A DNA stretch of 64,000 bases, from positions 32,001 to 96,000 of IMG/VR virus record IMGVR_UViG_2593339225_000003, one strand, 5' to 3'. Position numbers and translations under genes: made by a program. Positions within the stretch are counted from its first letter, which is position 1. The number at the start of each line of letters is the position of its first letter. The DNA is from a virus. Lineage: Duplodnaviria > Caudoviricetes. The notes under the pieces were generated by a model. It saw nothing but the letters and a program-made list of their open reading frames with translations, was not told the DNA's origin and did no database searches. This document shows, in pieces, positions 1 to 64,000 of the stretch.

Positions 1-120
1 CATTAATTCTCTCCTTAATTTTGACTATCATTAAACGCAAAAAGAAAAGGGAGACGTACCGATAATTAGTAGGTATCATCTCCCTTATATAAACTTAATA
101 CAACTAACTTCGGCATATTA

Positions 121-378
121 TCATTCTTGCGTTTCATTTGTTGTTTTCTTTGTTTTCTTTCTCTTTGGTTTCGATTTTGTTTCCTCGACTGTAACTTCCT
201 TAACTTCTTCTACTGCCTCAGTATAGTCATCGGGTACAACGGTATATTTGCCGTCTTGATATTTCACTTTAATTTGGTTCGCTTTACGACCAATCGCGGG
301 AAGTTGCACGTCAATTCCTTCAAAATCAACCACAGTTACACACTCGTTATTGAGCGTTACTCTGCAATTTTTAATCAT
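121..378 (-). CDS. Hypothetical protein (tail region)
   Basis: 85-aa ORF with upstream AGGAG RBS, co-directional with the structural operon. Confidence 0.6.
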   Translation of the reverse strand: MIKNCRVTLNNECVTVVDFEGIDVQLPAIGRKANQIKVKYQDGKYTVVPDDYTEAVEEVKEVTVEETKSKPKRKKTKKTTNETQE

Positions 379-389
379 TTTTATTTCTC

Positions 390-1652
390 CTATCTGAACG
401 GATTGCCAACAGTTTTGGTCGGGTATAGGATTTTGGCTTCGTTGAATTTTGCGCGGGTTATATATATAAACTTGTGATTTAAGTAGTTTTGTTCGCGTTG
501 GATGGACTTGCGAATTTGTCTTGAATAAAATGTTTGGCGGGGAGTAGAAAGCGATTTTTCTGCCACGCCAGAACTGCGATAATAAGTATCATTCGTTATG
601 CAATAAATAGGCTTTTGTTTATGGTCTATGCGATTTTGGGATTCTAAAATTTGCCGGCTCTCATTGATGTCGTAGGTACACCAGCCCAATTTCGCGCCCT
701 TCTTTATATAGTTTTGAACTACACCATATGCAGTTTTGAAGTATTTTGCAATTTCTGGTATTGTAAGATGCGGATTTGCTTTTTTGTATTCACAAACTGC
801 TTTTACAAGATTTGAAGTTGCAATCTCATCACATTTTTGCCAGTCTATTTGTTCCTCAGAAACATTTAGGCTTTCGAGTAGCCCAGATTTAATAATATTA
901 TTTTTTATAAAATCACCATCGGATTCCGAGCAATCAATAGAAAAATATTTGTCAATACCATTTTCAAAAGCAATTTTTCTCTTATATCTATCGTTTTCCT
1001 GTTCTTCTTCTAAAGTCCGCGCTTTGGGATTTATTGGCTTTGAGTAATGTTGTTTGCCATTCATCTCAACAATTATTTTTTCATTATCATTTATATAAAA
1101 ATCATATCTTTTTGACTCTGACCAAGAAAAAGATTTCTCTTTTTCAAAGCAGATATTTAATTGTTCTAATAGCGCATACATATACTTATTAGGATAACTA
1201 ATTCCATCACCGCAAACACAAGCCAATGTCTTTGCCGAGCAAAAAGCCTTAATTTGCTTTTTATAAACCCTGCCACAATCGGGACATACTAATTCGACAA
1301 TTTCATTTGAATATTTTGTGTATTTCTGAGCCTCCGTTATTCCTTTTGGAAAGTATTTCACCATCCACGGTGCGGTAGTTGTTATATCGTTTACTCCCAC
1401 GACAACCTTTTTGGGTGGATGGCAACAAGCATTGCATCCACAGTGCATTTTCTCTCCCAAAACATACTCAACAGACCAATCTTCGTTACCGCAATCCAAA
1501 CATCTATATTTGTAAAACTTTTGATTGAGGTTATATGGTTTCCCATTTTTGTGGGCAATTTTAGGGCGGATTTCTCTGTCGATAATAATTAAATTACGGT
1601 CAAATGTGTCCACCTTATCTCCAATTTCTCTTTGAAATTTCAAAGTTGACAT
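390..1652 (-). CDS. Zn-ribbon-containing putative homing endonuclease (Vsr/DUF559-like)
   Basis: Several CxxC pairs and a YDFYI...VEMNGKQHY motif. Start moved to ATG 1652 because the longer ORF runs into a terminator-like hairpin. Confidence 0.55.
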   Translation of the reverse strand: MSTLKFQREIGDKVDTFDRNLIIIDREIRPKIAHKNGKPYNLNQKFYKYRCLDCGNEDWSVEYVLGEKMHCGCNACCHPPKKVVVGVNDITTTAPWMVKYFPKGITEAQKYTKYSNEIVELVCPDCGRVYKKQIKAFCSAKTLACVCGDGISYPNKYMYALLEQLNICFEKEKSFSWSESKRYDFYINDNEKIIVEMNGKQHYSKPINPKARTLEEEQENDRYKRKIAFENGIDKYFSIDCSESDGDFIKNNIIKSGLLESLNVSEEQIDWQKCDEIATSNLVKAVCEYKKANPHLTIPEIAKYFKTAYGVVQNYIKKGAKLGWCTYDINESRQILESQNRIDHKQKPIYCITNDTYYRSSGVAEKSLSTPRQTFYSRQIRKSIQREQNYLNHKFIYITRAKFNEAKILYPTKTVGNPFR

Positions 1653-1713
1653 ATAATCATCCTTAATAAAAAAGCCGTGACAAGACAAACTCATCACGGC
1701 TTAAATTCAAATA

Positions 1714-2463
1714 TTATTCAGCATCGTCCTCAATTTCAATCATATCAACGAAATCACCATTAGCATCTTCGAGTAACGTGAACTGAGCTGAGATGGAAAC
1801 AGGCTCACCGTCAGAACTCAAAGCAATCTCAAAGTTTCTTTGAGGTGTAGCCTTGTAGAAAGTTTGCTTGAATGGTGTCAGAACGCCATCTTCATCCTTG
1901 TCAACAGTTGACATTGTAATAAAGTAATCCTTTGGAGTTCTCTTTGAATTGAAAGCAACTTTCTTAACACCAGTACGGTTAAGAATATAACTTACAGCAT
2001 ATTCGGTGTCTACTGCAATATCACCAGCAGTTGTGGCGGTAAATTTGCCTTCTGCAAAAGTACCAGCGATTACAGCAGTTTCATCACCAGCGGAATCGGC
2101 TGGATATGCAAATAAAGTGCCAGATTGAATTGTTCCATTGGTTGGAACTGTGATTGAAAGCTCACCAGCAGTAGTTGCCTTAATAATTTGAGTTTCACCA
2201 TATACAGCAGTAGTATCAATCTTACCGTCGCTAAATAAAGCGAACATCTTGAAAGGATATACCTGTGCTTCGATAGTTAGCGTACCTTCAGGAGAGTTCG
2301 GGAACGCAATACGGTTTGAACCCTTCGCTTTTGCATATACGCTATCAGCACTAATATTTGTTGTGGTTGTATTTGCAGTCTTAAAATCAAGGAATAATGC
2401 TTTGGTTTTCTTATCCTGAATCAGAACATCAGCCACTTGTCTATTAGCTCTGTTAATATCCAT
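1714..2463 (-). CDS. Putative major tail (tube) protein
   Basis: 249 aa, Thr/Ala-rich beta-type sequence, strong RBS, downstream of head-completion genes. Confidence 0.55.
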   Translation of the reverse strand: MDINRANRQVADVLIQDKKTKALFLDFKTANTTTTNISADSVYAKAKGSNRIAFPNSPEGTLTIEAQVYPFKMFALFSDGKIDTTAVYGETQIIKATTAGELSITVPTNGTIQSGTLFAYPADSAGDETAVIAGTFAEGKFTATTAGDIAVDTEYAVSYILNRTGVKKVAFNSKRTPKDYFITMSTVDKDEDGVLTPFKQTFYKATPQRNFEIALSSDGEPVSISAQFTLLEDANGDFVDMIEIEDDAE

Positions 2464-2492
2464 AGTTTTCCTCCTTGTTATATTTGAGTATT

Positions 2493-2512
2493 AAAAAAGA
2501 GCCTTTCGGCTC
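2493..2512 (-). terminator. Rho-independent terminator
   Basis: GAGCC-GAAA-GGCTC hairpin followed by T6 on the minus strand. Confidence 0.6.
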
Positions 2513-2535
2513 GTGTTTAGTGAATCCGCGAGGAT

Positions 2536-3336
2536 TCATTTTTTATCAAAATCATTTTTATACCACCGAGCGGGGTCAAACGTGTTTTTCTCGTCGCCCC
2601 AAACGGCAACTCTCGTCCATTCAATTTCATAAATAGACCCTTCACGCATACGCCCGAAATTATCCAATAACTGGAAAATAGTTAAATCCCAAATGTTTGT
2701 ATAATTCAGGGAATAATGTTTAGCAGTCACCGCCGAAATTACATTGGGCAAAGTTAAATTCTTATCTGCCCTTTTATTTCGTTCTCGCTCGCCTTCTTTG
2801 ATTTGATAGTATAATCTTTCCGCGATTTTGTTCTTGAACTTGGGGATTTCTTCTTCCTCCTCTGCAATACAACACACTTGCTGTATATAGTTCAAGATTT
2901 CCGAAAAGTTATGTGAATCTATAACCCCGACAATATCTTCACGCTGCGGAGTATCAATCGAATAATCCTTGTCTGGATTAACCAAAACAAACACTCCTTC
3001 AACAAATAAAACCGTTTCCTCGAAAAAGAAGTTGAACACTTCCAAGAAGTTTTGCATTAATGTTGGATTGAGTTGTATTAAATCATATACAGTCAACTCG
3101 CGCTTTTCTTCTTCGGACAGAGAATCCCAAAATTCCTGTCCTTTTTCAACCTCGGCTTTTGTAAAAAATTCTTTGGGGGTCATAGAGATTAAAAACTCAT
3201 AAAACATAAACTTCGTAAATGACATTGCCGGCTTAGATTTTGGGTCTGCAATGTCCCGCAGTTTAGGTTTCCTCAACATTCCCACAGACAGCGGAATAGG
3301 GAATGGAGAGATTTGTGTACCGTAATCAAATCTCAT
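2536..3336 (-). CDS. Hypothetical virion morphogenesis protein
   Basis: 266-aa ORF within the head-tail gene run. Confidence 0.55.
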   Translation of the reverse strand: MRFDYGTQISPFPIPLSVGMLRKPKLRDIADPKSKPAMSFTKFMFYEFLISMTPKEFFTKAEVEKGQEFWDSLSEEEKRELTVYDLIQLNPTLMQNFLEVFNFFFEETVLFVEGVFVLVNPDKDYSIDTPQREDIVGVIDSHNFSEILNYIQQVCCIAEEEEEIPKFKNKIAERLYYQIKEGERERNKRADKNLTLPNVISAVTAKHYSLNYTNIWDLTIFQLLDNFGRMREGSIYEIEWTRVAVWGDEKNTFDPARWYKNDFDKK

Positions 3337-3821
3337 CGGAAGTTAGGCACTACGAATGTCATAACGCATCCGTATAAATAACGACCATTAAAGGGTTCTA
3401 CGCCGTCCAATTTCAAATCCCCAATGCCGAAATCTCGCACCACTTTTTCATCATTGATTAGGCAATCTTCAACCATTTGTGAAAGAATATCCGCGCGGTT
3501 TCCGTAATAACCCTCTTTTGAATAATTATCAAGTATGTCGCGGTGACACACGACATACATCATAACCGTGCAAGTTTTTATATTCTCTCTCATATATGTT
3601 AAAGCCACGTCATAAAATATATAGGATTGCGTATCTTGTATGACTTCATCAACAAATAGGTGCGACTTGACGTGTTCCTTAAATAATTTTCGCACCTCGC
3701 TTGAAGTCATCCCCGAAACGTCACCAAGTAATACTTCTTTAATTCCGTCACTATGGTAGAGGGCATTATGGATTTTATTTTTGAATTTTCCGCGCTCGGA
3801 AGTATCTTTCTTCATATTCAT
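3333..3821 (-). CDS. Putative tail completion/neck protein
   Basis: 162 aa; assignment from synteny only. Confidence 0.45.
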   Translation of the reverse strand: MNMKKDTSERGKFKNKIHNALYHSDGIKEVLLGDVSGMTSSEVRKLFKEHVKSHLFVDEVIQDTQSYIFYDVALTYMRENIKTCTVMMYVVCHRDILDNYSKEGYYGNRADILSQMVEDCLINDEKVVRDFGIGDLKLDGVEPFNGRYLYGCVMTFVVPNFR

Positions 3822-3833
3822 ATCCGCCCCTCC

Positions 3834-4904
3834 TTACAGAAATCCTTTAATCGTGACAACTAACTTGGCTGTTTCGTATTCAAACGCACTTAATGATAAC
3901 TCAAACGATTTATTGAGCAACTTTTCGTTGTTGACAGAAATACTGATTGAATTATCTATGTACTGAATATCAAGGTCATTCTTAAAATCACAGTTAATAC
4001 TCCATTGTGGGCTTGCCGCGATTTCTTTCCCAGCCTCGTCATAGAACTTCGCCAAGAACACGCTTGGTTCAAGTCCGTTATAAATGACGGGTTCTTCGCA
4101 TACGATTTCGCACGATAAACTGTTCGTTTTATCGTCATTTTCGGCGGGAATATCACATAACCAATATCCCTTACCGTCAATCACATAATAACCATCATTA
4201 TCGTGCTGTTCTTCTTGCGTAATCATATATTCTGAATGACCGCTTTTTTGATAATCATATAACACATTGTCTGTACGAGTAATAAAGTAAGTTATAAGTG
4301 GTTTCGATGTATCAACTGTTACATCCGGCGAGAACGACTTTTCATATAATTTGCAACGCTTATCAATAACAAAACGTTTTCTGTGCGGCAACGCAATACA
4401 TTCATCATCATTAGGCATTATTAGCAATAATTGGTCTGTTCGTATAAAGGCATATTGGTCACTCGTTTCACCTGTATTATATTGTGAAGCAGAGGTAATA
4501 TTTGCCCACCTTTGAACAATCTGTTTGCGGTCGTTTAACCACGTTATATAATAATTACACAATGCTAAAACCGCTTTGCCATAGATACCATTGTCGTCCT
4601 CTAATCCGACAATAATCCAATATCTTTCTTTATAGTAAACATATTGCCCCGCTCGGCATAAACCGATAGGGAACAGCATTTGCCGCGAGATAGAGTTAAG
4701 TTTTGTATCTTGCACTTTGCCGTTCATAATAACTCTTGCGGGTGTTCTTTCCGTCAAATCATAATTACATATCTCAACACTTTCAGCCATTGCGGATTGC
4801 AACGCTTCCTCAAAACCATCTTTTGCAAAATTCTCAAAATCCTCTGTTTCAAATCCACTAACTGTATCGTGATTAGTGTTCATTAAATACCATTCTTGTG
4901 CCAT
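3834..4904 (-). CDS. Putative head closure/neck protein
   Basis: 356 aa; position after the capsid genes as in SPbeta-like phages. Confidence 0.45.
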   Translation of the reverse strand: MAQEWYLMNTNHDTVSGFETEDFENFAKDGFEEALQSAMAESVEICNYDLTERTPARVIMNGKVQDTKLNSISRQMLFPIGLCRAGQYVYYKERYWIIVGLEDDNGIYGKAVLALCNYYITWLNDRKQIVQRWANITSASQYNTGETSDQYAFIRTDQLLLIMPNDDECIALPHRKRFVIDKRCKLYEKSFSPDVTVDTSKPLITYFITRTDNVLYDYQKSGHSEYMITQEEQHDNDGYYVIDGKGYWLCDIPAENDDKTNSLSCEIVCEEPVIYNGLEPSVFLAKFYDEAGKEIAASPQWSINCDFKNDLDIQYIDNSISISVNNEKLLNKSFELSLSAFEYETAKLVVTIKGFL

Positions 4905-4915
4905 TCAATCACCGC

Positions 4916-5305
4916 CTAATTATAAGCAGTAGGCTTTTGGTTCGCAATCATCTGTTCACTTTGAGAATCGCAATAATCCAATTCCTCTTTGACGGCTGCT
5001 TTGCCGCCCTGACCCATAGTTATACTTACATCTTTACCAGTTATGGAAACCTGCTTATTTATCCTCGAAACCTCGCGCTCCTGATAACTTTGTTTCATAA
5101 AGGCAGCTAATGTATCAATGGAATATTGGTCGAGTTCTCGGTCAAATTCCATCATATCTGAATCAAAGCTAATAGGGGAAAGTTCGATTGAATATCTACC
5201 AACCGCTTTCTTTAACCACACGATTTCAAGGGCTTCGGGAATGACAACTTTATCTTTGAATGAACTCTCAAAGCTGTCAAAAACATCACTTGCGGTAGTA
5301 TTCAT
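4916..5305 (-). CDS. Putative head-tail adaptor
   Basis: 129-aa helical ORF; synteny. Confidence 0.45.
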   Translation of the reverse strand: MNTTASDVFDSFESSFKDKVVIPEALEIVWLKKAVGRYSIELSPISFDSDMMEFDRELDQYSIDTLAAFMKQSYQEREVSRINKQVSITGKDVSITMGQGGKAAVKEELDYCDSQSEQMIANQKPTAYN

Positions 5306-5329
5306 TCACAAGCACCTTCCTTCTTGGTT

Positions 5330-5869
5330 TTATCTCAACGGATAGCCCGTGTATTTTGAAGCGTAAACAATCTTGCGATAGTCGTTGAATCCAAGACGTT
5401 CAATAGCCTCGTTTAGCGCATATTTCTCCGCGCTTGTTGCAATATAGTTGGGAAGCTCCTGCTCAAATTCAGATTGTGACATAGCAAACAATTTCCTCGC
5501 TATATCGTCAGTAAAGATTTTTTGCGGCTCATCTGCCGTTTCAAAACCAAGCCAAATACGAGTAGCCTTATCCTCAATATAAATAGTGGCGTGGCTACCA
5601 TTTCCGTCAGTTCCGCTAAACAGTTTATTGCCATTATAAATCTGTGCCTGAATTTCGTTTCTCGGCAATCTCTGCTTACTCTTTTTAGTGAGCAATACGT
5701 CGCCCTCTCTGTTTCTCAGTGCAAAAGTTACATTCCAACCCGCGATATTGTGGATAACAACGCTTTTATCTAAATCCTTGTCATCAAAATCCACGGTTTC
5801 AACTATATCTTCATTTGCTGCGGCTTTCTTTGTCGCAGTCTTTTTGACTTTTGTTTCTGCCATTTTCAA
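5330..5869 (-). CDS. Hypothetical protein downstream of capsid
   Basis: 179-aa ORF with RBS; synteny. Confidence 0.55.
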   Translation of the reverse strand: MKMAETKVKKTATKKAAANEDIVETVDFDDKDLDKSVVIHNIAGWNVTFALRNREGDVLLTKKSKQRLPRNEIQAQIYNGNKLFSGTDGNGSHATIYIEDKATRIWLGFETADEPQKIFTDDIARKLFAMSQSEFEQELPNYIATSAEKYALNEAIERLGFNDYRKIVYASKYTGYPLR

Positions 5870-5930
5870 TACCTCGTTTCAATTATTATTCAGCCCGTCC
5901 CGCGCGGGATAGACTGTTTTGTGATTTCAA

Positions 5931-6116
5931 CTAAATAGTATGTTTAACCTCATTGTATAAGGCGATTATCTTATCAAGCCTCTCATTTTTTCTGAAAATC
6001 CAATATCTTGTATTGCTTACAGAATTAATCTTTGAAGCATAGCACTTCTCCGAAAAGGCTGATATAAAATGATATAATCTCAGAGAATAACAGTAAAAAT
6101 TAACATTATTTTGCAT
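5931..6116 (-). CDS. Small hypothetical protein
   Basis: 61 aa with AGGAG RBS. Confidence 0.55.
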   Translation of the reverse strand: MQNNVNFYCYSLRLYHFISAFSEKCYASKINSVSNTRYWIFRKNERLDKIIALYNEVKHTI

Positions 6117-6182
6117 TGGATTTTTCTCCTAACAAGAGCGGGTATCTCAATTAAGAAATACCCGCCCAAAATTTATCAGCAA

Positions 6183-7289
6183 TTAAAGAGTGCTAAGATT
6201 TGTGTCCATAAGAACACCGATTTGATGCTCTTTACCTTTTGCTACGTCCGCAGCTACCTCGGTATCGAACCTTGTGATGTACTTACCAGTCTTGACATCC
6301 TCACCAGTCATAGAAGTCAATCCGCCACGCAACCAAGTCTTAATGGGTGACTGACCGCCAGTAGGAACAACAAAGCCAAGACCTTCAGGCATTAACTTAG
6401 CGAAGTTAGTACCATCAGCAATAAGCTCGTACTCATTGTAAGGATTGGGAACTTCAACGATGTTTGCACCGTTGTATGTAGCAAGCAAACCGCGAGAAGC
6501 AATCTCGTTCATAGTCTTTTCAGAAATACCAGTGATGGTGTTGCTGTTGATAGAACCAACATAACCAGCCCACGGAGTAAACTGACCTACAAGACCATAA
6601 GCACCGAATACAGTGGGTTTGCCGTTAGGACGTACCTTGTTGATAACGTCGTCAGCACCAGCCTTTGTAAGACCAGCAGCCTCTACCCAATACTTAACGC
6701 CAGTAGCGTTCTTAATTGCATTGTAAACAGTAACAAGAACATACTTGATTGTCTTGTTGTAAATCTGAGTCTTAACAAGAGCAAGACCCTCGTTTTCGTA
6801 CTGCATATCACCAAGAGCTACCCTACGATAGTCAACAGCGTAACCACCAGAGATGGTCTGTGTGCCAACAGGGTATCTCTCTTTTGCAACAGCAATAAAG
6901 GGAACGTCGCCATTATTAGCTTGCTCACGCGCACCCTCACCTACGAAACCAGGAACTTCACGCTCAATAGACTCGTCGAAACCAACCTGTTCAAAAGAAC
7001 CGAAAAGACCAAGCAGTTTCATTTCCTTTAGAACAGCGGGTTCAATAACATAACGTCTAATAGTGTTCAACTCTGCAACAGCAGCAGTGTCGCCACTCTC
7101 AGCTCTTTCGCCGAGTTTCTTAATGTAAGCAACAGCCTTGTCAGCCTTTGCGCCGAACTTGCCAACTTCTTCACCATTAACCATAGCAGAGAAAATCTCT
7201 ACAACAGCGGAATGAGCGTGAAGGTCAGAGTTGGTAATATAGTTAGCGTCTTTACGCGCATTATTAAGTTCAATAGTAGTATTAAACAT
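6183..7289 (-). CDS. Major capsid protein
   Basis: 368 aa, highly biased codon usage, follows scaffold and decoration genes. Confidence 0.75.
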   Translation of the reverse strand: MFNTTIELNNARKDANYITNSDLHAHSAVVEIFSAMVNGEEVGKFGAKADKAVAYIKKLGERAESGDTAAVAELNTIRRYVIEPAVLKEMKLLGLFGSFEQVGFDESIEREVPGFVGEGAREQANNGDVPFIAVAKERYPVGTQTISGGYAVDYRRVALGDMQYENEGLALVKTQIYNKTIKYVLVTVYNAIKNATGVKYWVEAAGLTKAGADDVINKVRPNGKPTVFGAYGLVGQFTPWAGYVGSINSNTITGISEKTMNEIASRGLLATYNGANIVEVPNPYNEYELIADGTNFAKLMPEGLGFVVPTGGQSPIKTWLRGGLTSMTGEDVKTGKYITRFDTEVAADVAKGKEHQIGVLMDTNLSTL

Positions 7290-7321
7290 AAGTCACAACT
7301 TCCTTTCTATAAAAGTTTTAA

Positions 7322-7759
7322 TTACTCAGTCGCATCAGCAACACAAACCTTAACTTCAAAAGCAGCCTCGGTTAGTCTAATGCCAGTTTTGGTAACAGTG
7401 AAATACACGCCGCTGCCGGGAGCAGACTCCGCAACAGCCAGTTTGCCATCGTTACCAACAGTTAAAATATCTTCTTCCTCAATATCTGCAACGGTTTTGC
7501 CAGAAGCATATGTAACGTGTTTGCCATCAACAATCAGTTTCAAGCCTTCGATACTCTTAACGTCAATTCCTCTTAGGTATTCGCCAGCAGGAATAGTAAT
7601 ATCGTCAACATAAGAATCATCGCCATTGATGATGTTCATAATAAGATAAAGAGTTCCTTCGTAAGTAAGGAAAGTATAATTTGCTACTGCGCTTTCAGAA
7701 GTGATAGTAGGGTCATTCTTGGCAGCGATGCCAGCACCCAAAGTTGCAAATTTAATCAT
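7322..7759 (-). CDS. Putative head decoration protein
   Basis: 145 aa between scaffold and capsid genes. Confidence 0.55.
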   Translation of the reverse strand: MIKFATLGAGIAAKNDPTITSESAVANYTFLTYEGTLYLIMNIINGDDSYVDDITIPAGEYLRGIDVKSIEGLKLIVDGKHVTYASGKTVADIEEEDILTVGNDGKLAVAESAPGSGVYFTVTKTGIRLTEAAFEVKVCVADATE

Positions 7760-7785
7760 TTGTCATCTTCCTTTCTATTTGTAAA

Positions 7786-8994
7786 TTAAGCAAAAATATC
7801 GACATCTTCCTCAACAGCAGGAGTATTAACTTCTACTGCGGCAAAAATGTCCTCAACTTGTGTTTTAGCCGCGTTCTGTTCGGCAACCTTTTTGTCGGTT
7901 TCTGCCTTCGCGGTTTTACCAATGCCCTCGTAAATCTTGCTAACAACGGAATTGATTTCAACGTTTTCAGGGTCAGCAGTAAAGGCTTCGATTTCAGCCT
8001 TTGCATATTCTTTCTCTGTGTCAGAGAACTTAGCAATCGCAGCGTTCATTTCGCCGATAAGCTCCTTAGCCTTTGCTTCGCCAAGAGCCTTATCAAGAGC
8101 TTCTTTGGCAGCCCAAAGTTCAGAATACTTCTGATTCAGCTCTTTGTAATCAGATTCCCACTTTTCGATAGCTGCGTGTAACTCGTCAACAGTGGCTTGC
8201 AATTCGTTCTTTTCAACGATAGCAGCATCAGTAGCGGCATTAGCATCAGCAACCTTTTTATCGCAATCTTCTTTGCATTGGTTGATTTCAACCTCTGCAT
8301 TTGTATATGCAGAAACGGTCTGCTCGACAAGAGCTTTAATTTCAGCTTCGGTCATAGTCGTTTCCTCCTTGTTTTGTGAATTTAATTCCAATAACTTAGC
8401 TGCGGAATCACTTGGTTTTATGCCAATTAGCGCATATCCACTGTGAATGAATTTCATCGGGATTCTTCCTAAATCTTTGTAACCATACTTATAAACAATT
8501 CTGTCCTCATCTTCCGCCCGCATAATTTCCACGCTGCCCTGTGGATAAATGCCTTGCGCAATATCTTCGTCAAGTTTGTCACAGAAATTCTTATAACAAC
8601 TGGAATCTATCTCTCCTTCGCCGATACAAGCCAAAATCGTTTCACCGTTTTCATCTTCAATTTCTTGGATATAACCTTTGGTGAATCTACCGATTGTGGT
8701 CGCGTTTTCAAAGATAGGTACTCCATCTTCGATTTCAGTCATTCCGTGTCCGCAAATTTCAGTTCTATCCTCGTCTAAAAACTCACAACGCAGAAACATA
8801 CCCTCAATACTGCCTAATGCTTGTTCACAATATTCTCTTATCCAAGTGATACCATTTAGGTTATACTCAGTACCCACTTCGTTTTCTTCGTCAATGCAGC
8901 TATCGGGTTGAATCTTATACAACACGAGTTTGAATTTGCGCCGACCATTTTGACCTTTCTTTTTAGACTCGCTAAAAATCTCAAATGTTTTCAT
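7786..8994 (-). CDS. Prohead protease/scaffold-like protein
   Basis: Globular N-terminus plus long acidic coiled-coil C-terminus, directly after the portal. Confidence 0.6.
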   Translation of the reverse strand: MKTFEIFSESKKKGQNGRRKFKLVLYKIQPDSCIDEENEVGTEYNLNGITWIREYCEQALGSIEGMFLRCEFLDEDRTEICGHGMTEIEDGVPIFENATTIGRFTKGYIQEIEDENGETILACIGEGEIDSSCYKNFCDKLDEDIAQGIYPQGSVEIMRAEDEDRIVYKYGYKDLGRIPMKFIHSGYALIGIKPSDSAAKLLELNSQNKEETTMTEAEIKALVEQTVSAYTNAEVEINQCKEDCDKKVADANAATDAAIVEKNELQATVDELHAAIEKWESDYKELNQKYSELWAAKEALDKALGEAKAKELIGEMNAAIAKFSDTEKEYAKAEIEAFTADPENVEINSVVSKIYEGIGKTAKAETDKKVAEQNAAKTQVEDIFAAVEVNTPAVEEDVDIFA

Positions 8995-9087
8995 TCATCT
9001 TCACCGCCTTTCTTTGGAATTTTGTATATATGAAAAAGGTAATAAAATTTACCTTTTATCAACAAAAAAAAGCACCCATTGGGTGCA

Positions 9088-10734
9088 TTACTTTTTATCG
9101 GAAGGTGACGGCATATTATTGCCGTTGTTTCCTTGTGATTTAATTGTATTTTCAGTAGGATTATCGGTTTCTGGTCTACCACCCTTATTATCTGTTTTTG
9201 ATAACGTAAAACTTGTTTGGTGCGGAGGATATTTTTCCGCAAACTTTTCTTCTTTTTCGTGGTCTAACAATGCCGTAAATACTTCTTCTGATAATCCGCA
9301 AGCCGCCGCCCAAGCGGTTATTGAACCATTGCCTTGTAAATATAAATCCTTAAAATCAGCAACTTTTTGCTTTTGATTTACACAAGTAATAGGCAAATAG
9401 TTCACTTCTGCTTTATTATTTCTATCTTTAATAATATTTTCAGCAATACATTTATTTAATTCATTGGCTATTTGCTCAACCCATTGGCAAACTTGTCTTG
9501 TAATCAATTCAAGGTTCTGCTCTTGCGCGGCATAACTACCACTGCCAACACCATTTAATAAAGCTCCCGCGACACCAAGTCCGAGAGACATTCTGTCATT
9601 TAAGTTTTCTTCATTTTTACTATCAAAAATATTAGTATTACTTGTGTCAAGCATATTGATTTTTGTGCCAGCAGCAACAGAAACAACCGTTGAACCACTC
9701 TTATTCTGTTTAGTCAAAATAGCGTTTTTAACGGTTCTGTGCTGATTCTCTTGCTGTTTGGTTGTCAATGCGCTTGTACCCTTTTCCTTACCTTCCGGAA
9801 ATGTTTGATAAAATACTTTATTATTGATTTCATCAAGTACGCCACGTTTTGTAGCAATAAAATAATCATTATATAAAATGTCATTGATTGCAGCTAATAC
9901 AAGTGGTCTACCATACGGCTCACTCATTTCACTGCGTATTTTATGAACAAGTGTATTCTTTACGTTTAACACGACCCAATTACCATTTTCCTTAAATCCT
10001 TGTTTGTCTCTTTCGTAATAAGCATCTCGGATTTCTTTGGGGAACTTTCTTAATTTGCGCTCAACAGGTTCATTGGAATTAAGTAGAAAATAATCCAAAT
10101 TAAAAGCTATTTGATAATAATTATTTCGTCTATGTATAATCCGAGTGAAATCAGTTGGCAATGGAATAATTGATGCTTTAATTTCTGCATCGTTAATTTC
10201 GACAATAGAAGAAATGTCAAAATCATTGTAGTATTTTTGATTACTTATCGGTCTTTGCGCCGTTTCAAAATAATAAAAGGCAATTCCGTCTACCATACCA
10301 CGCCATAAAGCATCTCTAATAAATTCCTTGTCTTTAATCATTTTCAACGTTGAGTTCATTGCTTCCTGATTTTTCTTTTTCTTAGATTTACTTTTTCCGC
10401 TTGTAGAAATAACCTTGTCCAATGTCAACATTGCAGTAAGGTAATCTACGGTATGAGTATAAGTGCCATTTGTGTTGTATAACATACGCGCAATTTCACG
10501 GAGTTCTTTATTATGCCCCATTGGGTCACGTATCATCGCCATAAGTTGTTTGGTATCATATAACTCCAATATATCCAAACCAAAATAATAGTAAGACAAT
10601 GATTGGCTTGTTGAATATGAATTAAATTCAGCAACGGGGGCGGTAGAAGATATCTCTATGCTATTTGTTTCAACAGGCTTTGAATTATTATATGGTCTAT
10701 TGTTTTGATAGTATCTTTTCTTTTTGTTCGACAT
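9088..10734 (-). CDS. Portal protein
   Basis: 548 aa after terminase; EPYGRP motif and a GGRP-containing low-complexity tail typical of portals. Confidence 0.75.
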   Translation of the reverse strand: MSNKKKRYYQNNRPYNNSKPVETNSIEISSTAPVAEFNSYSTSQSLSYYYFGLDILELYDTKQLMAMIRDPMGHNKELREIARMLYNTNGTYTHTVDYLTAMLTLDKVISTSGKSKSKKKKNQEAMNSTLKMIKDKEFIRDALWRGMVDGIAFYYFETAQRPISNQKYYNDFDISSIVEINDAEIKASIIPLPTDFTRIIHRRNNYYQIAFNLDYFLLNSNEPVERKLRKFPKEIRDAYYERDKQGFKENGNWVVLNVKNTLVHKIRSEMSEPYGRPLVLAAINDILYNDYFIATKRGVLDEINNKVFYQTFPEGKEKGTSALTTKQQENQHRTVKNAILTKQNKSGSTVVSVAAGTKINMLDTSNTNIFDSKNEENLNDRMSLGLGVAGALLNGVGSGSYAAQEQNLELITRQVCQWVEQIANELNKCIAENIIKDRNNKAEVNYLPITCVNQKQKVADFKDLYLQGNGSITAWAAACGLSEEVFTALLDHEKEEKFAEKYPPHQTSFTLSKTDNKGGRPETDNPTENTIKSQGNNGNNMPSPSDKK

Positions 10735-10748
10735 TTTCTACCTCCTTT

Positions 10749-12638
10749 CTAATTAACAAAAACGCCCACTTCATATTCTTGAATATTATTCATTAAATCT
10801 TTTTCAAGTTGTGTGAAAAACATATCCCCGTAAGAAACGCTGGTATATCTATCTTTGCGATTTTTACCTTGTTCGTGCACAACAATCACGCCAGTTTGTT
10901 CTTTTCTCTCATAAAGAAGGCTTGTAGTTTCACTTATAAGTGCTTGCGTTTCTAAATATGGAGATTCGTAAAATGCTTGCATTTCTCCATCTTCGGCTTC
11001 TAAGTATTCCTTAATGTTTGGCAGAATATCCTCTTTTGCCTTTTCAAAAGTTACAGGCAAATCAATTCTCTGCGCTTGCAATGTTCCTTTGAAATTCTGA
11101 GCAATATCACTGTTTAATTTTTGAGTTGCATTTACAGCATAAATACACTCTTTTGCTCCTTCTACATAGGTCATTGCTTTATATTCATCATTATTCATAC
11201 AAGCTAAAGGGGAATATTCTTTCCCACGTTCTTCGTCATACATAACCTTTGATAACAAAGAAAGAATTGTTATACCGCCATTTCTTGTGTCCAATACTAT
11301 GAAATCTGCGCCGAAATCTTCATATAATTGTCTTATTCTCAATGCTTGCTTTGTAACATCTCCACCTTGCATTGAATCAATATATGAAACCACTCTACGA
11401 TAACCGTTATCAATAGTGATAGATTCTTGATTTTCTCTATGGATAGTCGTGGCTTCCGGTAAACCTCTCATACAAGTAAAAATAGAATTATCGTTATTTT
11501 TATTTGTAACAAAAGCTATATCGCAGGATATTATTCTTACCTCATTCTTTTGTTTTGGAATATCATAAGGATTTTTCTTTCCCATCCTAAAATCAATTAA
11601 AGTGCGTGGATAGAAAGGATGCTTATTTACTTGATTTTGGCTTAGTAACTTATATGAGAAATAAGCTGATTGGTTATCTTTTAAGCGACAATTCTTAAAC
11701 TCTAATAACCAAGTAAGCCTATCTTGTTTTTTCTTCTCTTTTAATAAATCTTCGCGCTTTTTAATGCCAAAATACAGAGCGACGGTTTCATCAAAGGCTA
11801 ACAGGCAAGATGGTTTTCCATTAAGCATATCATCAAATGCCATATCAACTATTTCCCACATCCAAGTATCTTCTCCGCCATTATCAAAATAGCTTGAACT
11901 AATATATATATCCGTTGCATCCTCTTGCAACTCAGCTACTTTTGAGTAGAATGGTGTAGATAGATAGGGAGTAGGTCTAATAAATTTGAACGGCGAAAGA
12001 ACACTATCATCAATCCATTTTGGAATTTGACGACATTCCTCTCTTACTATGTCCGTGGCTCTATATCCGCGTGCAGCATCGGAGGCTACAACGACGTTTA
12101 TTTTGCTTCCGTTATAAAAGATTACTTCAACATTGTTGTTATTTGTAATAATCTTTTTTATCTCTCGTTTAAGCACCGGCGACCAAGAACATAATTCCTT
12201 TTCAATTTTCTCCGACACCAGTAATTTTGCCTGATTTTTCGTTCCCGAACAAAGCACAATACTTGACTGAGGATAAAGAATAGCCTTACAACAAGCGTAA
12301 ATCGCAATAACAAATGATTTAGCACTCGCGCGGCTTGCGATACAAACAAATGTATTATTAACCCCCATCAAGTAAAGCATTATCACCTGATACAACTTTA
12401 GTGATAGTCCGAGATAGTCAGTAGCAAACCTATGCAGATTTCTCCGCCAAAAAGTTACCCACAATAAAAAATGCCCCAAGAAATTCGCATCGCCCAAAAG
12501 CGTTGTACTTGGGAAATTCTGAGATAACATTTTCTGTTTCTCATCTGCGTGTTCGTAGAGTTTTTTCATTACGCGCGGGTCAATCGTAACTACCGTCTGT
12601 TTCTTGGCGGTCTTTGTCGTACTAATCATCTTCATCAC
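10749..12638 (-). CDS. terL: Terminase large subunit
   Basis: Walker A-like ASRASAKS, Walker B-like ARGYRATDIVREE, nuclease IISCDIA and KDRYTS motifs. Confidence 0.85.
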   Translation of the reverse strand: MMKMISTTKTAKKQTVVTIDPRVMKKLYEHADEKQKMLSQNFPSTTLLGDANFLGHFLLWVTFWRRNLHRFATDYLGLSLKLYQVIMLYLMGVNNTFVCIASRASAKSFVIAIYACCKAILYPQSSIVLCSGTKNQAKLLVSEKIEKELCSWSPVLKREIKKIITNNNNVEVIFYNGSKINVVVASDAARGYRATDIVREECRQIPKWIDDSVLSPFKFIRPTPYLSTPFYSKVAELQEDATDIYISSSYFDNGGEDTWMWEIVDMAFDDMLNGKPSCLLAFDETVALYFGIKKREDLLKEKKKQDRLTWLLEFKNCRLKDNQSAYFSYKLLSQNQVNKHPFYPRTLIDFRMGKKNPYDIPKQKNEVRIISCDIAFVTNKNNDNSIFTCMRGLPEATTIHRENQESITIDNGYRRVVSYIDSMQGGDVTKQALRIRQLYEDFGADFIVLDTRNGGITILSLLSKVMYDEERGKEYSPLACMNNDEYKAMTYVEGAKECIYAVNATQKLNSDIAQNFKGTLQAQRIDLPVTFEKAKEDILPNIKEYLEAEDGEMQAFYESPYLETQALISETTSLLYERKEQTGVIVVHEQGKNRKDRYTSVSYGDMFFTQLEKDLMNNIQEYEVGVFVN

Positions 12639-13530
12639 CGTCTTGTATTGAATATTCTTCGTCCTGCTCGTTCGTGCCGAACTGTAAGTTTTTCAATGGG
12701 CGCGTGAAGAAACGTTTAATTATCTCGCCAATTCCGTCAAAGTCTTTATATAACTTTTGGTCTTTGTAAAACTCTGAAGGAGTATATTTTTCAATAGTCG
12801 CAATAGAAACCCCTGTAACAAAATCCTTGCTTTCAGTAGTGTCCTTAACGGTTTTTAATCCCGCCTCTTTGAACGTTCTAAGGTATAATTCAGACATATC
12901 CTTATATGTCTTTATATCGCCTTCCCGCAAAGATTTCATTTGTTTCATATAGGTATAACACAACGTCGTAATAAATATTTCTTGGTTACTATCGCAATTC
13001 GGGTTTGAATTTTTGAGGAATTTATAGTGAGAGTTCAGGATTGAGTAATCCATAAGGTCAAATCCGACTCCCCACTTTTCCAAATCTTTAGGGTTAATCT
13101 TTTCATCGGGTGCTTCTTCTTGTACATTGTCATATTCGTCAACGATAGCTACACGTTTACCTTTTACTTTCTTCCTGTCTCCCGACAATTCAAAAATGCC
13201 ATCGTTCAAAGAATCCTCAAAAGTTTTCCCGCGATATTGTGTCATATTTAATTTTCTGAAATAGTTTCCAATAACTGTTTCGTTGTTGGTATCGCAACTA
13301 TCGAACATATCCTCATTAAAATATATATCAAATAACATACACATTCTCTGCATAGCCATTTTGTTGCTTTTATATAGATTTCCGTATTCCCAAAATTTGT
13401 GGGAGAAACAATCCTTGCAAATCGGCAACATAGAATCTGTATATAAATTGCTATATGTTTTATAATATTTATTTAGTGCCAGCGGTTTACCGCAAGCGCA
13501 GCAAACCCGCTTTTCGTTTTGCTTCGGCAT
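12622..13530 (-). CDS. Zn-finger protein upstream of terminase (possible small subunit)
   Basis: CCACG...ICKDC N-terminus; overlaps the terL start. Confidence 0.5.
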   Translation of the reverse strand: MPKQNEKRVCCACGKPLALNKYYKTYSNLYTDSMLPICKDCFSHKFWEYGNLYKSNKMAMQRMCMLFDIYFNEDMFDSCDTNNETVIGNYFRKLNMTQYRGKTFEDSLNDGIFELSGDRKKVKGKRVAIVDEYDNVQEEAPDEKINPKDLEKWGVGFDLMDYSILNSHYKFLKNSNPNCDSNQEIFITTLCYTYMKQMKSLREGDIKTYKDMSELYLRTFKEAGLKTVKDTTESKDFVTGVSIATIEKYTPSEFYKDQKLYKDFDGIGEIIKRFFTRPLKNLQFGTNEQDEEYSIQDGDEDD

Positions 13531-13604
13531 ATTTGCCGCACCTCCATCTCAACTAATTTCTGCAATTTTAACTAAAAAGAGCCACCCAAACGGGTAGCTC
13601 CGAT

Positions 13605-14210
13605 TTAATCATCTACATTATCATATTGGTTCAATATGTAACTGAAATAATCCAAAGCAGCACCTATTGCTTGAACTGCAAGCCTGCGTTCGCAGTTTGA
13701 ACAATCTTCGCAACATTCGCCGCAATCTTCGTCATCTTCTTCAAAGAAATCATAAATTTCGTCGTCCTCATCGAAATCGTAAAGACCGTCAAATTCGTCA
13801 TCAAGAAGAACGCTATATATATCATCGTCGTCATCTTCGTAAACGATTTCATACTGTTCGCAATTATTACCGAGCGCAATTTTATTTGAAACATCACCAT
13901 CAAATAACATAATGTCTGTTTCCGCACTCAGCATTTTGCCCTCATCCATAAAAACAGGAACAATACTTAACACAAATTCGTTAGTAAGAGTAACATAATA
14001 CTCTTTTTCATAATCTCCGTGGATAAAGATAACGCCAGTTTTAGTTTCATCATAATCAATAAGCCATTGCCACAATTCTTTCGCGCCTTCCTCAAAAACA
14101 ACTGCGGTAATGGTCTTTCCGCCCTCGGCAACATCGTACATATGGCAACCGAGGTCTATAATGCTATCAAAAGTTTTTTCTTTCATTTTCTTATCCTCAC
14201 TTTTCAGCAA
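13605..14210 (-). CDS. Acidic hypothetical protein
   Basis: 201 aa with D/E-rich C-terminus and a CxxCCxxCxxC cluster. Confidence 0.6.
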   Translation of the reverse strand: MLKSEDKKMKEKTFDSIIDLGCHMYDVAEGGKTITAVVFEEGAKELWQWLIDYDETKTGVIFIHGDYEKEYYVTLTNEFVLSIVPVFMDEGKMLSAETDIMLFDGDVSNKIALGNNCEQYEIVYEDDDDDIYSVLLDDEFDGLYDFDEDDEIYDFFEEDDEDCGECCEDCSNCERRLAVQAIGAALDYFSYILNQYDNVDD

Positions 14211-14490
14211 TAATATTTTTTATTGTATCGCTTACCTTACACCTAACAACTTTTGTTGCGGGGAATAATTCAATTTGATTTGTCGCGGGATTTCTCGCCT
14301 TTCTCGCGGCGCGGTCTCTAACTTCCATACTTAGGAAGCCTTTCCACAAAATTCGCTTTTCCTCAATCAGTGCATCGGTAAATATGTCAACGAGCGTATC
14401 GCAGACTTCCGAATATTTTTGCGTAGTTTCCTCGGTAATATTTCCGTCAATTCGCTCGGCTAATTGTTTAACAATCTCATTCTTTCCCAT
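14197..14490 (-). CDS. HU/IHF-family DNA-binding protein
   Basis: RAARKARNPATNQIELFPA arm motif, 97 aa. Confidence 0.85.
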   Translation of the reverse strand: MGKNEIVKQLAERIDGNITEETTQKYSEVCDTLVDIFTDALIEEKRILWKGFLSMEVRDRAARKARNPATNQIELFPATKVVRCKVSDTIKNIIAEK

Positions 14491-14504
14491 TTTTCTCTCT
14501 CCTT

Positions 14505-15758
14505 CTAATCAAGTGGAATATCGCATAATGCTTTCACTCTATGTTTTTCTGTAACCACAGTAACGGTTTGCTCTGGTGTGCCGACAAGTCTTGAGTCTAT
14601 TGTGTAACTATCCATTCCGTCAACACAACCGCTCTGAATAACCTTAACATCGTCTATGGTTTCCATCGAATTTGTGTGTCTATGTCCTAAATAACACATA
14701 TCCGGCAGCGGCAATTTAGCCTTCCGCGCAAAATTAGTCATATGATAAACCACATTTTTGACGGTATCTTTGTCGCCGTGCGTGGCATAAACCATATGTC
14801 CTCTAACCATAAAAGTAGCTATATCGCAATCAAGATAATTACTGACAAATTCAACATTCTCAACGTTTTTCAAGTCTTTCCCGCAAATGTAGGGAACTAA
14901 TAAATCAAAATTCTCGCCTTTTATGGTTTCTTCTTTACTCGCGGTTGAGCGTGAATGATTTCCTGCGGTTGTATGTACTTCGACTTTATTAAAGACTTTA
15001 CTCAGTTCATAAATGAAGTCGCTTATCAAATCTGTAACGACCATAATCTGAGTAATAATATTTTCTTTGGCTTCAATCCGCGCATTTAAGTGGATGATGC
15101 CGCTAATATTGTCGCCGCCCAAAATCAGGTAAGCATTTTCCGACTGATACATTCTTTGGATTTCAATAATCTCATCGAGATATTTTTGTAAACGCTCTTT
15201 CAAGATTTCAGTATTAAACTGATTCATTGGCGAATTGATATTAACTCCGCAATGAATGTCCGTTAAATGAATAATCAGGTCGTTATCGCCCTTCCGCGCA
15301 GTTGGCGGCTGATAGTCAAATCTAATCGGGCGGTATTCTTCAATGGCACGTTTTACAATATCAAACATTGATTCGCGACGAGCTTGTTCGCGGAGTGACT
15401 TGTTATAAGCTGTGCGCTCGTCGAATAATTGTTGCTTTGCTTTTCTGACCTCTTGCTTGGCTTCTCTTAATTCCTCGATGTACTGCTCTTGCGAAAAATC
15501 CTTAAACACGCCAGATTCATAAAAACACTTTGCTTGTTGATATGGTTTCCTATATGCCGCTTCACTACGATAATCTGAAATATCATCTCTAAATTCTTTA
15601 TTCATAATATCGGCAATATCGTCCCAACTATATTCAACTAATCCATTGTCTTTGGCTTGTCCAAGTCGCCATAAATAACTCTGTTCGTTTTCATCCTCAA
15701 ATCTTCTAAACAATCTCTTTCCACCTTTCTTGAAGTTTAGCGGAAAGAATATCCGCAA
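14505..15758 (-). CDS. Calcineurin-like metallophosphoesterase
   Basis: DIHCG, GGDNI, AGNH, THGD and GHRH motifs. Confidence 0.85.
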   Translation of the reverse strand: MRIFFPLNFKKGGKRLFRRFEDENEQSYLWRLGQAKDNGLVEYSWDDIADIMNKEFRDDISDYRSEAAYRKPYQQAKCFYESGVFKDFSQEQYIEELREAKQEVRKAKQQLFDERTAYNKSLREQARRESMFDIVKRAIEEYRPIRFDYQPPTARKGDNDLIIHLTDIHCGVNINSPMNQFNTEILKERLQKYLDEIIEIQRMYQSENAYLILGGDNISGIIHLNARIEAKENIITQIMVVTDLISDFIYELSKVFNKVEVHTTAGNHSRSTASKEETIKGENFDLLVPYICGKDLKNVENVEFVSNYLDCDIATFMVRGHMVYATHGDKDTVKNVVYHMTNFARKAKLPLPDMCYLGHRHTNSMETIDDVKVIQSGCVDGMDSYTIDSRLVGTPEQTVTVVTEKHRVKALCDIPLD

Positions 15759-15760
15759 AC

Positions 15761-16387
15761 CTATAAAATTTCATCCATATCACAATCTTGACCGACTATG
15801 TAATCCACAACACCAATATCTTTGCCTTCTTTGGGTAGGAAATACCATTCTCTCCGATAATTATTGTCGAAGCTATCCCCCGAAATCGCGGATTGTGCAA
15901 TAACATAATCTTTGGTCATCTTCTCGATTTGATTAATTGAAAAATCTAAATAGTCTTTCACTTTTGCTGTGCTGTTAGCATCTGAACTTTGCCCGTCGTG
16001 CAATAGAAATTCACTGTGCGGGAAACTAAATCTCTTATGACCCGCCATAAAAACTAATAAAGCCATAGAGAAACACATTCCCAAATTGATTGTATAAACG
16101 GGCGTTTTTGATAATTTGATACAGTCAATGAGTGAAAAACCGTCAATTACTGAACCGCCGGGGCTATTTATATACAGCCTTATCGGTTCTCTATCTTCAA
16201 TGTCAATATCTCTATCTAAACGATTGCAACGCATAATTTGATATACAATTACGTCAACCGCGCTTTCGTTTATTTCAGAATTAAGATAAATCCTTCTATC
16301 AAGATTATCTTCCATTATGAATTTATCGTTATAATCATAAGAAAACGATTCTTCTATATCTCGCATTTCTTCAATATTCTCAACCAT
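15761..16387 (-). CDS. clpP: ClpP-like protease
   Basis: LYINSPGGSV, CFSMA (catalytic Ser) and LLHD motifs. Confidence 0.8.
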   Translation of the reverse strand: MVENIEEMRDIEESFSYDYNDKFIMEDNLDRRIYLNSEINESAVDVIVYQIMRCNRLDRDIDIEDREPIRLYINSPGGSVIDGFSLIDCIKLSKTPVYTINLGMCFSMALLVFMAGHKRFSFPHSEFLLHDGQSSDANSTAKVKDYLDFSINQIEKMTKDYVIAQSAISGDSFDNNYRREWYFLPKEGKDIGVVDYIVGQDCDMDEIL

Positions 16388-16397
16388 AATGTATCTC

Positions 16398-17834
16398 CTA
16401 TAAATGTATCATCATTCCCTTAAAGGATTGAATGACACGATATGTTTTATCATTTTTTGATATTTCTTCTTCTAATTTCTCAGCCAAACACTTTTTAGCA
16501 TCTGCCGCGCCGTGTACCAAAACCAATTTGTTTGTATTCAGCGAACTTCCGTATTCCACCAAATCGTTGAAACTTGCGTGGCTACTGAAAGTCGTGAGAT
16601 TTATACAATCCGCGCGGTTTGGCACTTGTTCGCCATTTATCTTAATGAACTTGTTATCACGATAATTCTTAATCCGATAAGACAAGTAAGATGGGTTATC
16701 GCCTGTGTAACCAGAAAAGATAACCATTGAGTTTGGGTCGCGTAAATATCTTTTCAAATATCCGACAATTCTGCCGTTCGTGCAAAATCCAGAAGAAGAA
16801 ATAATTATCTTTGGCATACGGTTTGCAATAACATTGTTGGATTCGTCTTTATCTTCAATGAAATGCACATTCTCCCATTCAAAAACTTCCCGCCATTTTT
16901 CAGCGTTATCTCCATCGAGCAATCGTGAATACATTCTTGATATTTCACAACTCAACATTGAATCAATAAAAATAGGCGTACAGAAATTCTTCTGTGCGCC
17001 ATAAATTTCGTATAATGTTGTAAGTAATTCTTGTGTGCGGCTAAAACTGAAACAGGGGAGAAGTACCGTACCTTTGCGCTCGATAACTGTATTTATCGCG
17101 GACTCAAGCAATTTGATGTCATATGAGCGTTTCTTTTTGGTTTGCCGTTTAGCCAATCCGTAGGTACTCTCTAAAAGACAAACATCTATGTGCCGGCTCG
17201 GAATTTCAGTATTCGTAACATAATGATTTTTGGATTTTAATGCTCCGATGTCTGACGTATATAAAACTCTTTTCGTTGAATTTTTGTCGCGGAGTGTTAG
17301 TAACAACTGAGCCGCGCCAAGACAATGAGAATTTCTTAACCATTGAAAACTTACATTGTCGTTCAAAACATAATCTTTGTTATATTCGTTATATACCTCA
17401 ACCAATTCCAATGCTTTGTAAACATCTTCTTCTTCGTATAGAGGCTTATAATCTCGCTTGTATTTTCGAGATAAAATCCGTGCTTCTTCTTTAAGTATTG
17501 CACAGGAGTTTAATAACATTGGTTTTAGCAATTCCGCAGTTTCTTTTGTGGCTATAATTTTACCACGAAAACCCTCGCGGACTAATCTACCTATGCAACC
17601 TGAGTGGTCGATATGAATATGATTTAGGAAAACAAAATCAATTTCTGAGGGTTTGAACTGATATTTCGCGGAATTTGCTCGATATGATTCTATGTAATCG
17701 TTAGATTGAAATAATCCACATTCAAGCAAGCATTGGGTATGTCCGAATTTAATAAGATACTGAGAACCCGTTACATCCTCGGATGCCTTTCCCGTGAAGA
17801 ATATGCCATTTGATTTTAGTTTCTTTTTAGCCAT
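16398..17834 (-). CDS. MBL-fold beta-CASP ribonuclease
   Basis: VTGS, HIHIDHSG, SHCLGA, YTSD, LESTYG, FSSHA and VHG motifs. Confidence 0.9.
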   Translation of the reverse strand: MAKKKLKSNGIFFTGKASEDVTGSQYLIKFGHTQCLLECGLFQSNDYIESYRANSAKYQFKPSEIDFVFLNHIHIDHSGCIGRLVREGFRGKIIATKETAELLKPMLLNSCAILKEEARILSRKYKRDYKPLYEEEDVYKALELVEVYNEYNKDYVLNDNVSFQWLRNSHCLGAAQLLLTLRDKNSTKRVLYTSDIGALKSKNHYVTNTEIPSRHIDVCLLESTYGLAKRQTKKKRSYDIKLLESAINTVIERKGTVLLPCFSFSRTQELLTTLYEIYGAQKNFCTPIFIDSMLSCEISRMYSRLLDGDNAEKWREVFEWENVHFIEDKDESNNVIANRMPKIIISSSGFCTNGRIVGYLKRYLRDPNSMVIFSGYTGDNPSYLSYRIKNYRDNKFIKINGEQVPNRADCINLTTFSSHASFNDLVEYGSSLNTNKLVLVHGAADAKKCLAEKLEEEISKNDKTYRVIQSFKGMMIHL

Positions 17835-17843
17835 ATACGCTCC

Positions 17844-18029
17844 TTATGTGAGTTTTTTGGCTATGTCTACATATTTGTCCTCTAAGTATCTTCTGTGGCG
17901 GGTACGATAAAATCCTACGATGTCGCCGTTTTGTTTAACATAACCTCTTGTTGAATTGCGGATAACACCTTTTTCAATTAGTGCTTCCATTTCCTTTTTT
18001 GTTATTTCTTTCAATTTTGGTGTAACCAC
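17844..18029 (-). CDS. Small basic hypothetical protein
   Basis: 61-aa ORF co-directional with the operon. Confidence 0.5.
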   Translation of the reverse strand: MVTPKLKEITKKEMEALIEKGVIRNSTRGYVKQNGDIVGFYRTRHRRYLEDKYVDIAKKLT

Positions 18030-18057
18030 CTTTTGTAAATTTAGCTTTCGCTATGTT

Positions 18058-18131
18058 TGGAGCTGAAACCGAGAGTCGGACTCGGATTAGTAGGTTACAA
18101 ATCTACGGTACTACCATTATACTATTTCAGC
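18058..18131 (-). tRNA. tRNA-Thr(TGT)
   Basis: Cloverleaf, anticodon arm GTAGA-TT TGT AA-CCTAC, encoded CCA; T-loop slightly atypical. Confidence 0.8.
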
Positions 18132-18149
18132 ATATTACCCTTGCGGGTA

Positions 18150-18954
18150 TTAAGCGGCATTTCGATAATATGATGAATGTCGCGGGATATTATATTTATC
18201 GCACCATTTACGAACCGCATTGTCTGTTACTCCATATATTTTACCGACACTTACAAAAGAATTTTTTGATAGTAAATCAATTAATTCTTTCTTACTTGGT
18301 ATATATTGAATTAATTGTTTGTTATAACAATCAGGACATAATAGTGTTTTGCATTTTCCACTTAATTTTTTACCACACTGCAAACACGCATAATCTCTTT
18401 TTACTCTAATAGAAACATCTTTATTTTCTTCTTGCCTTTGTGCAAAAGATTTTTTATTGTTTTTTATTGCAGTTTGCCTAATCGGGTATTGTTTATTGTC
18501 ATCTTTCCAAGTATTTCCAACATTTATTTGAGAGATTGTATTAAAATGCAGTGAATACTTTTTTGCAATTTCATTTTCAGTTAAAATGTTTTCTTCTAAA
18601 TCAACAATTATTTTATTAACAGTATCTTGATTTAATTTTTTATAGTATAGCATATCGCCTCCAGCAGTGAGATTATAACCATTTGGATATTTGGTGTTAT
18701 ATTTAGCAATATAATATATTTCTTTTTCTTTTAATTCTTCTTTTTTATATCCTTCGATAACCTCAAAATTAAAATTGTTAAATCCAAAATAGTTAAGCAT
18801 ATGATGAAAGTAAGAATTTTCTGTTGATTTACCAGTATCTCTTTTGACATCACTCTTATTTTTTATGTTGATTATATCTTCTTTTTATATTTGTACTTTG
18901 TCCAATATAAGATTCACCTGTTATTTTGTTCGTAAATTTGTATATTCCTATCAT
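18150..18954 (-). pseudogene. GIY-YIG homing endonuclease split by a 1-nt frameshift
   Basis: MIGIYKFTNKITGESYIGQS N-terminus stops at about 18856. Removing one A from the A6 run rejoins it to the 18150-18800 ORF (PNGYNLTAGG, C-terminal HTH). Confidence 0.8.
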
Positions 18955-19174
18955 AATAAAACTTCCTTTCTGCAAAAAGATATAAAAAAACAAAGTTAGT
19001 AATTGTTGTTGCAGCAACAAAAAGAGAGCGACTCTCTGTCCTAACTTTGTATTTTGACAAATGTATTCGATTGTGAACAAAAAACTTTCGATTTCTAAAA
19101 ACAATAGAAACAAACGATGTTTAATAAAATATCAAATCAGTATAACTCTACCAACTGAGCTACACGAGAATATA

Positions 19175-19250
19175 TGGCGGCTCTATGGGGACTCGAACCC
19201 TAAACTCCGCCGTGACAGGGCGGTGCTTTAACCAGTTAAACTATAAAGCC
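19175..19250 (-). tRNA. tRNA-Asp(GTC)
   Basis: Cloverleaf, CCGCC-CT GTC AC-GGCGG, CCA end. Confidence 0.9.
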
Positions 19251-19253
19251 ATA

Positions 19254-19341
19254 TGGTGGGCAGGAAAGGATTTGAACCTTTGAATCGTTGCCGAAACAGT
19301 TTTACAGACTGCTTGCTTTGACCAGACTTGCATACCTACCC
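19254..19341 (-). tRNA. tRNA-Tyr(GTA)
   Basis: GCAGT-CT GTA AA-ACTGT, long variable arm, CCA end. Confidence 0.9.
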
Positions 19342-19344
19342 ATA

Positions 19345-19420
19345 TGGTAGCGGATGCCGGAGTTGAACCGTGCGCCACTCGATTGAAAGCCGAGTATCTT
19401 GACCGCTTGACTAATCCGCC
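19345..19420 (-). tRNA. tRNA-Glu(TTC)
   Basis: CTCGG-CT TTC AA-TCGAG, CCA end. Confidence 0.85.
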
Positions 19421-19783
19421 ATTTGATTGAACTATTATGCAAAATATGTAAATCGCGGGAATTGCACAATCAATTACATCTACTCATACAACGATTAAAT
19501 TGTAAAAGCAGATAGTTAGTCTTTTTTATAATGTAGATAATGTAGAAGGATGATTGTGTTTAGCCGCGTTGTTTTAAGATGCGCCGACGCAGCTTTTGCC
19601 GCGCCAACGCCAATTCTGAAAGAGAAAGATAAAGAAATGAGAGTATAAGTGGGTTATCCCCCACTCATATAAATAAAAGGATTCGTTTGTGTAAATTGCA
19701 CAAAATACCCTGTAAACCCTCTAAAATAGGGCGTTTTTGTTGTGAAAAATGCACAAATTTCTTTGATTTCTCTCATATTTGCG

Positions 19784-20992
19784 CTATGAACAAATTTTAT
19801 GCCTATACCGATATTTACGCTCTTTGTCGATTCTTTTTCTTTCATTGCGATGGCAAGTTTCACAACGAATTTGACGTGAGTGCGCCGATATAACATATTC
19901 TTTGCCACAATCAATACATTTTTGAATTTTGTATCTCTGCAATTTATAGGTTGAACAATAATCGCAATACTTTCTCGTTCTGTTCTTATTGTTCATAATA
20001 AATGAACCACACTTTTCGCACTTTGATACATTTTGATTACCCACATATTCTTCTAAGAGTAAATATATATTTTCATCTATCGTAAAAGAAGAAATTGTTT
20101 TATAAACATCGCAAGCACTTTCGTTAGCACAATAAGGAATACGGTAACGATTCCCATAAATCTCTATGTAACCATCATCCTCTAATTGCTTTATTAAATT
20201 CTGTCGTTCTTGCTTTTTAACTGATACCTTACCTAATTTACATATTGCAGAATTATTAAATTCAATGTAGTCGCAATTATTGTTTGACTTTAGTTTATAA
20301 TAAATTAATGTTCCAAATGCAATCTTTTTTATTTTTTTATTCTTTATCCCGCAAATATAATTTAGCTCCGACTCGTACAAAGTAAACTTTGTATTACCTA
20401 TAAAATCAACGATTTGAGATTCTGATAAACCATATATTTGGTCAATTAATTCTTGCATAAAAATATTTCTTCTGACATTATTTGTTAAAAATTTTTCTTT
20501 TGCCTTTTTGCTTATTTCAATCAAAATATCTTTAGCTATTGATTTAGAAAATCCATTTAACCGTAAATACATACAATAATACTTCAACTTGAAAAGTGTC
20601 CGACCTTGCGCCTTAACAAAATCTCTATTAATTTCTGAAATATATTTTTTAGGATTATATATTTCTGGGTGCTTTTTGAAGTTGCCAGGAGCAACAGCAG
20701 AACCAACGGCAATTCCTTCTCCGCCAGTTGCGAGATTATAATACATATCATCATCAATGGCGTTGCGCTTTTTAATTTCTTCTATTTCCAAATTAAACGC
20801 TTCTTCCTCTGAATCACAATGATGCAATATTTCTCTGCGAAAACTATTTCTGCCATATTTTGATATTGCTTTAGCAATTAGCACTCCACTACCTAAATAA
20901 TTGTCATCTTCGATACTTTTATCGGTTGAATGTTTTCCAATATATTTCTTGCCATTCACTAAATTGGTAGTTAAATATACATAATGGTTCAT
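19784..20992 (-). CDS. GIY-YIG domain fused to a paralogue of the neighbouring Zn-finger protein
   Basis: YVYLTTNLVNGKKYIGKH...YLGSG...YYNLATGG N-terminus; C-terminal half aligns by eye with 20989-21861. Confidence 0.7.
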   Translation of the reverse strand: MNHYVYLTTNLVNGKKYIGKHSTDKSIEDDNYLGSGVLIAKAISKYGRNSFRREILHHCDSEEEAFNLEIEEIKKRNAIDDDMYYNLATGGEGIAVGSAVAPGNFKKHPEIYNPKKYISEINRDFVKAQGRTLFKLKYYCMYLRLNGFSKSIAKDILIEISKKAKEKFLTNNVRRNIFMQELIDQIYGLSESQIVDFIGNTKFTLYESELNYICGIKNKKIKKIAFGTLIYYKLKSNNNCDYIEFNNSAICKLGKVSVKKQERQNLIKQLEDDGYIEIYGNRYRIPYCANESACDVYKTISSFTIDENIYLLLEEYVGNQNVSKCEKCGSFIMNNKNRTRKYCDYCSTYKLQRYKIQKCIDCGKEYVISAHSRQIRCETCHRNERKRIDKERKYRYRHKICS

Positions 20993-21861
20993 TTCTTTTG
21001 TTTTTCCCTTTGATTTCTTCTATATTCACGGTAATACTTCCTTTTATACTCCAAATTACAAGTATCACATCTACAAGTACAGTTATCTTTGGAATTTACC
21101 TCAAACTCTTTGCCGCAATCAATACATTTAATGATTTTTACGAGCATTGGATTATATGATTTACAATTATTACAATATTTTTTATTACCATATTTATTCC
21201 CGCGAGTTAAAATCCCGCACTCAGCACATCGAATAAAATTGCCGCCCTTGTATTTCAAATACTCATATCCAAGTTCACGGAAGTCAGATACCAATAGCTT
21301 CTGTTCGCCCTCATTGTCGATGAATGTCACTCTCACACTGTTGTTTGCGTTTCGCAGCGGCAATTCAAGAAAACCATTATCGGTTAATTCACCGATACAT
21401 AATTCACGGTCAAATCGTTTAGAGGAAACCCGCGCCATTTTGAAAATATCCTTTGTGCTTTCATTTACCCAGCCGTCACTATTCGGGTTTCTTAACTGCC
21501 CAAGTTTGGCAAGACATAAGATTGTAAACATAACCCGCTCTTTTTCAGGATTATCAAGCGTAGCTATTTTTTCAAGCTCAGATTCCGTGATACTAACTCC
21601 CGCGAGTTCAAGTAACTCATACCTGTTTACATTCCTAACAATTTTATCTATGGTTTCCTCCCAAGTGAGTTTATCGTTTTGATAGCCAAAATAATTTTTC
21701 TGCATAAACTCATTTAGCAGTTTATTGATTTTGCTTTTCTTATATCCCAAACAGTGATAATAATACTTCGCAATCATAGATAATGTGAAAAACGGTTTTT
21801 CGCCGACATCGCCACTTTCAAGGTGTTCGATAGCATAATCTTTCTCATTTAATACAATCAT
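20989..21861 (-). CDS. Zn-finger/winged-helix-like hypothetical protein
   Basis: 290 aa with four C-terminal CxxC pairs; downstream of the RNAP gene. Confidence 0.65.
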   Translation of the reverse strand: MIVLNEKDYAIEHLESGDVGEKPFFTLSMIAKYYYHCLGYKKSKINKLLNEFMQKNYFGYQNDKLTWEETIDKIVRNVNRYELLELAGVSITESELEKIATLDNPEKERVMFTILCLAKLGQLRNPNSDGWVNESTKDIFKMARVSSKRFDRELCIGELTDNGFLELPLRNANNSVRVTFIDNEGEQKLLVSDFRELGYEYLKYKGGNFIRCAECGILTRGNKYGNKKYCNNCKSYNPMLVKIIKCIDCGKEFEVNSKDNCTCRCDTCNLEYKRKYYREYRRNQREKQKK

Positions 21862-22106
21862 TCTTCGTCACCTCCTTGTAAATGGCTTTCTTTTTCATTT
21901 AGAGGGGGCGTAGAGGCACATTTTTTTGTAAAACTACCCTCGGTAATGAAATTATATTCCTCAGTACCTTTTCTCGGTTTATGCCCACTTTTATAGGGGT
22001 ATAAAGGGCAAGTCTTAATATCGCACAGTTTTACCTCTGTTGGACTATCACAACAACAGTCAAGACACTTGGCGCGGATTGCCCTCATCGGGGTCAATTT
22101 TCCCAT
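21858..22106 (-). CDS. Small Cys-rich phage protein
   Basis: AIRAKCLDCC...EVKLC..KTCPLYPY motif. Confidence 0.65.
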   Translation of the reverse strand: MGKLTPMRAIRAKCLDCCCDSPTEVKLCDIKTCPLYPYKSGHKPRKGTEEYNFITEGSFTKKCASTPPLNEKESHLQGGDEE

Positions 22107-24894
22107 AATCCACCTCCAATTCTTTCATTGTAAACTGCCGACCACAATATTCAAACTCACCCTCGCCGGAAACCACTTGCGGGAAGTGAATTACATTATC
22201 ATTTCTCTGTAACAGATTTTTGATAATAACATCGCCGCATACATCCCAAGCAAACTTCTTTGAATTTTCACTTTGATAGCATAAATCCAAAACGATATTA
22301 CACATTTCTTCTTCACTCGGACAAATCTCAAAGCATTGCTTTCTGAAATGATTTATCATAATCATATAGTCCGCGAACTCCTGCTCTGAGGAAACCTTGC
22401 GCTCGGTTAGATTTTTCATATGGTTTTTGGTTTTGGCTTTATAATCATTAAAAATCTTTGAGATTCCTACATAGTCTGATTTGCTATATTCAGTTTTACT
22501 TTTCAAAATCGTATAATCAAACGGCTTTTGAGTTATTTTAATCATATATTCGCTGATATTAGATAAGCAATCTCTAAACGAATCCTCAAAAAACCAACAG
22601 ATACGATTTATTGTCGAGTCGCCGCAATCAACAGGGGAGAGTTTGTCGTAGAATTTTATGAAGTCCGACATCTCAGGCGATTGCGCGGGATAGTTACGAA
22701 TATCGTCTACGCACTTTATTCCATACTTACCATATTTGCGGATTGCTGAGTTATTATTGTTCTTAACGTATTTGTTGTATTCCGATTTGAGCTTGGGATA
22801 AACATAGCACATAAAGTAGGGTTTCTTTGTCGCGGCAATTCGCTCGTTGATTGTTTTCCAATCAATAACCTCTTGTGTATCATTTTCTTTTATTTTTAAG
22901 CTGCGCATTGAATACCAATACTCTGGCATAGACTTTGCAATAATTCCTTTGCATTTATCAATACAACACTGCTGAAAATGCTGCCCACATCTAATCCTGT
23001 ATGTCAACATTTCGTATTCAACAGAATCTTTTGGAAATCTATCACGTACAACCGTCATTGCTGTAACGTGGTTTGTAACTTCGCCTATTTCATCACTAAA
23101 CGCAAGTTTGTTGGCAGCAATAATATCTTCCTCTGAGGCAATAACCTTTTCTGCTCGTTTTTGTAAACAAATAATTGTAGGAAGATTATCGGTATTATCC
23201 AAAAGAACTCTATTATCCGTACAGAAGAAACTATCTCCGTCAAAATCGCACCCATTTTCCGCCTCTGCCGTAGAATCCCAATCATTGATAATGCAAGCCG
23301 TCTGAATATATCTAAACCAATAAGCAACAATATCTGATTTTACAAGTTTTAATTTCCTTATGTTGGAACTTTGACTCATTGGAGCGCGAAAACAAGCGAT
23401 TTCCTCCGCTCCTTTATCAATCCAATATTTGTGATAAACTTCTCCTGCCTTTAGTAATCCTGTAATCTCCAAACCAAAGATAGATTGCAATAAGGCATAA
23501 GGGTCTCCGCTAACCATAGCGAAATTTGCATTAATGCGAATTGCTCCGCGTTCGCCCATTTCAATCCGCTTGCGAATCATACTGTATATCTTTCTACGGA
23601 TGAATGGGTCGTTAATCATATCTGATTCAATCATTAACGCTTTAACATAACTCTCAGTATCTTTTGTGAAACAATTATCCTCAGTTAAACTAAATCCCGC
23701 GAGAAATGCTAAACTCTTTCTGTAATCCAAACCAATAACAGACTTTATTTCATCAACCGTCGGCTGACACAACTCTTTGATTTCCTCATCTGTGAATTGA
23801 TAGGATTGCAAAAACTGATAGTTTGTATCTCTTACGTTTTCAAGCTCTTGAGGCGTGGTTTTAGTTACTGCAAACTCATAATTGTTTTTTTGACAATTCT
23901 CAAAGTAATCTTCCCAACTGTCATATGAATCCCACAACTTTAACATAGATTCCGTAAGGATAACATCTGCTTCGCGGACATCGCGCTTTTGCCCCCAAAC
24001 ATCTATGATTTCGTATGTGCCGGCAATTTTTTCCGCAAACTCCACAAAATCCATAGTATAAAGCATCCCTTTAGTCCAAGCGTATCTAACAGTCATACCC
24101 GACAGGGTATCTTCACACCCTGTCAGGTAGCCGTTTACTTCGCGGGAGTATGAGGGAGACATTAACCCAAACCCATCCGAGCCGTTGTGTTCAATTTCAT
24201 AATCTTTCTCAAACGTCAGTTTTGGTTCTCCGTCACCGCTATCATCAATCACATAAACATCCTCTTTGAATTTCGTTATGCAATCCTTAACCACAATGAA
24301 ACCTTTTGGCATTGGCAGCGGAATTGAGCCAGAACAGATAAGGGCTTGATATGCTTCGAGCTTGGCGGGAACAAGCTTCATATCCATTTTCCTGCCGTTA
24401 TCTAATTTGCTTTTTATCTTGTCGTATAGAAGTTCATTGACATAGACAATAGTTGAGTTTTTGATACCGCCATTTGTGCCGAGCAAGCGGCGGTATTTTA
24501 CTGTATGATTGTTTTCGTATGTAATTGAAAATCCTTGATTGGCGCGGTCGTAATCCTTTTTGGAGTTCATAACCACACAAACATAATCTTGTTGGAATTG
24601 AAGATGATATAGAGTGTTATAGTAATTGCCAATCAATCGTTTGTTTTCAATGCTTTTGGGTTTCTTCTTGATATTGCGGATTCTTCTTTGTAAGTTATAG
24701 ATTTTCTCACTTACGTTTTCCGCGCCGTTGATTTCATCTATAAATCTCAGACATTGACTATCGTTCAGAGCCACAATAACGCTTGGACATTCTTTCCACG
24801 CGGTTTCAAGCGGGAGGTTAAGTTTCCACTTGTTCCGCTTCAACATTTTGCTCTCTATTTTGTATATGAGCTTATGTGGGCTTTTTTGCTCCAC
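22060..24894 (-). CDS. yonO: YonO-like single-subunit RNA polymerase (double-psi beta-barrel)
   Basis: 944 aa; catalytic GCDFDGD, upstream FRAP, DGFGL and IDKCKG motifs; heads the late-gene arm as in SPbeta. Confidence 0.85.
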   Translation of the reverse strand: MEQKSPHKLIYKIESKMLKRNKWKLNLPLETAWKECPSVIVALNDSQCLRFIDEINGAENVSEKIYNLQRRIRNIKKKPKSIENKRLIGNYYNTLYHLQFQQDYVCVVMNSKKDYDRANQGFSITYENNHTVKYRRLLGTNGGIKNSTIVYVNELLYDKIKSKLDNGRKMDMKLVPAKLEAYQALICSGSIPLPMPKGFIVVKDCITKFKEDVYVIDDSGDGEPKLTFEKDYEIEHNGSDGFGLMSPSYSREVNGYLTGCEDTLSGMTVRYAWTKGMLYTMDFVEFAEKIAGTYEIIDVWGQKRDVREADVILTESMLKLWDSYDSWEDYFENCQKNNYEFAVTKTTPQELENVRDTNYQFLQSYQFTDEEIKELCQPTVDEIKSVIGLDYRKSLAFLAGFSLTEDNCFTKDTESYVKALMIESDMINDPFIRRKIYSMIRKRIEMGERGAIRINANFAMVSGDPYALLQSIFGLEITGLLKAGEVYHKYWIDKGAEEIACFRAPMSQSSNIRKLKLVKSDIVAYWFRYIQTACIINDWDSTAEAENGCDFDGDSFFCTDNRVLLDNTDNLPTIICLQKRAEKVIASEEDIIAANKLAFSDEIGEVTNHVTAMTVVRDRFPKDSVEYEMLTYRIRCGQHFQQCCIDKCKGIIAKSMPEYWYSMRSLKIKENDTQEVIDWKTINERIAATKKPYFMCYVYPKLKSEYNKYVKNNNNSAIRKYGKYGIKCVDDIRNYPAQSPEMSDFIKFYDKLSPVDCGDSTINRICWFFEDSFRDCLSNISEYMIKITQKPFDYTILKSKTEYSKSDYVGISKIFNDYKAKTKNHMKNLTERKVSSEQEFADYMIMINHFRKQCFEICPSEEEMCNIVLDLCYQSENSKKFAWDVCGDVIIKNLLQRNDNVIHFPQVVSGEGEFEYCGRQFTMKELEVDYGKIDPDEGNPRQVS

Positions 24895-25376
24895 TCACAT
24901 ACCTCCCTCGCGGAGTTTAATTCCGTTCCGTCTTGTTTGTAACATTTGATTAATAGATAACCCTGCCGTTCGCCTTGAGGCAAAGTCTTGGTTAATTCAA
25001 TATCATAAAATCCATCGCCGGGAGAAACGTTGCCCAACTTCCAAACAAGCTCGTCCTCGGCATACAAGTTCATTTGAAAGTAGCAGTTGTTTTCTCGCGG
25101 GTTATAAAGATTAACCTTCTGTTCTTTTTGGTTGGCAATAAAAATCATTTCTTTTATGCCGGGAACAGCGATGGCAGGTTTATTATCAACTGTTGGTTTT
25201 GATACTTCTTGCTCTCCGTTCCAAGTAACAGCGGCATCATCAGGATTTAGATTTTGCGCCGGCTGTTCGTTCCCGCATTTAGAAAACAATAGGATAACTA
25301 AAACCAAACAGGCGATTAGTAAGATAACCACAATGGGTATAAGTTTGTTCTTTTTCTTAATATCAATATTAAACAT
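24855..25376 (-). CDS. Membrane-anchored hypothetical protein
   Basis: N-terminal KKK plus hydrophobic helix; 3' end overlaps the RNAP start by 40 nt. Confidence 0.5.
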   Translation of the reverse strand: MFNIDIKKKNKLIPIVVILLIACLVLVILLFSKCGNEQPAQNLNPDDAAVTWNGEQEVSKPTVDNKPAIAVPGIKEMIFIANQKEQKVNLYNPRENNCYFQMNLYAEDELVWKLGNVSPGDGFYDIELTKTLPQGERQGYLLIKCYKQDGTELNSAREVCEWSKKAHISSYTK

Positions 25377-25385
25377 TTGTGCTAT

Positions 25386-25706
25386 TTATTTTAGAGATAT
25401 GCGGAAACAGCGTTCAGACTGTAACCATTGAACCTCTAACCTTTCTTTCTCATATTTTAGTAAATCCGCTATTTGATATATGTAATAACAGTAATCAACC
25501 TCTCCGCGCCGGATGTTCCTCAAAATGTTATTGATAAAGCTGCAATAATTCTGATACTGAGTTTTACCGTGATATGAACCATAAGAGGGAGTATCGGGGA
25601 TTACCCTCATTCTGTCCTCTTGCGCGGGAATGACTGTTCGTTTAAGGTTTTCAAAATCAGATAGCCATTCTTCGTTCGTGTATTCTTTGGGCGGTCTATC
25701 GTTCAA
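25386..25706 (-). CDS. Hypothetical protein
   Basis: 106 aa, AGGAGG RBS, first gene after the minus-strand promoter. Confidence 0.6.
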   Translation of the reverse strand: MNDRPPKEYTNEEWLSDFENLKRTVIPAQEDRMRVIPDTPSYGSYHGKTQYQNYCSFINNILRNIRRGEVDYCYYIYQIADLLKYEKERLEVQWLQSERCFRISLK

Positions 25707-25779
25707 TCATAAGCACCTCCTTTCTTTGTTTGTAAATGTAGTCCCACCTCGCGGCGGTTTATTTATTCAATCCATAGCT

Positions 25780-25830
25780 ATTGTAACACTTTACAAAAGT
25801 TTTGTCAATATGTTTTTTGCTATTTACATT
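25780..25830 (-). promoter_or_regulatory. sigmaA promoter of the RNAP operon with operator-like motif
   Basis: TTGACA-17-TACAAT on the minus strand, preceded by GTAAATAGCAAAAAACATA. Confidence 0.7.
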
Positions 25831-25907
25831 AATTTTTTTTATTTTTTTGTAGAAGCCACAGAGGGAAGTCTGCGAACTCCGCCGGATTTTTGCATTATAA
25901 AGTAAAT

Positions 25908-26106
<199 letters not shown>

Positions 26107-26728
26107 CTTCCCTACCTGACGGTAGGGTATATTTTTAACCAACATTCGGATTATTTTTTGCATAAATTCGGAATAGTTTATCACGCAAATTTCGCGGGTT
26201 ATCTGTTAAAACATAATCCGAAAAACCATATCAGCTAAATTCTGCGGGATAAGAAACCGTCTAAAATAGAGGGATTGTGATTACTGTTCTGATGTGGTTT
26301 TTATAGGTGGTTTTCGATAATCGAATTTTTTGGGCAGTAAACCCTCTATTTTCGCGGAGTAGCTATTAAGGAATGACTGTTTCGGTATGTATTGCAAAAC
26401 GTCTATTTATGGTGACTTGTAATGAAAAATTTGATTTTTCGGTAAACCTCTATTTTTGAGGGATAGGATGGGGTTTGGTTAGTAGAAGAAATGTGGATAG
26501 AATGGGACACATAACACTCCTGACGGTAACGCTTTATCGCTTTACTATGTTAAAGCCCCCCTCTATTTTTGGGCTATTCCGGCGGTATCTTCATATTTGT
26601 GCATTTTATGAAGTTGATTTTTGACTATAAAACATTTATTTTATTGTGATATTATTCTATTTTAGCAATATACAATTTGTAATTCTGATTATATAACATT
26701 TTGTATAGTTTTAGATTTTTCGGGAAGG

Positions 26729-26990
26729 TGTAAAGTAAATTACTTTACATTGTTAAATTTTTAACAATCTTTTACAATATTTTATATTTGTTTACAATCT
26801 TTTACCGCTTTTTACATTGACAAAACTTTAACAATCTTTACCATCTCAATACATTGACAAAAAATTAACAATCTTTTGCATAACATTGTTATTAATTTAA
26901 CAATCTTTTTAGCAGCAATAATATTTTAACATATTAAAGCGTTAAATCATAACCCGCGCGTTATATTGTTAATATTTTAACAATCTTTAG
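26729..26990. repeat. About 6 copies of TTAACAATCTTT plus palindrome TGTAAAGTAA-A-TTACTTTACA
   Basis: Copies near 26761, 26792, 26828, 26865, 26897 and 26977 in a very AT-rich non-coding region. Confidence 0.7.
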
Positions 26991-27333
26991 CATATAAATA
27001 TATTTTAGCACTATACCATATTAAAATATTTATATCTAACCCGGCAGCCGTCCAGGAACTTATATCTGACTCCCGCGCTAAATATCCATATTATTCTAAT
27101 ATGCTTTTATTTTATTTGTATTGCGTTTTATTATTTGATTATATATTTATATTACTAATATATATTTAATATAAATACGCTTTGATGCTTGCACAAATAG
27201 AGCTATTTATATTTAGTTATACCGGCGCAATTATACCGATATAATAGAGTTGTGCATATTATACAATTACATTATACTTGCATTGTGCAATGTGACAAAT
27301 CAATAATTTTTCAAAAAAATTTCAAAAAAAGTA

Positions 27334-27455
27334 TTGACATAGTATTAATAGTATGTTATATTATAGGTACAGTAAATCACACAAAACATCTACACAAAAA
27401 ATTATTAAAAAACTTTCAAAAAACTATTGACATACTATTAATAGTATGTTATAAT
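27334..27455 (+). promoter_or_regulatory. Tandem sigmaA promoters starting the early arm
   Basis: TTGACA-17-TATATT (27334-27362) and TTGACA-17-TATAAT (27427-27455) with near-identical spacers. Confidence 0.8.
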
Positions 27456-27488
27456 TAAATCAAGATAAGAGAAGGGAGACAAACAAAA

Positions 27489-27806
27489 ATGATTAAAACA
27501 TTATTTACAATAGGCTTATATGATAAAGATACAGAAACACAAATCATAAAAGCCGGCGATGCTAAAAAGATTATAGCAAATACATTATTAAACCAGTATA
27601 ATATTTTTGCATTTACAATGATGGATGCCGAAGGCGTTTACAAGATGGGCAGCACGGGCAATATTATTTTTGAGCCGTCCATCCGCGTAGAAATTGCAAG
27701 CGATGCCGATATTCCCGCCGCGCAAATTTGCGAGACGCTCAAAGAATTATTAAATCAAGAAACAATAATGACGGAGCGGGAGGAGGTCAATATTTCTTTC
27801 ATCTAA
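27489..27806 (+). CDS. Early hypothetical protein
   Basis: 105 aa, GGGAG RBS after the promoters. Confidence 0.65.
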   Translation: MIKTLFTIGLYDKDTETQIIKAGDAKKIIANTLLNQYNIFAFTMMDAEGVYKMGSTGNIIFEPSIRVEIASDADIPAAQICETLKELLNQETIMTEREEVNISFI

Positions 27807-28095
27807 AAGTAAATAGCACAAAACATATAAACAAATAACGCCGGCGCGATGCCGGTACTCCCGCAAAAATAGCAAGCCTTGACGCGGCGCGGGAGCTTAT
27901 ACAAACTAATTGCTATTAAATTATAGGAGGCTATTATGCAGGAATTAACAAGAAATTATTTTGATGCTTTAATTAGTATAGGGTACAAATATATTGTTAC
28001 CCGTGACGGATGTTATTATTCAGAAATTCACGCCGGCAACGATGCCGAGGCAATAGAAAAATTTAATAATAGAGAATACTAAGGAGGTTATTACT

Positions 28096-28497
28096 ATGTT
28101 AAATATTGATACTTTAAGAAATAAAGTTGAAACAAGGCAAGCCCGCAGCGCGTGGAGTCGCGGAGTTCGTGAGTATGCGCTTGAGCTTGTGGACGAATAC
28201 GAGGAAGCCCGCAACTATAACGAACGCGATGCCCGCGATACTGCCGAGCTTAAAAAGTGGATGCTCAACGGCGCGAGCGACTGGGAACAATATTCTTGGG
28301 GAGGTTGCAGCCTGATTTATAACGGGGATATCGCAGAAAGACTCTGCACGCCGTCGGAGCTGAAAAAGACAAGAAACGGCGAACGCCGCCCGAACGCTCG
28401 GGAGGAATGGTTAGACACGCAAGCCCGCGCATTATATCAAGCCGCCGCCCGTGTGTGCTACGCCTTCCGCGAGATGATGGAAGAAACAACAAAATAA
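28096..28497 (+). CDS. Early hypothetical protein
   Basis: 133 aa, AAGGAGG RBS, LNGASDWEQYSWGGCSLIY motif. Confidence 0.7.
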   Translation: MLNIDTLRNKVETRQARSAWSRGVREYALELVDEYEEARNYNERDARDTAELKKWMLNGASDWEQYSWGGCSLIYNGDIAERLCTPSELKKTRNGERRPNAREEWLDTQARALYQAAARVCYAFREMMEETTK

Positions 28498-28615
28498 ATA
28501 TATACAAATGCAGAGCATACCGCGCGGGAGCGTGAGGAGGTGACAGACTCCCGCCGGTATAATGCAGCCAGGCGGAGCGTTGCAAGCCGCTGCCAAATTT
28601 CAAGGAGGTATTACT

Positions 28616-29185
28616 ATGAAAAAATATACAATCTGGTGTGATGTCGTTTTTATGACATCGGAAGAAGTGGAAAACTATGCGCGAGATATCCGCGAGATTT
28701 GCGCGGAAATGGACGAGGAAACGCCGGAAGGCTATGCAATGGACGAACGCATCGCGGAAGATAATGCAATGCGCCTTGACGACGAGCGCGAAAATCTGGA
28801 AGGCATCGACCTGCCGGAGTCCATCCTCTGCGTTGCCGACATCGGAAGATGGAACGGGCGCGTCTGTGGTTATCGCGAATTTGATGACCTTGAAAGCTGC
28901 CTTTATTCAAACGTGGGCGAAATTTCATATTGTGAATGGTATGTTGACCAGTACGGAAATTTACGCGGAACAGAAGCCCATCACGACGGCACAAACGCCT
29001 ATTTATACAGAATGTGGAAGCCCGGACTCTCTGACGGACAGAAGGAAAAATTGCTTTATAAAATCTACTGCGGAAAAGCAACAACGGCAGATATTAACCG
29101 CTATACGGTCAGACTCGGCGACTATATAGGCGCGGTTTACGGTTGGAAATTCCGCGGGACTGCTCCGGCGTGTGTAAGAGTATAA
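28616..29185 (+). CDS. Early hypothetical protein
   Basis: AAGGAGG RBS before ATG 28616; ADIGRWNGR and HHDGTN motifs. Confidence 0.7.
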   Translation: MKKYTIWCDVVFMTSEEVENYARDIREICAEMDEETPEGYAMDERIAEDNAMRLDDERENLEGIDLPESILCVADIGRWNGRVCGYREFDDLESCLYSNVGEISYCEWYVDQYGNLRGTEAHHDGTNAYLYRMWKPGLSDGQKEKLLYKIYCGKATTADINRYTVRLGDYIGAVYGWKFRGTAPACVRV

Positions 29186-29213
29186 CACGGAAAAATTGAC
29201 AAGGAGGAAATAA

Positions 29214-31895
29214 ATGGAAACTTTAAGAGTTTACGGAATGAAGAACGGCGCGGAGTCCTTATTATTCGCAAATCTTGCCGAACATCCAAACTGCATTGAA
29301 AATGCGAAAAGAACGGCAACGAAGAACGGCTACAAAATCAGCCGCGCGGTACGGATTGGCACACATCGTAATTGCTTTACTGATGAGGATGTCACGGAAA
29401 AATTCTTGACAGCCTAAAATAAATAGCACAAAACATAAACAAAAGAAATGAGGTATTTGAAATGGTTGGAAAAATTATTATCATTGCCGTCGGAATCGCT
29501 TATATCGTTTTTAACTGCATTGTCAGCAAGCGGATGTCGGCAAAGGAAATGGCGGGAAAGTTTATTGCCGGTCAGAATGTTGTCGGAAGAATCGCAACAA
29601 ACATCTTTTATTCTCCGGCGTGGCTGCTAAAGGGTATCAAGTTTTTAGCGGTCAATCTCATTAAATAATTACATAGCTGTGCTATCGGCTTGACGGGCAA
29701 ATTAAAACACAATTAAAGCGATTATATATTGACCGTTTTAATTATGGTTTAACGGAAAAATTCAAAGGAGTGAACGAAATGGCAAAGGGAATTAAATGTA
29801 CAGTAATTTGCAATACAAAGTGGGGTTATTGTATGACTCCGCGCGAATGTAAGAGCATCAGAGAAGCCGTCCGATACGCGAAAGACCTGGGAATGGCTTA
29901 TAGAGTATTTGTTGACGGAAAAGTTGTAAAATCAGGATGGTAAACAAGGAGGAATCACTATGTCATTAGCAGAACTTAAAAGACAGGCGCGAGCCGGCAA
30001 AATCAAATTTGAATTAACCGAACGCTTCGGCAAAACCGGTGATGAAATCCCTGATTTTTGTCGCGGAATCCGCGAGGTTGCAAGGGTCAATACAGTTGCA
30101 ATTATTCTTGTGACCGCCGACGGAAAAGAAAGCGAGTTGAGGTTTAACGGCGCAAAGCTGGTTGAATATGATGGAAAATCTCTGACTATCTATGCCGCCG
30201 GAGAACGCGACGTAACACCGGAGGAACAGTCCGTACTTGACGGCGCACAGAAAATCCGTGACAGACATATGAAAGTAAATCCGTATGGTAACGGCGGATT
30301 TTGGGAGTGCAAACATTATTTTGCAAACAGCTCTTGTCCGTGGATGGCAGGATATGAAACGGTGCGCGGCAAACGCTATAACTATAACGGAAAAGTCGTT
30401 GACAATTCCGTAAGGGGTAGAGCTATTCTGCGCTATACAATCCATCAGGTTTAAGGAGGAAAATATGGCAAACAGAATCCCGCGACATATCACAGAAATG
30501 GACGTTGAATTTTTGACAGCAACATCCGCCGGAAATCCCGGTACAAAAATGAAAGCGAAAAAAGATGAATACGGCTGGCACGGCACAGATAAAAATGGAA
30601 AAAGTTGGTCATTATTTCCGTCACATCTCCGTTGCTCTGAGCTTTGCAGATTATCGAATATGAAATAATCAAGGAGGAAAATATGCTCGAACCCAGACAA
30701 AGAACGGCACTGGACGGCAAGGTTTGGTGGTGTGTGTTCGATACAGAGAAACAAAAGTATTCAACGCTTTTGTGTTTCGGAAAATACAAGAAAAAGCGCG
30801 ATGCGGCATATGCAATTCAGAGAGCCGCAGAATAAGGAGAGGTGAGATTATGCCGCTGATTATTATTATCGGAATCCTCGCGGTTTGCGGAGCGGCGGGA
30901 GCTGCCGGCGCAGACCGACACAAACACTACACGCACAAAGACACGGAAAATATGCTAATCGAGATGACCGGCAAAAGCAAAAGAGAGTGCCGCAAAATCT
31001 TAAAACGATACGGCAGAAAATAAGACAAGGAGGGCAAAATGGATAGATGTATTCTAAAGAATAAGGACGTTGAGGCACTGTTCGCGTGGCGCGACAGGAA
31101 TAAAGACCTTGTAAGGCGCGGCGCAAATCCGATGAAAGGCATCGAGGTCATTTTGCCCGACGTAAAATCAAGGGTCAAATATCTACGAACGGAAAATATA
31201 TTAAACATCCATTATGTTGTGGCTAATGAATCATTCAATTATAAAATTGAAATCATTACAGGCAAATGGAAAATCGCAAAGCAGCCCGCCAAAGGTTTCG
31301 GCGCACAACAAACATTCATCGAGGATATTGTCGGAATGTATTTTGCGCTTATGGCTCTAATAGTCTATGGCGACGATGTGCAATATACAGAGCAGGAACT
31401 TGATATTATTGATAGCATCACAACGGAAAAATCGAAAGCAAAGCCCGCGCAAAAGCAAACACACATCAAGCGCGACAATGTGATTTATCTTTTCAACAAA
31501 GAGCCTTCGGGCAAACTGAGCGTAAAGCGGAAAGGCGAGAGACGTTCTCCGCGCGGTCAATTCAATGTGCGCGGACATTTCAGACACTTAAAGGGCGGTA
31601 AGGTCATTTGGATTGCCGAGTATAAAAAAGGAACAGGCACAAAGAAAAACAAAATATACAAGCTGTAAAGGAGCAGACAATGAAAAAATTAAAGCAGATT
31701 ATAGACGGAGCATATAATGAGGGCAAAATCCCGCGAGGTTTGTCTCTGACGGATTTTCGCCTGTTAGAGAGTATCTATATTAACCTAACGGAAAAACGCT
31801 CATACGAGTTCATACAGGCGACTATACTGCCAATTCTTGACCGCTGCAAAATCAAATATAAGGTGCGCGGCATCGGTTGGATTGTCGGCGCATAA
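29214..31895 (+). other. Run of small early hypothetical genes (29214, 29462, 29960, 30465, ~30683, ~30850, 31039, 31680)
   Basis: Closely packed plus-strand ORFs, each with an AGGAG-type RBS; 31039-31668 carries a VRGHFR...WI motif common in phage proteins. Confidence 0.6.
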
Positions 31896-31920
31896 CCCGC
31901 AAAATTTTTTCAAAAAACTA

Positions 31921-31949
31921 TTGACATAATATTCATAGTATGTTATAAT
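31921..31949 (+). promoter_or_regulatory. sigmaA promoter
   Basis: TTGACA-17-TATAAT. Confidence 0.75.
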
Positions 31950-32016
31950 GGTTAGCGTAATGAGGGAGCGGAAATCCCCCTTGTATTTCAAAATCTAAAG
32001 TAAATAACACAAAACA

Positions 32017-34812
32017 TTGCGGAGGTTGATTATGCTTTTAGAGTTCAAAACAAAGAGAAACACATACGGACATCGTAACTATCTGAGGATAGATACAGAG
32101 AAAAAAGAGTATTCAACGTTCTGCCGCCGGATTGTAGTTGACGGCGCGGAAATCAAGGCTACCGATATGAAGTCAATTTTAGCACAGGCAAAGGCGGACG
32201 GCTACACAGAGAACGATAATTATTAAAGAATAATACGACCTTAAAACGGGAGGTGGCAAAATGATTTGGAGCAGAAAAATTGAAGATATGATTTACCATA
32301 TCTATTATATGCACGATTGCCAAAATCAAACAAAACAAATGGAAAAATTGAAATCAATCTGTATGAATGAAATCAATTCACATCCAGAATTAAAGCAAGC
32401 ATTAACCGACGACAAAGCCATAGAATATTTCATTATTCAGATGGCGTTAGAAAACATAGCGTAAATAAAACAAGAATTTGATTGACATTAAGAGGTGATT
32501 ATAATGACATCCCGCATTTTCGTAAGAAGATTAAACACAAAACACATATACATTTCTGAGCCGTTCAACATTGGCACAGAGGAAAATCGGGTTATTGTTT
32601 GCCCGATTGATAACGAAATCAAATATATAAAGACAGATGGCGGATATATCGTAAGTGGAGAGGGTTATATTGTTGATAACGACAACGATAAAATCTCTGC
32701 AACGAAGAAACGCCTCGGAACATTCAAAGACGTAACATATACGGAAAGCAGAACTGAGGACGAATTATTTTAAGGAGGTAAACAAAATGAAATTTAAGGA
32801 GTTTCAGGACAGGATTATGGCAGTTTATGCCGCGAAATTTCCTAAGAGTTTATGCACCTGCACGCTTATTAAAGGTTTCGGAAAATACATCATCATTGAT
32901 TGTTACCTCGGTGCAGGTGATGACGAGTTCCCACACAGAATCGCGGAGAACGATGCAATTTACACAAAGTTGACAATCGACCTTCCGACGAGAAACTGGA
33001 CGGAAGAAAACGAACTGCCGGACACGATGACCCTTGAGGCTATCAGAAATTCAATCAAGCACAAGCCGCCGCAGGATGAGTCATATCTTTATTGCAAGTA
33101 CACAAAGGTTTCTTTCCGCAAGACAACAGGCGATGCCGAGAAGATAATCAAGGCGTTCACAAGGTTTGTTGACAGGCTTCACAATGAAATCTCCGAGCAG
33201 TATGCAAACGACAATCTGCTGCCGGACGATATGGAACTTTTTGCAAGAAAGTATGAGAGGTGCTAATATGTTAGTTTCTGTATATGACATCTGCTGCATC
33301 GTTGAACGAGAGGACAAGCAGATAATAAGATTAACCAGAGAGGACACGGGGCGCAAGTGTTTTGTCGGAGCAGCGACAGAAGTTAAGAAATCAAAATACT
33401 CTGACTATCGCGTGAGCAAAATCCGCGCGGATGGCGACAAACTCTGCATTAAGATTTACAAATTGTAAATAGCACAAAACATTCTAAAACGCCGAGAATC
33501 AAATGCAAGCGCATTTGTACTCGCATAAATAGCTTTATTTTTGCGAGAATTTGCCTGTATCGCATTTTCTCGGCAAGGAATATAAACATACTACCAACGG
33601 AAAAAATCGCGGCACGAGCCAAAATAAAGGAGTTTAGACTATGAAAAAGATTATTGCTATCACATTGATTATCATTATGGTTGTTTCTCTTGCAGCTTGC
33701 GGACAGGCAGAAACAACAGGAGCAACCGCAAAGAAAACAAACCTGACATTCACATTCAACGGCGCGGAACATACGGTATTGCCTTATTATCCCATCGAGG
33801 ATAATTATGTAATGCAGATGGCAGACAAAGGATATAAAAAGTTTGATATTTACGATACAAAAACATTAACGGCGGAAATGCTAACCAACCGCACAAATCT
33901 TCAAAGGGCTATTGTCGAGCGTGTAATCGGAATTGTAACCAACAAGGAACGCAAAGGCGACGGCAGGATTCTCAACACGGATAGCGAGCAGTACAATTAT
34001 ATCAGTTATAACGGATGTGATTTAGAGTACACGACCGGCACAATAATCGTTACATATTTGATGTACAATCCAAACACAAACTACGAGGACGATATTATTG
34101 AGCGATACGATTATATCCTTGATAAAAAATTCGAGGATTAGTATTGACATAATATGAACAGTATATTATAATAACCATAGACGGAAAAATTGAGGTGATT
34201 ATATGGCTTTACTTGCAGTCGTTTTAATTTTAATTGCTTGGGCGGTAATTGCTATTAGGGATGCTACTAAACCCACATTACCGCCGATAGATAACATTCA
34301 GGAGCATTGCAAAACAATTCAGCAGTTGCCGGACAAAAAGGCGCGGCAGAAATATCTTAAAAATTTATCCAAAAGAAAGTGAGGCACACTATGACATATA
34401 TTGCTAAATTCTGGCGTAGTAATCCACAATTAAAAAATGGCGGGTATGAAACCACAAGAGAAATTGAGGCTACAAATGCTCAACAGGCACGAGCAAAAGC
34501 GCGGAAAATCAGTAACCAATGTTTGTATGGTTCTATGGATTTATTAAGTATATCCCGCGCGGAGGATTAAATATGGCGCAAAAACTATCAGACGAAGCGA
34601 GACAGCATAAAAACAAATACAATGCCGAGTATGTAAAGCAAACCAAAGGTGCAGCACAACGCAAATGGAACGAGGAAAACAAAGAAAGGAAAAAACAAAA
34701 ATCTTTCTTTCTATGGTTGCCGCAAGACAAGGATATTCTTGACCATTTGGATGCTGTTGATAATGTTTCCGGCTATATAAAAGATTTGATTCGCGCAGAT
34801 ATTAATAGATAA
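32017..34812 (+). other. Run of small early hypothetical genes, including a putative lipoprotein (33641-34141) and an RHH-like protein (~34573-34812)
   Basis: ORFs with RBS; 33641 has a signal peptide with LAAC lipobox; promoter TTGACA-17-TATAAT at 34144-34172. Confidence 0.55.
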
Positions 34813-34913
34813 CCAAAATAGGGAACATTGATGTTGTGTGTTCAGCATAAATGTTCCCTAAACCATAGAAGGAAAATATCACGGCTTGCCGCGCAAGACG
34901 GGATTATAGTATT

Positions 34914-35603
<690 letters not shown>

Positions 35604-36016
35604 GAGGATATTGGTGCGGCTTGCAGCCTTAATTTGTCTTGTTGGTTTACAGCATTGCCGGATTTTTCGCAACCAACAATCCAAATATCCTTCTTATGGT
35701 TAAATACCTTTTCTTTTTGCGAGATTTGACTTCTCCTGCACTTTTATCACTAAGTAATATCAATTCATTGCTAACATTAAAAATGCAATACAGACGATTC
35801 TGACGGATTTTAGAGATATATTAAATTTACGACTATATATCCCGCCATTTTCTCTTATGGTTTTATTTGCGTTCTGACGGACTTTTTATTCACTAATGTA
35901 ATTTCATTCCTTTATTATAAAAACGCGATACAGAGCGATTCTCGCAATAACAGAGCTATTTCCTGTGGTTTCTTCATATCTAATGTAAATCACACAAAAA
36001 ATTTTTCAAAAAGGTA

Positions 36017-36045
36017 TTGACATACTATGAACATTATGTTATACT
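36017..36045 (+). promoter_or_regulatory. sigmaA promoter
   Basis: TTGACA-17-TATACT. Confidence 0.7.
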
Positions 36046-36126
36046 GGTTATTGTAATCAAGGTTTGGTTACAGAAATATAAAGGAGTGTATGTTATGAGA
36101 GATTTAACAGAGTACGTTGCAAGGCT

Positions 36127-36585
36127 ATGGATATGTTGGATTCCATCGGCATTAAATATGGAAACATTATTGATTGCACTGTGAACACACGAGCACAAAA
36201 GCGTTGGGGTCAATGTAGAAAAGTTCCCGGCGGTTATACAATCAATATCAATGCTGTCCTTCTTGACGAGCAAAACAGCGAGGACGGTCTGATGAATACA
36301 ATCTTGCACGAGCTGGCGCATAGCGTAGACGGATGTATGAACCACGGCGCAAATTGGAAAGCTGTTGCAAGCCGCATTTATTCAGCCTATGGTTATGAAA
36401 TTAAAAGGACTGACAGCGCGGAGGATAAGGGAGTTATTGAATCCACAAGACAGATAGAATATAAGTATCAGTTCCGCTGTGAGAAATGCGGTAAAGTAAT
36501 CGGCAGGGCAAGAGCGAGTAGGTTTACGCGCAATCCCGAAAGGTTTATCCATACCGGCTGCGGCGGACATTTTCAAAAAATCTAA
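36127..36585 (+). CDS. SprT-like zinc metalloprotease
   Basis: RWGQC, HELAH, HGANWK and a C-terminal CxxC. The RBS-linked ATG at 36095 is out of frame, so a frameshift is possible. Confidence 0.8.
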   Translation: MDMLDSIGIKYGNIIDCTVNTRAQKRWGQCRKVPGGYTININAVLLDEQNSEDGLMNTILHELAHSVDGCMNHGANWKAVASRIYSAYGYEIKRTDSAEDKGVIESTRQIEYKYQFRCEKCGKVIGRARASRFTRNPERFIHTGCGGHFQKI

Positions 36586-36716
36586 AATAAATCTCACAAA
36601 ACATATTGACAAGTTATAAAACTTGTGGTAGAATAGGTAACAGTAAAGGGCGGACATCCGCTCATAAATAAATCGGGTAAAATAAATATCACAAAACATT
36701 TTAGGAGGTTATCGCT

Positions 36717-39560
36717 ATGACAGGATTAGAAAGAGCATATGACAACATTAATAAATTAGTTGAGTTTTGCAATTCAAAAGAAACAAACACAACCTTCGGT
36801 GAGAACGGCAAGATTATCCACCTCATCAAAGATACCGTCGGCAAGGCAACATACATCTATGGTGAGTATGGTTTCGACAAGGATTTCTTTGTTCATTTGG
36901 ATAAGAAATTTGAGGTGGTTGCCATCGCTGCGGATAATGTGGTTTATATCGTTGACACTTATATGTTCAGCGACTATGAAATTACGAGGTCTGGCAAAGA
37001 ATTACCAGATGGCGTGAGATGGCTTGGCGACTATTACAATGAACTCAATGAAAAACTCACAAACGAGTTCTTCCCGCGCTATTATGAAAACCTTGTTCCG
37101 ACAGGCGTGGACAGCTATGAGGATTCAAGGCTTGAAGAACTTGCAAGGATTGAACTTCTCGGAAACGGCGAACCGCACAAAGGTCAGCTTGACAGGGATT
37201 CCAAAGTAACTGAATACGACATTGCGAAGCTCCTTGCCGGGTTTGAAAACGAACAGGAAATTTTCGCAGAATGTGTGAACAGAAGCGCAGGAATTTACAA
37301 CAGCAGAAAGTCCCGCGAAGTTGCGACAGCAAGATATATCGCAGAACACGACGTTGTTAAGGATTACGAACTGAGAATTGCCGAGGCAATCAGGAACACC
37401 GAAGCGAAGAACGTTGTTGTGTGGTTTGAAAAGCACAACAAGCAGTCATCGGCAAAGATTTCTCCGCAGAACATTCAGAGAGTGTTAATCCGCAAGTTTG
37501 ATTACTTCTCTACTTATGTATTTATGAACGGCGAAGAAGCAAAGAGAATGTTCTTTGAAATCGGCGCGACAGACAGAGGATGGGGAGAAAACCAGAACAG
37601 GCTGACAACAAAGGATATTGTCAAGATTATGTATCGCGGCAAAGCAATCTATCAGAGGGAGGAAGCATAATGGTAAACATTACTGAATATCAAAAATGTT
37701 CCTGCGGAGCAATCACGTTATATACGAATAACGGCGATGCTTATTCTTGCAAGCAGAAAAATCTCCGCAAGTTCTTCCCGAACATCGACCTCCGCAAAAT
37801 CGAGAGGTTGCCGGAAAGTTACTGTTGCAATCATTGCGTAAACCATTTCGGACTTGACCTCTGCGGTTGCGGCTCTGGCGAAGAATTTGGAAAATGCGAT
37901 GAGGGCTATCCCGAATGTAAACAGCCTATGCAGGTCGTTGGAAAATATACCCGCGTTTGCGCTGCTGATGCTTGGATATGAGGTGTGAAATGAACGACAT
38001 TGTAAGTTTACAGGAAATTCTGCGGATAGAGCAATCAATATCTGAATTGCTCAAATCCGCGCGGGATGACATCATAAAAGAGACTGAAACCACGGAAATC
38101 GAGGGCGTAAAAAAGATAAATGATTTCTGTTGTGTGGTTAAATTATCCAAACTCAGAAACAATATTTGGTCAGCGGAATATTATCTGCCGCACGTTCAGG
38201 CATCATATGTCAAAACGGCACTTGCAAGTGTTAAAACTGCCGCAGCGTTCGTGGAAAAAGTCGCGGATATGGTAGAGAATAGGCGCGTGAAAATCGGAAA
38301 GAATGTGTACTATCTGAACGACACGACAGTTGGTATTCTTATGCGACACTATAAGGGCTTAACGGAGGAATTGTAATGTCAGAGATTACATCCGGCAGAT
38401 ATGTTTCAACGGAATATTACGAAGATTTCAGCACTGGAAAAGCATATACAACATCACAGGGAACGCCGCTTTTGAAATATCAAGTAGTCATTGATGTTAA
38501 GGTAACGGAAAAATCGTATATCTTTAATTTGGTTGACTTCATCGAAAATCACGGATATGCGCCGCAGATTGCCGATATGTTCAGAGATAACAAGCGCGTT
38601 GCTATTAGGCGCGATAAGCCGAGCAAACACGCTATTCATACTTGGTCGGGCAATTCATTTACGTTATATCCTTATCGGGTTGGCGTTCCCTATGTTTTCA
38701 ACAAGGAGGAATAACTATGGTCTATAACTGTTTTGGATATTTTGAACTCTGCGATAAATTGTTTTTGGGCGTTCCATTGACGAATGACCATATGAACGAA
38801 GCAACGAAACAAATTTGTTCGTATATCCTTAAAACCGGCGGAGCAAAAAATATGCTAAAGCTCGGCGTTGGAATCCACACAAGAAGGCTTAGTGAATCGG
38901 ATAAAATCATAAGACAGCGGTTAGTCTATACGAAGGGTAGTCGCGCGGGTCAGGAGTTAGAAATACACGAAATAAAAAAACTGGGACACTTCCTGCGCGA
39001 TGGAAATTATGCCGACTATTACAAGAGAGAAGATATGAAGTAGATTGGAAGTGATAACCTTGCCATTTAATAAAAGCGACGAATACATTTCTGTGATTTG
39101 TCAGGATTGCGGAAAATCTTTTATGATTGACAAAAGCTATACAAATGTAATTAAGCGTTGCCCGATATGCCAAAGTAGGGCAAACAAAAATCAAAACAGA
39201 ACTTGCGGATGCTGCGGACGGAAATTCCCGATGGATAGGCTGAAATATGTTTCAAAAGAAAAATCTCGCACATCGTATCTTTGTTATGAATGTTTTGGCG
39301 ACTTTACAAAAAGCGACCATCGTTTGATTAAGTGGGCAGTTGAAAACATAATAAAGAAATACTGTAAACAGAGCGGAAAATCTTTTGAAAACGACATTGA
39401 AGGATATATAACTCTTTCAAGCGGAACGAAGGAAATCGAATCCGTCGAATACATTGATTATTTCTTTTGTCAAATGTTGGTGTATCAAGGGAAAAATGCG
39501 GTCAGGCAATTCGTGGAAAATTATACATACAATCCGGCGCAAAAGAAGCAGCCGGTCTAA
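36717..39560 (+). other. Hypothetical genes 36717-37670, ~37670-37981, ~37990-38376, 38376-38714, ~38717-39043 and 39045-39560 (two are Cys-rich)
   Basis: Contiguous ORFs after promoter 36606-36634. Confidence 0.6.
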
Positions 39561-39569
39561 GGAGAAATT

Positions 39570-40736
39570 ATGAAATTCAAACTCTCAGCTAAAGACTTCA
39601 AAAACATTATCGAGCGCGTAGCCGTTGTTGCTGCGAAGAAATCACCTCTGCCCATACTTGAATGTGTGCAGATTATTGCTAACGATGACACTGTTATGTT
39701 CCGAACGACAGACCTTGAGGCGTATGTAACCATCACGGCGAACACTGAGGTAATCGAGAATGGAACTGCTATTGTCGAACTCAGCAGCATTAAGAAACTG
39801 TACACAGTCAGCGGCGATGTTACATTCGAGCGGGACGGCATAAAATTCAGCGCATCCAACGGAAAGAAAAAGAATGAGATACCTTGTTATCCCGAATCTC
39901 AGAATGAACTTATGCCCGAGTTTCCGAATAATCCTCCGCGCGAATCCGCGATTATGACCGTGCCGGACAAAGCAGACTTCATTAAGGTTTTGGAAAATCT
40001 CGCGCCTTGCTTGAGTCCTGACCCCGCAAGAGTTATTTACACGGGATATAACATCAACAGCGGCAAGTATGGAATTATCGCAATAGACGGTTATCACGCA
40101 TTGAGTTTCTTAAACCCGTGGTGCGAACAGGGAAGGACATTCGACACTGTAATTCCCGGCTATACATACAAAATGTTGAAGAAAGTTTCCAATATCAAAG
40201 CAGAAACAAATTCGTTGGAACTTTACTATGAGGACGGCGGCAAATATATCTTTTATGTTGGCTACGATTATGTCCTCGCAACGAAGGTTATTGATGGAAA
40301 CTTCTGCGTTTTTGCGCGGATTGTCGATGGCGACGGCAGTTATAAACACTCATTCAGCTTCAGCGCGGACTCTGCGGGATTGTGTGCTATTGCAAAGGAA
40401 TATGCTGCGGTTTCAAAGGATAAAACGCATATTCATTGTATTGAGCTTAACGGAAAACTTGCGACGACCACGAGGACGTTTGATTTCCGAACGGCAGGTT
40501 GTGTGGATATTTTGGGCGGGAATTTGCCCGAAGGATTCCATATTCTGTTGGATTCCAAATATCTGTATGATATTATGAAAACTTTCAATGGCACAGATAT
40601 TACCATTGAGTGCGGAACAGAGATTACTCCGTGGAAATTTTACAACGACAATTATGTTGGATTGGTCGCGCCGGGCAGGATGGAAGGCGACGTAAAAGAT
40701 GATGCAGAATCGTATGTGAGGAACGCTTTTGCATAA
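39570..40736 (+). CDS. dnaN: DNA polymerase III beta-clamp homologue (divergent)
   Basis: KSPLPILECVQI...FRTTDLE N-terminus, AIDGYH, KVIDGNF and LDSKYLYDIM; 388 aa. Confidence 0.8.
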   Translation: MKFKLSAKDFKNIIERVAVVAAKKSPLPILECVQIIANDDTVMFRTTDLEAYVTITANTEVIENGTAIVELSSIKKLYTVSGDVTFERDGIKFSASNGKKKNEIPCYPESQNELMPEFPNNPPRESAIMTVPDKADFIKVLENLAPCLSPDPARVIYTGYNINSGKYGIIAIDGYHALSFLNPWCEQGRTFDTVIPGYTYKMLKKVSNIKAETNSLELYYEDGGKYIFYVGYDYVLATKVIDGNFCVFARIVDGDGSYKHSFSFSADSAGLCAIAKEYAAVSKDKTHIHCIELNGKLATTTRTFDFRTAGCVDILGGNLPEGFHILLDSKYLYDIMKTFNGTDITIECGTEITPWKFYNDNYVGLVAPGRMEGDVKDDAESYVRNAFA

Positions 40737-40863
40737 ATGGCTTTCTTTTCGATTTAAGCGTGTCCTACGCGCGGTTTTTGCGGAGAAAAAAAGTTAGGAA
40801 TGATATTATATTCCTAAATAGTTTGTCCGTTTTTAGTGGGTTTTATGGGGGGGGGAAAACTAA

Positions 40864-43800
40864 ATGAAAACATACATCCATTATGGCTCAAAACAATTCG
40901 ACAAAGAGCGTTTTACACCAATTCAAAATTGTTATCCGCGAAATAAGCCTATTGGCGGGTTATGGGCTTCCGAAGTTGGTGCTCGATACAGTTGGAAACG
41001 ATGGTGTGAAGGTGAGAATTACCGTACCGACCATTACAGAGCGGATAATTATTTCAAATTCACGATTGCAGAAAATGCAAAAATCCTTACTCTACTATGT
41101 GCAGATGATGTAAAAGCTATGCCAATGCTCGGCAAAGCTGGAATCGTTGATTATAAACCTGATTTTGAAGAAATAATGTCTTTGGGTTATGACGCTATTG
41201 ATTATCGTCTGAGCGATGAAGTTGGAGCATTTGCATTTGATAGCCTGTATTGGTGTCTGTACGGCTGGGATTGTGATAGCATTTTGATACTAAACAAAGA
41301 TATTGTTATACCAATTACGGAGGAATAAACTATGGAAAATTTTATAGGAATAGCTACTTGTTTCCTCTTTGGTGGAATAATTACAGGGGCATATATTATA
41401 TTCCGCTTATTGATTGAATTAATACTTGATAAAATCAGTTTTTTGGAATCAAAATGGCTATTAATCACATTGATTGTGATGTTTGGGTTATTTTTGCTTG
41501 TACTTTTAACAATACTATGTGGTGTAATAATCACTTTTGTATTTAATGCAGGAGGATAAAATGAAAGATTCAAGAAAGAAATCACATAGACACGATAAAG
41601 CTGTAAAGGCTGCGTATAACCTTCTTGTGAGTTATCGGAAACTTATGGAAGAAAAAGGTTAAGACGAATACGCGGCTGAAATTGAATCGGCATATAAAGA
41701 TTTATGGTGTGAATGTTTGAATGAAAAAGCACCGTGGTAATGCAAAGAAACGAGGTATATAAATGACTAACACTCTTTATGATTATGACCCGACCAAAGC
41801 CGAGCGGAAGGCTCTTGGCTACGATTGGGCGGAAAAAGCAAGACGGCAGTTTGAATTAGATAAAATCAACCGTGAGTTGAAAATAGGAATGGTAGTGTTC
41901 TTTATTAGCGGTTCAATAGGTAAACGGAGAGTTGATTTTGGAACTATTGACTTTCATTATCCCGGCGCGGTCAGCCTTGCACTATATGACGTTCCGCGTA
42001 AAAGAGCCATAGACGGCGTTCCTATTGACCAAATGCAATTTCCTACGCCATTCAAGAAATTACCGAAGAACTGGACGTATGACACGGAATTATATAAGGT
42101 GACATATTTGCCTTACCCGCCCGAAGTCGCGGAAGAAGCTAAACATCTTTCTCCGCGCAAAGCCGAGGATGTTAGGCGAGCTATTGACATCGGATTTATC
42201 GTTAATCGTCGCGACGTGGATTATAGTAATATCGAAACCAACTTTTCTAAAGGTGACGGATGGCAGATTGTCAAGAGAAGTACGCCGTTTTCTACGCCAT
42301 TGCTAAATACATATAAGGCAACGTATGAGATTTACCAAACATACGAAGAAGCCGAGGAAGTAATCAAAGCAGAGGAGCGACAGTTACAAATCGAGTCCGA
42401 GATGTCGGATGAGGAATGGTCTATCTATCAGATTGACAGAACCTTGTCGAAAATCTCTATGTCGGAAACGGATAGGGAACAGTACAGAAAATTTCTTTTG
42501 TCTTTGGATAACATTGAGGATGTCGTTGTCCGACTGAGCGACGGTACGATTCAGTGGAAATATGACCGAAACAAAAGATGGAATAACATCGAGGTATAAC
42601 TAAAATAAATAGCAAAAAACTTTTATATTTCTATTGACATTCGCGGAAAACCGTGATATAATAATAAAGACCATTAAGAGTGCGTAAGGGAACAAGCCCA
42701 ATGACCGTACACCAACCTACCGAGTGGCAAGGTGGTAATGCTTGTCTGTATCGCTACAATGATATAGAACCAATGGGAATCTTTTACACCTCTAATGAGA
42801 TAAATTAGAGAGGATTTGAAACAATGACAAACAACAGAACAATCAAAGAATTAAGCAAAAAGAATGGCAGAGTATATGTATTTCTTGCCAATGTAGAGGT
42901 CGGCGAGCAGTTCCTTCAGCAAGCCGAAGATGAGGGTTTTAACTTCGCGGACGGCGCAAAACCCACGGAACGCTGCTATGCTGAGATTATGGCGGTCAAC
43001 GGAAACAAGACAATCAACTTTGTCGGCGCGAACGGCAGGATTGCTTTCGGCAGCGGAGCGAAGAAGATTGGCGACCAGAAGTTAATCCGCGTGGACTATG
43101 AGAAGTATCTAACCGGCGCGGAAAACTATGAATACAAGCAGTAATATCAAGGTCAAGCAATGCCGAAGATTCAGCGTAGAGGAATAATATTCTTTATCGA
43201 GAAAAATATCCGTGGTGCTTGGGTTATCTATGGATTGGAAGGAATTAAGCAATACTATGGATATACCAAAGAACAGGCACGGCAAAAATATCTTGATGAA
43301 GCGCGAACAATAATAAATGAGAAATGAGGTTATTATGACAAAACTGAGAGTGTGGTGGATTCCGCAAGTTCCAATGGAAGCCTTTTACATTCCTGTCGAA
43401 TCGCCCGAAGAAGGTCAAAAGGTAATGAATATCCTTGCGACCTATGACTGTTTCCGGTATAACCACAATGTTAAGCCGGATTATGCCAACACGGGCGGCT
43501 TGGAATACTTCAATGAAGAAAGCGGCGAGTGGGAAGATTGGTACTTTGAGGACGAAAATTCCTACTATGACAACCTTGATGAATACATTGAGGAACAGTC
43601 CGACCGCGCGGCTGAAATTGAAGCTCAGAACAAGGCTTTACTCGAACAGGTGTATTTCGATTAAGAGGTGTTATGAATGTTAAACGTTGAAAGACGGACA
43701 GACAAAAAATTTTTTAACTGCAATAATTGCGGAGCAACGAATTATGAATCGGAATGGAATGATACTGTTGATTATTTAACGCATATTTCCACCGAAAACG

Positions 43801-43886
43801 GCAGCGGTTCATTTATTTGTATTAGGCTTTGTGATAAATGTCTTAAAGAGTTGAAAAATAAACTCAACGATATTCAAACGGACTAA
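40864..43886 (+). other. Hypothetical genes 40864, 41332 (membrane), 41763, 42824, 43317 and 43677
   Basis: ORFs with RBS. 43317-43664 (KLRVWWIPQVPM...DYANTGGL) resembles the phage family often annotated as superinfection exclusion protein. Confidence 0.55.
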
Positions 43887-43892
43887 GAGTTG

Positions 43893-44049
43893 TTTGCGGT
43901 GGCGGAATAGGTAGACGCTATAACGAGAGGTAGAGACAGACAGTGGTTCGATTCCACCCTTTGCAACTTGTAGGCGTAGTAGCCATAGCAAAGAGGCTCG
44001 TGTTGGTAATAATCGGTCTTATGTGAGGTGCAAATCCTCACCCGCAAAT
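43893..44049 (+). ncRNA. tRNA-like RNA with an expanded anticodon region
   Basis: Acceptor TTTGCGG/CCGCAAA, D-arm TGGCGGAATAGGTAGACGC, T-arm GTGAGG-TGCAAAT-CCTCAC; an insert with a second T-like hairpin. Confidence 0.65.
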
Positions 44050-44203
44050 GACTGCAAATAAAATATGTTTTTTATCGACGGAATAACCACAATATATAGT
44101 GGTATAAGAAAAACCAAACACAATATATAGTATGTGGGCGGGACGTGTAATCTCGTCCGCAAATAAACGCAAGTAAAATAAATAGCACAAATGATTGTGA
44201 GAT

Positions 44204-44761
44204 ATGTTTGTATATAGATATTATAATATAATGACAGACCAATTTGAATATGTTGGCGTGAATTTTGGGAATACGATAAACGAATTGATGAGGCGTGTAT
44301 ATAACCATAATTACCAAGATGATTGGTGTAAAAATGGATTTTATCGCATTGATTATATCGAGGTGATAAATAAAAGCGAAGCATATGCTTTAGAAAGCCA
44401 TTTGATTTCATTATATGAAACATTTCTCCGTCAAAATAAGGATAAATCTAATTATGGTATAAATAGTTTATTGCCAAAACATTTTGAATGGATTATATTG
44501 CGCTATGTGCGTGATGGCAAAGTAGTTGTTGTGCCTGAACTTAAAATTCGACAAAGACAATGCAAAAGTAATGTTAAAAGGGTTTTAGAATGGCTTGATA
44601 AAAAGTCTATTGGCGAAACATTTTATATTAAAGAGATGTTAGCCGATTTAGAGTTGAGCCAGCAGCAGTTAAAAACTATAAAGCGTGGTAATTTATACAT
44701 TAAAAATCTTCTTGCGAAAATGAGAATAAATCAGCGAAAAGGATTATATCAAAAAATCTAA
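44204..44761 (+). CDS. GIY-YIG-like domain protein
   Basis: FVYRY...EYVGV N-terminus, AYALESHLI helix. Confidence 0.5.
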   Translation: MFVYRYYNIMTDQFEYVGVNFGNTINELMRRVYNHNYQDDWCKNGFYRIDYIEVINKSEAYALESHLISLYETFLRQNKDKSNYGINSLLPKHFEWIILRYVRDGKVVVVPELKIRQRQCKSNVKRVLEWLDKKSIGETFYIKEMLADLELSQQQLKTIKRGNLYIKNLLAKMRINQRKGLYQKI

Positions 44762-44844
44762 AATAAATAGCAAAAAACTTTCATATTTCTATTGACAAAT
44801 GAAAGAATCGGAGGTATAATGTAAATAGTAAAAAACATTTAGGA

Positions 44845-45804
44845 GTGATTATAATGTTGAACGCTAATACACTTACAATTACATCTCCATTTCTTTTCCC
44901 GAATCAGGAATTTTATATGGAAGCTCCGGCGGAACAGCCGAAACTCAAAAAGGACGGAACGCCCAAGCGCGTAAAGTGCAACAAGCAGCGCGGCAAAAAG
45001 TCTGAGGTTTATCCCATTCAGGTCAGCGACATCCGCAGATTTATGGATTGGTTTGCAGACCACGGCAAGTGGGAGTGCTACCTTGCTTTTGTCATCGGTA
45101 TCAATATGGCACGTCGCGCAGGTGATACGCTTGCACTGAGATGGGAGCATTTCTTTAATGCAAACGGTACATTCCGCGCGGATTTGCTTGAAATCGTAGA
45201 GGACAAGACAGATAAACTTGCTAACCCGCACATCAACTCGGCAGTAAGAAAAGCAATCAATCTGTATGTCGAGAAAACGGGCGTGAATCCTGCGGATAAC
45301 GGTTATCAGAACTACGTATTTGTTCAAACGAGCGGAAACTACAAAGGTAGAGTTATTTCTTATAATGCTTATCGCCTTTGCTTGAAGAAAGCTGCGGACG
45401 AACTCGGTGTTGAGTATAACGTCGGAACGCACAGTACACGAAAGACTTTCGGTATGGTTTCTCGTATGCTCCACGCGGGCGATTATGACTCGATGGAACT
45501 TCTGCAAACTATCTACAACCATTCCGACACAAAAACCACAAAGAGCTACATTGGATTAACCAAGAAGAAGGTTGACCAGTATTTCGACGATATGGGCGAG
45601 TTCTTTGATGATTATGTGACGGGTGAAAAGACATTCACAGAAGTCGCGGAAGCTCCTGTTGTGAGTATTGACGTAAACGACCTGCGAGATGTTATCAAGA
45701 TGGCTTATAAGGCTGGCGCGGATAATGCCGGAACGACAGACCCCGCCGTTCACCTTGAGGCTATGAATAATCTTCTCGCTATGATTGACGGATTGCAGAA
45801 ATGA
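44845..45804 (+). CDS. Tyrosine recombinase/integrase
   Basis: R (ARRAGD), K (EDKTDK), HSTRKTF, YNHS and Y (KSYIG) catalytic set present; own promoter at 44792-44820. Confidence 0.85.
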   Translation: MIIMLNANTLTITSPFLFPNQEFYMEAPAEQPKLKKDGTPKRVKCNKQRGKKSEVYPIQVSDIRRFMDWFADHGKWECYLAFVIGINMARRAGDTLALRWEHFFNANGTFRADLLEIVEDKTDKLANPHINSAVRKAINLYVEKTGVNPADNGYQNYVFVQTSGNYKGRVISYNAYRLCLKKAADELGVEYNVGTHSTRKTFGMVSRMLHAGDYDSMELLQTIYNHSDTKTTKSYIGLTKKKVDQYFDDMGEFFDDYVTGEKTFTEVAEAPVVSIDVNDLRDVIKMAYKAGADNAGTTDPAVHLEAMNNLLAMIDGLQK

Positions 45805-45816
45805 GGTATATTTTGT

Positions 45817-46642
45817 ATGTATAATAATTTTTTACTTGATGGCTGTATTTATAGCGAAAACGAAAAATACTCTTTGAATACTCCATTTAAGTGGAAGGAC
45901 GAAAGAATTAGCGTTGAGTTTGATTTAATTAGAGAGGGTAACAATGTTTCGTTAAAAGCGATAATCCCTGCGAATAAATACTCTGAATTTCAGTCTATGA
46001 AAGGCACTATTCGTTGTATTCAAAGGGTATCTGGGAAAGAATTTATTATCACATTTTTGCCGGAAGATATAATTCGCATTATCAGTGATGATTATGAGGT
46101 TGTCAATGTTGCATATCAAAGCAAATGTGAAAAATATCTTATGGATAGAGAAAAGAAATGGCTTGCAAAAGAGGAAGAAGAACGCAAGCAAAAAGAAGCA
46201 GAAGAAGCTGAGCGTATGAGTCATTTTTGGTATCGGTTATTCCATCGCAAAAGTGAGGTGAGATAATGAAAGCATCAATCGCTCTGATTGTCCTTGCACT
46301 TGTTTTAAGTGTGGCTGCAACTGTGTTGTGTTTATATGTTGGGATTGCAACAGACAGACCTTTCCAAATCGTTTTAGGCGGGTTAAACGCAACGCTTGTG
46401 CTGTTTAATACGGCAAATCTAATATCGGTTATACGGAGGAATAAATGACTGCAATCGCAGGAATCCCGAAAACGGAAACAATATGGGTGACATACACCTC
46501 TGAAAAAGGCGAGGTTTACCATATCACGGCGAAAACCAACAACAGAGATTATTACTACCTTTATAAAATAGTTGATGGCAAAGCACAGAAACTCGGACGA
46601 GCAAGAACACCTACGGAACTTGAAGAAAAATTTTTGAAATAA
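45817..46642 (+). other. Three small hypothetical genes (45817, 46266 membrane, 46445)
   Basis: Overlapping start/stop codons. Confidence 0.55.
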
Positions 46643-46817
46643 ATCTCACAAAACATATTGACAAAGTTGTTACCTTGTGTTACAATAGTGTTACAAGATA
46701 ACCCGACGGGTGGAAGGAGTGTTAATGCTTTTCAACTGACAACTGAATAATTCACATAGAGGCACTAAATCCAGCCTACGCGGGTTACATATTCTTACAC
46801 AAGGTAGGTGCGGATTT

Positions 46818-47198
46818 ATGTTAAAGATTAATGAAAAGATTCGCCCTCGATTTGGTGAAGTGTGGATGTGCCATCTCACAGACAAGGGCGGAAGCGTACA
46901 GAGTGGTTATAGACCTGTGTTCATTCTGTCTAACAATCAGAATAATACATATAGCTCCACGCTAAATGTTATTCCTATTACATCCAAGATGAATAAGAGG
47001 AAACTGCCAGTTCACGTTGAACTTTGGAATTACGCAATATTCGGATTAAAAACTCCAAGCACAATGATGGTCGAACAGACGACAACGGTTTCCATTGAAA
47101 GTCTTGAAAGAAAAATCGGAGCAATTAGCGACCACGCAATCTTGGCGAGCATCGGCAGGGCGATTATCGTTCAGTTCCCGATTTTCGCGGGTTGTTAA
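46818..47198 (+). CDS. mazF: MazF/PemK-family endoribonuclease-like protein
   Basis: FGEVW...GSVQSGYRPVFILSNNQNN...NVIPITS...MVEQ motif. Confidence 0.85.
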   Translation: MLKINEKIRPRFGEVWMCHLTDKGGSVQSGYRPVFILSNNQNNTYSSTLNVIPITSKMNKRKLPVHVELWNYAIFGLKTPSTMMVEQTTTVSIESLERKIGAISDHAILASIGRAIIVQFPIFAGC

Positions 47199-47277
47199 AA
47201 ACAATAGCAAAAAAGATTGACATTTATAATCGGCTTTGCTATAATGTATGTGTAATAATCTGTTTGAGGTGTGAATT

Positions 47278-48273
47278 ATGGGTAAAGTGTCAACAGAAAA
47301 GTTATTAGACCGTTTCTTTGGAAGCCCCGAAGGTGCGAAATACGCAAGTAAACGAAAACTAATTAGAGAAGAACAATTATATGAGTATGAAATGGAAATC
47401 GGCAAAGAAATTGTCGATATGGATGCTGATGAGATAATTGGCTTCTTGTCTAATATGAAAACACGCAGGAACAGCGCGGAAACGAACACAGTAATGAACA
47501 ATTACTCGTTAGACCAAGTGTTAGTCATATACCGCAAAGTTTTTGATTACTACATTGAAGAATTTGAAGTTATAAAAAATCCATTCCGCAATCCCAAACT
47601 GCGCGGCACAGAGTTGTATAATCGGCTCTATGAAAACAAGGAACGCTTTTCTTGGGAAATGGTTGAGGATATTATATGCAAACTTCACTCAGGCGACAAT
47701 CAAGCCCGCGCGGATTATATCGAATTGATTATGTTGCTCTACTATAACGGATTTGAGAACGCAACTGAAATCGTGGAAATGCAGGAACAAGATGTAAACC
47801 ACAAGATGAAGGCTGTTCTCCTGCCGGGCAAGACAATTCATTTGTCGGACAGATGTTATAATTTGCTTACAAAGTTTAATTCAATGACCGAATTAGAGGG
47901 TTGGCGGAACTTTGTGTTGGCAAGCTGGCACGGAAGTTATTTCAAGTTCATTGTTAGAGCAAGCAAGGCGGATGAGATTGATGAACGACCGCTGAAGGTT
48001 ATGCGTGAGAATATCAATGTTTATCTATGCAAGTATGTAAACAATGAGTATAACACGCATATCAATTATAGCAACCTTTATTTGCTTGGATTCTATGATT
48101 ATTTGGTCGGCAAATTTGGCGAGGGCAGAGTTAATGAAATGCTCTTGTCTAATTATGATAGCGAAGCCGTTCAGCAGTTGCAGCAAGCCGCGCGTGAGTA
48201 TGGTTTCAAATATGAAAACGTATCTCATTTGAAAAGGCGGCTGAGAATGTTTGTTAAACCAGAAGAAGAATAA
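47278..48273 (+). CDS. Tyrosine-recombinase-fold protein lacking catalytic motifs (YopR/MrpR-like repressor candidate)
   Basis: SAM-like N-domain ending KNPF, LLYYNGFENATEI where L..TG.R..E is expected, no HxxR; own promoter at 47217-47245. Confidence 0.55.
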   Translation: MGKVSTEKLLDRFFGSPEGAKYASKRKLIREEQLYEYEMEIGKEIVDMDADEIIGFLSNMKTRRNSAETNTVMNNYSLDQVLVIYRKVFDYYIEEFEVIKNPFRNPKLRGTELYNRLYENKERFSWEMVEDIICKLHSGDNQARADYIELIMLLYYNGFENATEIVEMQEQDVNHKMKAVLLPGKTIHLSDRCYNLLTKFNSMTELEGWRNFVLASWHGSYFKFIVRASKADEIDERPLKVMRENINVYLCKYVNNEYNTHINYSNLYLLGFYDYLVGKFGEGRVNEMLLSNYDSEAVQQLQQAAREYGFKYENVSHLKRRLRMFVKPEEE

Positions 48274-48343
48274 AAGTTGGGCTGTCGAAAGGCAGCCTAA
48301 CACAAACAAATTAAAATAAATATCACAAAACATTTAATACGAG

Positions 48344-48985
48344 GTGCAGAAGTTGGGATATTATGTATTGACAAATGGAGAAGGAAGTTACATCACGCTT
48401 GATAAGAGCGGGAATAAGTATATACCAATAAGAAGCTCAAACGCGGCACATAAGTTTCCTGACTTGAAACGCGCAATGAATGTTCTCAATAACTCAATTA
48501 CAACGTCAATCCGCAGCCATTATATGCCCGAGTACCACAAGACAGAGGAAATCGTTGAAAAGATTGAAACGGAGCGGCAAAGCGAAATTTGCTTTCGTGA
48601 AATTGAAAACAACGAAATCGCGGATTGGCAAAAGCGGATTATGCAGTTGCTTGACCTGTTCGGCGGGACGGATAATCGCACAAGTGAACTCTCCGAAAAA
48701 CTGAGCGACGTGGACAAAAAGATTGTAGATGTTGAGCATTATATAGAGTTTGGTAAGTTCAATGCTTATCAAGGTTGGATATGTTTCAAGATGTTGCAGA
48801 ATCTCCTTCAGCAACGCCGGCAATACAAGAACGAAATGCAGGTTTTGCAAAAGATAAAGAGCTGCCCAATATCCAAAGAAGCAATCAAGGCACTTTCGGA
48901 CAGCGTGGCGGAGGCACAGAATAAAGTGTATAAGCCGCGCAAATTCACAGAGTTATTTTCGGGGTGGTCGGAACGAAGAAATTAA
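48344..48985 (+). CDS. Coiled-coil hypothetical protein
   Basis: DVEHYIEF..FNAYQG...RRQYKNE motif. Confidence 0.65.
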   Translation: MQKLGYYVLTNGEGSYITLDKSGNKYIPIRSSNAAHKFPDLKRAMNVLNNSITTSIRSHYMPEYHKTEEIVEKIETERQSEICFREIENNEIADWQKRIMQLLDLFGGTDNRTSELSEKLSDVDKKIVDVEHYIEFGKFNAYQGWICFKMLQNLLQQRRQYKNEMQVLQKIKSCPISKEAIKALSDSVAEAQNKVYKPRKFTELFSGWSERRN

Positions 48986-49109
48986 AACTATGGCTTTATT
49001 ATAACAAGCCGCGAATCCAAATATATCCACATATGTTGTACATAAGATGGCGGGATTACGAATGGATTATTCCGCGAAACAATAATTACTATCGTTAAGG
49101 AGAATTATA

Positions 49110-49391
49110 ATGTATGTACCAAAGCCTGTCGATACGGCAGATGTTACACTAAGTCCTGACATTGTTGAGTTGGGCGAGAAAATTACAGAGAGCGTCCACG
49201 ATGTATGGACGGAAGGTCGGGTTAAAGAGGGATGGACATATGGCGAAACGAGAAATGATGAACTAAAGCAACATCCTTGTCTTGTTCCATATGGAGATTT
49301 GTCCGATTCCGAAAAGGAATACGACCGCAATACCGCGATGGAAACACTCAAACTCATTATGAAGTTGGGCTACAAAATCGAAAAGGTATAA
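49110..49391 (+). CDS. Stand-alone RyR (ryanodine receptor repeat) domain protein
   Basis: YVPKPVD...HDVW...GWTYG..RND..KQHPCLVPY..L..SEKEYDR signature. Confidence 0.9.
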   Translation: MYVPKPVDTADVTLSPDIVELGEKITESVHDVWTEGRVKEGWTYGETRNDELKQHPCLVPYGDLSDSEKEYDRNTAMETLKLIMKLGYKIEKV

Positions 49392-49413
49392 TAATACATA
49401 AGGAGAACAGAGA

Positions 49414-49960
49414 ATGAAAAAAATTACTTGTTGTTGTAGATTTTCAGAATGACTTTATTGACGGTGCGCTCGGAACTTCCGAAGCTGTGGAAATCGTGCC
49501 AAACGTGGTAAACAAAATCAACGATTGGGATGGCGACATCGCTTTTACTGCCGACACTCACGGCGAAAATTACCTTGAAGCCAACGAGGGCAAGCATTTG
49601 CCGGTCGTACATTGCGTACAGAATACGGACGGTTGGGAACTTCGCGCGGAGGTTGCAAAGGCTGTCAAAGAAAAGATGGATGCAAAGGTATTTCAGGGCG
49701 TTTCATTCCTAAAAGATACTTTCGGTTCGCTTGACCTTATGAACTACATTAGCGCAATCGGTTATGAGTATGTTGAGTTTATCGGACTATGCACGGACAT
49801 TTGCGTTGCAAGTAACGCGATTATGGCGAAGGCTTTTCTGCTCGAAGCCCAGATTGTCGTTGACCCGTCTTGCTGCGCGGGCGTAACTCCCGAAACCCAC
49901 GATGCGGCACTTACCACAATGAAGATGCGTCAGATTGATATTTTGGAGGTAGCAAAATGA
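49414..49960 (+). pseudogene. pncA: Nicotinamidase (isochorismatase family), frameshifted
   Basis: Removing one A from the A7 after the ATG restores MKKLLVVVDFQNDFIDGALG; DTH, HC and GLCTDICV motifs downstream. Confidence 0.85.
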
Positions 49961-50540
49961 TTAGGATTAAGGGCGACGAAATCACTTTGTCGAGATTTCC
50001 CGACGGAACTCTGCGCCTGATACCAAATCTTCCCAATATTTCGTTAGAAGAATCATCATAAGCGTATGCTCTCATTGCTTGGAACTACGAGAGCGATGAG
50101 GAAATGGCGGCAATCCTATTCTTGACTAAGCACCTTAAAAATCTTGGATATAATGTCAGTTTGGATATGCCGTATATCCCAAATGCTCGGCAGGATAGAG
50201 TAAAAGGAGAAAATGACGTATTCACACTCAAATATTTCGCGGAGTTCATCAACTCTCTTGATTTCGATAGAGTATTTGTGTTAGACCCTCGTTCTAATGT
50301 TAGCGCGGCACTGATTGATAAAATCATCGTAGAATCTCCCGAATATTATTGTGATAAGGCAATACAGAAAATATATTATGAAATTGAGTTTAGTCCGCTG
50401 ATGGCTTTTTATCCCGATGAGGGCGCAACGAAACGATACTCCGAGAGCTACGGCTTGGAATGTGCATACGCCGCGAAAAATCGCGACTAGCAGACTGGCA
50501 AAATCCTCGGATTATCGGTTTCTCATATGCTGTTCTGAAT
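49957..50540 (+). pseudogene. prs: Ribose-phosphate pyrophosphokinase-like pseudogene
   Basis: RFPDG, MPYIPNARQDR and YPDEGA motifs; in-frame TAA at 50059, TAG at 50488 in KNRD*QTGKILGL; C-terminus missing. Confidence 0.8.
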
Positions 50541-50683
50541 AAGTATATCCGCACAGGAGTATGTGCAGACAGTATTATAAGAGAGCGAATTGTCGCTATG
50601 CACGAAAAGAATATATTTAAGCTGTTACCAATGCCGACATTTCCTTATAATGGGAAAATAACGGTTTATGTGGAGTAATTAAT

Positions 50684-51337
50684 ATGAAATTTCTTAACAG
50701 AATTTTAAAAAAAGAGGTATATAATATGAAATTTAATGTAATCAACAATTCGTCCAACGTCAATGTTGAGGTTAAAGATAATTTGGACGGTTCTGTTGCA
50801 ATTATCGTAGATGTTAAGCCAAATGGCAAACCGCTTTCAGAGTATAAGCCTGGTGAAACCGCAACTATTGGCGAACGTGAATACATCGTCCTCGGTCACG
50901 CAAACGAAACAACTGCGCTTGTTACAAAGGATATTGCGAAAACAATGGAGTTTGGTACTTCCGGCGACTATCGCAAGAGTTATGTGCGTGATTATTGCAA
51001 CGGCGAATTTTATAGGGGACTTGTAAAAGCTGTGGGAGCAGACAATATCATTCCCCATACGGTCAATCTTATGTGTGATGATGGTTCAAATAAGGGCATT
51101 GTATGTAAGGATAATGTATCAATTCTTACTATGGCTAATTATCGCCGCTATCGTGAGCAGCTTCCCGCGATTGGCAAGACGTTCTGGACAGCAACAGACG
51201 TAACTGTTCTCGATAAGGATTACGCTCGCAGCGTTTGCTGCGTCCGTTCCAGCGGTGTTCCGAGCTGGTGTGGCTGTGGCTGGACTTGCGGTGTGCGCCC
51301 GTTTTGTATCTTGAAATCTTCTGTCTTGGTATCTTGA
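50684..51337 (+). CDS. DGR target protein (C-type-lectin-fold-like C-terminus)
   Basis: Ends in the VR with a GVRP motif; probable start at 50726. Confidence 0.85.
   Translation: MKFLNRILKKEVYNMKFNVINNSSNVNVEVKDNLDGSVAIIVDVKPNGKPLSEYKPGETATIGEREYIVLGHANETTALVTKDIAKTMEFGTSGDYRKSYVRDYCNGEFYRGLVKAVGADNIIPHTVNLMCDDGSNKGIVCKDNVSILTMANYRRYREQLPAIGKTFWTATDVTVLDKDYARSVCCVRSSGVPSWCGCGWTCGVRPFCILKSSVLVS
51224..51303 (+). repeat. DGR variable repeat (VR)
   Basis: 80 bp; 10 mismatches to the TR, all at TR adenines. Confidence 0.95.
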
Positions 51338-51353
51338 CATCTTGAACTCTTAA

Positions 51354-51716
51354 ATGGACGAATCACAATTTGAGATAGGAAATAAGGCGGAAAAGTTGTA
51401 TTTTGCGGTGTTTGATGCTACAACCAACCGCCATCATTATCCTGTTAGATTTCGCAGGTTGTCGGACAAGTTGCAAGAATACGCTCTTGATATATATAGT
51501 AATTTAATTGATGCTAATTCATTCAAGGCGGATACTCTGCAACACCGAACAACAAAATATGATTTACAAACTAAAGCAATTACGACTTGTAACAAATTTT
51601 TAAGTTTAACAAGATATAGTTTGCACGCAAAACTAATAAGTTTTGCAATAAGCGAGGAATGGACACGATTAGCACACGATGTTAAATTTATGTCGCTCGC
51701 TTGGAGAAAAACATAA
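51354..51716 (+). CDS. avd: DGR accessory variability determinant (four-helix bundle)
   Basis: 120-aa helical protein between target and TR, ending LAWRK. Confidence 0.8.
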   Translation: MDESQFEIGNKAEKLYFAVFDATTNRHHYPVRFRRLSDKLQEYALDIYSNLIDANSFKADTLQHRTTKYDLQTKAITTCNKFLSLTRYSLHAKLISFAISEEWTRLAHDVKFMSLAWRKT

Positions 51717-51743
51717 ATTAATACATATAGGTTATGCGCTGTT

Positions 51744-51823
51744 GCTCGCAACGTTTGCTACGTCAATTCCAACGGTGTTCCGAACTGGAATGACTGTGGC
51801 TGGACTTACGGTGTGCGCCCGTT
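51744..51823 (+). repeat. DGR template repeat (TR)
   Basis: Non-coding AAC/AAT-rich copy of the VR, 520 bp downstream of it. Confidence 0.95.
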
Positions 51824-51940
51824 CTGGTGGATTAGTGAGGACTATAAATCGCAACAACAGCGATTACAAGGAGTACGCCACATCATCAAAAGAGCGCATA
51901 ACCTTTCTCACGGAGGTTGGGATAAATACAAAAGATTATT

Positions 51941-53362
51941 ATGGATGATTTTCAAACACTTACTGATTTTGGGAATCTCTATAATTCTTACCTTGTTTCG
52001 TTAAAAGGCAAAGGTAAGATAAAGAGTGCGGCGAGATTTAATATTATGGCACTCGAAAACCTTTATGTAATGAAGCAACGTCTTTTAAACCATACATATC
52101 GAATTTCGCCGTATTCAGAGTTTGTAGTTAAAGAACCAAAAGAAAGAATTATAAAATCTGGTTCATTTCGCGATAAGGTATTACAACATTGTTTATGCGA
52201 TTATGTGTTGATACCAAAACTTAATAATGAATTTATACTTGATAATTATGCCGGACAGATTGGCAAAGGTACTTTGTTTGGTTTGGATAGATTATCGAAG
52301 CATCTATTAGATTTCTATTCCGAACGCGGTTGTAATGGTTATATTTTAAAATGTGATATAACTAAATTCTTTTATTCAATTAACCATAATGTAATGAAGA
52401 AATTGATTAAAGAATTATTTACTGATGAGGATATTCAATGGATTTGTAATTCATTTATTGACAGTGTGGATGGTGATGGTCTACCTCTCGGAAATCAAAG
52501 TAGTCAAGTTTTCGCACTTATATATCTTAACGGTCTTGACCATTACATAACCAAGGAATTAGGTTGCAAGTATTATGGTCGATATATGGACGATTTTTAT
52601 TTACTTTCTGATGATAGAGAATATCTCAAAGAATGTTTGGCTAAAATTAAAAAATATTTGGCTAATCTCAAATTAACATTGAATAACAAAACCGAGATTG
52701 TTTCAATGAGTAAGGGAATACGATTTCTCGGATTTCATACATATCTTACCGAGGAGGGCAAGATTATCCGCAAACTTAACAGTGATAACAAAAGACATAT
52801 TAAAAAGCGTTTGAGAAAATATGCAAAGTTAGTTTTTGATGGCAGAATGGAGAGAAAACGCTTTAATGAGATATATCAATCGTGGCGAAATCACGCTTCT
52901 CACGGTAATTGTTTTAAACTGATTTATGAAATGGATTTATTTATGGATGAATTAATGAATGAGCAGAAAACAGAATTAAGAATAATTATTGCCGGAAGTA
53001 GAGATTTCAATGATTACGAATTTCTAAAGAAACAACTGTCTAAATTTATCAAAGACCACCAGAATAGGAGATTTACTATTGTTAGTGGTGCAGCCCGTGG
53101 AGCAGACCAACTCGGAGAGAAATACGCAAGAGAGAAATGTATTCAATTAAAGCGTTTTCCTGCGGACTGGAATAACCTTGGACGGAGTGCAGGATATATT
53201 CGCAATACTCAAATGCTGGATTATATCAAGCAAAATGATTGTGAGGGATATGTATTGGCATTTTGGGATGGTCAGAGCAAGGGAACACGGCATATGATTA
53301 AAACCGCCAAAAAAGCGGGAGTGACCGTTGAAATAAAATTTTTCAAAAAAAAATTAATGTAA
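51941..53362 (+). CDS. DGR reverse transcriptase fused to a C-terminal SLOG (DUF2493/YspA-like) domain
   Basis: RT motifs FRDKVLQH, KCDITKFF, GLPLGNQSSQ and YGRYMDDF; C-terminal IIIAGSRDF...VSGAARGADQLG...AGYIRN...AFWDGQSKGT. Confidence 0.9.
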   Translation: MDDFQTLTDFGNLYNSYLVSLKGKGKIKSAARFNIMALENLYVMKQRLLNHTYRISPYSEFVVKEPKERIIKSGSFRDKVLQHCLCDYVLIPKLNNEFILDNYAGQIGKGTLFGLDRLSKHLLDFYSERGCNGYILKCDITKFFYSINHNVMKKLIKELFTDEDIQWICNSFIDSVDGDGLPLGNQSSQVFALIYLNGLDHYITKELGCKYYGRYMDDFYLLSDDREYLKECLAKIKKYLANLKLTLNNKTEIVSMSKGIRFLGFHTYLTEEGKIIRKLNSDNKRHIKKRLRKYAKLVFDGRMERKRFNEIYQSWRNHASHGNCFKLIYEMDLFMDELMNEQKTELRIIIAGSRDFNDYEFLKKQLSKFIKDHQNRRFTIVSGAARGADQLGEKYAREKCIQLKRFPADWNNLGRSAGYIRNTQMLDYIKQNDCEGYVLAFWDGQSKGTRHMIKTAKKAGVTVEIKFFKKKLM

Positions 53363-53377
53363 ATAGCAAAAAACATA

Positions 53378-53406
53378 TTGACAAAATTTTAGAGTTGTGG
53401 TATAAT
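53378..53406 (+). promoter_or_regulatory. sigmaA promoter of the RNA island
   Basis: TTGACA-17-TATAAT with TG extension, flanked by the operator-like motif. Confidence 0.8.
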
Positions 53407-53576
53407 TCTAAATGTAGTCAAGAGAAGCCGATGTGGGTCGGCAATTCTTAAAATCTTTAATGTAAATAGCACAAAAAATATAAATCGAGTAGTGAGTATA
53501 GAGCCATATGAAGTGCGCCGCGACGTACAACCGTTAGCTGAATCCGTACAAATTCGCTATCGGGCGGCAGAGATTA

Positions 53577-53650
53577 GGAGCCTTGTGTAGTTTGGTTTAG
53601 CATCGCGCGATAGTTAGCGCGGAAAGCAGGTTCGATTCCTGCTGGTTCTG
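53577..53650 (+). ncRNA. tRNA-like element with non-canonical anticodon loop
   Basis: T-arm GCAGG-TTCGATT-CCTGC, stem CGCGC/GCGCG with an 8-nt loop, no CCA. Confidence 0.55.
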
Positions 53651-53795
53651 GCTGAAAAGAAAATCTCTTAAAAGCACAGATTATGAAAAAGTAGTGACAG
53701 GAAAATGAGAATAGAAGAAAACCGTTGATGATACTACGCGCGGGTTGAATCAACCTCTACTCCCATAGGTGAGAGTCCTATGGCTCGATTTTCAA

Positions 53796-53869
53796 TGGGC
53801 TATGGTGTAGCGGTAACACAGCGGACTTTGACTCTGCCATCTCTGGTTCAAATCCAGATAGCCCAGCCA
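53796..53869 (+). tRNA. tRNA-Gln(TTG)
   Basis: GCGGA-CT TTG AC-TCTGC, CCA end. Confidence 0.9.
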
Positions 53870-54220
53870 GAGGTCGAACTGCCTTTAGCCAAAAGAGTTT
53901 GTTTTCATACTTTTGTTTATCGGAAGTAAGGTTTGCGCGTTTTACTTAATAAGAGCGTGGAGTACGGTTTCAATTTAAGCCGAGGGAAGTTTATTCATTC
54001 TGACCTATGGAAAGCGAATGGGTAAGGCAGGATTCGTGCCTTGTATATCGGAGATTACAAGTAATCATATTCCGGGTTGGCTGCGAGATATTGATTACAC
54101 AGATTAGGATGACAACCTACTTTCAACCGCAAAAGATAACAATAGTCAATAAATTTAATGGCTCGCGGCTCGCAAAGAGCGACCACATATTATGACTTTG
54201 GCGGAAGTCGCGGGTTATAT

Positions 54221-54316
54221 GGCGCGGTAATCCTAATTGGTAAGGAGTTGTCCTGCTAAGACAATAGTAGCCGGGTTTATCTCGGTGTGTGAGTTCAAGT
54301 CTCACCCGCGCCGCCA
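54221..54316 (+). tRNA. tRNA-Ser(GCT)
   Basis: TTGTC-CT GCT AA-GACAA, long variable arm, CCA end. Confidence 0.9.
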
Positions 54317-54484
54317 ATGGTTCTCGTTGACCCAGAATAACGAGCGATGCCCAATGAGAAGCGGGCGTGAAGTCTGTCAGTCAGACAATGCTGAGATAGC
54401 GGCTGCGTGTTAAAATGCTTGGATTTTGCGGTTTTTCGCAGAGGATTTCGCGTGAAGAAATGGAGTAAGAAAAACCGTATATAT

Positions 54485-54884
54485 GGGGCTGAAATAGATT
54501 CGACAGGGCGCAGAAAACATATAACTTCGCAGGAATGTAACATCCTTAAAGTACATCTTAAAAATAAACGACACTACTGTTGTTACGCTTCATCCCGCGC
54601 TTTTAGCAGTTCTCGGTCAGAGAGCCGTAGCGTGAGATTCCGATAAGCACCTGCTATTCGGTCTAACTTATCGGACGGAAATAGAATAGCAAACAACGGT
54701 TTCTTGCCTCCGTAAAAGGTAAGTGTTGGAGTGGGTGTAATTCCTTACATCTCCATTCGTTTCCCGCGAATTAAAACAATGTTGTGGTTTGCAGATTGCC
54801 ACGGAGCAAAATCGGCTATTGCGTGAAAAGAGTTAGTGTGGGTATGTGTTTTGGACACGGGTTCGATTCCCGTCAGTTCCACCA
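54485..54884 (+). ncRNA. ssrA: tmRNA
   Basis: 5' GGGGCTGAAATAGATTCGAC, 3' GACACGGGTTCGATTCCCGTCAGTTCCACCA, G3-U pair, internal tag ORF 54570-54635. Confidence 0.92.
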
Positions 54885-54890
54885 GTTATA

Positions 54891-55328
54891 GGGTTAGGCA
54901 ATTTGTTAGTGTGCTTTCCTAATTTGGCATATTACTGTAATGCCAAAGGGAAATGAGGGTTTTGCCAATGCCGGATAGAAAGAGGTTGATTCCGGCTATG
55001 TTTCTAAAGGATGCGGTGCGGAATAGCAGGACTGATATAAGTGATGGAGAAGAAATTCAGAGAAGTTGCTATATGTCGAGGATAAGTAGTCCATCCTGTT
55101 CCTTTTGAAACGAGAATCGACTAAGGGCATCAGGGACTCCCCCGATTGCACGTATTTCGTGCATTACGAAGGCAATAAAGTTAGTAATAACGTGAGCAAC
55201 TATGGTGAGGGAAGGGAGTCGCTGGACAGTGGGAAAGTCCAGGTTTTGAAGAAAGATGAACCAAATCCACATCTATAAAAAGGATTGGTGGTAGTGGAAT
55301 CTTTGTATTCACCCGATGAACCTAACTC
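54891..55328 (+). ncRNA. Candidate large structured ncRNA
   Basis: No plus-strand ORF in the track; closing stem GGGTTAGG/CCTAACTC; several hairpins and crossing long-range pairings. Confidence 0.45.
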
Positions 55329-55401
55329 ACATCGTTAAAAAGAGTTGGTGGTGGGTGTGTTGTTTTTACGACTCCGGACAGCCCGGAAAGACGGGCAATT
55401 T

Positions 55402-55476
55402 GCAGATATGATGTAGCTGGTAGCATATCAGCCTTCCAAGCTGAATGGGCGAGTTCAAATCTCGTTATCTGCTCCA
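55402..55476 (+). tRNA. tRNA-Gly(TCC)
   Basis: TCAGC-CT TCC AA-GCTGA, CCA end. Confidence 0.9.
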
Positions 55477-55653
55477 ATGCTGATTGAGCTGGTGAAAGAC
55501 CTCCCCAACTATAAGGGGTGAACTGTTCGGCTCGTATAATTAGCAGCATAGTTGGTAGCACTACGGTCAAGAAGCTATCCGCGATTGGTGGTTGACGTAG
55601 GGATTTGACAACCAATAACCATCTGACACCTCGGAAAGACGAGGCATATATGT

Positions 55654-55729
55654 GGCGGGTTAGTCAAGAGGTTAAGATACGCGGCTTTCAATCGCGTGAC
55701 GCTGGGTTCAATTCCCGCACCCGCTACCA
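55654..55729 (+). tRNA. tRNA-Glu(TTC)
   Basis: CGCGG-CT TTC AA-TCGCG, CCA end. Confidence 0.85.
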
Positions 55730-55818
55730 TAAGTTCATTTTGAACTTCTTCTCATTAGATAGTTTATTCTTGGATTCGGAATAAATTCATCTTGGCGGCT
55801 CGGAAAGACGAGCAACCT

Positions 55819-55892
55819 GCGGATATGATGTAATGGTAGCATATCAGATTCCCAATCTGATTGTGAGGGTTCAAATCCCTTTATTCGCTCCA
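55819..55892 (+). tRNA. tRNA-Gly(CCC)
   Basis: TCAGA-TT CCC AA-TCTGA, CCA end. Confidence 0.9.
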
Positions 55893-55910
55893 TATAGGTT
55901 GGTGCTGAAA

Positions 55911-56273
55911 ATGATTGAAATAATAATTACATTTGTTGTTCCTATATTACTGAATTTAATAATCATTATTAGTGCAATAATCCAAAATGAAAAAGAGAAA
56001 CAATGTCACGAACACTTACTTCATAGTATTCCACATACTCCTGTTATGGATAAAACTGTGAATGGCGATAGCGATATAAATGAGTTGTTAGAAACTTGTC
56101 TCAAATTGGGTTGTAACGGATTTACTATGAATGAAATGAGAGAGATGCTTAATATAGAGAAAGTTACAAATGATAATATTAGCAAGCCAAAACATTATCC
56201 AACAAATTGTGTGAACTGTGGCGCAGTATTACACGGAAATCAATGCGAATATTGCGGAACGGAATACAATTAA
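55911..56273 (+). CDS. Membrane-anchored protein with C-terminal Zn ribbon
   Basis: Hydrophobic N-terminus and CVNCGA...CEYCG; start moved to 55911 to avoid the tRNA. Confidence 0.6.
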   Translation: MIEIIITFVVPILLNLIIIISAIIQNEKEKQCHEHLLHSIPHTPVMDKTVNGDSDINELLETCLKLGCNGFTMNEMREMLNIEKVTNDNISKPKHYPTNCVNCGAVLHGNQCEYCGTEYN

Positions 56274-56277
56274 ATAT

Positions 56278-56352
56278 GTGGTTGTTGGTGTAACGGTAGC
56301 ACGGTAGCTTGTGACGCTATTAGCGTAGGTTCGACCCCTACACTTCCACCCA
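56278..56352 (+). tRNA. tRNA-His(GTG)
   Basis: GTAGC-TT GTG AC-GCTAT, C discriminator and CCA; acceptor stem has mismatches. Confidence 0.75.
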
Positions 56353-56354
56353 TA

Positions 56355-56429
56355 TGGCGAGATAGTTTAATGGGTAAAGAACACCACCGGAAGGGTGGAG
56401 GCGCAAGTTCGACACTTGCCTCGCCAACA
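56355..56429 (+). tRNA. Atypical tRNA-like gene (5-nt anticodon loop GGAAG)
   Basis: Acceptor TGGCGAG/CTCGCCA, T-arm GCAAG-TTCGACA-CTTGC, ends ACA. Confidence 0.5.
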
Positions 56430-56522
56430 TAAAATTTGTGTGGTGCGTTGCCGAAAAATCGGAGGAAAGCACGATGACCGCGTGGAAAGTCGCGTTGACA
56501 CTTTGGAAAGACAAAGGTATAC

Positions 56523-56597
56523 GCCGATGTAGCTCAGTCAGGTAGAGCAGCGGACGGATAATCCGCGGTGTCGGTGGTTCGATTCCACCCATCGGTT
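56523..56597 (+). tRNA. tRNA-Ile(GAT), G at position 33, no encoded CCA
   Basis: GCGGA-CG GAT AA-TCCGC; canonical D and T arms. Confidence 0.75.
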
Positions 56598-56735
56598 GGG
56601 CTTTAGAAGGTCATACGCCCAACTCACAAGACCTCTCACAGTGATTCGCGACATTGTGGATGCGAAACAAGTGTAATACAACTTGGTTGAGTGCCAAAAA
56701 GTGTTGGGCACCTCGGAAAGACGAGGAGTATACTT

Positions 56736-56811
56736 GTGCGTATAGCAAAATTGGTAATGCACTTGACTTTTAATCAAGAGATTGTCAGTTCGAGCCTGAC
56801 TACGCACACCA
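56736..56811 (+). tRNA. tRNA-Lys(TTT)
   Basis: CTTGA-CT TTT AA-TCAAG, CCA end. Confidence 0.9.
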
Positions 56812-56813
56812 TA

Positions 56814-56982
56814 GACGGCTATTTGTAATCTTCCTTCTATCATTGGACTGTAAATCCGATACCACTCATAGATTGCAAAATTCCCGTTACCTTTTTAGCG
56901 GCTATGTAGAAACTTCCTTCTTCCGTCTCACATACAGAGGTGGATTTCGACCATATGAAATTATAGTTTTTGCAATTCCCGC
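56814..56982 (+). ncRNA. Two Y-RNA-like scaffold ncRNA units (56814-56888, 56898-56982)
   Basis: NNGG-CTA-stem-TTCCTTCT-cargo-stem'-ATTCCC consensus. Confidence 0.75.
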
Positions 56983-57013
56983 GAAATTAAAAAACAAAAA
57001 AGGAGAAAAAGAA

Positions 57014-59248
57014 ATGAATGTATTAAATGAAATTTTGTTGAGAAGAAAAAATCAGCTCATTCTCGAAAATGTAAACCCGGATTATGGACAGACCGACAGT
57101 GAAAAGGCAATGGTCGGCGCAATCCTCAAAAATGTTCAGTCACTTGGATTTACGTTTGCCCGCGATGTGCTTGAAATTCTGTTTCACTATAACCGCGCGG
57201 AGTTAGAGTCATTCTATCGTGACCTCATTCCCGAGTTGAAGAAACTTGTCGGCGCAGACGTTCAGTACAATCCTATGTACCCGAACTTCCCGCAGCAGGT
57301 AATGGAAGCAAGCGATGCGGAACTGTTCATTAACGCCATTATTCATTATTGGTCGTTTGGAACGCTTCTCCCGCAGTACGAGAAGCAGGAAAGACTGCCT
57401 TTAATTGATGACAATAAAATGACGGTTTTATCGACAGGAAATTGCAAGAACGTAGGCGAAATCTTGCAAAATTTGCTTAAATCTCCTACAAATCTGTCTG
57501 AAAATGACAGAAATGACATAGCAACTTGCATAAAAAATATGCCAAATTATGCAGAATTTTTGCCGGACGAGATTCCGCTCAAAGAAAACGTTGCTTTCTT
57601 GGGAAAACTCATTATTGAGCAAACTCCGATTAAAACCAGCCGAAATATCGAAAAATATTTCAAAACTGCGACAGATGTTCTTCGTTTGGTCACTGCATTG
57701 TCTGACGGCGACATCAGCCTTGCGACAAAGACTCAGTACAGAAACCTTCGTCGAGCAGAACGCAGGATTATAATGAACTTACTTGCAAATTGCGGAAATA
57801 TCTTGGAGGATTTGTACTGCTATAAGTATGAGTGGTTGTACATTGGCAAAATGCTCCACGTTGGCGAGTATTGGTATATGAAGAAGTACAACAACGTCAG
57901 AGGTGCTTTCTATACCTTCCGCAACGAGAAGAAGCCTATGTTTATGGCTGGCAAGGTTCAGGCAGCTATTCTCAAAAACGATATGCTTGAGGCGGCAAAT
58001 ATGCTGAAATCAAGACCCGGCGATTTTGCAAGACAGCTTGACAAGTTGCTCAGAGATAGCGATGAAAAGCACATTGCATATATCACGGCTGCGTTTGCGG
58101 AAGTCGCGGAGAAAGTTTCAACTCCTGTTCTGTTGCAGGTCAGAGAACACTTTATCGAGCGCAAGGGCGAGAAAATGCCTATAAGAGTGTTCTTCCCGAA
58201 GGGCAATGTTGCAAAAGCTATGGTTATCCCGAATGACCTGCCGGCAATTTCTGTCACCGCTTGTCAGCAAATTGTTGATACTTGCAACAAGGCTTTGGTC
58301 GCGCAGTTCAAGACGAAAGAGCCTATGGGTAAGGTTTATATCAATCCCGATTTCAAGAACTATCTCGTGCCGTTCAGCCAGAGAAGCGCAAGTTCCGCGA
58401 ATAAAATCGTTGTGCGCGGAAGTAAGTTGCCCATCAATCCAAAGGCAAAAGCTGTTCGCGGATTTATTTGGTGGACAAATATGGGTAGCAATGATATGTA
58501 CGATGGCAGAGTTGACATTGACCTTTCAGCGGCAATCTATGATGAGAATTGGAACTACGTTGAACACGTTTCCTATACTAATCTCCGCTCTAAGAAGTAC
58601 AACGCTTGTCATTCCGGCGACATCACGAACGGCGGGTCTGTAAACGGCGACGGCGTGGCTGAGTTCCTTGATGTGGATATTGATTCCGTTGCAAGAAATG
58701 CAGGAAGATATATCGTCTATCAGGTTTACAGTTTCACAAGGCAGAAGTTCTCTGAAATGCCCAACTGCCGATTCGGTTGGATGGAGCGTGAGGACGTTGA
58801 TAGTGGTGAAATCTTTGAACCAAAGACGGTTGAGATGAAGATTGACCTCACTTCCGAGAGTGACGTTGCAATTCCCGTTATCTTCGACTGCGTGGAGCGC
58901 AAATTCATTTGGTGTGATATGAACCTCCGCATTGCACAGACGAGATTGGGCGGCAATAACCTTGAAAGCAATCTCAAAGGTACAACTGCTACTTGCTATG
59001 CGCTCACTCATTTCAACAAGCCCAATCTGTATGAGTTGGTTTACCTCAATGCTTTTGCAAGAGGTGAGATAACCACCGACAGAAACGCGGCGGATATTAT
59101 CTTCGACAATGATAAGACGATTCCTTATGAGGTTGTCGAAACCGTTGACGAGGTTACGGGATTACCTTCTCGCACACTCCGCGACAAAACGGAAGTTCCG
59201 ATTATAGACAGCTATAACTTCGATTTTCTTGTCGGAGAGCTGTTATAA
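57014..59248 (+). CDS. 744-aa protein: alpha-helical N-region plus TerD-like C-terminal domain (candidate Ro/TROVE-analogous RNA-binding protein)
   Basis: AGGAG RBS at 57001; PMYPNFP, TATDVLR and RPGDFARQLD motifs; C-terminal DIDLSA, HSGDIT and AEFLDVD as in TerD-type domains. Confidence 0.65.
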   Translation: MNVLNEILLRRKNQLILENVNPDYGQTDSEKAMVGAILKNVQSLGFTFARDVLEILFHYNRAELESFYRDLIPELKKLVGADVQYNPMYPNFPQQVMEASDAELFINAIIHYWSFGTLLPQYEKQERLPLIDDNKMTVLSTGNCKNVGEILQNLLKSPTNLSENDRNDIATCIKNMPNYAEFLPDEIPLKENVAFLGKLIIEQTPIKTSRNIEKYFKTATDVLRLVTALSDGDISLATKTQYRNLRRAERRIIMNLLANCGNILEDLYCYKYEWLYIGKMLHVGEYWYMKKYNNVRGAFYTFRNEKKPMFMAGKVQAAILKNDMLEAANMLKSRPGDFARQLDKLLRDSDEKHIAYITAAFAEVAEKVSTPVLLQVREHFIERKGEKMPIRVFFPKGNVAKAMVIPNDLPAISVTACQQIVDTCNKALVAQFKTKEPMGKVYINPDFKNYLVPFSQRSASSANKIVVRGSKLPINPKAKAVRGFIWWTNMGSNDMYDGRVDIDLSAAIYDENWNYVEHVSYTNLRSKKYNACHSGDITNGGSVNGDGVAEFLDVDIDSVARNAGRYIVYQVYSFTRQKFSEMPNCRFGWMEREDVDSGEIFEPKTVEMKIDLTSESDVAIPVIFDCVERKFIWCDMNLRIAQTRLGGNNLESNLKGTTATCYALTHFNKPNLYELVYLNAFARGEITTDRNAADIIFDNDKTIPYEVVETVDEVTGLPSRTLRDKTEVPIIDSYNFDFLVGELL

Positions 59249-59257
59249 TACAATTTG

Positions 59258-60009
59258 GCGGCTAAGAGATTCCATCCTTCTAATGATAGGTTCAACTCCT
59301 GTTGTAAGTGTGGTTTACAATGTAGGAAACTCAATTTCCGCAATTACACTCATTTTTGCGGCTAAGTGCAATCATCCTTCTATTTTTACATAATGAAGAA
59401 AATAATGCTAACCGTCGTGGTTAGCCCCAAAATTTGATTGCACAATTCCCGCGCTTTAATTCACATCCTGCGGCTAAATCATAACATCCTTCTAAAAAAA
59501 GAACTTGCGCTTTAGGCGCGACTAAATACATAAGATTTTGTTACGATAATTTCCGCAAAAAAATTAATGTAAATAGCAAAAAACATATTGACAGAAATAT
59601 CATTCTATGATATAATCTTAAATGTAAGTTAAACAAACTATTGTGGCTAACAAAATTCATCCTTCTACCCGTATGGGAACAAAATTGGTAGTTTGTCTAT
59701 TGAATTTTGAATTTCCACTTTTACATAGTTTAATCGGCTAAGAAACATCATCCTTCTAAAAAGTGTTAATCTGTTTGTCGTGGGTTCGAGTCCCACCACG
59801 CTACGAATGTAGGGTGTAGCTCAGTTGGTAGAGCAACAGCGAAAAGTCGATGTTTCAATTTCCGAACAATAATTGAATTTGGGCGGCTAACGAGTATCAT
59901 CCTTCTTACAGCTCCAAACTGCAATCGCGGGTTCGATTCCCGCTCATCCAACCTTTGGGTGGTGGTCAAGTGGTAAGACAGCAGTTATGTACGATATTCA
60001 AATTCCCGC
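59258..60009 (+). ncRNA. Six Y-RNA-like scaffold ncRNA units (59258-59341, 59358-59452, 59470-59556, 59643-59718, 59734-59865, 59883-60009)
   Basis: Same consensus with fully covarying stems; the last two contain circularly permuted tRNAs. Confidence 0.8.
59588..59616 (+). promoter_or_regulatory. sigmaA promoter inside the ncRNA array
   Basis: TTGACA-17-TATAAT preceded by GTAAATAGCAAAAAACATA. Confidence 0.8.
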
Positions 60010-60034
60010 AAAATAAATAGCACAAAACATAAAT

Positions 60035-60120
60035 GCGGATATGGCGGAATAGGTAGACGCGCGTGATTTAGGTTCACGTGTCCCTGTGGCGTGTGGGTTC
60101 AAGTCCCTCTATCCGCACCA
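60035..60120 (+). tRNA. tRNA-Leu(TAG)
   Basis: CGTGA-TT TAG GT-TCACG, variable arm, CCA end. Confidence 0.9.
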
Positions 60121-60137
60121 AAATTAAGGAGAACCAT

Positions 60138-60428
60138 ATGAAAAAGATTTTGAGCATTATGTTCACGGTAATTGCAATAACTGGTATAATTTTCACTTTC
60201 GCAAGAGCCACAGCGATTGTCGAAAGAGGAAGTCAAGCATTTGGCGGCGAAATGCTCATTCTTTTAATTCCTGTTATCGCGTGGATTGTTTATTGCAATG
60301 TTAATACTACAAAGCAGGAGTTTAAGGATTACAAGTTGACAGATGAAGCCGAGGGCGCGGGTTATATTGCAAATCCTGATTTCGGTGGGTCAATTCAAAT
60401 CACAGACATTAACGAAATTTCGATATGA
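60138..60428 (+). CDS. Small membrane protein
   Basis: AAGGAG RBS; two hydrophobic helices around ERGSQAFGGE. Confidence 0.65.
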   Translation: MKKILSIMFTVIAITGIIFTFARATAIVERGSQAFGGEMLILLIPVIAWIVYCNVNTTKQEFKDYKLTDEAEGAGYIANPDFGGSIQITDINEISI

Positions 60429-60489
60429 TAATCACCTCCTTTAAAGGCAAAGCGGAAAGACGTTTGACAGCCGGATAGACGGCAAAAAT

Positions 60490-60576
60490 GCGGGTGTGGT
60501 GGAATTGGTAGACACATCGGGTTTAAGCCCCGATGGGCGTTTGCCCGTGCAAGTTCGAGTCTTGTCACCCGCACCA
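60490..60576 (+). tRNA. tRNA-Leu(TAA)
   Basis: TCGGG-TT TAA GC-CCCGA, CCA end. Confidence 0.9.
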
Positions 60577-60579
60577 TAT

Positions 60580-60656
60580 GCTCCGATAGCTCAATAGGTT
60601 AGAGCGTTCGCCTTATAAGCGATTGACGATTGGTTCAATCCCATCTCGGAGTACCA
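60580..60656 (+). tRNA. tRNA-Ile(TAT)
   Basis: TTCGC-CT TAT AA-GCGAT, CCA end. Confidence 0.8.
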
Positions 60657-60692
60657 CAAACATAGTCAAAATCATTTAAGGAGAAGTTTGCG

Positions 60693-62159
60693 TTGAGTAC
60701 AGATAAGAAATACTATAAAATTTCACAATATACAATGAAATGCCGACTTTATCCGAATAAAACGGTTGCTAAAGGTTTTGATAAGGCAATTCAAGCTATT
60801 CATTGTTATCATAATTGCCTTTTATACGATATTTTTAATGGAAACATTGAATCTACTGCAAAGCCATATAAGCCAAAAAAGGAATCAAAGCCTGAGAAAA
60901 AGAAAAATGAAAGCGATTTTGATTATCGGCAACGTCTTTACTCTTATGAACAAAAGCAAAAGTACAAAGAGGGCGATATAATTCATTTCCCGAATTTGAA
61001 TTACGCATTTTCCGCAGAGTATAAGAACAAGTTAATCGAAGAACATCCCGTAATCGCTAATGCTCCGGCTTCTGCAATCACAGCAAAGATTGGTCTTATG
61101 TCCGATGTTAAGAAATCGCTCGGCAAACTTCCAATCGAATTTCAGAAACCAAAGTATTATAGCAAGAAAAAGCCAAGACAGAGTTTTTCTTATCAAGATG
61201 TATTAGGTAAATTAGTTGAAACCGATAATAAAAATGTATTGTTTATTAAACTGCCAGAGAAATTTGGCGGCACACGCTCAAATCCTGCAAAGTGTAAAAT
61301 TCGCGGTTGGAATAAAAAAATTCGTTTTGATAGATACGGGGAAATAAATTTTATAGATTATTTCAAATCCAATCCAAACAAAAGGATTACTATTAAAATC
61401 GAAAAGGATAATTGTGGTGATTATTGGATTGTTTTTTCACTGACCAATGTTTATAAGTCAATGGCAAATCCACAAAATACATTTGGTGGTATTGATGTTG
61501 GAATAAAAGATATTGCTATTCTTTCTGATAATACAAAATTTGAAAATCGAAAATTTAAGGATGAAGAAAAACAGCATATTAAATTTTTGAATAGGCGATT
61601 GAGCAGAAGGCAAGGTTGGTCTAACGAAGAATTTAGAGATGGCTATAAGCAGAACAAAGATATGATTGTATCAAAAACATATCAGAGAACACAGCTTAAA
61701 CTTTCTAAATTACACAGAAAAATCGCTCGTAAGAGGGAGAACTATAATCATAATATAACCACAAAGATTATAAATACATATTCGTTCATTGGTATTGAAA
61801 CTCTGAATGTAACTGGTATGTTTAGAAACAGACATTTATCAAATGCTTTGTCGGATGCCGCTATGGGAGAAATTTTGTCAATGCTTAAATATAAAGCAGA
61901 ATGGTATGACAGAATCATTCAACCCATCAGTCAATGGTCGCCATCAAGTAAACGGTGTAGTTGCTGCGGATATATTAGACCAAAGTTGGGCTTACATATC
62001 AGAGAGTGGCAATGTCCAAAATGCGGAACGTTTCACGATAGAGATGTAAATGCCGCAATAAATATTCTTTACTATGCTTTGTTAATTTATTACGGCGAAG
62101 AAAAAGGCAAAGAAATTTTTGAAAAATTGAATAATAATTTTCAATTATTATGTGCATAG
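60693..62159 (+). CDS. CRISPR-associated TnpB/Cas12f-like RuvC nuclease (488 aa)
   Basis: RuvC-I GGIDVGIK, RuvC-II IGIETL, Zn finger CSCCG/CPKCG and RuvC-III HDRDVNAAINI; adjacent anti-repeat and array. Confidence 0.85.
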   Translation: MSTDKKYYKISQYTMKCRLYPNKTVAKGFDKAIQAIHCYHNCLLYDIFNGNIESTAKPYKPKKESKPEKKKNESDFDYRQRLYSYEQKQKYKEGDIIHFPNLNYAFSAEYKNKLIEEHPVIANAPASAITAKIGLMSDVKKSLGKLPIEFQKPKYYSKKKPRQSFSYQDVLGKLVETDNKNVLFIKLPEKFGGTRSNPAKCKIRGWNKKIRFDRYGEINFIDYFKSNPNKRITIKIEKDNCGDYWIVFSLTNVYKSMANPQNTFGGIDVGIKDIAILSDNTKFENRKFKDEEKQHIKFLNRRLSRRQGWSNEEFRDGYKQNKDMIVSKTYQRTQLKLSKLHRKIARKRENYNHNITTKIINTYSFIGIETLNVTGMFRNRHLSNALSDAAMGEILSMLKYKAEWYDRIIQPISQWSPSSKRCSCCGYIRPKLGLHIREWQCPKCGTFHDRDVNAAINILYYALLIYYGEEKGKEIFEKLNNNFQLLCA

Positions 62160-62340
62160 CACTGATAATAAAAGGGTTGCAGGCACAACGCCGCCCTGTG
62201 CGAGCCACAAGTAACCATAAATTATGTGGGAGGTTCGCACCAAGTAGGCATAAGAAATCGGTAGTATATGCTGTAAAATCGGCAATACAAAGTAGATATT
62301 GCTTATGCAATCACTATATATGCGCGAATTGAAATATCAA
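62160..62340 (+). ncRNA. Candidate tracrRNA
   Basis: 62307-62335 (GCAATCACTATATATGCGCGAATTGAAAT) can base-pair along most of the CRISPR repeat. Confidence 0.65.
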
Positions 62341-62355
62341 ACACAATATGTTGCG

Positions 62356-62806
62356 GTTATAACTCACGGGTATATATGAATTGTGAGGCTTAACCGCGAA
62401 GAACTATTCCAACTCAAATGGTTATAACTCACGGATATATGAATTGTGAGTCAAAAGGCTATCAAGTATTTACTCAAACGTCTTGTTATAACTCACGGGT
62501 ATATATGAATTGTGAGCTTTCTTGACACCAATAATTTTGTCGGTTATAAGTTATAACTCACGTGTATATACGAATTGTGAGCACAAATGGCAATCGTGAT
62601 AATGCTGTTTCAAGGGTTATAACTCACGCATATGTATGAATTGTGAACCCATTCTACTGTATATATGAATTGTGAGTAAGAAAGTCAGAGCAACTGCAAG
62701 CAAGGTTTGGTTGTAACTTGCGTATATGTGTGAATTGTGAACTTTCAGAAAATCCTATTACGATAGGTTGACAAACTGCAACTCACGTGTGTATATGAAT
62801 TGTGAG
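62356..62806 (+). CRISPR. CRISPR array, 32-bp repeat GTTATAACTCACGGGTATATATGAATTGTGAG, 8 repeats (one partial)
   Basis: Repeats at 62356, 62421 (30 bp), 62485, 62550, 62616, 62658 (partial), 62710 and 62775; six unique 33-34 bp spacers plus one 10-bp remnant; repeats degenerate distally. Confidence 0.92.
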
Positions 62807-62906
62807 TACCGATACGTTAAATCAAGATATCACAAATAGCAGGACATTGAATAGTGTTTAGGCATTGAGTAGGAATTATCCCGTTGGAGCGGTATTGATG
62901 ACATTT

Positions 62907-62991
62907 GCGAGCGTGACGGAACGGGTAGACGTTGCAGATTCAAAATCTGTTGCCGAAAGGCGTGTGGGTTCGAGTCCCACCGCTCGTACCA
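62907..62991 (+). tRNA. tRNA-Leu(CAA)
   Basis: GCAGA-TT CAA AA-TCTGT, CCA end. Confidence 0.9.
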
Positions 62992-63148
62992 GCCGTTGTT
63001 GTTCGTTGTTCGCAGCGGCGGCGTTGTTGTTGTTGGCAGAGAACGCGGAAAACTCTGTACAAAAAATATCCGACAAAGGGCAGGGAGCAGAGCCTATGGC
63101 GCGGTGATAACTCTATTCCGCGCACTACAAAAGAAAAGGGCGATTTTT

Positions 63149-63418
63149 ATGACCACTTACGAAACAAGGCGAGAATCCAACAAGAAAGTTGACCGGCAAA
63201 AGCGATACAATCAAATCCTGCACATTCTAAAAGGTCGCACGATGACCGCGAAGGAAGTAGCAGTTGAGATGAACAGGCGCGGATTAACGCCGACATCGGA
63301 ACGAAATTTTGCGGCTCCGCGATTAACAGAGCTTGTGAATGATGGCTTGGTTGAAGTAGTTGGTAAAACTGTTTGCGAATATACTTCCAAGAAAGTGGCT
63401 CAGTATAGATTAATTTAG
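63149..63418 (+). CDS. Small winged-HTH protein
   Basis: MTAKEVA...RNFAAPRLTELV..GLVEVVG motif. Confidence 0.65.
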   Translation: MTTYETRRESNKKVDRQKRYNQILHILKGRTMTAKEVAVEMNRRGLTPTSERNFAAPRLTELVNDGLVEVVGKTVCEYTSKKVAQYRLI

Positions 63419-63475
63419 TCCTTTATTATTCATTCATATGAGTTTCGGACGTTCTCACCAAAAACGTCTACACAT

Positions 63476-63553
63476 ACGGGCATAACTCAGTTTGATTAGA
63501 GTACCTGCTTTGGGAGCAGGGGGTCGCAGGTTTGAGTCCTGTCGCCCGTACCA
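63476..63553 (+). tRNA. tRNA-Pro(TGG), degenerate
   Basis: CCTGC-TT TGG GA-GCAGG and CCA; D-loop lacks GG, T-loop reads TTTGAGT. Confidence 0.7.
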
Positions 63554-63573
63554 AAATTAAAAGAGGGATTGAA

Positions 63574-64000
63574 ATGAGTAAAAAATACAGTGAGTTCGAC
63601 AAACGTATGAAAAAGTATGAATATGTCACGCGAACATATTTGACAACACGAACTCCCGCAATCATTAGGATAGATGGCAAAAGTTTTCATATATTCACCA
63701 GAGGGTTTAAGAAACCATTTGATGATGTCCTTTCCAACGCTATGCAAGCAACAATGAAATATCTTTGTGAAAACATTCAAGGTTGCGTTCTTGGATATAC
63801 TCAATCAGATGAAATCACATTGGTTTTAGTTGATTATAAGGGTATTGATACTTGTGCTTGGTTTGATTACAACATTCAGAAATGTGCGAGTGTTGCCGCA
63901 AGTATGGCTACATTGGTATTTAAGCAGTTTTTTGATTATCAAAATAATTGTTGGTATGAAAAATCAGATAAGGGTAATTCATTTACGAGTTCGGATATAG
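63574..64000 (+). CDS. tRNA(His) guanylyltransferase Thg1-like protein (partial, runs off the window)
   Basis: My translation: RMKKYE...IIRIDGKSFHIFT..FKKPFD...GYTQSDEITL...WFDYNIQK; not in the ORF track. Confidence 0.9.
   Translation, partial: MSKKYSEFDKRMKKYEYVTRTYLTTRTPAIIRIDGKSFHIFTRGFKKPFDDVLSNAMQATMKYLCENIQGCVLGYTQSDEITLVLVDYKGIDTCAWFDYNIQKCASVAASMATLVFKQFFDYQNNCWYEKSDKGNSFTSSDI

Follow-up and report, generated by a model that had tools for sequence, protein, structure and literature searches.

A phage DGR with its reverse transcriptase fused in frame to a YAcAr-type SLOG domain

The window, i.e. the whole stretch of 64,000 nt of viral DNA that was analysed (IMGVR_UViG_2593339225_000003:32001-96000), contains a complete DGR at positions 50684-53362. 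It consists of a target gene that carries the VR at its C-terminal end, followed by avd, a TR and a reverse transcriptase (RT), and the ORF of the RT continues into a SLOG domain. The phage carrying this cassette has at least 207 kb and stems from ruminant gut. The features are listed below.

49487-50678, plus strand: remnant of an NAD-salvage cluster directly upstream of the DGR, with a nicotinamidase/isochorismatase, prs in truncated form and the final ~55 nadE codons (Pfam Isochorismatase; PHROG 619; comparison with L091)
50684-51337, plus strand: DGR target gene, 217 aa (ORF; PHROG 9958 match, E 2.2e-25)
51224-51306, plus strand: VR, 83 nt, in frame with the target gene and encoding the C-terminal end of the target
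from ~51289, plus strand: putative IMH, the final ~18 nt of the VR, GC-rich
51354-51716, plus strand: avd accessory gene, 120 aa (PHROG 3206 'Avd protein of DGR', E 1.2e-11)
51744-51826, plus strand: TR with the IMH* at its 3' end, the sole other copy of the repeat in the genome
51941-53362, plus strand: RT-SLOG ORF, 473 aa, without internal stop
51941-52954, plus strand: RT domain, residues 1-338, with fingers, palm (YMDD) and thumb (Pfam RVT_1; PDB profile match; Foldseek)
52955-52969, plus strand: linker, residues 339-343, ...NEQKT (junction alignment; AF2 model)
52970-53341, plus strand: YAcAr/DUF2493 SLOG domain, residues 344-467 (Pfam PF10686; AF2; ORF end at 53362)

All parts of the DGR are thus present in the order given by the original prediction, and the 473-aa RT ORF runs into the SLOG domain without a stop, as had also been proposed. 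The target protein gives a sub-threshold Pfam match to DUF6273 (21.6 bits, cut-off 23.5) and no match to PDB sequences at E up to 1. Its stop codon is located 31 nt past the VR's end, and homologous targets are present in the relatives L001, L002 and L011. The avd product has no match in Pfam; the gene is kept in L001 and L002. In the fusion protein, Pfam detects RVT_1 at residues 68-266 (E 7.5e-18, 65.4 bits, cut-off 29.6) and YAcAr (PF10686) at residues 347-411 (E 4e-16, 59 bits, cut-off 28.2). The genome holds one TR, one VR and one YAcAr domain, the latter being the fused one.

The DGR of Bordetella phage BPP-1 (mtd-avd-TR-brt; PDB entry 8ub7) has the same order of parts, i.e. a target gene with a 3' VR, avd, TR and RT, and likewise shows adenine-specific TR-to-VR differences ending at a GC-rich IMH. 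A PDB profile search with the window RT retrieved the Bordetella DGR RT (8ub7_A, E 2.8e-43; query residues 5-332 against residues 10-320 of the 328 in the chain), which is again the top match in Foldseek (E 9.8e-17). The two proteins align over the whole length of bRT with ~25% identity, and the YxDD active site is intact, with R214-Y-M-D-D218 invariant in 36 aligned fused sequences. However, bRT stops at the thumb (328 aa) whereas the window RT is longer by ~135 residues, which make up the SLOG domain. The targets differ as well: that of BPP-1 is Mtd, the one in the window is a small 217-aa protein that is not Mtd.

According to the accessible part of a DGR survey (Wu et al. 2018, PMC5758913), ~20% of DGR RTs extend up to ~150 aa past the thumb, and some accessory proteins (HRDC, MutS-like) are optional, occur in particular DGR lineages only and presumably act on nucleic acids. 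The sole motif named there for the extensions is MutS_I, matched weakly by three RTs; that part of the survey mentions neither SLOG nor YAcAr or DUF2493. The SLOG tail is one such accessory. The pairing of a DGR RT with a SLOG/YAcAr domain was not found in the literature searched, with Burroughs et al. 2015 and the supplement of Wu et al. 2018 outside that scope. Members of the clade may be listed, unnamed, in the tables of that supplement.

VR and TR show 11 mismatches over 83 nt. Ten of these are located at TR adenines, and 10 of the 14 TR adenines are altered. The ten adenine mismatches match the original count, but the predicted total of ten was one short. The eleventh mismatch (position 51304, C in the TR and T in the VR) is part of the GC-rich 3' end, recurs at the same position in two relatives (L001 and L003) and fits a difference between IMH and IMH*. 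In the fused relatives, 9 of 10 (L001) and 13 of 14 (L003) mismatches are at TR adenines, and unfused relatives also show adenine mutagenesis. Past mutagenic retrohoming, as originally proposed, is supported by these data.

The diversity of the VR was also followed between samples, using contigs of four gut-metagenome runs from four studies that are ~98% identical to the window. Among the differences listed, which are part of a fuller table, 25 of 27 outside the VR are common to all four runs, compared with 0 of 13 inside the VR. Eleven of these 13 listed positions are at TR adenines of the window and one is at a site where the TR of those strains has an A. The DGR is active: VR sites vary between samples and the flanks do not. 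Because the VR differs among the four runs while the flanks are constant, adenine mutagenesis is ongoing and not only a past event.

The original prediction had considered that the fusion might be an assembly artefact or that relatives might have a stop at the junction, and had suggested a search for the RT-DUF2493 architecture in other genomes. The junction is bridged in frame and without indels by contigs of 4/4 independent gut-metagenome runs. In three studies, single contigs of 15.5-18.6 kb span positions 50600-53383, with no indel listed for 51941-53352, and in the fourth run the junction is crossed by a 763-nt contig. An assembly artefact is thereby ruled out. A stop codon at the junction is absent from all 36 aligned fused proteins. 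The PF00078 + PF10686 architecture is present in 35 protein clusters among the 120 homologues listed (60-94% identity), with PF10686 precomputed on all 35, and additionally in two phage contigs from IMG/VR (81 and 156 kb) and one Clostridia MAG. The chance that the architecture results from faulty assembly, from an error in sequencing the RT stop or from a recent fusion confined to this genome is therefore negligible, and no evidence in favour of these options was found.

From the alignments and trees, the fusion is old and inherited, not an event of the window genome. The groups of the RT tree are repeated in the SLOG tree, i.e. the two domains co-diverge. In AU tests, a single clade was rejected neither for all fused SLOGs (p-AU 0.625, constrained tree better by 15 lnL) nor for all fused RTs (p-AU 0.09). 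A second, independent fusion was considered for P0026, P0029, P0031, P0033 and P0035, the SLOGs of which lie outside the main clade in a quick tree, but one clade is not rejected by the AU test. In both the RT and the SLOG part dN is far below dS; dS is saturated (>2 or not computable) in five of six comparisons and 1.5 in the sixth, and the values support just this statement. The length of the linker is identical in 33 of 36 family members. In the AF2 model, the junction consists of a helix (residues 325-338) that is followed by a strand (344-352). The full-length model reaches a pTM of only 0.56 and does not establish how the SLOG domain is placed on the RT. The ESM Atlas contributed RT-only clusters with scores of 0.83, which are no more than a lead.

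Based on its Pfam match, the SLOG domain belongs to the YAcAr (PF10686/DUF2493) family, which was reportedly defined by Burroughs et al. 2015 (NAR). The AF2 model of the domain (pLDDT 92.9) has the Rossmann-like three-layer fold of YpsA, DprA, LOG, MCP and the SLOG domains of TRPM/ThsA, and its 14 best matches in an exhaustive VIA search (Z from 12.2 to 8.7) are without exception such proteins. According to the model, the fold is closest to YpsA (Z = 12.2), DprA (11.8, 10.7 and 10.2 for three structures) and ShosA (11.3); LOG enzymes (9.7 and 8.8), TRPM2 (9.0) and ThsA (8.8) were also matched. YpsA from B. subtilis (PDB entry 2nx2), the relative on which the YAcAr family was founded, aligns with an rmsd of 2.6 over 119 residues at 13% sequence identity. 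YpsA stands alone, is related to cell division and has no connection with reverse transcription, whereas the window SLOG is fused to an RT. YpsA is not known to bind DNA. A Foldseek search of the PDB with the SLOG model gave weak and mixed matches (CARF, methylglyoxal synthase and DprA; best E 1.9e-4), and an HMM profile of the domain found nothing meaningful among PDB sequences (best E 0.12).

The loops of the family are present, i.e. G-x-R following strand 1, S-G-x-A-R-G-x-D, R-N and W-D-G-x-S-x-G-T. One and the same set of invariant columns was obtained with 36 fused and with 48 mostly free sequences; in this comparison, no residue is invariant solely in the fused forms. Two ssDNA-binding motifs of DprA, 'G-S/T/A-R' and 'F/L/Y-x-x-R-N/D', and the catalytic signature of LOG enzymes are given in the accessible part of PMC3950713. 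The first motif corresponds to G352-S353-R354, with the Gly and the Arg invariant in both the 36 fused and the 48 free sequences. hhalign places G-S-R on G-T-R and SGAARGAD on SGGALGID of the host DprA (weak, E 0.032). The putative counterpart of the second motif is Y419-I-R421-N422, i.e. Y-x-R-N, which is one residue short; its R-N is invariant and located at the start of the long helix. The Pfam match to DprA (PF02481) has 22.5 bits, below the cut-off of 29.6, and comprises only residues 345-396, i.e. the first two strands. Hence, assignment of the domain to DprA/Smf itself was rejected.

Nevertheless, the domain shares with DprA/Smf and the DprA-like antitoxin ShosA the Rossmann-like SLOG fold, the G-S-R after strand 1, the SGxARGxD loop and the invariant R-N dyad at the long helix. 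In contrast to DprA, it has only ~130 aa and no SAM or winged-helix domains. ShosA binds ssDNA and RecA, as stated in the accessible part of PMC12961424. Owing to the VIA Z-scores, the invariant G-S-R, the hhalign result, the weak Pfam match to DprA and the ssDNA and RecA binding of ShosA, the SLOG domain is probably DprA-like, and it would be a module for binding single-stranded nucleic acids and not a LOG-type hydrolase.

A LOG-like activity has nevertheless to be weighed. As an N-glycosidase or by other nucleotide processing, the domain might act on the template, the cDNA or the nucleotide pool and aid adenine-specific mutagenesis. The structural relation to LOG enzymes (Z = 9.7 and 8.8) and one YAcAr homologue that is fused to a uracil-DNA glycosylase are in line with such an activity. 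However, the LOG signature P-G-G-x-G-T-x-x-E (motif from the accessible part of PMC3950713) is absent. The domain reads F-W-D-G-Q-S-K-G-T-R-H-M at this position (W-D-G-x-S-x-G-T-R-H-M), with no P-G-G and no Glu after G-T. In the Bordetella system, adenine mutagenesis is a property of RT-Avd itself, and the unfused relatives described above show it as well. An enzymatic role of the domain is thus highly improbable.

Published views of YAcAr, as far as the accessible text of PMC7824862 goes, favour NAD/ADP-ribose ligands, and YAcAr is predicted there and in the available part of bioRxiv 10.1101/2022.01.24.477630 to use or sense NAD-derived ligands. The SLOG domain might accordingly sense NAD, ADP-ribose, a cADPR-like compound or a nucleotide signal and switch cDNA synthesis, in which case diversification would be coupled to the condition of the infected cell. 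ThsA and TRPM2, SLOGs that bind ADPR-type ligands, were retrieved in the structural search (Z = 8.8 and 9.0), fusions of YAcAr to Macro, NADAR or DUF4326 are frequent, and the cassette adjoins the NAD-salvage cluster. Yet these ligand-sensing SLOGs rank under the YpsA/DprA/ShosA group. A 2.4-kb deletion has degraded the NAD cluster in the window, the prs of which matches PHROG 619 over profile positions 57-183 of 282 only, while the fusion is intact. Unfused DGRs, which are unregulated in this sense, are still active and need no SLOG, and the SLOG domain survives loss of the DGR. Furthermore, the neighbourhood is accounted for by history since the SLOG gene already sat there. A link to NAD clusters as a general trait of YAcAr was considered and rejected: no NAD genes were seen in eight distant free-SLOG loci, which makes the link a matter of local history. 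Gating of the RT by a ligand, which corresponds to the nucleotide-sensing regulator of the original prediction, is therefore unlikely.

The SLOG domain is an optional add-on to the DGR, as close unfused DGRs, with RTs 70-75% identical, have none. No SLOG was seen at 79 of the 80 genome loci that carry a related RT (flanks of up to 5 kb per side, shorter at contig ends), and the whole of the complete 164-kb phage G002, the DGR of which is unfused, lacks it as well. In P0037, the SLOG has been lost. The reverse situation is found in L091, a DGR-less relative from a metagenome scan; a search of IMG/VR with the free SLOG P0154 gave 44-45% relatives only. The gene order in L091 is pncA, prs, NAMPT, nadE and SLOG, with full prs, NAMPT and nadE. 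Its SLOG stands alone, starts 2 nt past the nadE stop and was left by an in-frame deletion. At least two in-frame deletions have dropped the RT but kept the SLOG expressed: the reading frame of the SLOG begins with codons 1 and 2 of the target gene in P0154 and L091, and with Avd residues 1-17 in P0152. The free SLOGs P0153, P0154 and P0156 have diverged from one another with all motifs retained. P0157, P0158 and P0160 begin at Met residues within the RT tail; they may be broken RTs, internal starts or contig-edge calls. As the invariant residues persist in the free protein after loss of the DGR, the SLOG has a job that is independent of the RT.

Probably, the fusion came from read-through into a SLOG gene that ended the NAD-salvage cluster of the phage. 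Comparison with L091 places the cassette between the end of nadE and the SLOG coding sequence, and 17 of 36 family members have a Met immediately before the first SLOG strand, the start site of a separate SLOG gene. The RT gene would have lost its stop once, reading into the SLOG gene just downstream. The fusion would then have been passed on vertically, with occasional loss of the SLOG where the DGR was retained and, elsewhere, loss of the DGR by in-frame deletion with the SLOG retained. An accidental fusion beside the NAD cluster had been one of two options in the original prediction. Its location is supported by the L091 comparison and the Met residues, but the event is not recent: it is old and inherited, being shared by 35 clusters with co-diverging domains.

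This history leaves the question of whether the tail serves the DGR. It may be a self-sufficient SLOG of an adjacent NAD/ADP-ribose or DNA-repair counter-defence module that was caught by the loss of a stop, the halves of the protein working separately with no role of the SLOG in retrohoming. The position of the SLOG directly after nadE in L091 and the NAD genes upstream of the L003 and L011 cassettes (NAPRT/NAMPT, NADAR-NadE) agree with this, as do the repeated in-frame loss of the RT, the conserved motifs of the diverged free SLOGs, the working DGRs of sister lineages without SLOG, the loss in P0037 and the lack of fusion-specific invariant residues. On the other hand, the fusion has outlasted enough divergence to saturate dS, and a short linker of constant length in 33 of 36 members is more than one would expect if two indifferent halves were simply strung together. 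In L001, moreover, the SLOG travels with the cassette in a different neighbourhood, with a radical SAM gene upstream and no NAD genes within the 6 kb examined. That YAcAr is repeatedly joined to the C terminus of other enzymes acting on nucleic acids, as in the accessible part of bioRxiv 10.1101/671271, also argues that tethering is useful. A fusion of mere convenience is quite possible, only slightly less so than our preferred reading, of which it is the main rival.

Our preferred reading, with a probability of roughly 40%, is that the SLOG domain is a tethered ssDNA/cDNA-binding module of the RT. To our knowledge, it is still not understood how the cDNA of DGRs replaces the VR. Reverse transcription of the TR RNA introduces adenine-specific errors, and the resulting copy is put in place of the VR at the 3' end of the target gene. 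The tethered SLOG would hold or protect the nascent single-stranded cDNA, or pass it to recombination or replication proteins. It would thereby raise the yield of retrohoming as an optional enhancer and not as a core part. Counted against this proposal were the SLOG-free sister DGRs, the free SLOGs after DGR loss, the lack of fusion-specific invariants, the shortened second motif, the sub-threshold Pfam match to DprA, the low pTM of the full-length model, the top rank of YpsA, which is no known DNA binder, the published NAD/ADP-ribose views and the fusions to Macro, NADAR, DUF4326 and DUF488. A more specific version, in which the SLOG is a built-in recombination mediator that picks up the single-stranded cDNA during its synthesis and passes it on to RecA, or to the replication fork at the VR, is rather unlikely. 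If it is true, this clade would expose the cDNA-integration step of mutagenic retrohoming, phages would be able to upgrade their DGRs by bolting on a DNA-handling domain, and YAcAr would be a portable ssDNA-clamp for helicases, exonucleases, glycosylases and RTs of phages.

The chief natural hints at the step from cDNA to VR replacement come from optional accessory parts. Here, a clade of active phage DGRs has its RT permanently tied to a domain of probable DprA-like nature, and natural controls exist both ways: some sister DGRs lack the domain, and some sister phages have kept it but lost the DGR. These contrasts offer a clean way to ask if ssDNA handling limits retrohoming. If the fusion is neutral, it is still a well-documented read-through fusion of adjacent genes that has been stable over long divergence.

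In either case, a very common and uncharacterised phage domain gains a concrete, assayable partner. Free YAcAr homologues are numerous (5247 scored, 73-235 aa, E up to 0.001). Homologues are fused to 5'-3' exonuclease, DEAD/ResIII helicase and UDG, and the same domain is also found fused to Macro, NADAR, DUF4326 and DUF488. Two published fusions were found in the accessible parts of their sources: HelB of phage ICP1, an SF1B helicase with a C-terminal DUF2493 (bioRxiv 10.1101/671271), and a DciA-YAcAr protein of Streptomyces (bioRxiv 10.1101/2022.01.24.477630). These belong to the same Pfam family and the domain is usually attached C-terminally to an enzyme of single-stranded nucleic acids, whereas the partner in the window is a DGR RT. 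The recurrent pairing with DNA enzymes was counted in favour of the ssDNA/cDNA-binding module. In a further locus (L008), YAcAr is located between RecJ and an SF1 helicase.

The DGR occupies positions 50684-53362, and its four parts follow the canonical order of target, avd, TR and RT on the + strand. It was predicted to be complete, and the target gene with its variable repeat (VR), avd, the template repeat (TR) and the RT are all located in this region:

50684-51337, + strand: target gene, an ORF of 217 aa
51224-51306, + strand: VR, 83 nt, inside the target gene
51354-51716, + strand: avd, 120 aa, matching PHROG 3206 ("Avd protein of DGR", E 1.2e-11)
51744-51826, + strand: TR, found as a repeat match to the VR
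51941-53362, + strand: RT-SLOG ORF, 473 aa

TR and VR are each present in one copy in the genome and differ at 11 of 83 positions. Ten mismatches fall on TR adenines, as originally predicted, but the predicted total of ten is one too low. Altogether, 10 of the 14 TR adenines are altered. The eleventh mismatch, with C in the TR and T in the VR at 51304, belongs to the GC-rich 3' end and recurs at the equivalent place in L001 and L003, two loci of relatives with a fused RT-SLOG DGR. Judged from the sequence, it is read as a putative difference between IMH (3' end of VR) and IMH* (3' end of TR), a feature of DGRs described by Wu et al. (2018, PMC5758913).

The predicted in-frame fusion is confirmed by the single ORF, which contains both RVT_1 (residues 68-266, E 7.5e-18) and YAcAr/PF10686 (residues 347-411, E 4e-16) above the curated Pfam cut-offs. 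A DprA match is also present, below threshold. The DGR RT of Bordetella phage (8ub7_A) is the top match of the family profile (E 2.8e-43) as well as the top fold match. Profile positions 5-332 align to residues 10-320 of this 328-residue chain; thus, a whole RT is present by about residue 335, and the remainder is extra. The model of the full-length protein has a pTM of only 0.56. Full-text searches for DGRs with SLOG, DUF2493 or DprA, and for YAcAr, DUF2493 and PF10686, revealed no description of an RT fusion, and one public record names a family member only "DUF2493 domain-containing protein". The paper that defined the YAcAr family, which was outside this search, is reportedly that of Burroughs et al. 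2015. Unexplained C-terminal extensions occur in about 20% of DGR RTs, according to Wu et al. (2018, PMC5758913).

The RT-SLOG fusion is real. Sampled words of the cassette are found in at least 20 public runs, with half or more of the words in 16 of 20. The labelled runs, which come from 14 studies, are gut metagenomes of bovine, sheep or unspecified origin; the source itself may be one of the runs. Contigs from four runs of four studies were compared over 50600-53500. Single contigs of 18.6, 15.5 and 17.8 kb span 50600-53383 with 50-55 substitutions, and a 763-nt contig of the fourth run crosses the junction. The indels listed for these contigs are an additional A at 50706 (one run), an additional A at 51706 at the end of avd (all four runs), a loss of 2 nt at 53353 in the last codons (one run) and an additional C at 53435, 3' of the ORF (one run); none lies between 51941 and 53352. 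With the junction bridged in all four runs, an assembly artefact, considered in the original prediction, is not borne out, and its probability is negligible. The extra A at 51706 belongs to an A-run and results in a longer, changed Avd end, as in the loci L001 and L002 (122 aa). The 120-aa Avd of the window could reflect either strain variation or an error in the homopolymer.

The same contigs also show the DGR to be active. Outside the VR, 25 of the 27 substitutions listed are common to all four runs and are strain differences from the window. Within the VR at least 13 listed positions vary, none of the 13 being common to all four runs, and 11 of them correspond to TR adenines of the window. 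Of the other two, 51287 corresponds to an adenine in the TR of those strains (T>A at 51807 in each of the four runs), and 51272 varies at a non-adenine. The diversity seen is between rather than within samples, since contigs hide rare variants and the counts refer to the differences listed.

The fusion is old and inherited. Its search in other genomes revealed RVT_1 together with PF10686 in 35 clusters (440-490 aa, 60-94% identity) among the best 120 homologues listed; the other 85 contain the RT only (290-412 aa, 62-78% identity over the RT part). The IMG/VR contigs L001 and L003 (81 and 156 kb) and a Clostridia MAG (L011) also have fused cassettes; their gene order is unchanged, and their TR and VR again differ in an adenine-specific manner. 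In the RT-domain tree (121 rows), a single clade with good support unites 29 of 36 fused rows and also includes three apparently non-fused rows (two truncated ORFs and the protein cluster P0037). The remaining seven make up two smaller groups. The subgroups recur in the SLOG-domain tree (186 rows). A single clade is not rejected by AU tests, either for all fused SLOGs (p 0.625, with 12 nested short forms included) or for all fused RTs (p 0.09). These tests are weakened by group definitions that were made only once the trees were known. For the SLOGs, the constrained tree gains 15 lnL units over the unconstrained quick search. The junction has equal length in 33 of 36 fused sequences, and in 17 of 36 a Met directly precedes the first SLOG strand (...K-M-E-L-R-I-I-I-A-G-S-R...). 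This residue is putatively a relic of the start codon that the SLOG had when it was a gene of its own. Mean pairwise identity is 74% for the RT and 53% for the SLOG. As judged by dN (0.14-0.18 and 0.26-0.38, respectively) against dS, which is saturated in most comparisons, both domains are under purifying selection, with the SLOG more loosely constrained. In P0037 (43 contigs) the reading frame departs from the SLOG past "...EKRI", and the protein finishes with some 50 unrelated residues. A 45%-identical RT at L082:972-2195 follows the query as far as residue 412; no SLOG was detected at that locus.

Neither DGR nor SLOG needs the other, and the two halves of the protein are separable. In G002, a complete phage of 164 kb, the RT is unfused (71% identity to that of the window), the VR shows adenine-specific changes and no YAcAr domain occurs anywhere. 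No SLOG ORF is found near related RTs in 79 of 80 genome loci, with flanks of up to 5 kb examined. The free SLOG lineage has diverged with every invariant residue kept. The invariant columns are identical in 36 fused and 48 mostly free domains; there is no sign of a new function specific to the fusion.

The DGR-less metagenome relative L091 encodes nicotinamidase, ribose-phosphate pyrophosphokinase (283 aa, full), NAMPT (491 aa) and NAD synthase (261 aa), followed by a free SLOG (129 aa; 99% identity to cluster P0154, 79% to the domain of the window) and an SPFH protein. By BLASTN, its positions 313-1447 correspond to 49380-50514 of the window, 3827-4006 to 50509-50689 (nadE end, spacer and ATGAAA) and 4012-4542 to 52978-53507, the last block beginning at ...RIIIAGS of the SLOG. 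Exactly 50690-52977 is missing in frame, i.e. all but the first two codons of the target, avd, TR and the RT to about residue 345. As P0153, P0154 and P0156, which are free SLOGs, sit far inside the fused clade, beside the window, the best reading of L091 is that its DGR was lost secondarily by deletion, not that it is an empty site. P0152, in which Avd residues 1-17 are joined to the RT tail and SLOG (95% identity to the window), and P0155, a free SLOG retaining the linker "...NEQ.PE", look like further deletions sparing the SLOG. The NAD-salvage cluster of the window, for its part, is broken at 50104-50678. Relative to L091 it lacks about 2.4 kb, comprising the C-terminal ~100 codons of prs, the whole NAMPT gene and the initial ~205 nadE codons; of prs a 128-aa fragment is left, and of nadE the last ~55 codons, in a different frame. 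The SLOG may be an independent domain that merely lies in the reading frame of the RT; with separable halves on one side and an inherited fusion of mostly constant junction length on the other, this is quite conceivable at somewhat less than even odds.

The SLOG domain is modelled with high confidence (pLDDT 92.9). In an exhaustive search of structures, YpsA (Z 12.2), pneumococcal DprA (11.8), ShosA (11.3), TM1055 (10.8) and a further pair of DprAs (10.7 and 10.2) rank above LOG (9.7); MCP, TRPM2 and ThsA SLOG (8.8) also rank below the DprA group. The two ssDNA-binding signatures of DprA are G-S/T/A-R and F/L/Y-x-x-R-N/D (Wang et al., PMC3950713). The first is matched by the invariant G352-S-R354, which hhalign places, weakly, on the G-T-R of the host's own DprA; the second is matched only as Y419-x-R421-N422. 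ShosA is described in PMC12961424 as binding ssDNA through equivalent arginines and also RecA. We favor, with a probability of about 40%, a DprA-like ssDNA binder which, attached to the thumb, would help the cDNA to survive or to reach its target.

Homologues of the domain (37-53% identity) are fused to 5'-3' exonuclease, DEAD/ResIII helicase and UDG, and a free copy lies between RecJ and an SF1 helicase in locus L008. Fusions of YAcAr-type domains to the SF1B helicase HelB of ICP1 (bioRxiv 10.1101/671271) and to a few DciA proteins (bioRxiv 10.1101/2022.01.24.477630) have been published. The LOG signature P-G-G-x-G-T-x-x-E is absent from the domain sequence, and an enzyme feeding mutagenesis is very improbable. 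Homologues in the same identity range are also fused to Macro, NADAR, DUF4326 and DUF488, and opinion in PMC7824862 leans towards NAD/ADP-ribose as YAcAr ligand. A ligand sensor gating the RT would suit such a ligand; beside the DprA-like ranking and motif it is unlikely. Both themes would be reconcilable if the domain recognizes single-stranded or ADP-ribosylated DNA. In the phages of L003 and L011, a NADAR-NAD synthase fusion (L003:1330-2511, L011:2429-3634) lies beside NAPRT/NAMPT directly upstream of the DGR and ties an ADP-ribose-processing domain to NAD synthesis.

The window is part of the 207,456-bp contig C75 of a 2.5-Mb assembly. It encodes portal, large terminase, head protease, sliding clamp and homing endonucleases, and phage genes are present at both contig ends, among them a clamp loader, an NAD-dependent ligase and methyltransferases. 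By these genes, C75 is the genome of a phage of jumbo size; a terminal repeat was not detected. The regions 44845-47198 and 49110-49391, just upstream of the NAD genes, contain a tyrosine-integrase-like ORF (PHROG 216), a MazF-like ORF (PHROG 1936) and the gene of a small protein with an RyR domain (Pfam E 1.2e-34). A second, unrelated RT (32-33% identity, 445-aa open frame) lies outside the window at G000:C75:99174-100076 on the - strand. An A/T-rich repeat of ~34-45 nt follows the RT-SLOG stop codon in direct copies (53342-53378 and 53445-53481). Metagenome contigs break or branch at 53342-53481, where summed depth rises about 5-fold. The matching L091 segment also matches 25796-25840 (96%) and 36575-36634 of the window. 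Probably this is a dispersed regulatory repeat of the phage (promoter or terminator). The translation kit of the window is unusually rich for a phage, with 18 tRNA genes in three groups (53796-56811, 60035-63553 and 18058-19420), none of the 18 with a suppressor anticodon, and a tmRNA-like gene at 54485-54884. Outside the window, a 392-aa ORF (G000:C75:11919-13094) contains an RF-1-type release-factor domain (PHROG 20323, 3122). Along with the tRNA arrays, this is a hint that the phage may manipulate translation in its host.

What the first reader, a model, noticed from the sequence alone, without database searches (positions are those of the whole stretch)
56814..60009. Eight-copy modular ncRNA family with tRNA-derived cargo flanking a helical/TerD-like protein: candidate undescribed Ro-Y RNA-like RNP system
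Seen: eight units, two upstream and six downstream of the 744-aa gene, share NNGG-CTA(A)-[stem]-(A/T)TCCTTCT-[cargo]-[stem']-ATT(C/T)CC-NN. The inner stem differs in every copy yet always pairs: TTTGTAATC/GATTGCAAA, TGTAGAAAC/GTTTTTGCA, GAGATTCC/GGAAACTC, GTGCAATCA/TGATTGCAC, ATCATAACA/TGTTACGAT, CAAAATTCA/TGAATTTTG, GAAACATC/GATGTTTC, GAGTATC/GATATTC. The outer stem also covaries (GCGG/CCGC, GTGG/CCAC, TCGG/CCGA, ACGG/CCGT). The internal loop and pyrimidine tract stay fixed, which points to selection on an RNA structure with a protein-binding site. Established: Y RNAs pair their 5' and 3' ends into a Ro60/Rsr-binding stem, carry a pyrimidine-rich stretch, and bacterial ones lie next to the rsr gene. 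Inference: the 57014-59248 protein binds this scaffold as a Ro-like partner, and each RNA displays different cargo. The function could be RNA repair or decay, or decoys against host tRNA-targeting defence nucleases. The motif is not the canonical Y RNA motif as I know it.
Basis: partly seen in the sequence, partly recalled or inferred. Interest (0 to 1): 0.92.

Follow-up and report, generated by a model that had tools for sequence, protein, structure and literature searches.

The report
New small-RNA family with TerD-fold partner
A large phage carries nine copies of a previously uncatalogued structured small RNA, two of them tRNA look-alikes, clustered around a gene for an uncharacterised protein, and the same RNA-plus-protein pair turns up in many phages and bacteria, which suggests a new RNA-protein particle that resembles the Ro/Y-RNA system without being related to it.

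Summary
All eight units are present at 56814-60010. A ninth lies at 19454-19568 (-) beside a second tRNA cluster. Each unit has an outer stem (NNNGG/CCNNN), an internal loop (CUA(A/U) opposite RAUUYCC), a variable 8-bp stem closed by C-G, an invariant WUCCUUCU, and then variable cargo. On 60 units from other loci, 90.1% of cells pair against 54.8% in shuffles.

Units 7 and 8 carry a YrlA-type tRNA-like domain, but their Rfam YrlA scores (44.3 and 19.2 bits) fall below the 69-bit threshold. No Rfam 15 family matches the scaffold.

The 744-aa protein is not Ro60/TROVE. It has no Pfam hit. Its confident AlphaFold model matches only TerD structures, through the C-terminal half. The N-terminal helical domain matches nothing solved.

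RNA and protein co-occur. Units were found in 79 of 83 phage loci and 78 of 80 genome loci that encode a homologue. In five bacterial genomes, all eight whole-genome RNA hits sit next to the gene. Forty relatives of the host bin lack both.

Best reading (0.6): a new, widespread, self-contained RNA-protein module that works like Ro/Y RNA but is not a member of that family. Binding, transcripts and function are untested.

The parts
56814..56888 (+). Unit 1. Scaffold RNA whose cargo is a 5-bp hairpin with the 7-nt loop CUGUAAA.
   Evidence: R1 51.1 bits. MFE fold z -3.6. The loop is identical to the anticodon loop of the window's tRNA-Tyr.
56897..56983 (+). Unit 2. Scaffold RNA with two small hairpins as cargo. 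It ends 31 nt before the start codon.
   Evidence: R1 45.3 bits. MFE fold z -3.4.
57014..59248 (+). Gene for the 744-aa protein P0001. It has an N-terminal all-helical domain (about residues 1-385), a TerD-fold beta-sandwich (about 480-640) and a C-terminal alpha/beta part. It is the presumed RNA partner.
   Evidence: Translation. No Pfam hit. phrog_33734, function unknown. NF041916 at 387.6 bits, below its cutoff of 600. AlphaFold pLDDT 93.8. Foldseek matches only TerD structures, E 3e-6 to 7e-5.
59257..59342 (+). Unit 3. Scaffold RNA whose cargo is a T-arm-like hairpin followed by a second hairpin. The inner stem has one A-A mismatch.
   Evidence: R1 37.8 bits. MFE fold z -1.3, the weakest of the nine.
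59357..59453 (+). Unit 4. Scaffold RNA whose cargo includes a 7-bp GC-rich hairpin.
   Evidence: R1 48.4 bits. MFE fold z -5.7.
59469..59557 (+). Unit 5. Scaffold RNA whose cargo is a GC-rich hairpin that can be drawn as a 5-bp stem with the 7-nt loop CUUUAGG.
   Evidence: R1 46.1 bits. MFE fold z -3.1.
59588..59616 (+). Promoter-like site (TTGACA, 17 nt, TG-TATAAT) 26 nt upstream of unit 6.
   Evidence: 12 of 12 hexamer matches with an extended -10. It is the only perfect match in 53500-60800, although the total number of sites there is no more than chance gives.
59642..59719 (+). Unit 6. Scaffold RNA with short cargo.
   Evidence: R1 42.6 bits (this unit is a row of the model's seed alignment). 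MFE fold z -2.2.
59733..59866 (+). Unit 7. Scaffold RNA whose cargo is a tRNA-like domain: T arm, acceptor stem closed by a loop, and D arm.
   Evidence: R1 44.8 bits. Rfam YrlA RF02553 at 44.3 bits, E 8e-8, below the gathering score of 69. Its D-arm stretch is 20/20 identical to a tRNA-like 5' half elsewhere on the contig.
59882..60010 (+). Unit 8. Scaffold RNA with a second, different tRNA-like domain. It ends 25 nt before tRNA-Leu(UAG).
   Evidence: R1 32 bits with filters off. YrlA 19.2 bits, E 1.4. T arm, 7-bp closed acceptor stem and D arm read from the sequence.
19454..19568 (-). Scaffold RNA with 70-nt hairpin cargo, directly upstream of tRNA-Glu/Tyr/Asp on the minus strand and 37 kb from the protein gene.
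   Evidence: Pattern hit. Sequence. R1 41.4 bits. MFE fold z -5.0.

Best explanation
The units are genes for a new class of stable small RNAs of about 60-135 nt. Their 5' and 3' ends pair into a conserved scaffold: an outer stem, an asymmetric internal loop (CUA(A/U) opposite RAUUYCC), a variable 8-bp stem closed by C-G, and an invariant single-stranded WUCCUUCU. The adjacent protein, which has a helical domain and a TerD-fold domain, is their dedicated partner. It most likely recognises the invariant loop nucleotides and forms a ribonucleoprotein, while the variable distal part ('cargo') is displayed.

In bacteria the module is minimal, with 1-3 short RNAs plus the gene. In this phage it is expanded to nine RNAs embedded in tRNA arrays. 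Two of them carry a tRNA-like domain of the kind seen in bacterial YrlA Y RNAs, and others carry anticodon-arm-like hairpins. By analogy with Ro60/Y RNA, the particle would act in RNA surveillance or repair. In the phage, its tRNA-like modules would bring in or distract tRNA-binding enzymes.

Shown: the RNA structure, the covariation, the strict co-occurrence with the gene, the protein's fold, and the lack of relationship to TROVE. Inferred: transcription and processing into discrete RNAs, protein-RNA binding, and every functional step.
For: 1. Structure under selection. On 60 units, 90.1% of cells pair against 54.8% in shuffles, and the covariation score is 0.873 against 0.194. Pairs the finder did not impose also covary. 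All nine window units fold this way on their own.

2. Conserved unpaired nucleotides across 274 distinct units: GGCUA, the C-G closing pair, WUCCUUCU followed by A, a UA before the 3' stem strand, and RAUUUCC. This pattern is what a protein-binding or tertiary-contact site would show.

3. Co-occurrence in phages. Of 83 phage loci chosen only for encoding a protein homologue (22-96% identity), 79 have at least one unit on the gene's strand. There are 334 units on that strand against 11 on the other strand and 6 in shuffled loci. 281 of the 334 lie within 500 nt of the gene. Variant but recognisable units flank the 26-33% identical genes of Xanthomonas phage XacN1 and Rhodococcus phage Weasels2.

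4. Co-occurrence in genomes. In 78 of 80 genome loci (Paenibacillus, Brevibacillus, Priestia, Niallia, Chloroflexota, Acidobacteriota, cyanobacteria and gut MAGs), model R1 gives 147 hits at E<=0.01, 146 of them on the gene's strand.

5. Specificity. Whole-genome searches of five of those genomes (5.7-8.7 Mb) gave 8 hits, and all 8 lie next to the gene. In the window's own 2.54-Mb assembly, hits occur only in this phage contig. Forty relatives lack both the RNA (0/40) and the protein (0/40).

6. No other conserved neighbour. Flanking genes in seven cellular loci are unrelated to one another. The nearby reverse transcriptase occurs in 4 of 83 loci and the TnpB in 2 of 83.

7. Independent RNA genes rather than leaders. 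Units lie both upstream (169) and downstream (154) of the gene. One sits 37 kb away on the other strand. Units 6-8 have their own perfect promoter-like site.

8. tRNA-like cargo. YrlA model hits of 44.3 bits here and 34-39 bits in 6 of 8 further loci tested.

9. The protein family is large and conserved, with 2859 clusters at 50% identity. It has many invariant or near-invariant arginines (R224, R247, R250, R303, R334, R340, R383, R482).
Against: - There is no direct evidence of transcription, processing or binding.
- The protein has no recognisable RNA-binding domain. Foldseek finds only TerD, a calcium-binding fold with no known RNA role, and nothing for the helical domain.
- 4 of 83 phage loci and 2 of 80 genome loci showed no unit. 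Two of the four phage loci and one of the two genome loci have almost no upstream flank.
- In cultured bacteria, most copies sit within about 300 nt upstream of the start codon on the same strand, which also fits a cis-acting leader.
- The unit finder required the core motif and 7 stem pairs, so its counts are for that definition. The strand and shuffle controls use the same definition.
- Whole-genome RNA searches scored only 122-150 of the first-look candidates per genome.
Confidence: 0.6

Rival explanations
1. The units are cis-acting leader elements (protein-binding autoregulatory sites or ligand-sensing riboswitch-like domains) that control expression of the TerD-fold gene, not free-standing RNAs.
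For: In most of the 78 genome loci with hits, the units lie within about 300 nt upstream of the start codon on the gene's strand, often as 2-3 tandem copies. In the window, unit 2 ends 31 nt before the ATG. The pyrimidine core could in principle pair with a purine-rich ribosome-binding site such as the AAGGAG here.
Against: Of the 334 phage-locus units, 154 lie downstream of the gene. Several Bacillales loci (L102, L103, L105, L109) have them only just after the stop codon. One window unit is 37 kb away on the other strand beside tRNAs. Units 6-8 follow the gene and have their own promoter-like site. Cargo up to 210 nt, including tRNA-like domains, is not expected of a leader. The Priestia gene's ribosome-binding region (GGTGGTG) is not complementary to the core. 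Autoregulation through one upstream copy could coexist with the main reading.
Confidence: 0.12
2. The RNAs are substrates or precursors rather than partners. The protein would be an enzyme that cuts, joins or modifies RNA at the conserved scaffold, for example to release or circularise the cargo.
For: The cargo of units 7 and 8 looks like a permuted tRNA, with the 3' half before the 5' half, flanked by paired ends. That layout resembles permuted tRNA genes matured through a circular intermediate (recalled, not tested). Invariant acidic residues (D221, D501, D503, D536, E550, D553, D635) could serve catalysis as well as metal binding.
Against: Joining the ends of units 7 and 8 would not produce a normal 7-nt anticodon loop, since 20-21 nt and 8-9 nt separate the anticodon-like stem from the inner stem. 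Most units carry 13-40 nt of AU-rich cargo with no evident product. No nuclease, ligase or transferase fold was found.
Confidence: 0.1
3. The scaffold is a constant handle and the variable cargo is a guide that pairs with target nucleic acids, as in programmable RNA-guided systems.
For: Each unit combines a constant scaffold with a different variable segment, and the units occur in arrays of several different copies next to one protein gene.
Against: The nine cargos searched against the whole 2.54-Mb assembly gave only sense-strand homology of units 7 and 8 to tRNA arms, plus 13-15-nt chance-level matches (E 0.06-1). Cargo is AU-rich (75% A+U) and often folds on itself. tRNA-like cargo is mimicry, not guiding. 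No nuclease domain was found. Only the own assembly was searched for targets.
Confidence: 0.06
4. It is an ordinary Ro60/Rsr-Y RNA (YrlA/YrlB) system that has diverged too far to recognise.
For: Units 7 and 8 match the Rfam YrlA model in its tRNA-like part. The conserved 5' GGCUAA differs at one position from the GNCGAA Ro-site motif reported for YrlA (passages of PMC4201824). The gene-RNA arrangement is the same.
Against: No TROVE match in the protein at E<=1. No TROVE in the own assembly or in five other carrier genomes, while the control genomes D. radiodurans and B. thetaiotaomicron were detected. Profiles of the family hit no Ro60 chain in the PDB at E<=10. No Ro60 chain appears among the 50 Foldseek rows shown for either model. 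YrlA scores are below threshold (44.3 and 19.2 against 69). The C-terminal domain is a TerD fold, not vWA.
Confidence: 0.03
5. The units are selfish or structural DNA repeats (REP/MITE-like palindromes or tRNA-array spacers) with no RNA function.
For: They are multicopy short inverted repeats in intergenic DNA of a mosaic region that also holds homing endonucleases and a TnpB.
Against: Stems differ in every copy yet stay paired, while the loops are invariant. That is RNA-level selection, not copy-paste. There is strict strand bias relative to one gene (334 against 11; 146 of 147) and conservation across phyla. Genome-wide they occur only beside that gene.
Confidence: 0.02

Closest known systems
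Ro60 (Rsr) with Y RNAs, especially bacterial YrlA/YrlB (Rfam RF02553; Chen et al. 2014, PMC4201824, abstract and passages read)
   Same: Small RNAs whose ends pair into a stem with conserved nucleotides near the 5' end. They are encoded on the same strand within a few hundred bases of one protein gene, in several different copies. A long form carries a tRNA-like domain (T arm, closed acceptor stem, D arm) and a short form lacks it. The system is present in both bacteria and large phages, and in Weasels2 an RtcB ligase lies about 3 kb away.
   Different: The protein has no TROVE or vWA domain and no detectable similarity to Ro60. The scaffold motif is GGCUA(A/U)...WUCCUUCU...RAUUYCC, not GNCGAA(N)G. 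YrlA scores are below threshold. Carrier genomes lack TROVE altogether.
TerD-family proteins of tellurite-resistance/Ter stress systems (PDB 2kxt, 2qz7, 2qng)
   Same: Residues of roughly 480-640 adopt the TerD beta-sandwich (Foldseek E 3e-6 to 7e-5, target TM 0.64-0.74). An SGD...E..D signature is invariant in the family. NCBI names close homologues 'TerD family protein'.
   Different: TerD proteins are single-domain proteins of about 190 aa encoded in ter operons with TerC, TerB and others. This is a 744-aa multidomain protein that stands alone with RNA genes. The Pfam TerD model does not reach E<=1. Iyer et al. 2021 (PMC7824862, passages read) listed stand-alone TerD in actinobacterial jumbo phages under Ter systems and did not mention RNAs in the passages seen.
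NCBIfam NF041916, MXAN_6230/SCO0854 family RING domain-containing protein
   Same: Strong partial match (387.6 bits, E 1e-115) over residues 311-685 to profile positions 389-755. This is clearly the same superfamily core.
   Different: The score is below the curated cutoff of 600, and the N-terminal RING-bearing part of the 842-position profile is not matched. No paper on either locus tag was found.
Other bacterial RNA-protein modules defined first by comparative genomics (for example OLE RNA with OapA/B/C)
   Same: A conserved structured RNA with dedicated, co-encoded proteins of unknown biochemical role.
   Different: No sequence or structural similarity. This RNA is much smaller, multicopy and modular. 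(This comparison is recalled, apart from the title and abstract listing of PMC7936274.)

Membership tests
YrlA / bacterial Y RNA (Rfam RF02553) | Score at or above the Rfam gathering threshold (69 bits) | tested here: not met
   Unit 7 scores 44.3 bits and unit 8 scores 19.2 bits. The other seven units give no hit at E<=10. Related loci score 34-39 bits.
YrlA / bacterial Y RNA (Rfam RF02553) | tRNA-like domain with a T arm, an acceptor-like stem closed by a loop, and a D arm | tested here: met
   Units 7 and 8 only. The YrlA model alignment covers T, AS and D. The arms are visible in the sequence and folds.
YrlA / bacterial Y RNA (Rfam RF02553) | GNCGAA(N0-1)G motif near the 5' end (proposed Ro60 site; PMC4201824) | tested here: not met
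   All nine units have GGCTAA or GGCTAT at that place. The family consensus is GGCUAU.
YrlA / bacterial Y RNA (Rfam RF02553) | Encoded within about 4 kb of, and on the same strand as, a Ro60/TROVE gene | tested here: not met
   No TROVE match in the own assembly, which is 100% complete by marker genes, nor in five other carrier genomes.
Ro60 / TROVE protein (PF05731) | TROVE domain detectable by profile | tested here: not met
   Pfam scan of P0001 at E<=1 gives only a chance-level M11L hit. Family profiles against PDB sequences give no Ro60 at E<=10.
Ro60 / TROVE protein (PF05731) | HEAT-repeat ring plus a vWA domain fold | tested here: not met
   Foldseek of the full model (pLDDT 93.8) and of the N-terminal model (pLDDT 87.1) against the PDB shows no Ro60 chain among the 50 rows displayed. 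The best N-terminal match has E 0.29. Rows below 50 were not seen.
TerD fold | Beta-sandwich superposable on solved TerD structures | tested here: met
   2kxt, 2qz7 and 2qng at E 3e-6 to 7e-5, probability 1.00, target TM 0.64-0.74.
TerD fold | Match to the Pfam TerD sequence family | tested here: not met
   No TerD family listed at E<=1. The family profile against TerD 2kxt gives only E 0.14.
TerD fold | Calcium binding | not testable with these tools
   The invariant S534-G535-D536, E550, D553, D501 and D503 are compatible with the TerD metal site as I recall it. This was not tested.
NF041916 MXAN_6230/SCO0854 RING-domain family | Score at or above the curated cutoff (600 bits), including the N-terminal RING region | tested here: not met
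   387.6 bits. Only profile positions 389-755 of 842 are matched in the best stretch.
Cis-regulatory leader / riboswitch | Located in the 5' untranslated region of the gene it controls | tested here: inconclusive
   True of units 1-2 and of most bacterial copies. Untrue of units 3-9 and of 154 of 334 phage-locus units.

The most novel reading that the evidence does not exclude
This is a second, Ro60-independent, Y-RNA-like ribonucleoprotein system, widespread in bacteria of at least five phyla and in many large phages. A helical/TerD-fold protein is loaded with interchangeable small RNAs that share a GGCUA / UUCCUUCU / AUUUCC scaffold. Large phages have expanded the RNA set and grafted tRNA and anticodon-arm mimics onto it, to recruit RNA-repair or tRNA-handling enzymes or to distract host tRNA-targeting nucleases during infection.
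Probability: 0.4. Interest if true: 0.9.

Novelty: new variant of a known kind. Interest (0 to 1): 0.8.

Why it matters
If the pairing is real, it adds a new, abundant class of structured bacterial and phage RNA: hundreds of examples in the loci sampled here, linked to a protein family of about 2,900 clusters at 50% identity. It also gives a first functional handle on a large protein family that has no Pfam model and is annotated only as 'TerD family'.

It would show that the Ro/Y-RNA design arose or was re-used with an unrelated protein. That design is a protein bound to the paired ends of a small RNA which displays a tRNA-like module. Such a finding bears on the long-open question of what the tRNA-like module of bacterial Y RNAs is for.

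The module is small, self-contained and present in easily grown Bacillales, so the hypothesis can be tested directly.

For phage biology, it adds a candidate player to the tRNA-centred arms race, alongside phage tRNA arrays, tmRNA and RNA ligases.

Tried and rejected
- Canonical Ro/Y RNA was rejected.
- The link to the nearby reverse transcriptase-SLOG gene and to TnpB was rejected: they occur in 4 of 83 and 2 of 83 loci.
- Known defence systems: no PADLOC match for the protein.
- ESM Atlas look-alikes for residues 1-470 returned only the protein's own family, with scores of 0.89 or lower.
- A conserved operon partner was sought in seven cellular loci and none was found.
- Pairing between the core and the cargo: GG, and especially UGG, is enriched in short cargos (UGG 37% against 14% in shuffles), but GGAA and longer complements are not. 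A small core-cargo helix is therefore possible but unproven.
- Guide-target search of the cargos against the own assembly found nothing beyond tRNA-arm homology.
- Expression: one search for public RNA runs with the Priestia locus L123:2700-5200 and one laying of four runs, all Logan contigs. Contigs of three metatranscriptome runs cover parts of the gene body. The RNA unit (L123 2845-2907) is covered only by a single 8-kb contig of a fourth run, which says nothing about a discrete transcript. No conclusion is drawn either way.
- Literature: searches found no description of this RNA motif or of an RNA link for this protein family. The library lacks most subscription journals, the 2020 Annual Review on bacterial Ro60 was not held, and supplements are closed. 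Prior description therefore cannot be excluded.
- A thought that the pyrimidine core resembles the 3' tail of 16S rRNA comes from memory and was not tested.

Full report
CONTEXT. The window is part of a 207,456-bp contig (C75) of a 2.54-Mb assembly. The contig is phage DNA. It encodes a portal protein, a large terminase, an exonuclease and several homing endonucleases. The window carries 18 tRNA genes and a tmRNA. The finding sits inside the larger of two tRNA arrays.

THE OBSERVATION. The pattern GGCTA-N7-11-TCCTTCT occurs nine times in the window, against 0.01 expected from shuffles. The ninth copy is at 19454-19568 on the minus strand, immediately upstream of tRNA-Glu/Tyr/Asp and 37 kb from the protein gene. 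Folded alone, every unit gives the same minimum-energy architecture.

The anatomy, from 274 distinct units collected in the window and 83 related loci:
- 5'-NNNGG, the outer stem.
- CUA(U/A).
- An 8-bp stem of free sequence whose last pair is C-G.
- WUCCUUCU, usually followed by A.
- Cargo of 13-210 nt (median 35), usually ending in UA.
- The 3' strand of the inner stem.
- RAUU(U/C)CC-NNN-3'.

COVARIATION. On an alignment of 60 units from 60 different places, 90.1% of cells form standard pairs against 54.8% in shuffles. The covariation score is 0.873 against 0.194, and 0.115-0.173 when partners are slid by 1-3 columns. Eleven of 13 pairs change on both sides. The finder imposed seven of the inner pairs, so the fair test is the pairs it did not impose. 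The three N-N pairs of the outer stem pair in 70%, 85% and 88% of units (shuffled 38-43%), and an eighth inner pair pairs in 76% (shuffled 42%). The unpaired nucleotides are the most conserved part. That pattern fits a binding site rather than a mere hairpin.

CARGO.
- Unit 7 matches the Rfam YrlA model at 44.3 bits (E 8e-8; gathering score 69). The match covers a T arm, an acceptor-like stem closed by a loop, and a D arm.
- Unit 8 has the same layout with different sequence. Its YrlA score is 19.2 bits, and the arms can be read.
- Unit 3 has a T-arm-like hairpin.
- Units 1 and 5 have 5-bp hairpins with 7-nt loops. The loop of unit 1 (CUGUAAA) equals the anticodon loop of the phage's own tRNA-Tyr. 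In the 96%-identical phage locus L004 it reads CUGCAAA.
- The other units carry plain hairpins or AU-rich loops.
- Across all loci, 47 of 274 cargos have a T-loop-like motif. Sub-threshold YrlA hits (34-39 bits) fall in such units in 6 of 8 further loci tested.

So there is a long tRNA-like form and a short form, as with YrlA and YrlB.

THE PROTEIN. The gene is 57014-59248 (744 aa). The listed ORF extends upstream to a TTG start, but homologues begin at the ATG, which follows an AAGGAG. It has no Pfam family at E<=1, no PDB sequence relative and no PADLOC match. PHROGs places it in phrog_33734, function unknown. NCBIfam gives a strong but sub-cutoff partial match to the 'MXAN_6230/SCO0854 RING domain' family (387.6 bits against a cutoff of 600). 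Sources name close homologues 'TerD family protein'. The family is large, with 2859 clusters at 50% identity at E<=0.001.

An AlphaFold model built on 95 sequences is very confident (pLDDT 93.8, pTM 0.91). Foldseek against the PDB finds only TerD structures, for roughly residues 480-640 (E 3e-6 to 7e-5). A separate model of residues 1-395 (pLDDT 87.1) has no match better than E 0.29, only generic helical-repeat proteins. No Ro60 chain appears among the rows shown. Family profiles hit no Ro60 sequence in the PDB at E<=10.

The Pfam TROVE model finds nothing in the window's assembly or in five other genomes that carry the module. The same search does ring in the control genomes D. radiodurans and B. 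thetaiotaomicron. The protein is therefore not a Ro60 relative by any test available here.

CO-OCCURRENCE. This is the core of the argument.

(a) Phage loci. Eighty-three loci were chosen only because they encode a homologue at 22-96% identity. Of these, 79 have at least one unit on the gene's strand. There are 334 units on that strand, against 11 on the other strand and 6 in shuffled sequence. 169 lie upstream, 154 downstream, and 11 fall inside my approximate gene bounds. 281 lie within 500 nt of the gene. Two of the four loci without units have only 176 nt of upstream flank.

Even the 26%-identical gene of Xanthomonas phage XacN1 is preceded by three units (GGCCA...UUCCUUCU...CUUUCC). The 33%-identical gene of Rhodococcus phage Weasels2 is followed by four variant units (GGAUUAAG...UUACUUCU...GCUCACC), one of which carries a tRNA-like domain.

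(b) Genome loci. A covariance model of the scaffold (R1, 68 positions, 13 pairs) was run on 80 genome loci that encode a homologue. They include Paenibacillus, Brevibacillus, Priestia megaterium, Niallia, Heyndrickxia, Chloroflexota, Acidobacteriota, cyanobacteria and gut MAGs. It gives 147 hits at E<=0.01 in 78 of the 80 loci, 146 of them on the gene's strand. Most lie just before the start codon or just after the stop. Of the two loci without a hit, L164 has no upstream flank. L095 has a tRNA-like unit that my script found and the filtered search missed.

(c) Whole genomes. In five such genomes of 5.7-8.7 Mb, the 8 hits found all lie beside the gene (coordinates compared). In the window's assembly, hits occur only on this contig. 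Forty relatives of the binned host have neither the RNA (0/40) nor the protein (0/40). These genome searches score only 122-150 of the first-look candidates per genome, so weak copies elsewhere cannot be excluded.

(d) Other neighbours. Nothing else is conserved nearby. Neighbours in seven cellular loci are unrelated to one another: a GNAT acetyltransferase, a LacI regulator, a peroxiredoxin, a CBM9 protein, a DEAD-box helicase, an ABC1 kinase and a corrinoid adenosyltransferase. The window's reverse transcriptase-SLOG gene and TnpB recur in only 4 and 2 of the 83 loci.

The module is therefore RNA(s) plus this one protein.

WHAT IT IS NOT IN. Rfam 15 holds no family for the scaffold. Permissive scans of the window region, three phage loci, six cellular loci and eight further loci returned only tRNA, tmRNA, sub-threshold YrlA and chance-level hits. 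Eight literature searches found no description. Iyer et al. 2021 mention stand-alone TerD genes in actinobacterial jumbo phages as part of Ter systems (PMC7824862, passages). The library is incomplete and supplements were closed.

HOW IT MOST LIKELY WORKS. The units are probably transcribed with the tRNA arrays or from their own promoters. A perfect TTGACA-17-TG-TATAAT lies 26 nt before unit 6, and a similar promoter-like sequence precedes the Priestia unit. They would then be trimmed to the outer stem. The protein would bind the invariant internal loop and the UUCCUUCU loop. The variable stem would act only as a spacer, and the cargo would be displayed.

That is the logic of Ro60 with Y RNA, in which the RNA's paired ends carry the protein site and a distal module contacts other factors. 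The tRNA-like module is shared with YrlA, which Chen et al. 2014 showed to be modified and cleaved like a tRNA (PMC4201824, abstract and passages).

In bacteria the minimal form suggests a housekeeping or stress role in RNA handling. In this phage there are nine RNAs with tRNA and anticodon-arm look-alikes, next to tRNAs and a tmRNA. That suggests involvement in the contest over tRNAs, as adaptor or as decoy. All of this paragraph is inference. What is shown is structure, conservation and co-occurrence.

RIVALS.
- A cis-acting leader fits the bacterial upstream copies. It does not fit the downstream, distant, promoter-bearing and tRNA-like copies.
- An enzyme-substrate relation, such as processing of permuted tRNA-like precursors, is not excluded. 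However, the joined ends would not make an anticodon loop, and no catalytic fold was found.
- A guide-RNA reading finds no targets in the own assembly.
- Selfish repeats are excluded by the covariation and the strict gene linkage.

EXPRESSION. The one attempt allowed, on public RNA runs laid on the Priestia locus, gave only contigs. They cover the gene body but say nothing about the 63-nt RNA.

VERDICT. The Ro/Y analogy is a good description of the design, but membership fails on every defining feature except the tRNA-like module. I rate it a new variant of a known kind: a Y-RNA-like small RNA with a dedicated but unrelated protein partner. My confidence that the RNAs and the protein form a functional pair is 0.6. 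Interest is high because the module is widespread, uncatalogued and easy to test.

Noticed in passing
window 51941-53362 (+): A 473-aa protein with a reverse-transcriptase domain (PF00078, E 7.5e-18) fused to a YspA/SLOG-type domain (PF10686, E 4e-16), inside a phage. PADLOC gives generic RT and DRT-type matches (best 1.3e-31). It lies 3.5 kb upstream of the finding and is not linked to it, being present in 4 of 83 related loci.
   Followed up: partly
window 60693-62159 (+): A TnpB/Cas12f-like OrfB_IS605 protein (PF01385, PF07282) between tRNA genes of the phage array. It is present in only 2 of 83 related loci. Its own guide RNA region was not examined.
   Followed up: partly
window 54485-54884 (+): A phage-encoded tmRNA (Rfam 76.9 bits; ARAGORN tag peptide ending ...LGQRAVA) within the tRNA array. 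The related loci L001 and L004 also carry one.
   Followed up: no
window 42671-42776 (+): A SAM (S-box) riboswitch aptamer just over threshold (45.3 bits against 44.4) in phage DNA. The downstream gene was not examined.
   Followed up: no
window about 18130-19170 (-): After tRNA-Asp there is what looks like the 5' half of a tRNA (acceptor strand plus D arm, 20/20 identical to the D-arm stretch of unit 7). About 1 kb follows, holding a GIY-YIG-like reading frame broken by a stop, and then tRNA-Thr. This may be an intron- or endonuclease-invaded tRNA gene.
   Followed up: no
L004 2985-3059 compared with window 56814-56888: In the 96%-identical phage, the 7-nt hairpin loop of unit 1 reads CUGCAAA instead of CUGUAAA. 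If the loop is read as an anticodon loop, this single change switches it from Tyr-like to Cys-like. In L004 the unit at the place of window unit 7 also has a different inner stem and shorter cargo.
   Followed up: no
L135-L143 (Brevibacillus), locus positions about 1094-1194 and 2922-2990: Brevibacillus genomes keep one unit directly before the gene and a second about 1.8 kb upstream on the same strand, separated from the gene by genes on the opposite strand (shown for L137). This is another case of a unit that cannot be a leader of the gene.
   Followed up: no
L002 (Rhodococcus phage Weasels2) 9065-9854: An RtcB RNA ligase gene lies about 3 kb downstream of the TerD-fold gene and its four RNA units. 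This recalls the rsr-yrlBA-rtcBA arrangement of Salmonella (recalled).
   Followed up: no

Follow-up and report, generated by a model that had tools for sequence, protein, structure and literature searches.

TranC (transposon-CRISPR intermediate) systems and LaTranC are the closest described relatives of the locus reported here (Jin et al., Cell 2025, 188:6283, as cited in PMC13565253, PMC13639567, bioRxiv 10.1101/2025.09.28.678669 and bioRxiv 10.64898/2026.03.27.714800). In these citing accounts, TranC proteins are compact RuvC nucleases of about 300-600 aa descended from IS605/IS607 TnpB, and TranC clade 11 carries repeats of 32-36 nt in 3-17 copies. The LaTranC sgRNA is outlined as Stem1-3 plus a triplex in a 157-nt scaffold (bioRxiv 10.1101/2025.09.28.678669). 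The authors of CauTranC9 read that system as superinfection exclusion (bioRxiv 10.64898/2026.03.27.714800). The system analysed here, in a 64,000-nt stretch of Caudoviricetes DNA (the window), fits these descriptions in protein size (488 aa), and its repeat length and number fall inside the clade 11 ranges. We consider it probable, at roughly 0.78, that the whole locus is a self-contained, type V-like module of the TranC type, carried by a prophage. The module is real and looks functional, and it is of the recently described TranC kind, with no new invention.

The element that hosts the module is a roughly 100-kb prophage within a bacterial chromosome contig. An earlier note on this DNA had called the system phage-encoded; the phage-type element stands, but as a prophage, since bacterial housekeeping genes occupy the opening ~94 kb of this 207-kb contig. 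The prophage carries many homing endonucleases. The module is flanked by tRNA genes, as that note had it, with Leu(taa) and Ile(tat) on the left and Leu(caa) on the right (ARAGORN). A related metagenome contig is without tRNA-Ile (joint 60583>60658). Rfam, run over 59000-64000, placed tRNAs alone above threshold. The gene and its surroundings comprise the following features.

60490-60576, + strand: tRNA-Leu(taa), left flank (ARAGORN and Rfam tRNA matches)
60580-60656, + strand: tRNA-Ile(tat), left flank (ARAGORN and Rfam tRNA matches)
60680-60684, + strand: ribosome-binding site AGGAG, 8 nt upstream of the TTG start, read from the sequence
60693-62159, + strand: nuclease gene, 488 aa, TranC-type and TnpB-derived (ORF, profiles, tree)
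60855-60983, + strand: Lys-rich insertion, about residues 55-97 (alignment of N-termini)
61494-61496, + strand: RuvC-I Asp268 (GIDVGIK), invariant, in the column that holds the first catalytic Asp in ISDra2 TnpB
61797-61799, + strand: RuvC-II Glu369 (IGIETLN), alignment including the ISDra2 TnpB column
61956-62024, + strand: zinc finger C422, C425 ... C441, C444, invariant columns, CxxC...CxxC
62043-62045, + strand: RuvC-III Asp451 (HDRDVNAA), alignment including the ISDra2 TnpB column
62907-62991, + strand: tRNA-Leu(caa), right flank (ARAGORN)
63003-63027, + strand: terminator-like hairpins, the only ones of the region, directly after tRNA-Leu(caa)

Alignment of D268, E369 and D451 and invariance of the four cysteines bear out the earlier description of a 488-aa reading frame with a RuvC triad and a zinc finger. 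Its TnpB-like character is equally well supported: the Pfam matches are OrfB_IS605 and Cas12f1-like_TNB (the latter over residues 393-458), and the NCBIfam guided_TnpB match is full-length at 214 bits against a cutoff of 100. PHROGs annotates the gene as a transposase. The protein ends about 25 aa past RuvC-III, and the Lys-rich insertion, among nine aligned N-termini, occurs in the window protein and its homologue at locus L006 only. Compared with the L006 protein (71% identical), dN/dS is about 0.18 overall (0.19/1.04) and 0.04 in the C-terminal half (0.020/0.56). Comparative analysis shows that the RuvC nuclease is intact and selectively maintained.

The best solved relative of the protein is LaTranC (PDB 9jfo and 9jfq; E 3.3e-66, 227 bits, in three segments spanning residues 5-462), and ISDra2 TnpB is matched at E 3e-39 against about 1e-3 for Cas12f. 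More than 2000 homologues were found at E<=1e-20, the best 120 of which are 40-96% identical. Among relatives with at least 600 nt of downstream DNA, counting arrays that start no more than 420 nt from the stop codon, an array follows the gene in 29 of 31 testable distinct relatives (at least 230 bits) compared with 7 of 142 other TnpBs; the association with arrays is therefore kept in homologues. A tree places the window protein, LaTranC-like rows and 26 array-bearing loci in a 28-row clade with 100/100 support, apart from 14 array-less TnpBs. In one close relative, L021/L183 (51% identity), an array is missing downstream of the gene. LaTranC-like proteins of L204 and L213 match 9jfq at E 9e-197 and 5e-218, and a profile scan of genome contigs returned L110 as the sole full-length relative, the rest being generic TnpBs.

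Since LaTranC is the best solved relative and LaTranC-like proteins lie in the same array-associated clade as the window protein, the latter is best classed as a divergent TranC member, at about 36% identity. By sequence comparison it is a member of a published kind, neither an independent recent recruitment nor a Cas12f; the earlier note had suggested such a recruitment and a Cas12f-like protein. The kinship with LaTranC, the similar scaffold in L204, L213 and L110, the fully supported clade and the level of identity together imply that recruitment was old and common to an already described lineage. As to Cas12f, the solved chains are matched at E ~1e-3 and Cas12 profiles reach the RuvC part only. 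What holds of the earlier reading is a compact TnpB-derived nuclease on a phage-type element, associated with a CRISPR array and with a helper-RNA scaffold that lies in the gap before that array.

The same evidence bears on whether the gene is an ordinary IS200/IS605 TnpB whose omegaRNA serves transposon maintenance, with the adjoining repeats incidental. The general TnpB family is the best curated profile and the PHROGs label agrees with it, yet we regard this reading as very improbable. The IS200_TnpB profile scores 202 bits, below its cutoff of 425, and arrays are kept across the clade. The nuclease gene is single-copy and the TNB domain occurs once in the genome. From the upstream tRNA to the start codon there are just 36 nt, too few to accommodate a transposon left end. 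Across the whole genome the Y1_Tnp (TnpA) profile finds a 22-bit fragment on another contig, C56. That contig is also the only one in the genome bin with Cas1 and Cas2, as part of a host type I-B Cas1/Cas2/Cas4 locus in which Cas1 is visible as a C-terminal half ORF only, so the earlier statement that the window contains no adaptation or TnpA gene is upheld. The host I-B repeat is dissimilar to that of the module.

Gene and array are separated by 196 nt (62160-62355). This gap had been described, at its correct length, as containing an anti-repeat; an extended anti-repeat is not there, and what is present is complementarity of a 5-nt loop together with a degenerate direct copy of the repeat. 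On the + strand the best repeat:gap duplex (-15.4 kcal/mol) was matched by 234 of 500 shuffled repeats. A minus-strand candidate (-21.7 kcal/mol, a value reached by 22 of 500 shuffles) contains a large internal loop and was judged not meaningful. The elements of the gap are as follows.

62170-62335, + strand: candidate tracrRNA/reRNA-type scaffold with three stems (conservation, covariation, fold)
62174-62180 / 62190-62196, + strand: scaffold stem 1 (covariation)
62184-62188, + strand: stem-1 loop CACAA, the pseudoknot 'anti-repeat', complementary to TTGTG at the 3' ends of array repeats
62198-62204 / 62234-62240, + strand: scaffold stem 2, with inner helix 62205-62209 / 62225-62229 (covariation)
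62248-62254 / 62302-62308, + strand: scaffold stem 3 (covariation)
62302-62335, + strand: degenerate repeat R0, fused to the scaffold and with AATTGAAAT at its end (direct repeat copy; 3/5 loop pairing)
62336-62355, + strand: stretch of 20 nt that separates R0 from R1 and is also conserved in L006 and L200

The gap is 97% identical in nucleotides to that of L006, whereas synonymous sites in the adjoining half of the gene differ at 39%. The predicted fold has a z-score of -2.9. When stem 1, stem 2 and the pseudoknot are taken together over 17 loci, 92.5% of cells are paired, compared with 79.0 ± 1.1 for shuffled controls (none of 500 reaching this value), and 12 of their 19 pairs change on both sides, with slid controls all at or below 47%. 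For the pseudoknot, a pairing derived from these same sequences, both sides change in all five pairs and 96.5% of cells are paired. The loop pairs with the first array repeat at five of five positions in 15 of the 17 loci, in four sequence versions. Stem 3 is maintained with at least six different helix sequences. Conservation and covariation indicate that a three-stem RNA scaffold of ~165 nt just 3' of the gene is conserved, and that the pentamer at the end of each array repeat pairs with the stem-1 loop of this scaffold.

A promoter scan of the window gave 11 sites against 10.7 expected and no significant promoter; clear TTGACA-17-TATAAT boxes just 5' of stem 1 are found in the relatives L022, L186 and L195 only. 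A 178-nt metatranscriptome contig that covers 62217-62386 is a weak hint of expression; it comes from a relative and may reflect DNA carry-over. In some LaTranC-like loci a 44-nt hairpin-like element recurs 5' of the gene or 3' of the array.

R0 pairs with the CACAA loop at three of five positions, a poorer fit than that of the array repeats. Loop and array repeats of this sublineage have changed in concert from TTCAA/TTGAA to CACAA/TTGTG, and R0 retains the old TTGAA. Because R0 kept its pentamer while loop and array switched, the cis 'single-guide' mode appears to be inactive, and selection appears to act on the split mode of tracrRNA plus crRNA. Use of both an reRNA-type single guide and array crRNAs is counted among the traits of TranC systems; of the former, the window has R0 and its 20-nt tail as a possible counterpart. 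R0 with its 20-nt tail does resemble the end of an omegaRNA, which would suit an ordinary TnpB; its poorer pairing with the loop argues against that assignment. The 20-nt stretch after R0 is not an acquired spacer and may be a leader or the remnant of an ancestral guide.

The array itself begins directly after this stretch.

62356-62806, + strand: CRISPR array of seven full 32-nt repeats, one half repeat and six full spacers of 33-34 nt
62356-62387, + strand: repeat R1, 32 nt
62421-62450, + strand: repeat R2, 2 nt shorter
62485-62516, + strand: repeat R3, 32 nt
62550-62581, + strand: repeat R4, 32 nt
62616-62647, + strand: repeat R5, 32 nt
62658-62676, + strand: half repeat, the 3' half of the repeat after a 10-nt spacer stump
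62710-62741, + strand: repeat R7, 32 nt
62775-62806, + strand: repeat R8, 32 nt

Eight repeats with spacers of 33-34 bp had been counted; the spacer length holds for six full spacers, but the eighth repeat (62658-62676) is just a 3' half. Its position behind a spacer stump points to an internal deletion. The array erodes at its 3' end, with the half repeat and two mutated repeats. Tandem Repeats Finder returned no row for 62000-63000, and none would be expected for repeats separated by unique spacers. Two other repeat regions in the window (26760-26988 and 34940-35572) are short AT-rich motif repeats and not CRISPR.

No protospacer for the six spacers was found in the host bin, INPHARED phages, PLSDB plasmids or 400 genomes of the order. 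Among 400 genomes of the family there were five matches at E 0.002-0.01, no more than chance would give with 401 genomes. IMG/VR had no exact match to 20-mers of S1 or S2, all related loci compared contained no protospacer, and none of the relatives' arrays targets this genome. A common scaffold but no common spacer in the window, L006 and L200 points to array turnover; relatives with a near-identical scaffold carry wholly different spacers.

The absence of a target in any searched set, the half repeat and mutated distal repeats, the lack of adjoining adaptation genes and the dissimilar host I-B repeat would all suit a decaying relic. The module would then be a phage inheritance that neither gains spacers nor protects now, its array a fossil and its nuclease kept for another role or transiently. 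We consider this unlikely. Purifying selection on the protein is strong, the scaffold is conserved beyond what synonymous sites would predict, loop and array repeats have co-varied within this sublineage, and a decayed array sits poorly with the entirely different spacers of relatives whose scaffold is near-identical.

Within the tRNA island, the position of the cassette differs among close relatives. It follows tRNA-Ile(tat) here and tRNA-Pro in L006 and L200, and homology to L006 runs from the start codon into the array and ends there. The differing positions in close relatives and the extent of the L006 homology, in a phage rich in homing endonucleases, are what would be expected if the nuclease drove homing-like spread or retention of its own cassette between related phages, with defence secondary. 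In a variant of this reading a 20-nt guide linked to R0 would have a regulatory role, and conservation of those 20 nt in three loci is in its favour. As a regulatory or homing guide the 20-mer was rejected for want of a convincing target: the bin gave six seed-level matches, where about 0.8 would be expected if base use is equal (the genome is AT-rich), and the best full match is 15/20. R0 also pairs poorly with the loop, and the variable spacers argue for adaptive targeting. Selfish spread or regulation as the primary role is, in our view, quite unlikely.

For the TranC-type module that we favour, transcription of the scaffold would yield a tracrRNA, perhaps with its promoter in overlap with the last codons of the gene, and the array would be transcribed in the same direction. 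The crRNA would consist of the small hairpin of the repeat, its 3' pentamer and a guide of 33-34 nt, and would be held to the tracrRNA by the 5-bp pseudoknot and by contacts with protein. By analogy with LaTranC, as it is described in the sources cited above, the ribonucleoprotein would be expected to cut double-stranded DNA wherever a match to the guide is flanked by a PAM. The module probably protects the lysogen or prophage from other mobile DNA. Inter-phage competition, as suggested in the earlier note, is a possible use, no protospacer having been found in the sets searched. New spacers would have to be supplied by adaptation proteins in trans or by recombination.

More tentatively, and with doubt outweighing belief, we propose that the 5-nt pseudoknot is an 'identity code' by which each TranC scaffold is paired with the array that belongs to it. 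The last step from transposon to CRISPR may be visible here, the co-switch to CACAA/TTGTG having stranded R0 (TTGAA) and abolished the cis single-guide mode. The cassette would move as a unit within phage tRNA islands, and arrays would turn over without Cas1/Cas2 of their own. If this is true, the codes TTCAA, CACAA, CTCAG and TCTGT would make co-resident systems orthogonal. The pairing of loop and pentamer offers a concrete, testable rule for assigning scaffold to array. The locus adds a divergent, prophage-borne TranC branch (488 aa, about 36% identity to the characterised enzyme, without its C-terminal extension) that has a defined scaffold model and is a candidate compact editor. It also provides a natural case of a single-guide remnant that has apparently been switched off, which bears on the origin of type V CRISPR from transposon RNAs, and it raises the question of how spacers are renewed in phage-borne arrays without Cas1/Cas2.

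Among known systems, Cas12f (type V-F) and Cas12n (V-U4) are likewise very small effectors of TnpB descent, and their tracrRNA lies between the gene and the array. The PADLOC profiles for Cas12u4 (150 bits) and Cas12f (143 bits) match the RuvC part, the latter covering residues 209-463 only. The differences are that solved Cas12f chains are matched at E 4e-4 to 5e-3, that the 82 bits for NCBIfam V_cas_c2c8 fall short of its cutoff of 350, and that the window lacks a long repeat:anti-repeat duplex. ISDra2 TnpB (PDB 8bf8, 8h1j) shares the RuvC/zinc-finger core (E 3e-39) with conserved DED columns, and its omegaRNA/reRNA likewise has the guide 3' of a structured scaffold that begins near the gene end. 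Unlike it, the window system has no TnpA or transposon ends, is single-copy, carries an array in place of one guide and has a larger N-terminal half. CauTranC9 likewise combines a nuclease of the TranC type and a small array, carried by a Caudoviricetes genome; as described, it differs in being ultra-compact, without expanded domains, and in its 38-nt repeats (bioRxiv 10.64898/2026.03.27.714800). LaTranC has the same layout of gene, ~200-nt scaffold and short array without cas1/cas2, and LaTranC-like loci have stem 1, pseudoknot, stem 2 (GTGCGA...TCGCAC) and stem 3 in common with the window. The window protein is about 35-38% identical to LaTranC-like proteins, lacks their ~100-aa C-terminal extension (the alignment reaches chain residue 567) and has the Lys-rich insertion near residues 55-97. 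The LaTranC-like pentamer is TCTGT/GCAGA whereas that of the window is CACAA/TTGTG, and, in contrast to LaTranC, the window system resides in a prophage tRNA island.

The nuclease gene of the module carries a ribosome-binding site and is followed, after a gap of 196 nt, by a CRISPR array:

60693-62159, + strand: nuclease ORF (488 aa; TTG start, AGGAG 8 nt upstream)
62356, 62421 (2 nt shorter), 62485, 62550, 62616, 62710 and 62775 (starts), + strand: repeats of 32 nt
62658 (start), + strand: half repeat, the 19-nt 3' part

Pfam identifies OrfB_IS605 (residues 259-379) and Cas12f1-like_TNB (393-458) in the protein, and the NCBIfam guided_TnpB model scores 214 bits (cutoff 100) over residues 18-460. 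Three further NCBIfam models, IS200_TnpB (202 vs 425), IS607_TnpB and C2c8 (82 vs 350), fall below their cutoffs. In an alignment of 21 sequences D268, E369, C422, C425, C441 and C444 are invariant and D451 nearly so; D268, E369 and D451 align with the DVGIK, E and HDRD columns of ISDra2 TnpB. The 488-aa ORF, the three RuvC acidic residues (D268/E369/D451) and the Zn finger (C422/C425/C441/C444) are all seen, as the earlier note had it, and so are the 196-bp gap and the placement between tRNA genes. Its eight repeats are seven full copies and the half repeat at 62658.

The array holds six full spacers of 33-34 nt and one 10-nt stump. Mutations are heaviest in the last repeats and the gene-proximal end is therefore the leader end. 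The module is flanked by tRNA-Leu(taa) and tRNA-Ile(tat) on the left and by tRNA-Leu(caa) on the right, with terminator-like hairpins only behind the last of these. No spacer matches were found in the host bin, INPHARED phages, PLSDB plasmids, 400 family and 400 order genomes or the related loci, and exact 20-mers of spacers 1 and 2 match nothing in IMG/VR. No spacer is common to the window and its relatives L006 and L200.

Homologues of the protein number 2090 at E<=1e-20 among 7999 scored candidates (5.8 billion proteins searched); the best 120 of the 2090 are 96-40% identical, and the 90% cluster that contains the window protein has 31 members, not one of which carries a name. On the IMG/VR contig L006 the gene for a 71%-identical protein precedes five copies of a nearly identical repeat. 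In L006 and L200 the module stands after tRNA-Pro, in the window after tRNA-Ile. Scanning metagenomes with the N-terminal alignment (A3) yielded 57 loci. Clade membership was assigned by score alone (at least 230 bits to the query), giving 35 distinct proteins, 31 of them testable (at least 600 nt of downstream DNA). With an array defined as two or more strict repeat copies that begin no more than 420 nt after the stop, 29/31 have one, and 20/31 have at least three copies. For other TnpBs, 142 of 151 distinct proteins being testable, the figures are 7/142 and 3/142. The clade proteins that fail are L022, where a repeat search sees degenerate copies missed by the strict criterion, and L021/L183, where no array was found downstream. 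In L021 (= L182/L183), whose protein is 51% identical to that of the window, the stop is followed by a shortened scaffold-like stretch, and four 35-nt repeats at a spacing of 54-67 nt precede the gene (features at 2708-2917 and 4300-4430). Array layout varies elsewhere: the related phage locus L025 has three separate mini-arrays (2827-2924, 4609-4905, 5153-5320), differing in their repeat 3' ends, around one TranC gene, and the L200 array mixes two repeat types. A GC-clamped hairpin element of 40-44 nt (L204 5845-5888; L203 210-253; L206 3209-3248; L222 3205-3248) follows the array in some LaTranC-like loci, and in others it precedes the gene by about 270 nt. It is a possible terminator or cassette boundary.

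Across the gap, window and L006 share 97% identity. The gene is a mosaic, with nucleotide identity of about 65% up to nt 850 and 85-100% beyond, and 39% of synonymous sites differ in its C-terminal half (pS 0.394; dN 0.020, dS 0.56). The gap is therefore constrained in its own right. A common plan is visible in the downstream DNA of 23 loci. From 17 non-redundant stretches, each beginning at the stop codon and taking in the whole first array repeat (alignment A4), RNAalifold predicts stems 1 and 2 and a hairpin within the repeat. A fuller model adds to stems 1 and 2 a pseudoknot, in which five positions of the stem-1 loop pair with the five bases that precede the repeat's final two or three. 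This model pairs 92.5% of 321 cells, against 79.0+/-1.1 when shuffled (0/500 reach 92.5%) and 23-47% in slid controls. Across the 17 loci 12/19 pairs are altered on both sides. The pseudoknot helix alone has 96.5% of cells paired and 5/5 pairs altered on both sides, in these versions:

TTCAA/TTGAA: 9 loci
CACAA/TTGTG: window, L006
CTCAG/CTGAG: L025
TCTGT/GCAGA: L204, L110, L213

Loop and repeat pair at 5/5 positions in 15/17 loci and at 4/5 in L231; the first repeat of L200 pairs at 3/5 in the alignment register and 4/5 one base over by eye, and its later repeats read TTGTG. Stem 3 has at least six different closing helices of 6-8 bp. All these figures come from related sequences that also supplied the structure itself, with perhaps three or four independent switches among them. 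The anti-repeat proposed for the gap was not found in a long version, the repeat:gap duplex being no better than with shuffled repeats.

In every locus the scaffold merges into a repeat-like segment, in the window a degenerate copy, R0 (62302-62335). R0 ends in a loop-matching pentamer in 5/17 loci (L184, L022, L023, L026, L024) and in the other 12 this is absent; in the window R0 and the loop form 3/5 pairs (TTGAA against CACAA). The spacer directly after R0 in L022 stands behind the next repeat in L023, so R0 recombines with the array. Behind R0 in the window, L006 and L200 lies a conserved 19-20-nt stretch and no variable spacer. From these sequences we read R0 as what probably remains of the end of an ancestral single-guide RNA. 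Loop and array repeats would have changed jointly in the sublineage of the window, leaving R0 behind.

Metatranscriptome run X23 contains a 178-nt contig (depth 11.3) on 62217-62386, continuing into a different spacer, and a 151-nt contig (depth 2.4) on 60699-60845. Both contigs belong to a relative and may reflect DNA carry-over, so they are only a hint of expression. DNA runs contain relatives that lack tRNA-Ile(tat), that have fewer repeats and that have other spacers after R1, the first array repeat. A promoter scan of the window gave chance-level results; relatives have consensus boxes immediately before stem 1. The region's best promoter-like match in that scan (TTGATA-16-TATAGT, 10/12, 62313-62340, - strand) lies over R0 and is directed into the scaffold.

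In a 207-kb contig the window occupies positions 126489-190488. The initial ~94 kb of this contig encode RecR, DnaX, RF-1, PGK, TIM, ValRS, PFK, PTS and others; lysins, tail proteins and an integrase follow, with an MFS transporter and LigA near 200 kb. Because one contig holds this succession, the phage genes belong to a prophage of roughly 100 kb or to two elements side by side. The module had been called phage-encoded, and phage genes do surround it (portal, large terminase, head protease, homing endonucleases), within a bacterial contig and not a free phage one. The host genome has one TNB domain, and its only TnpA signal is a 22-bit fragment on another contig of the bin, C56. The clade-specific N-terminal profile occurs in 0/400 other genomes sampled from the host family. 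C56 also carries a type I-B cas locus (about 47300-55610) with Cas6, Csx8, Cas7, Cas5, Cas3, Cas4, Cas1, Cas2 and three repeats dissimilar to those of the module; Cas1, detectable only as a C-terminal half ORF, may be frameshifted.

Other features of the prophage were recorded. A 473-aa protein (51941-53362, +) combines an RVT_1 reverse transcriptase with a YAcAr domain of the SLOG type. It resembles a defence-type RT and lies just upstream of the tRNA/tmRNA island. Eighteen tRNA genes and a tmRNA (54485-54884) occupy two islands (53796-56811, 60035-63553), and a Thg1-like tRNA-His guanylyltransferase gene starting at 63532 overlaps tRNA-Pro. At 59760-59943 Rfam gives sub-threshold matches to YrlA (Y RNA-like; 44 bits vs gathering score 69, E 1e-7) and two tmRNA 3'-end fragments, and ARAGORN calls no tRNA; these elements may be tRNA-like or Y-RNA-like. 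Short motifs (TTAACAATCTTT; TAAGACTATTCTTAATT) recur in array-like spacing at 26760-26988, 34940-35080 and 35438-35572. They lie in AT-rich intergenic DNA and do not form a CRISPR array; phage promoter/operator or origin repeats are one possible reading.

The module is real, and the earlier note described it well, missing only that the element is a prophage, that one repeat is a half copy and that the gap has no long anti-repeat. It is not the independent, recent recruitment of TnpB that had been suggested as a possibility. Among all PDB chains the best matches are LaTranC (9jfo, E 3.3e-66; 9jfq, E 8.4e-66; three segments, residues 5-462), followed by ISDra2 TnpB (E 3e-39); Cas12f chains reach only E 4e-4 to 5e-3. 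In a maximum-likelihood tree of 42 rows from retrieved loci (window, 27 clade rows and 14 other TnpBs; duplicates and truncated ORFs excluded), all 28 clade rows lie together on one side of a 100/100 branch. Arrays are present in 26/28; L183 has none and the downstream DNA of L196 is too short to judge. With midpoint rooting only, the window clusters with L006/L233 and L200 (support 100/99).

The TranC name reportedly traces to Jin et al., Cell 2025. The module is a divergent member of this known kind: the LaTranC-like proteins of L204 and L213 align with LaTranC 9jfq over 536-542 residues (E 9e-197 and 5e-218) and are 35-38% identical to the window protein. Work citing that paper describes TranC as lineages of TnpB that acquired their link to arrays when the transposon RNA was divided into a tracrRNA and a crRNA (PMC13565253, PMC13639567; also cited in bioRxiv 10.1101/2025.09.28.678669 and 10.64898/2026.03.27.714800). 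LaTranC constructs are reported to use a 5'-TTC PAM (bioRxiv 10.1101/2025.09.28.678669) and a phage-borne TranC9 is reported (bioRxiv 10.64898/2026.03.27.714800), and the repeat and array sizes in the second of these preprints fit the window locus.
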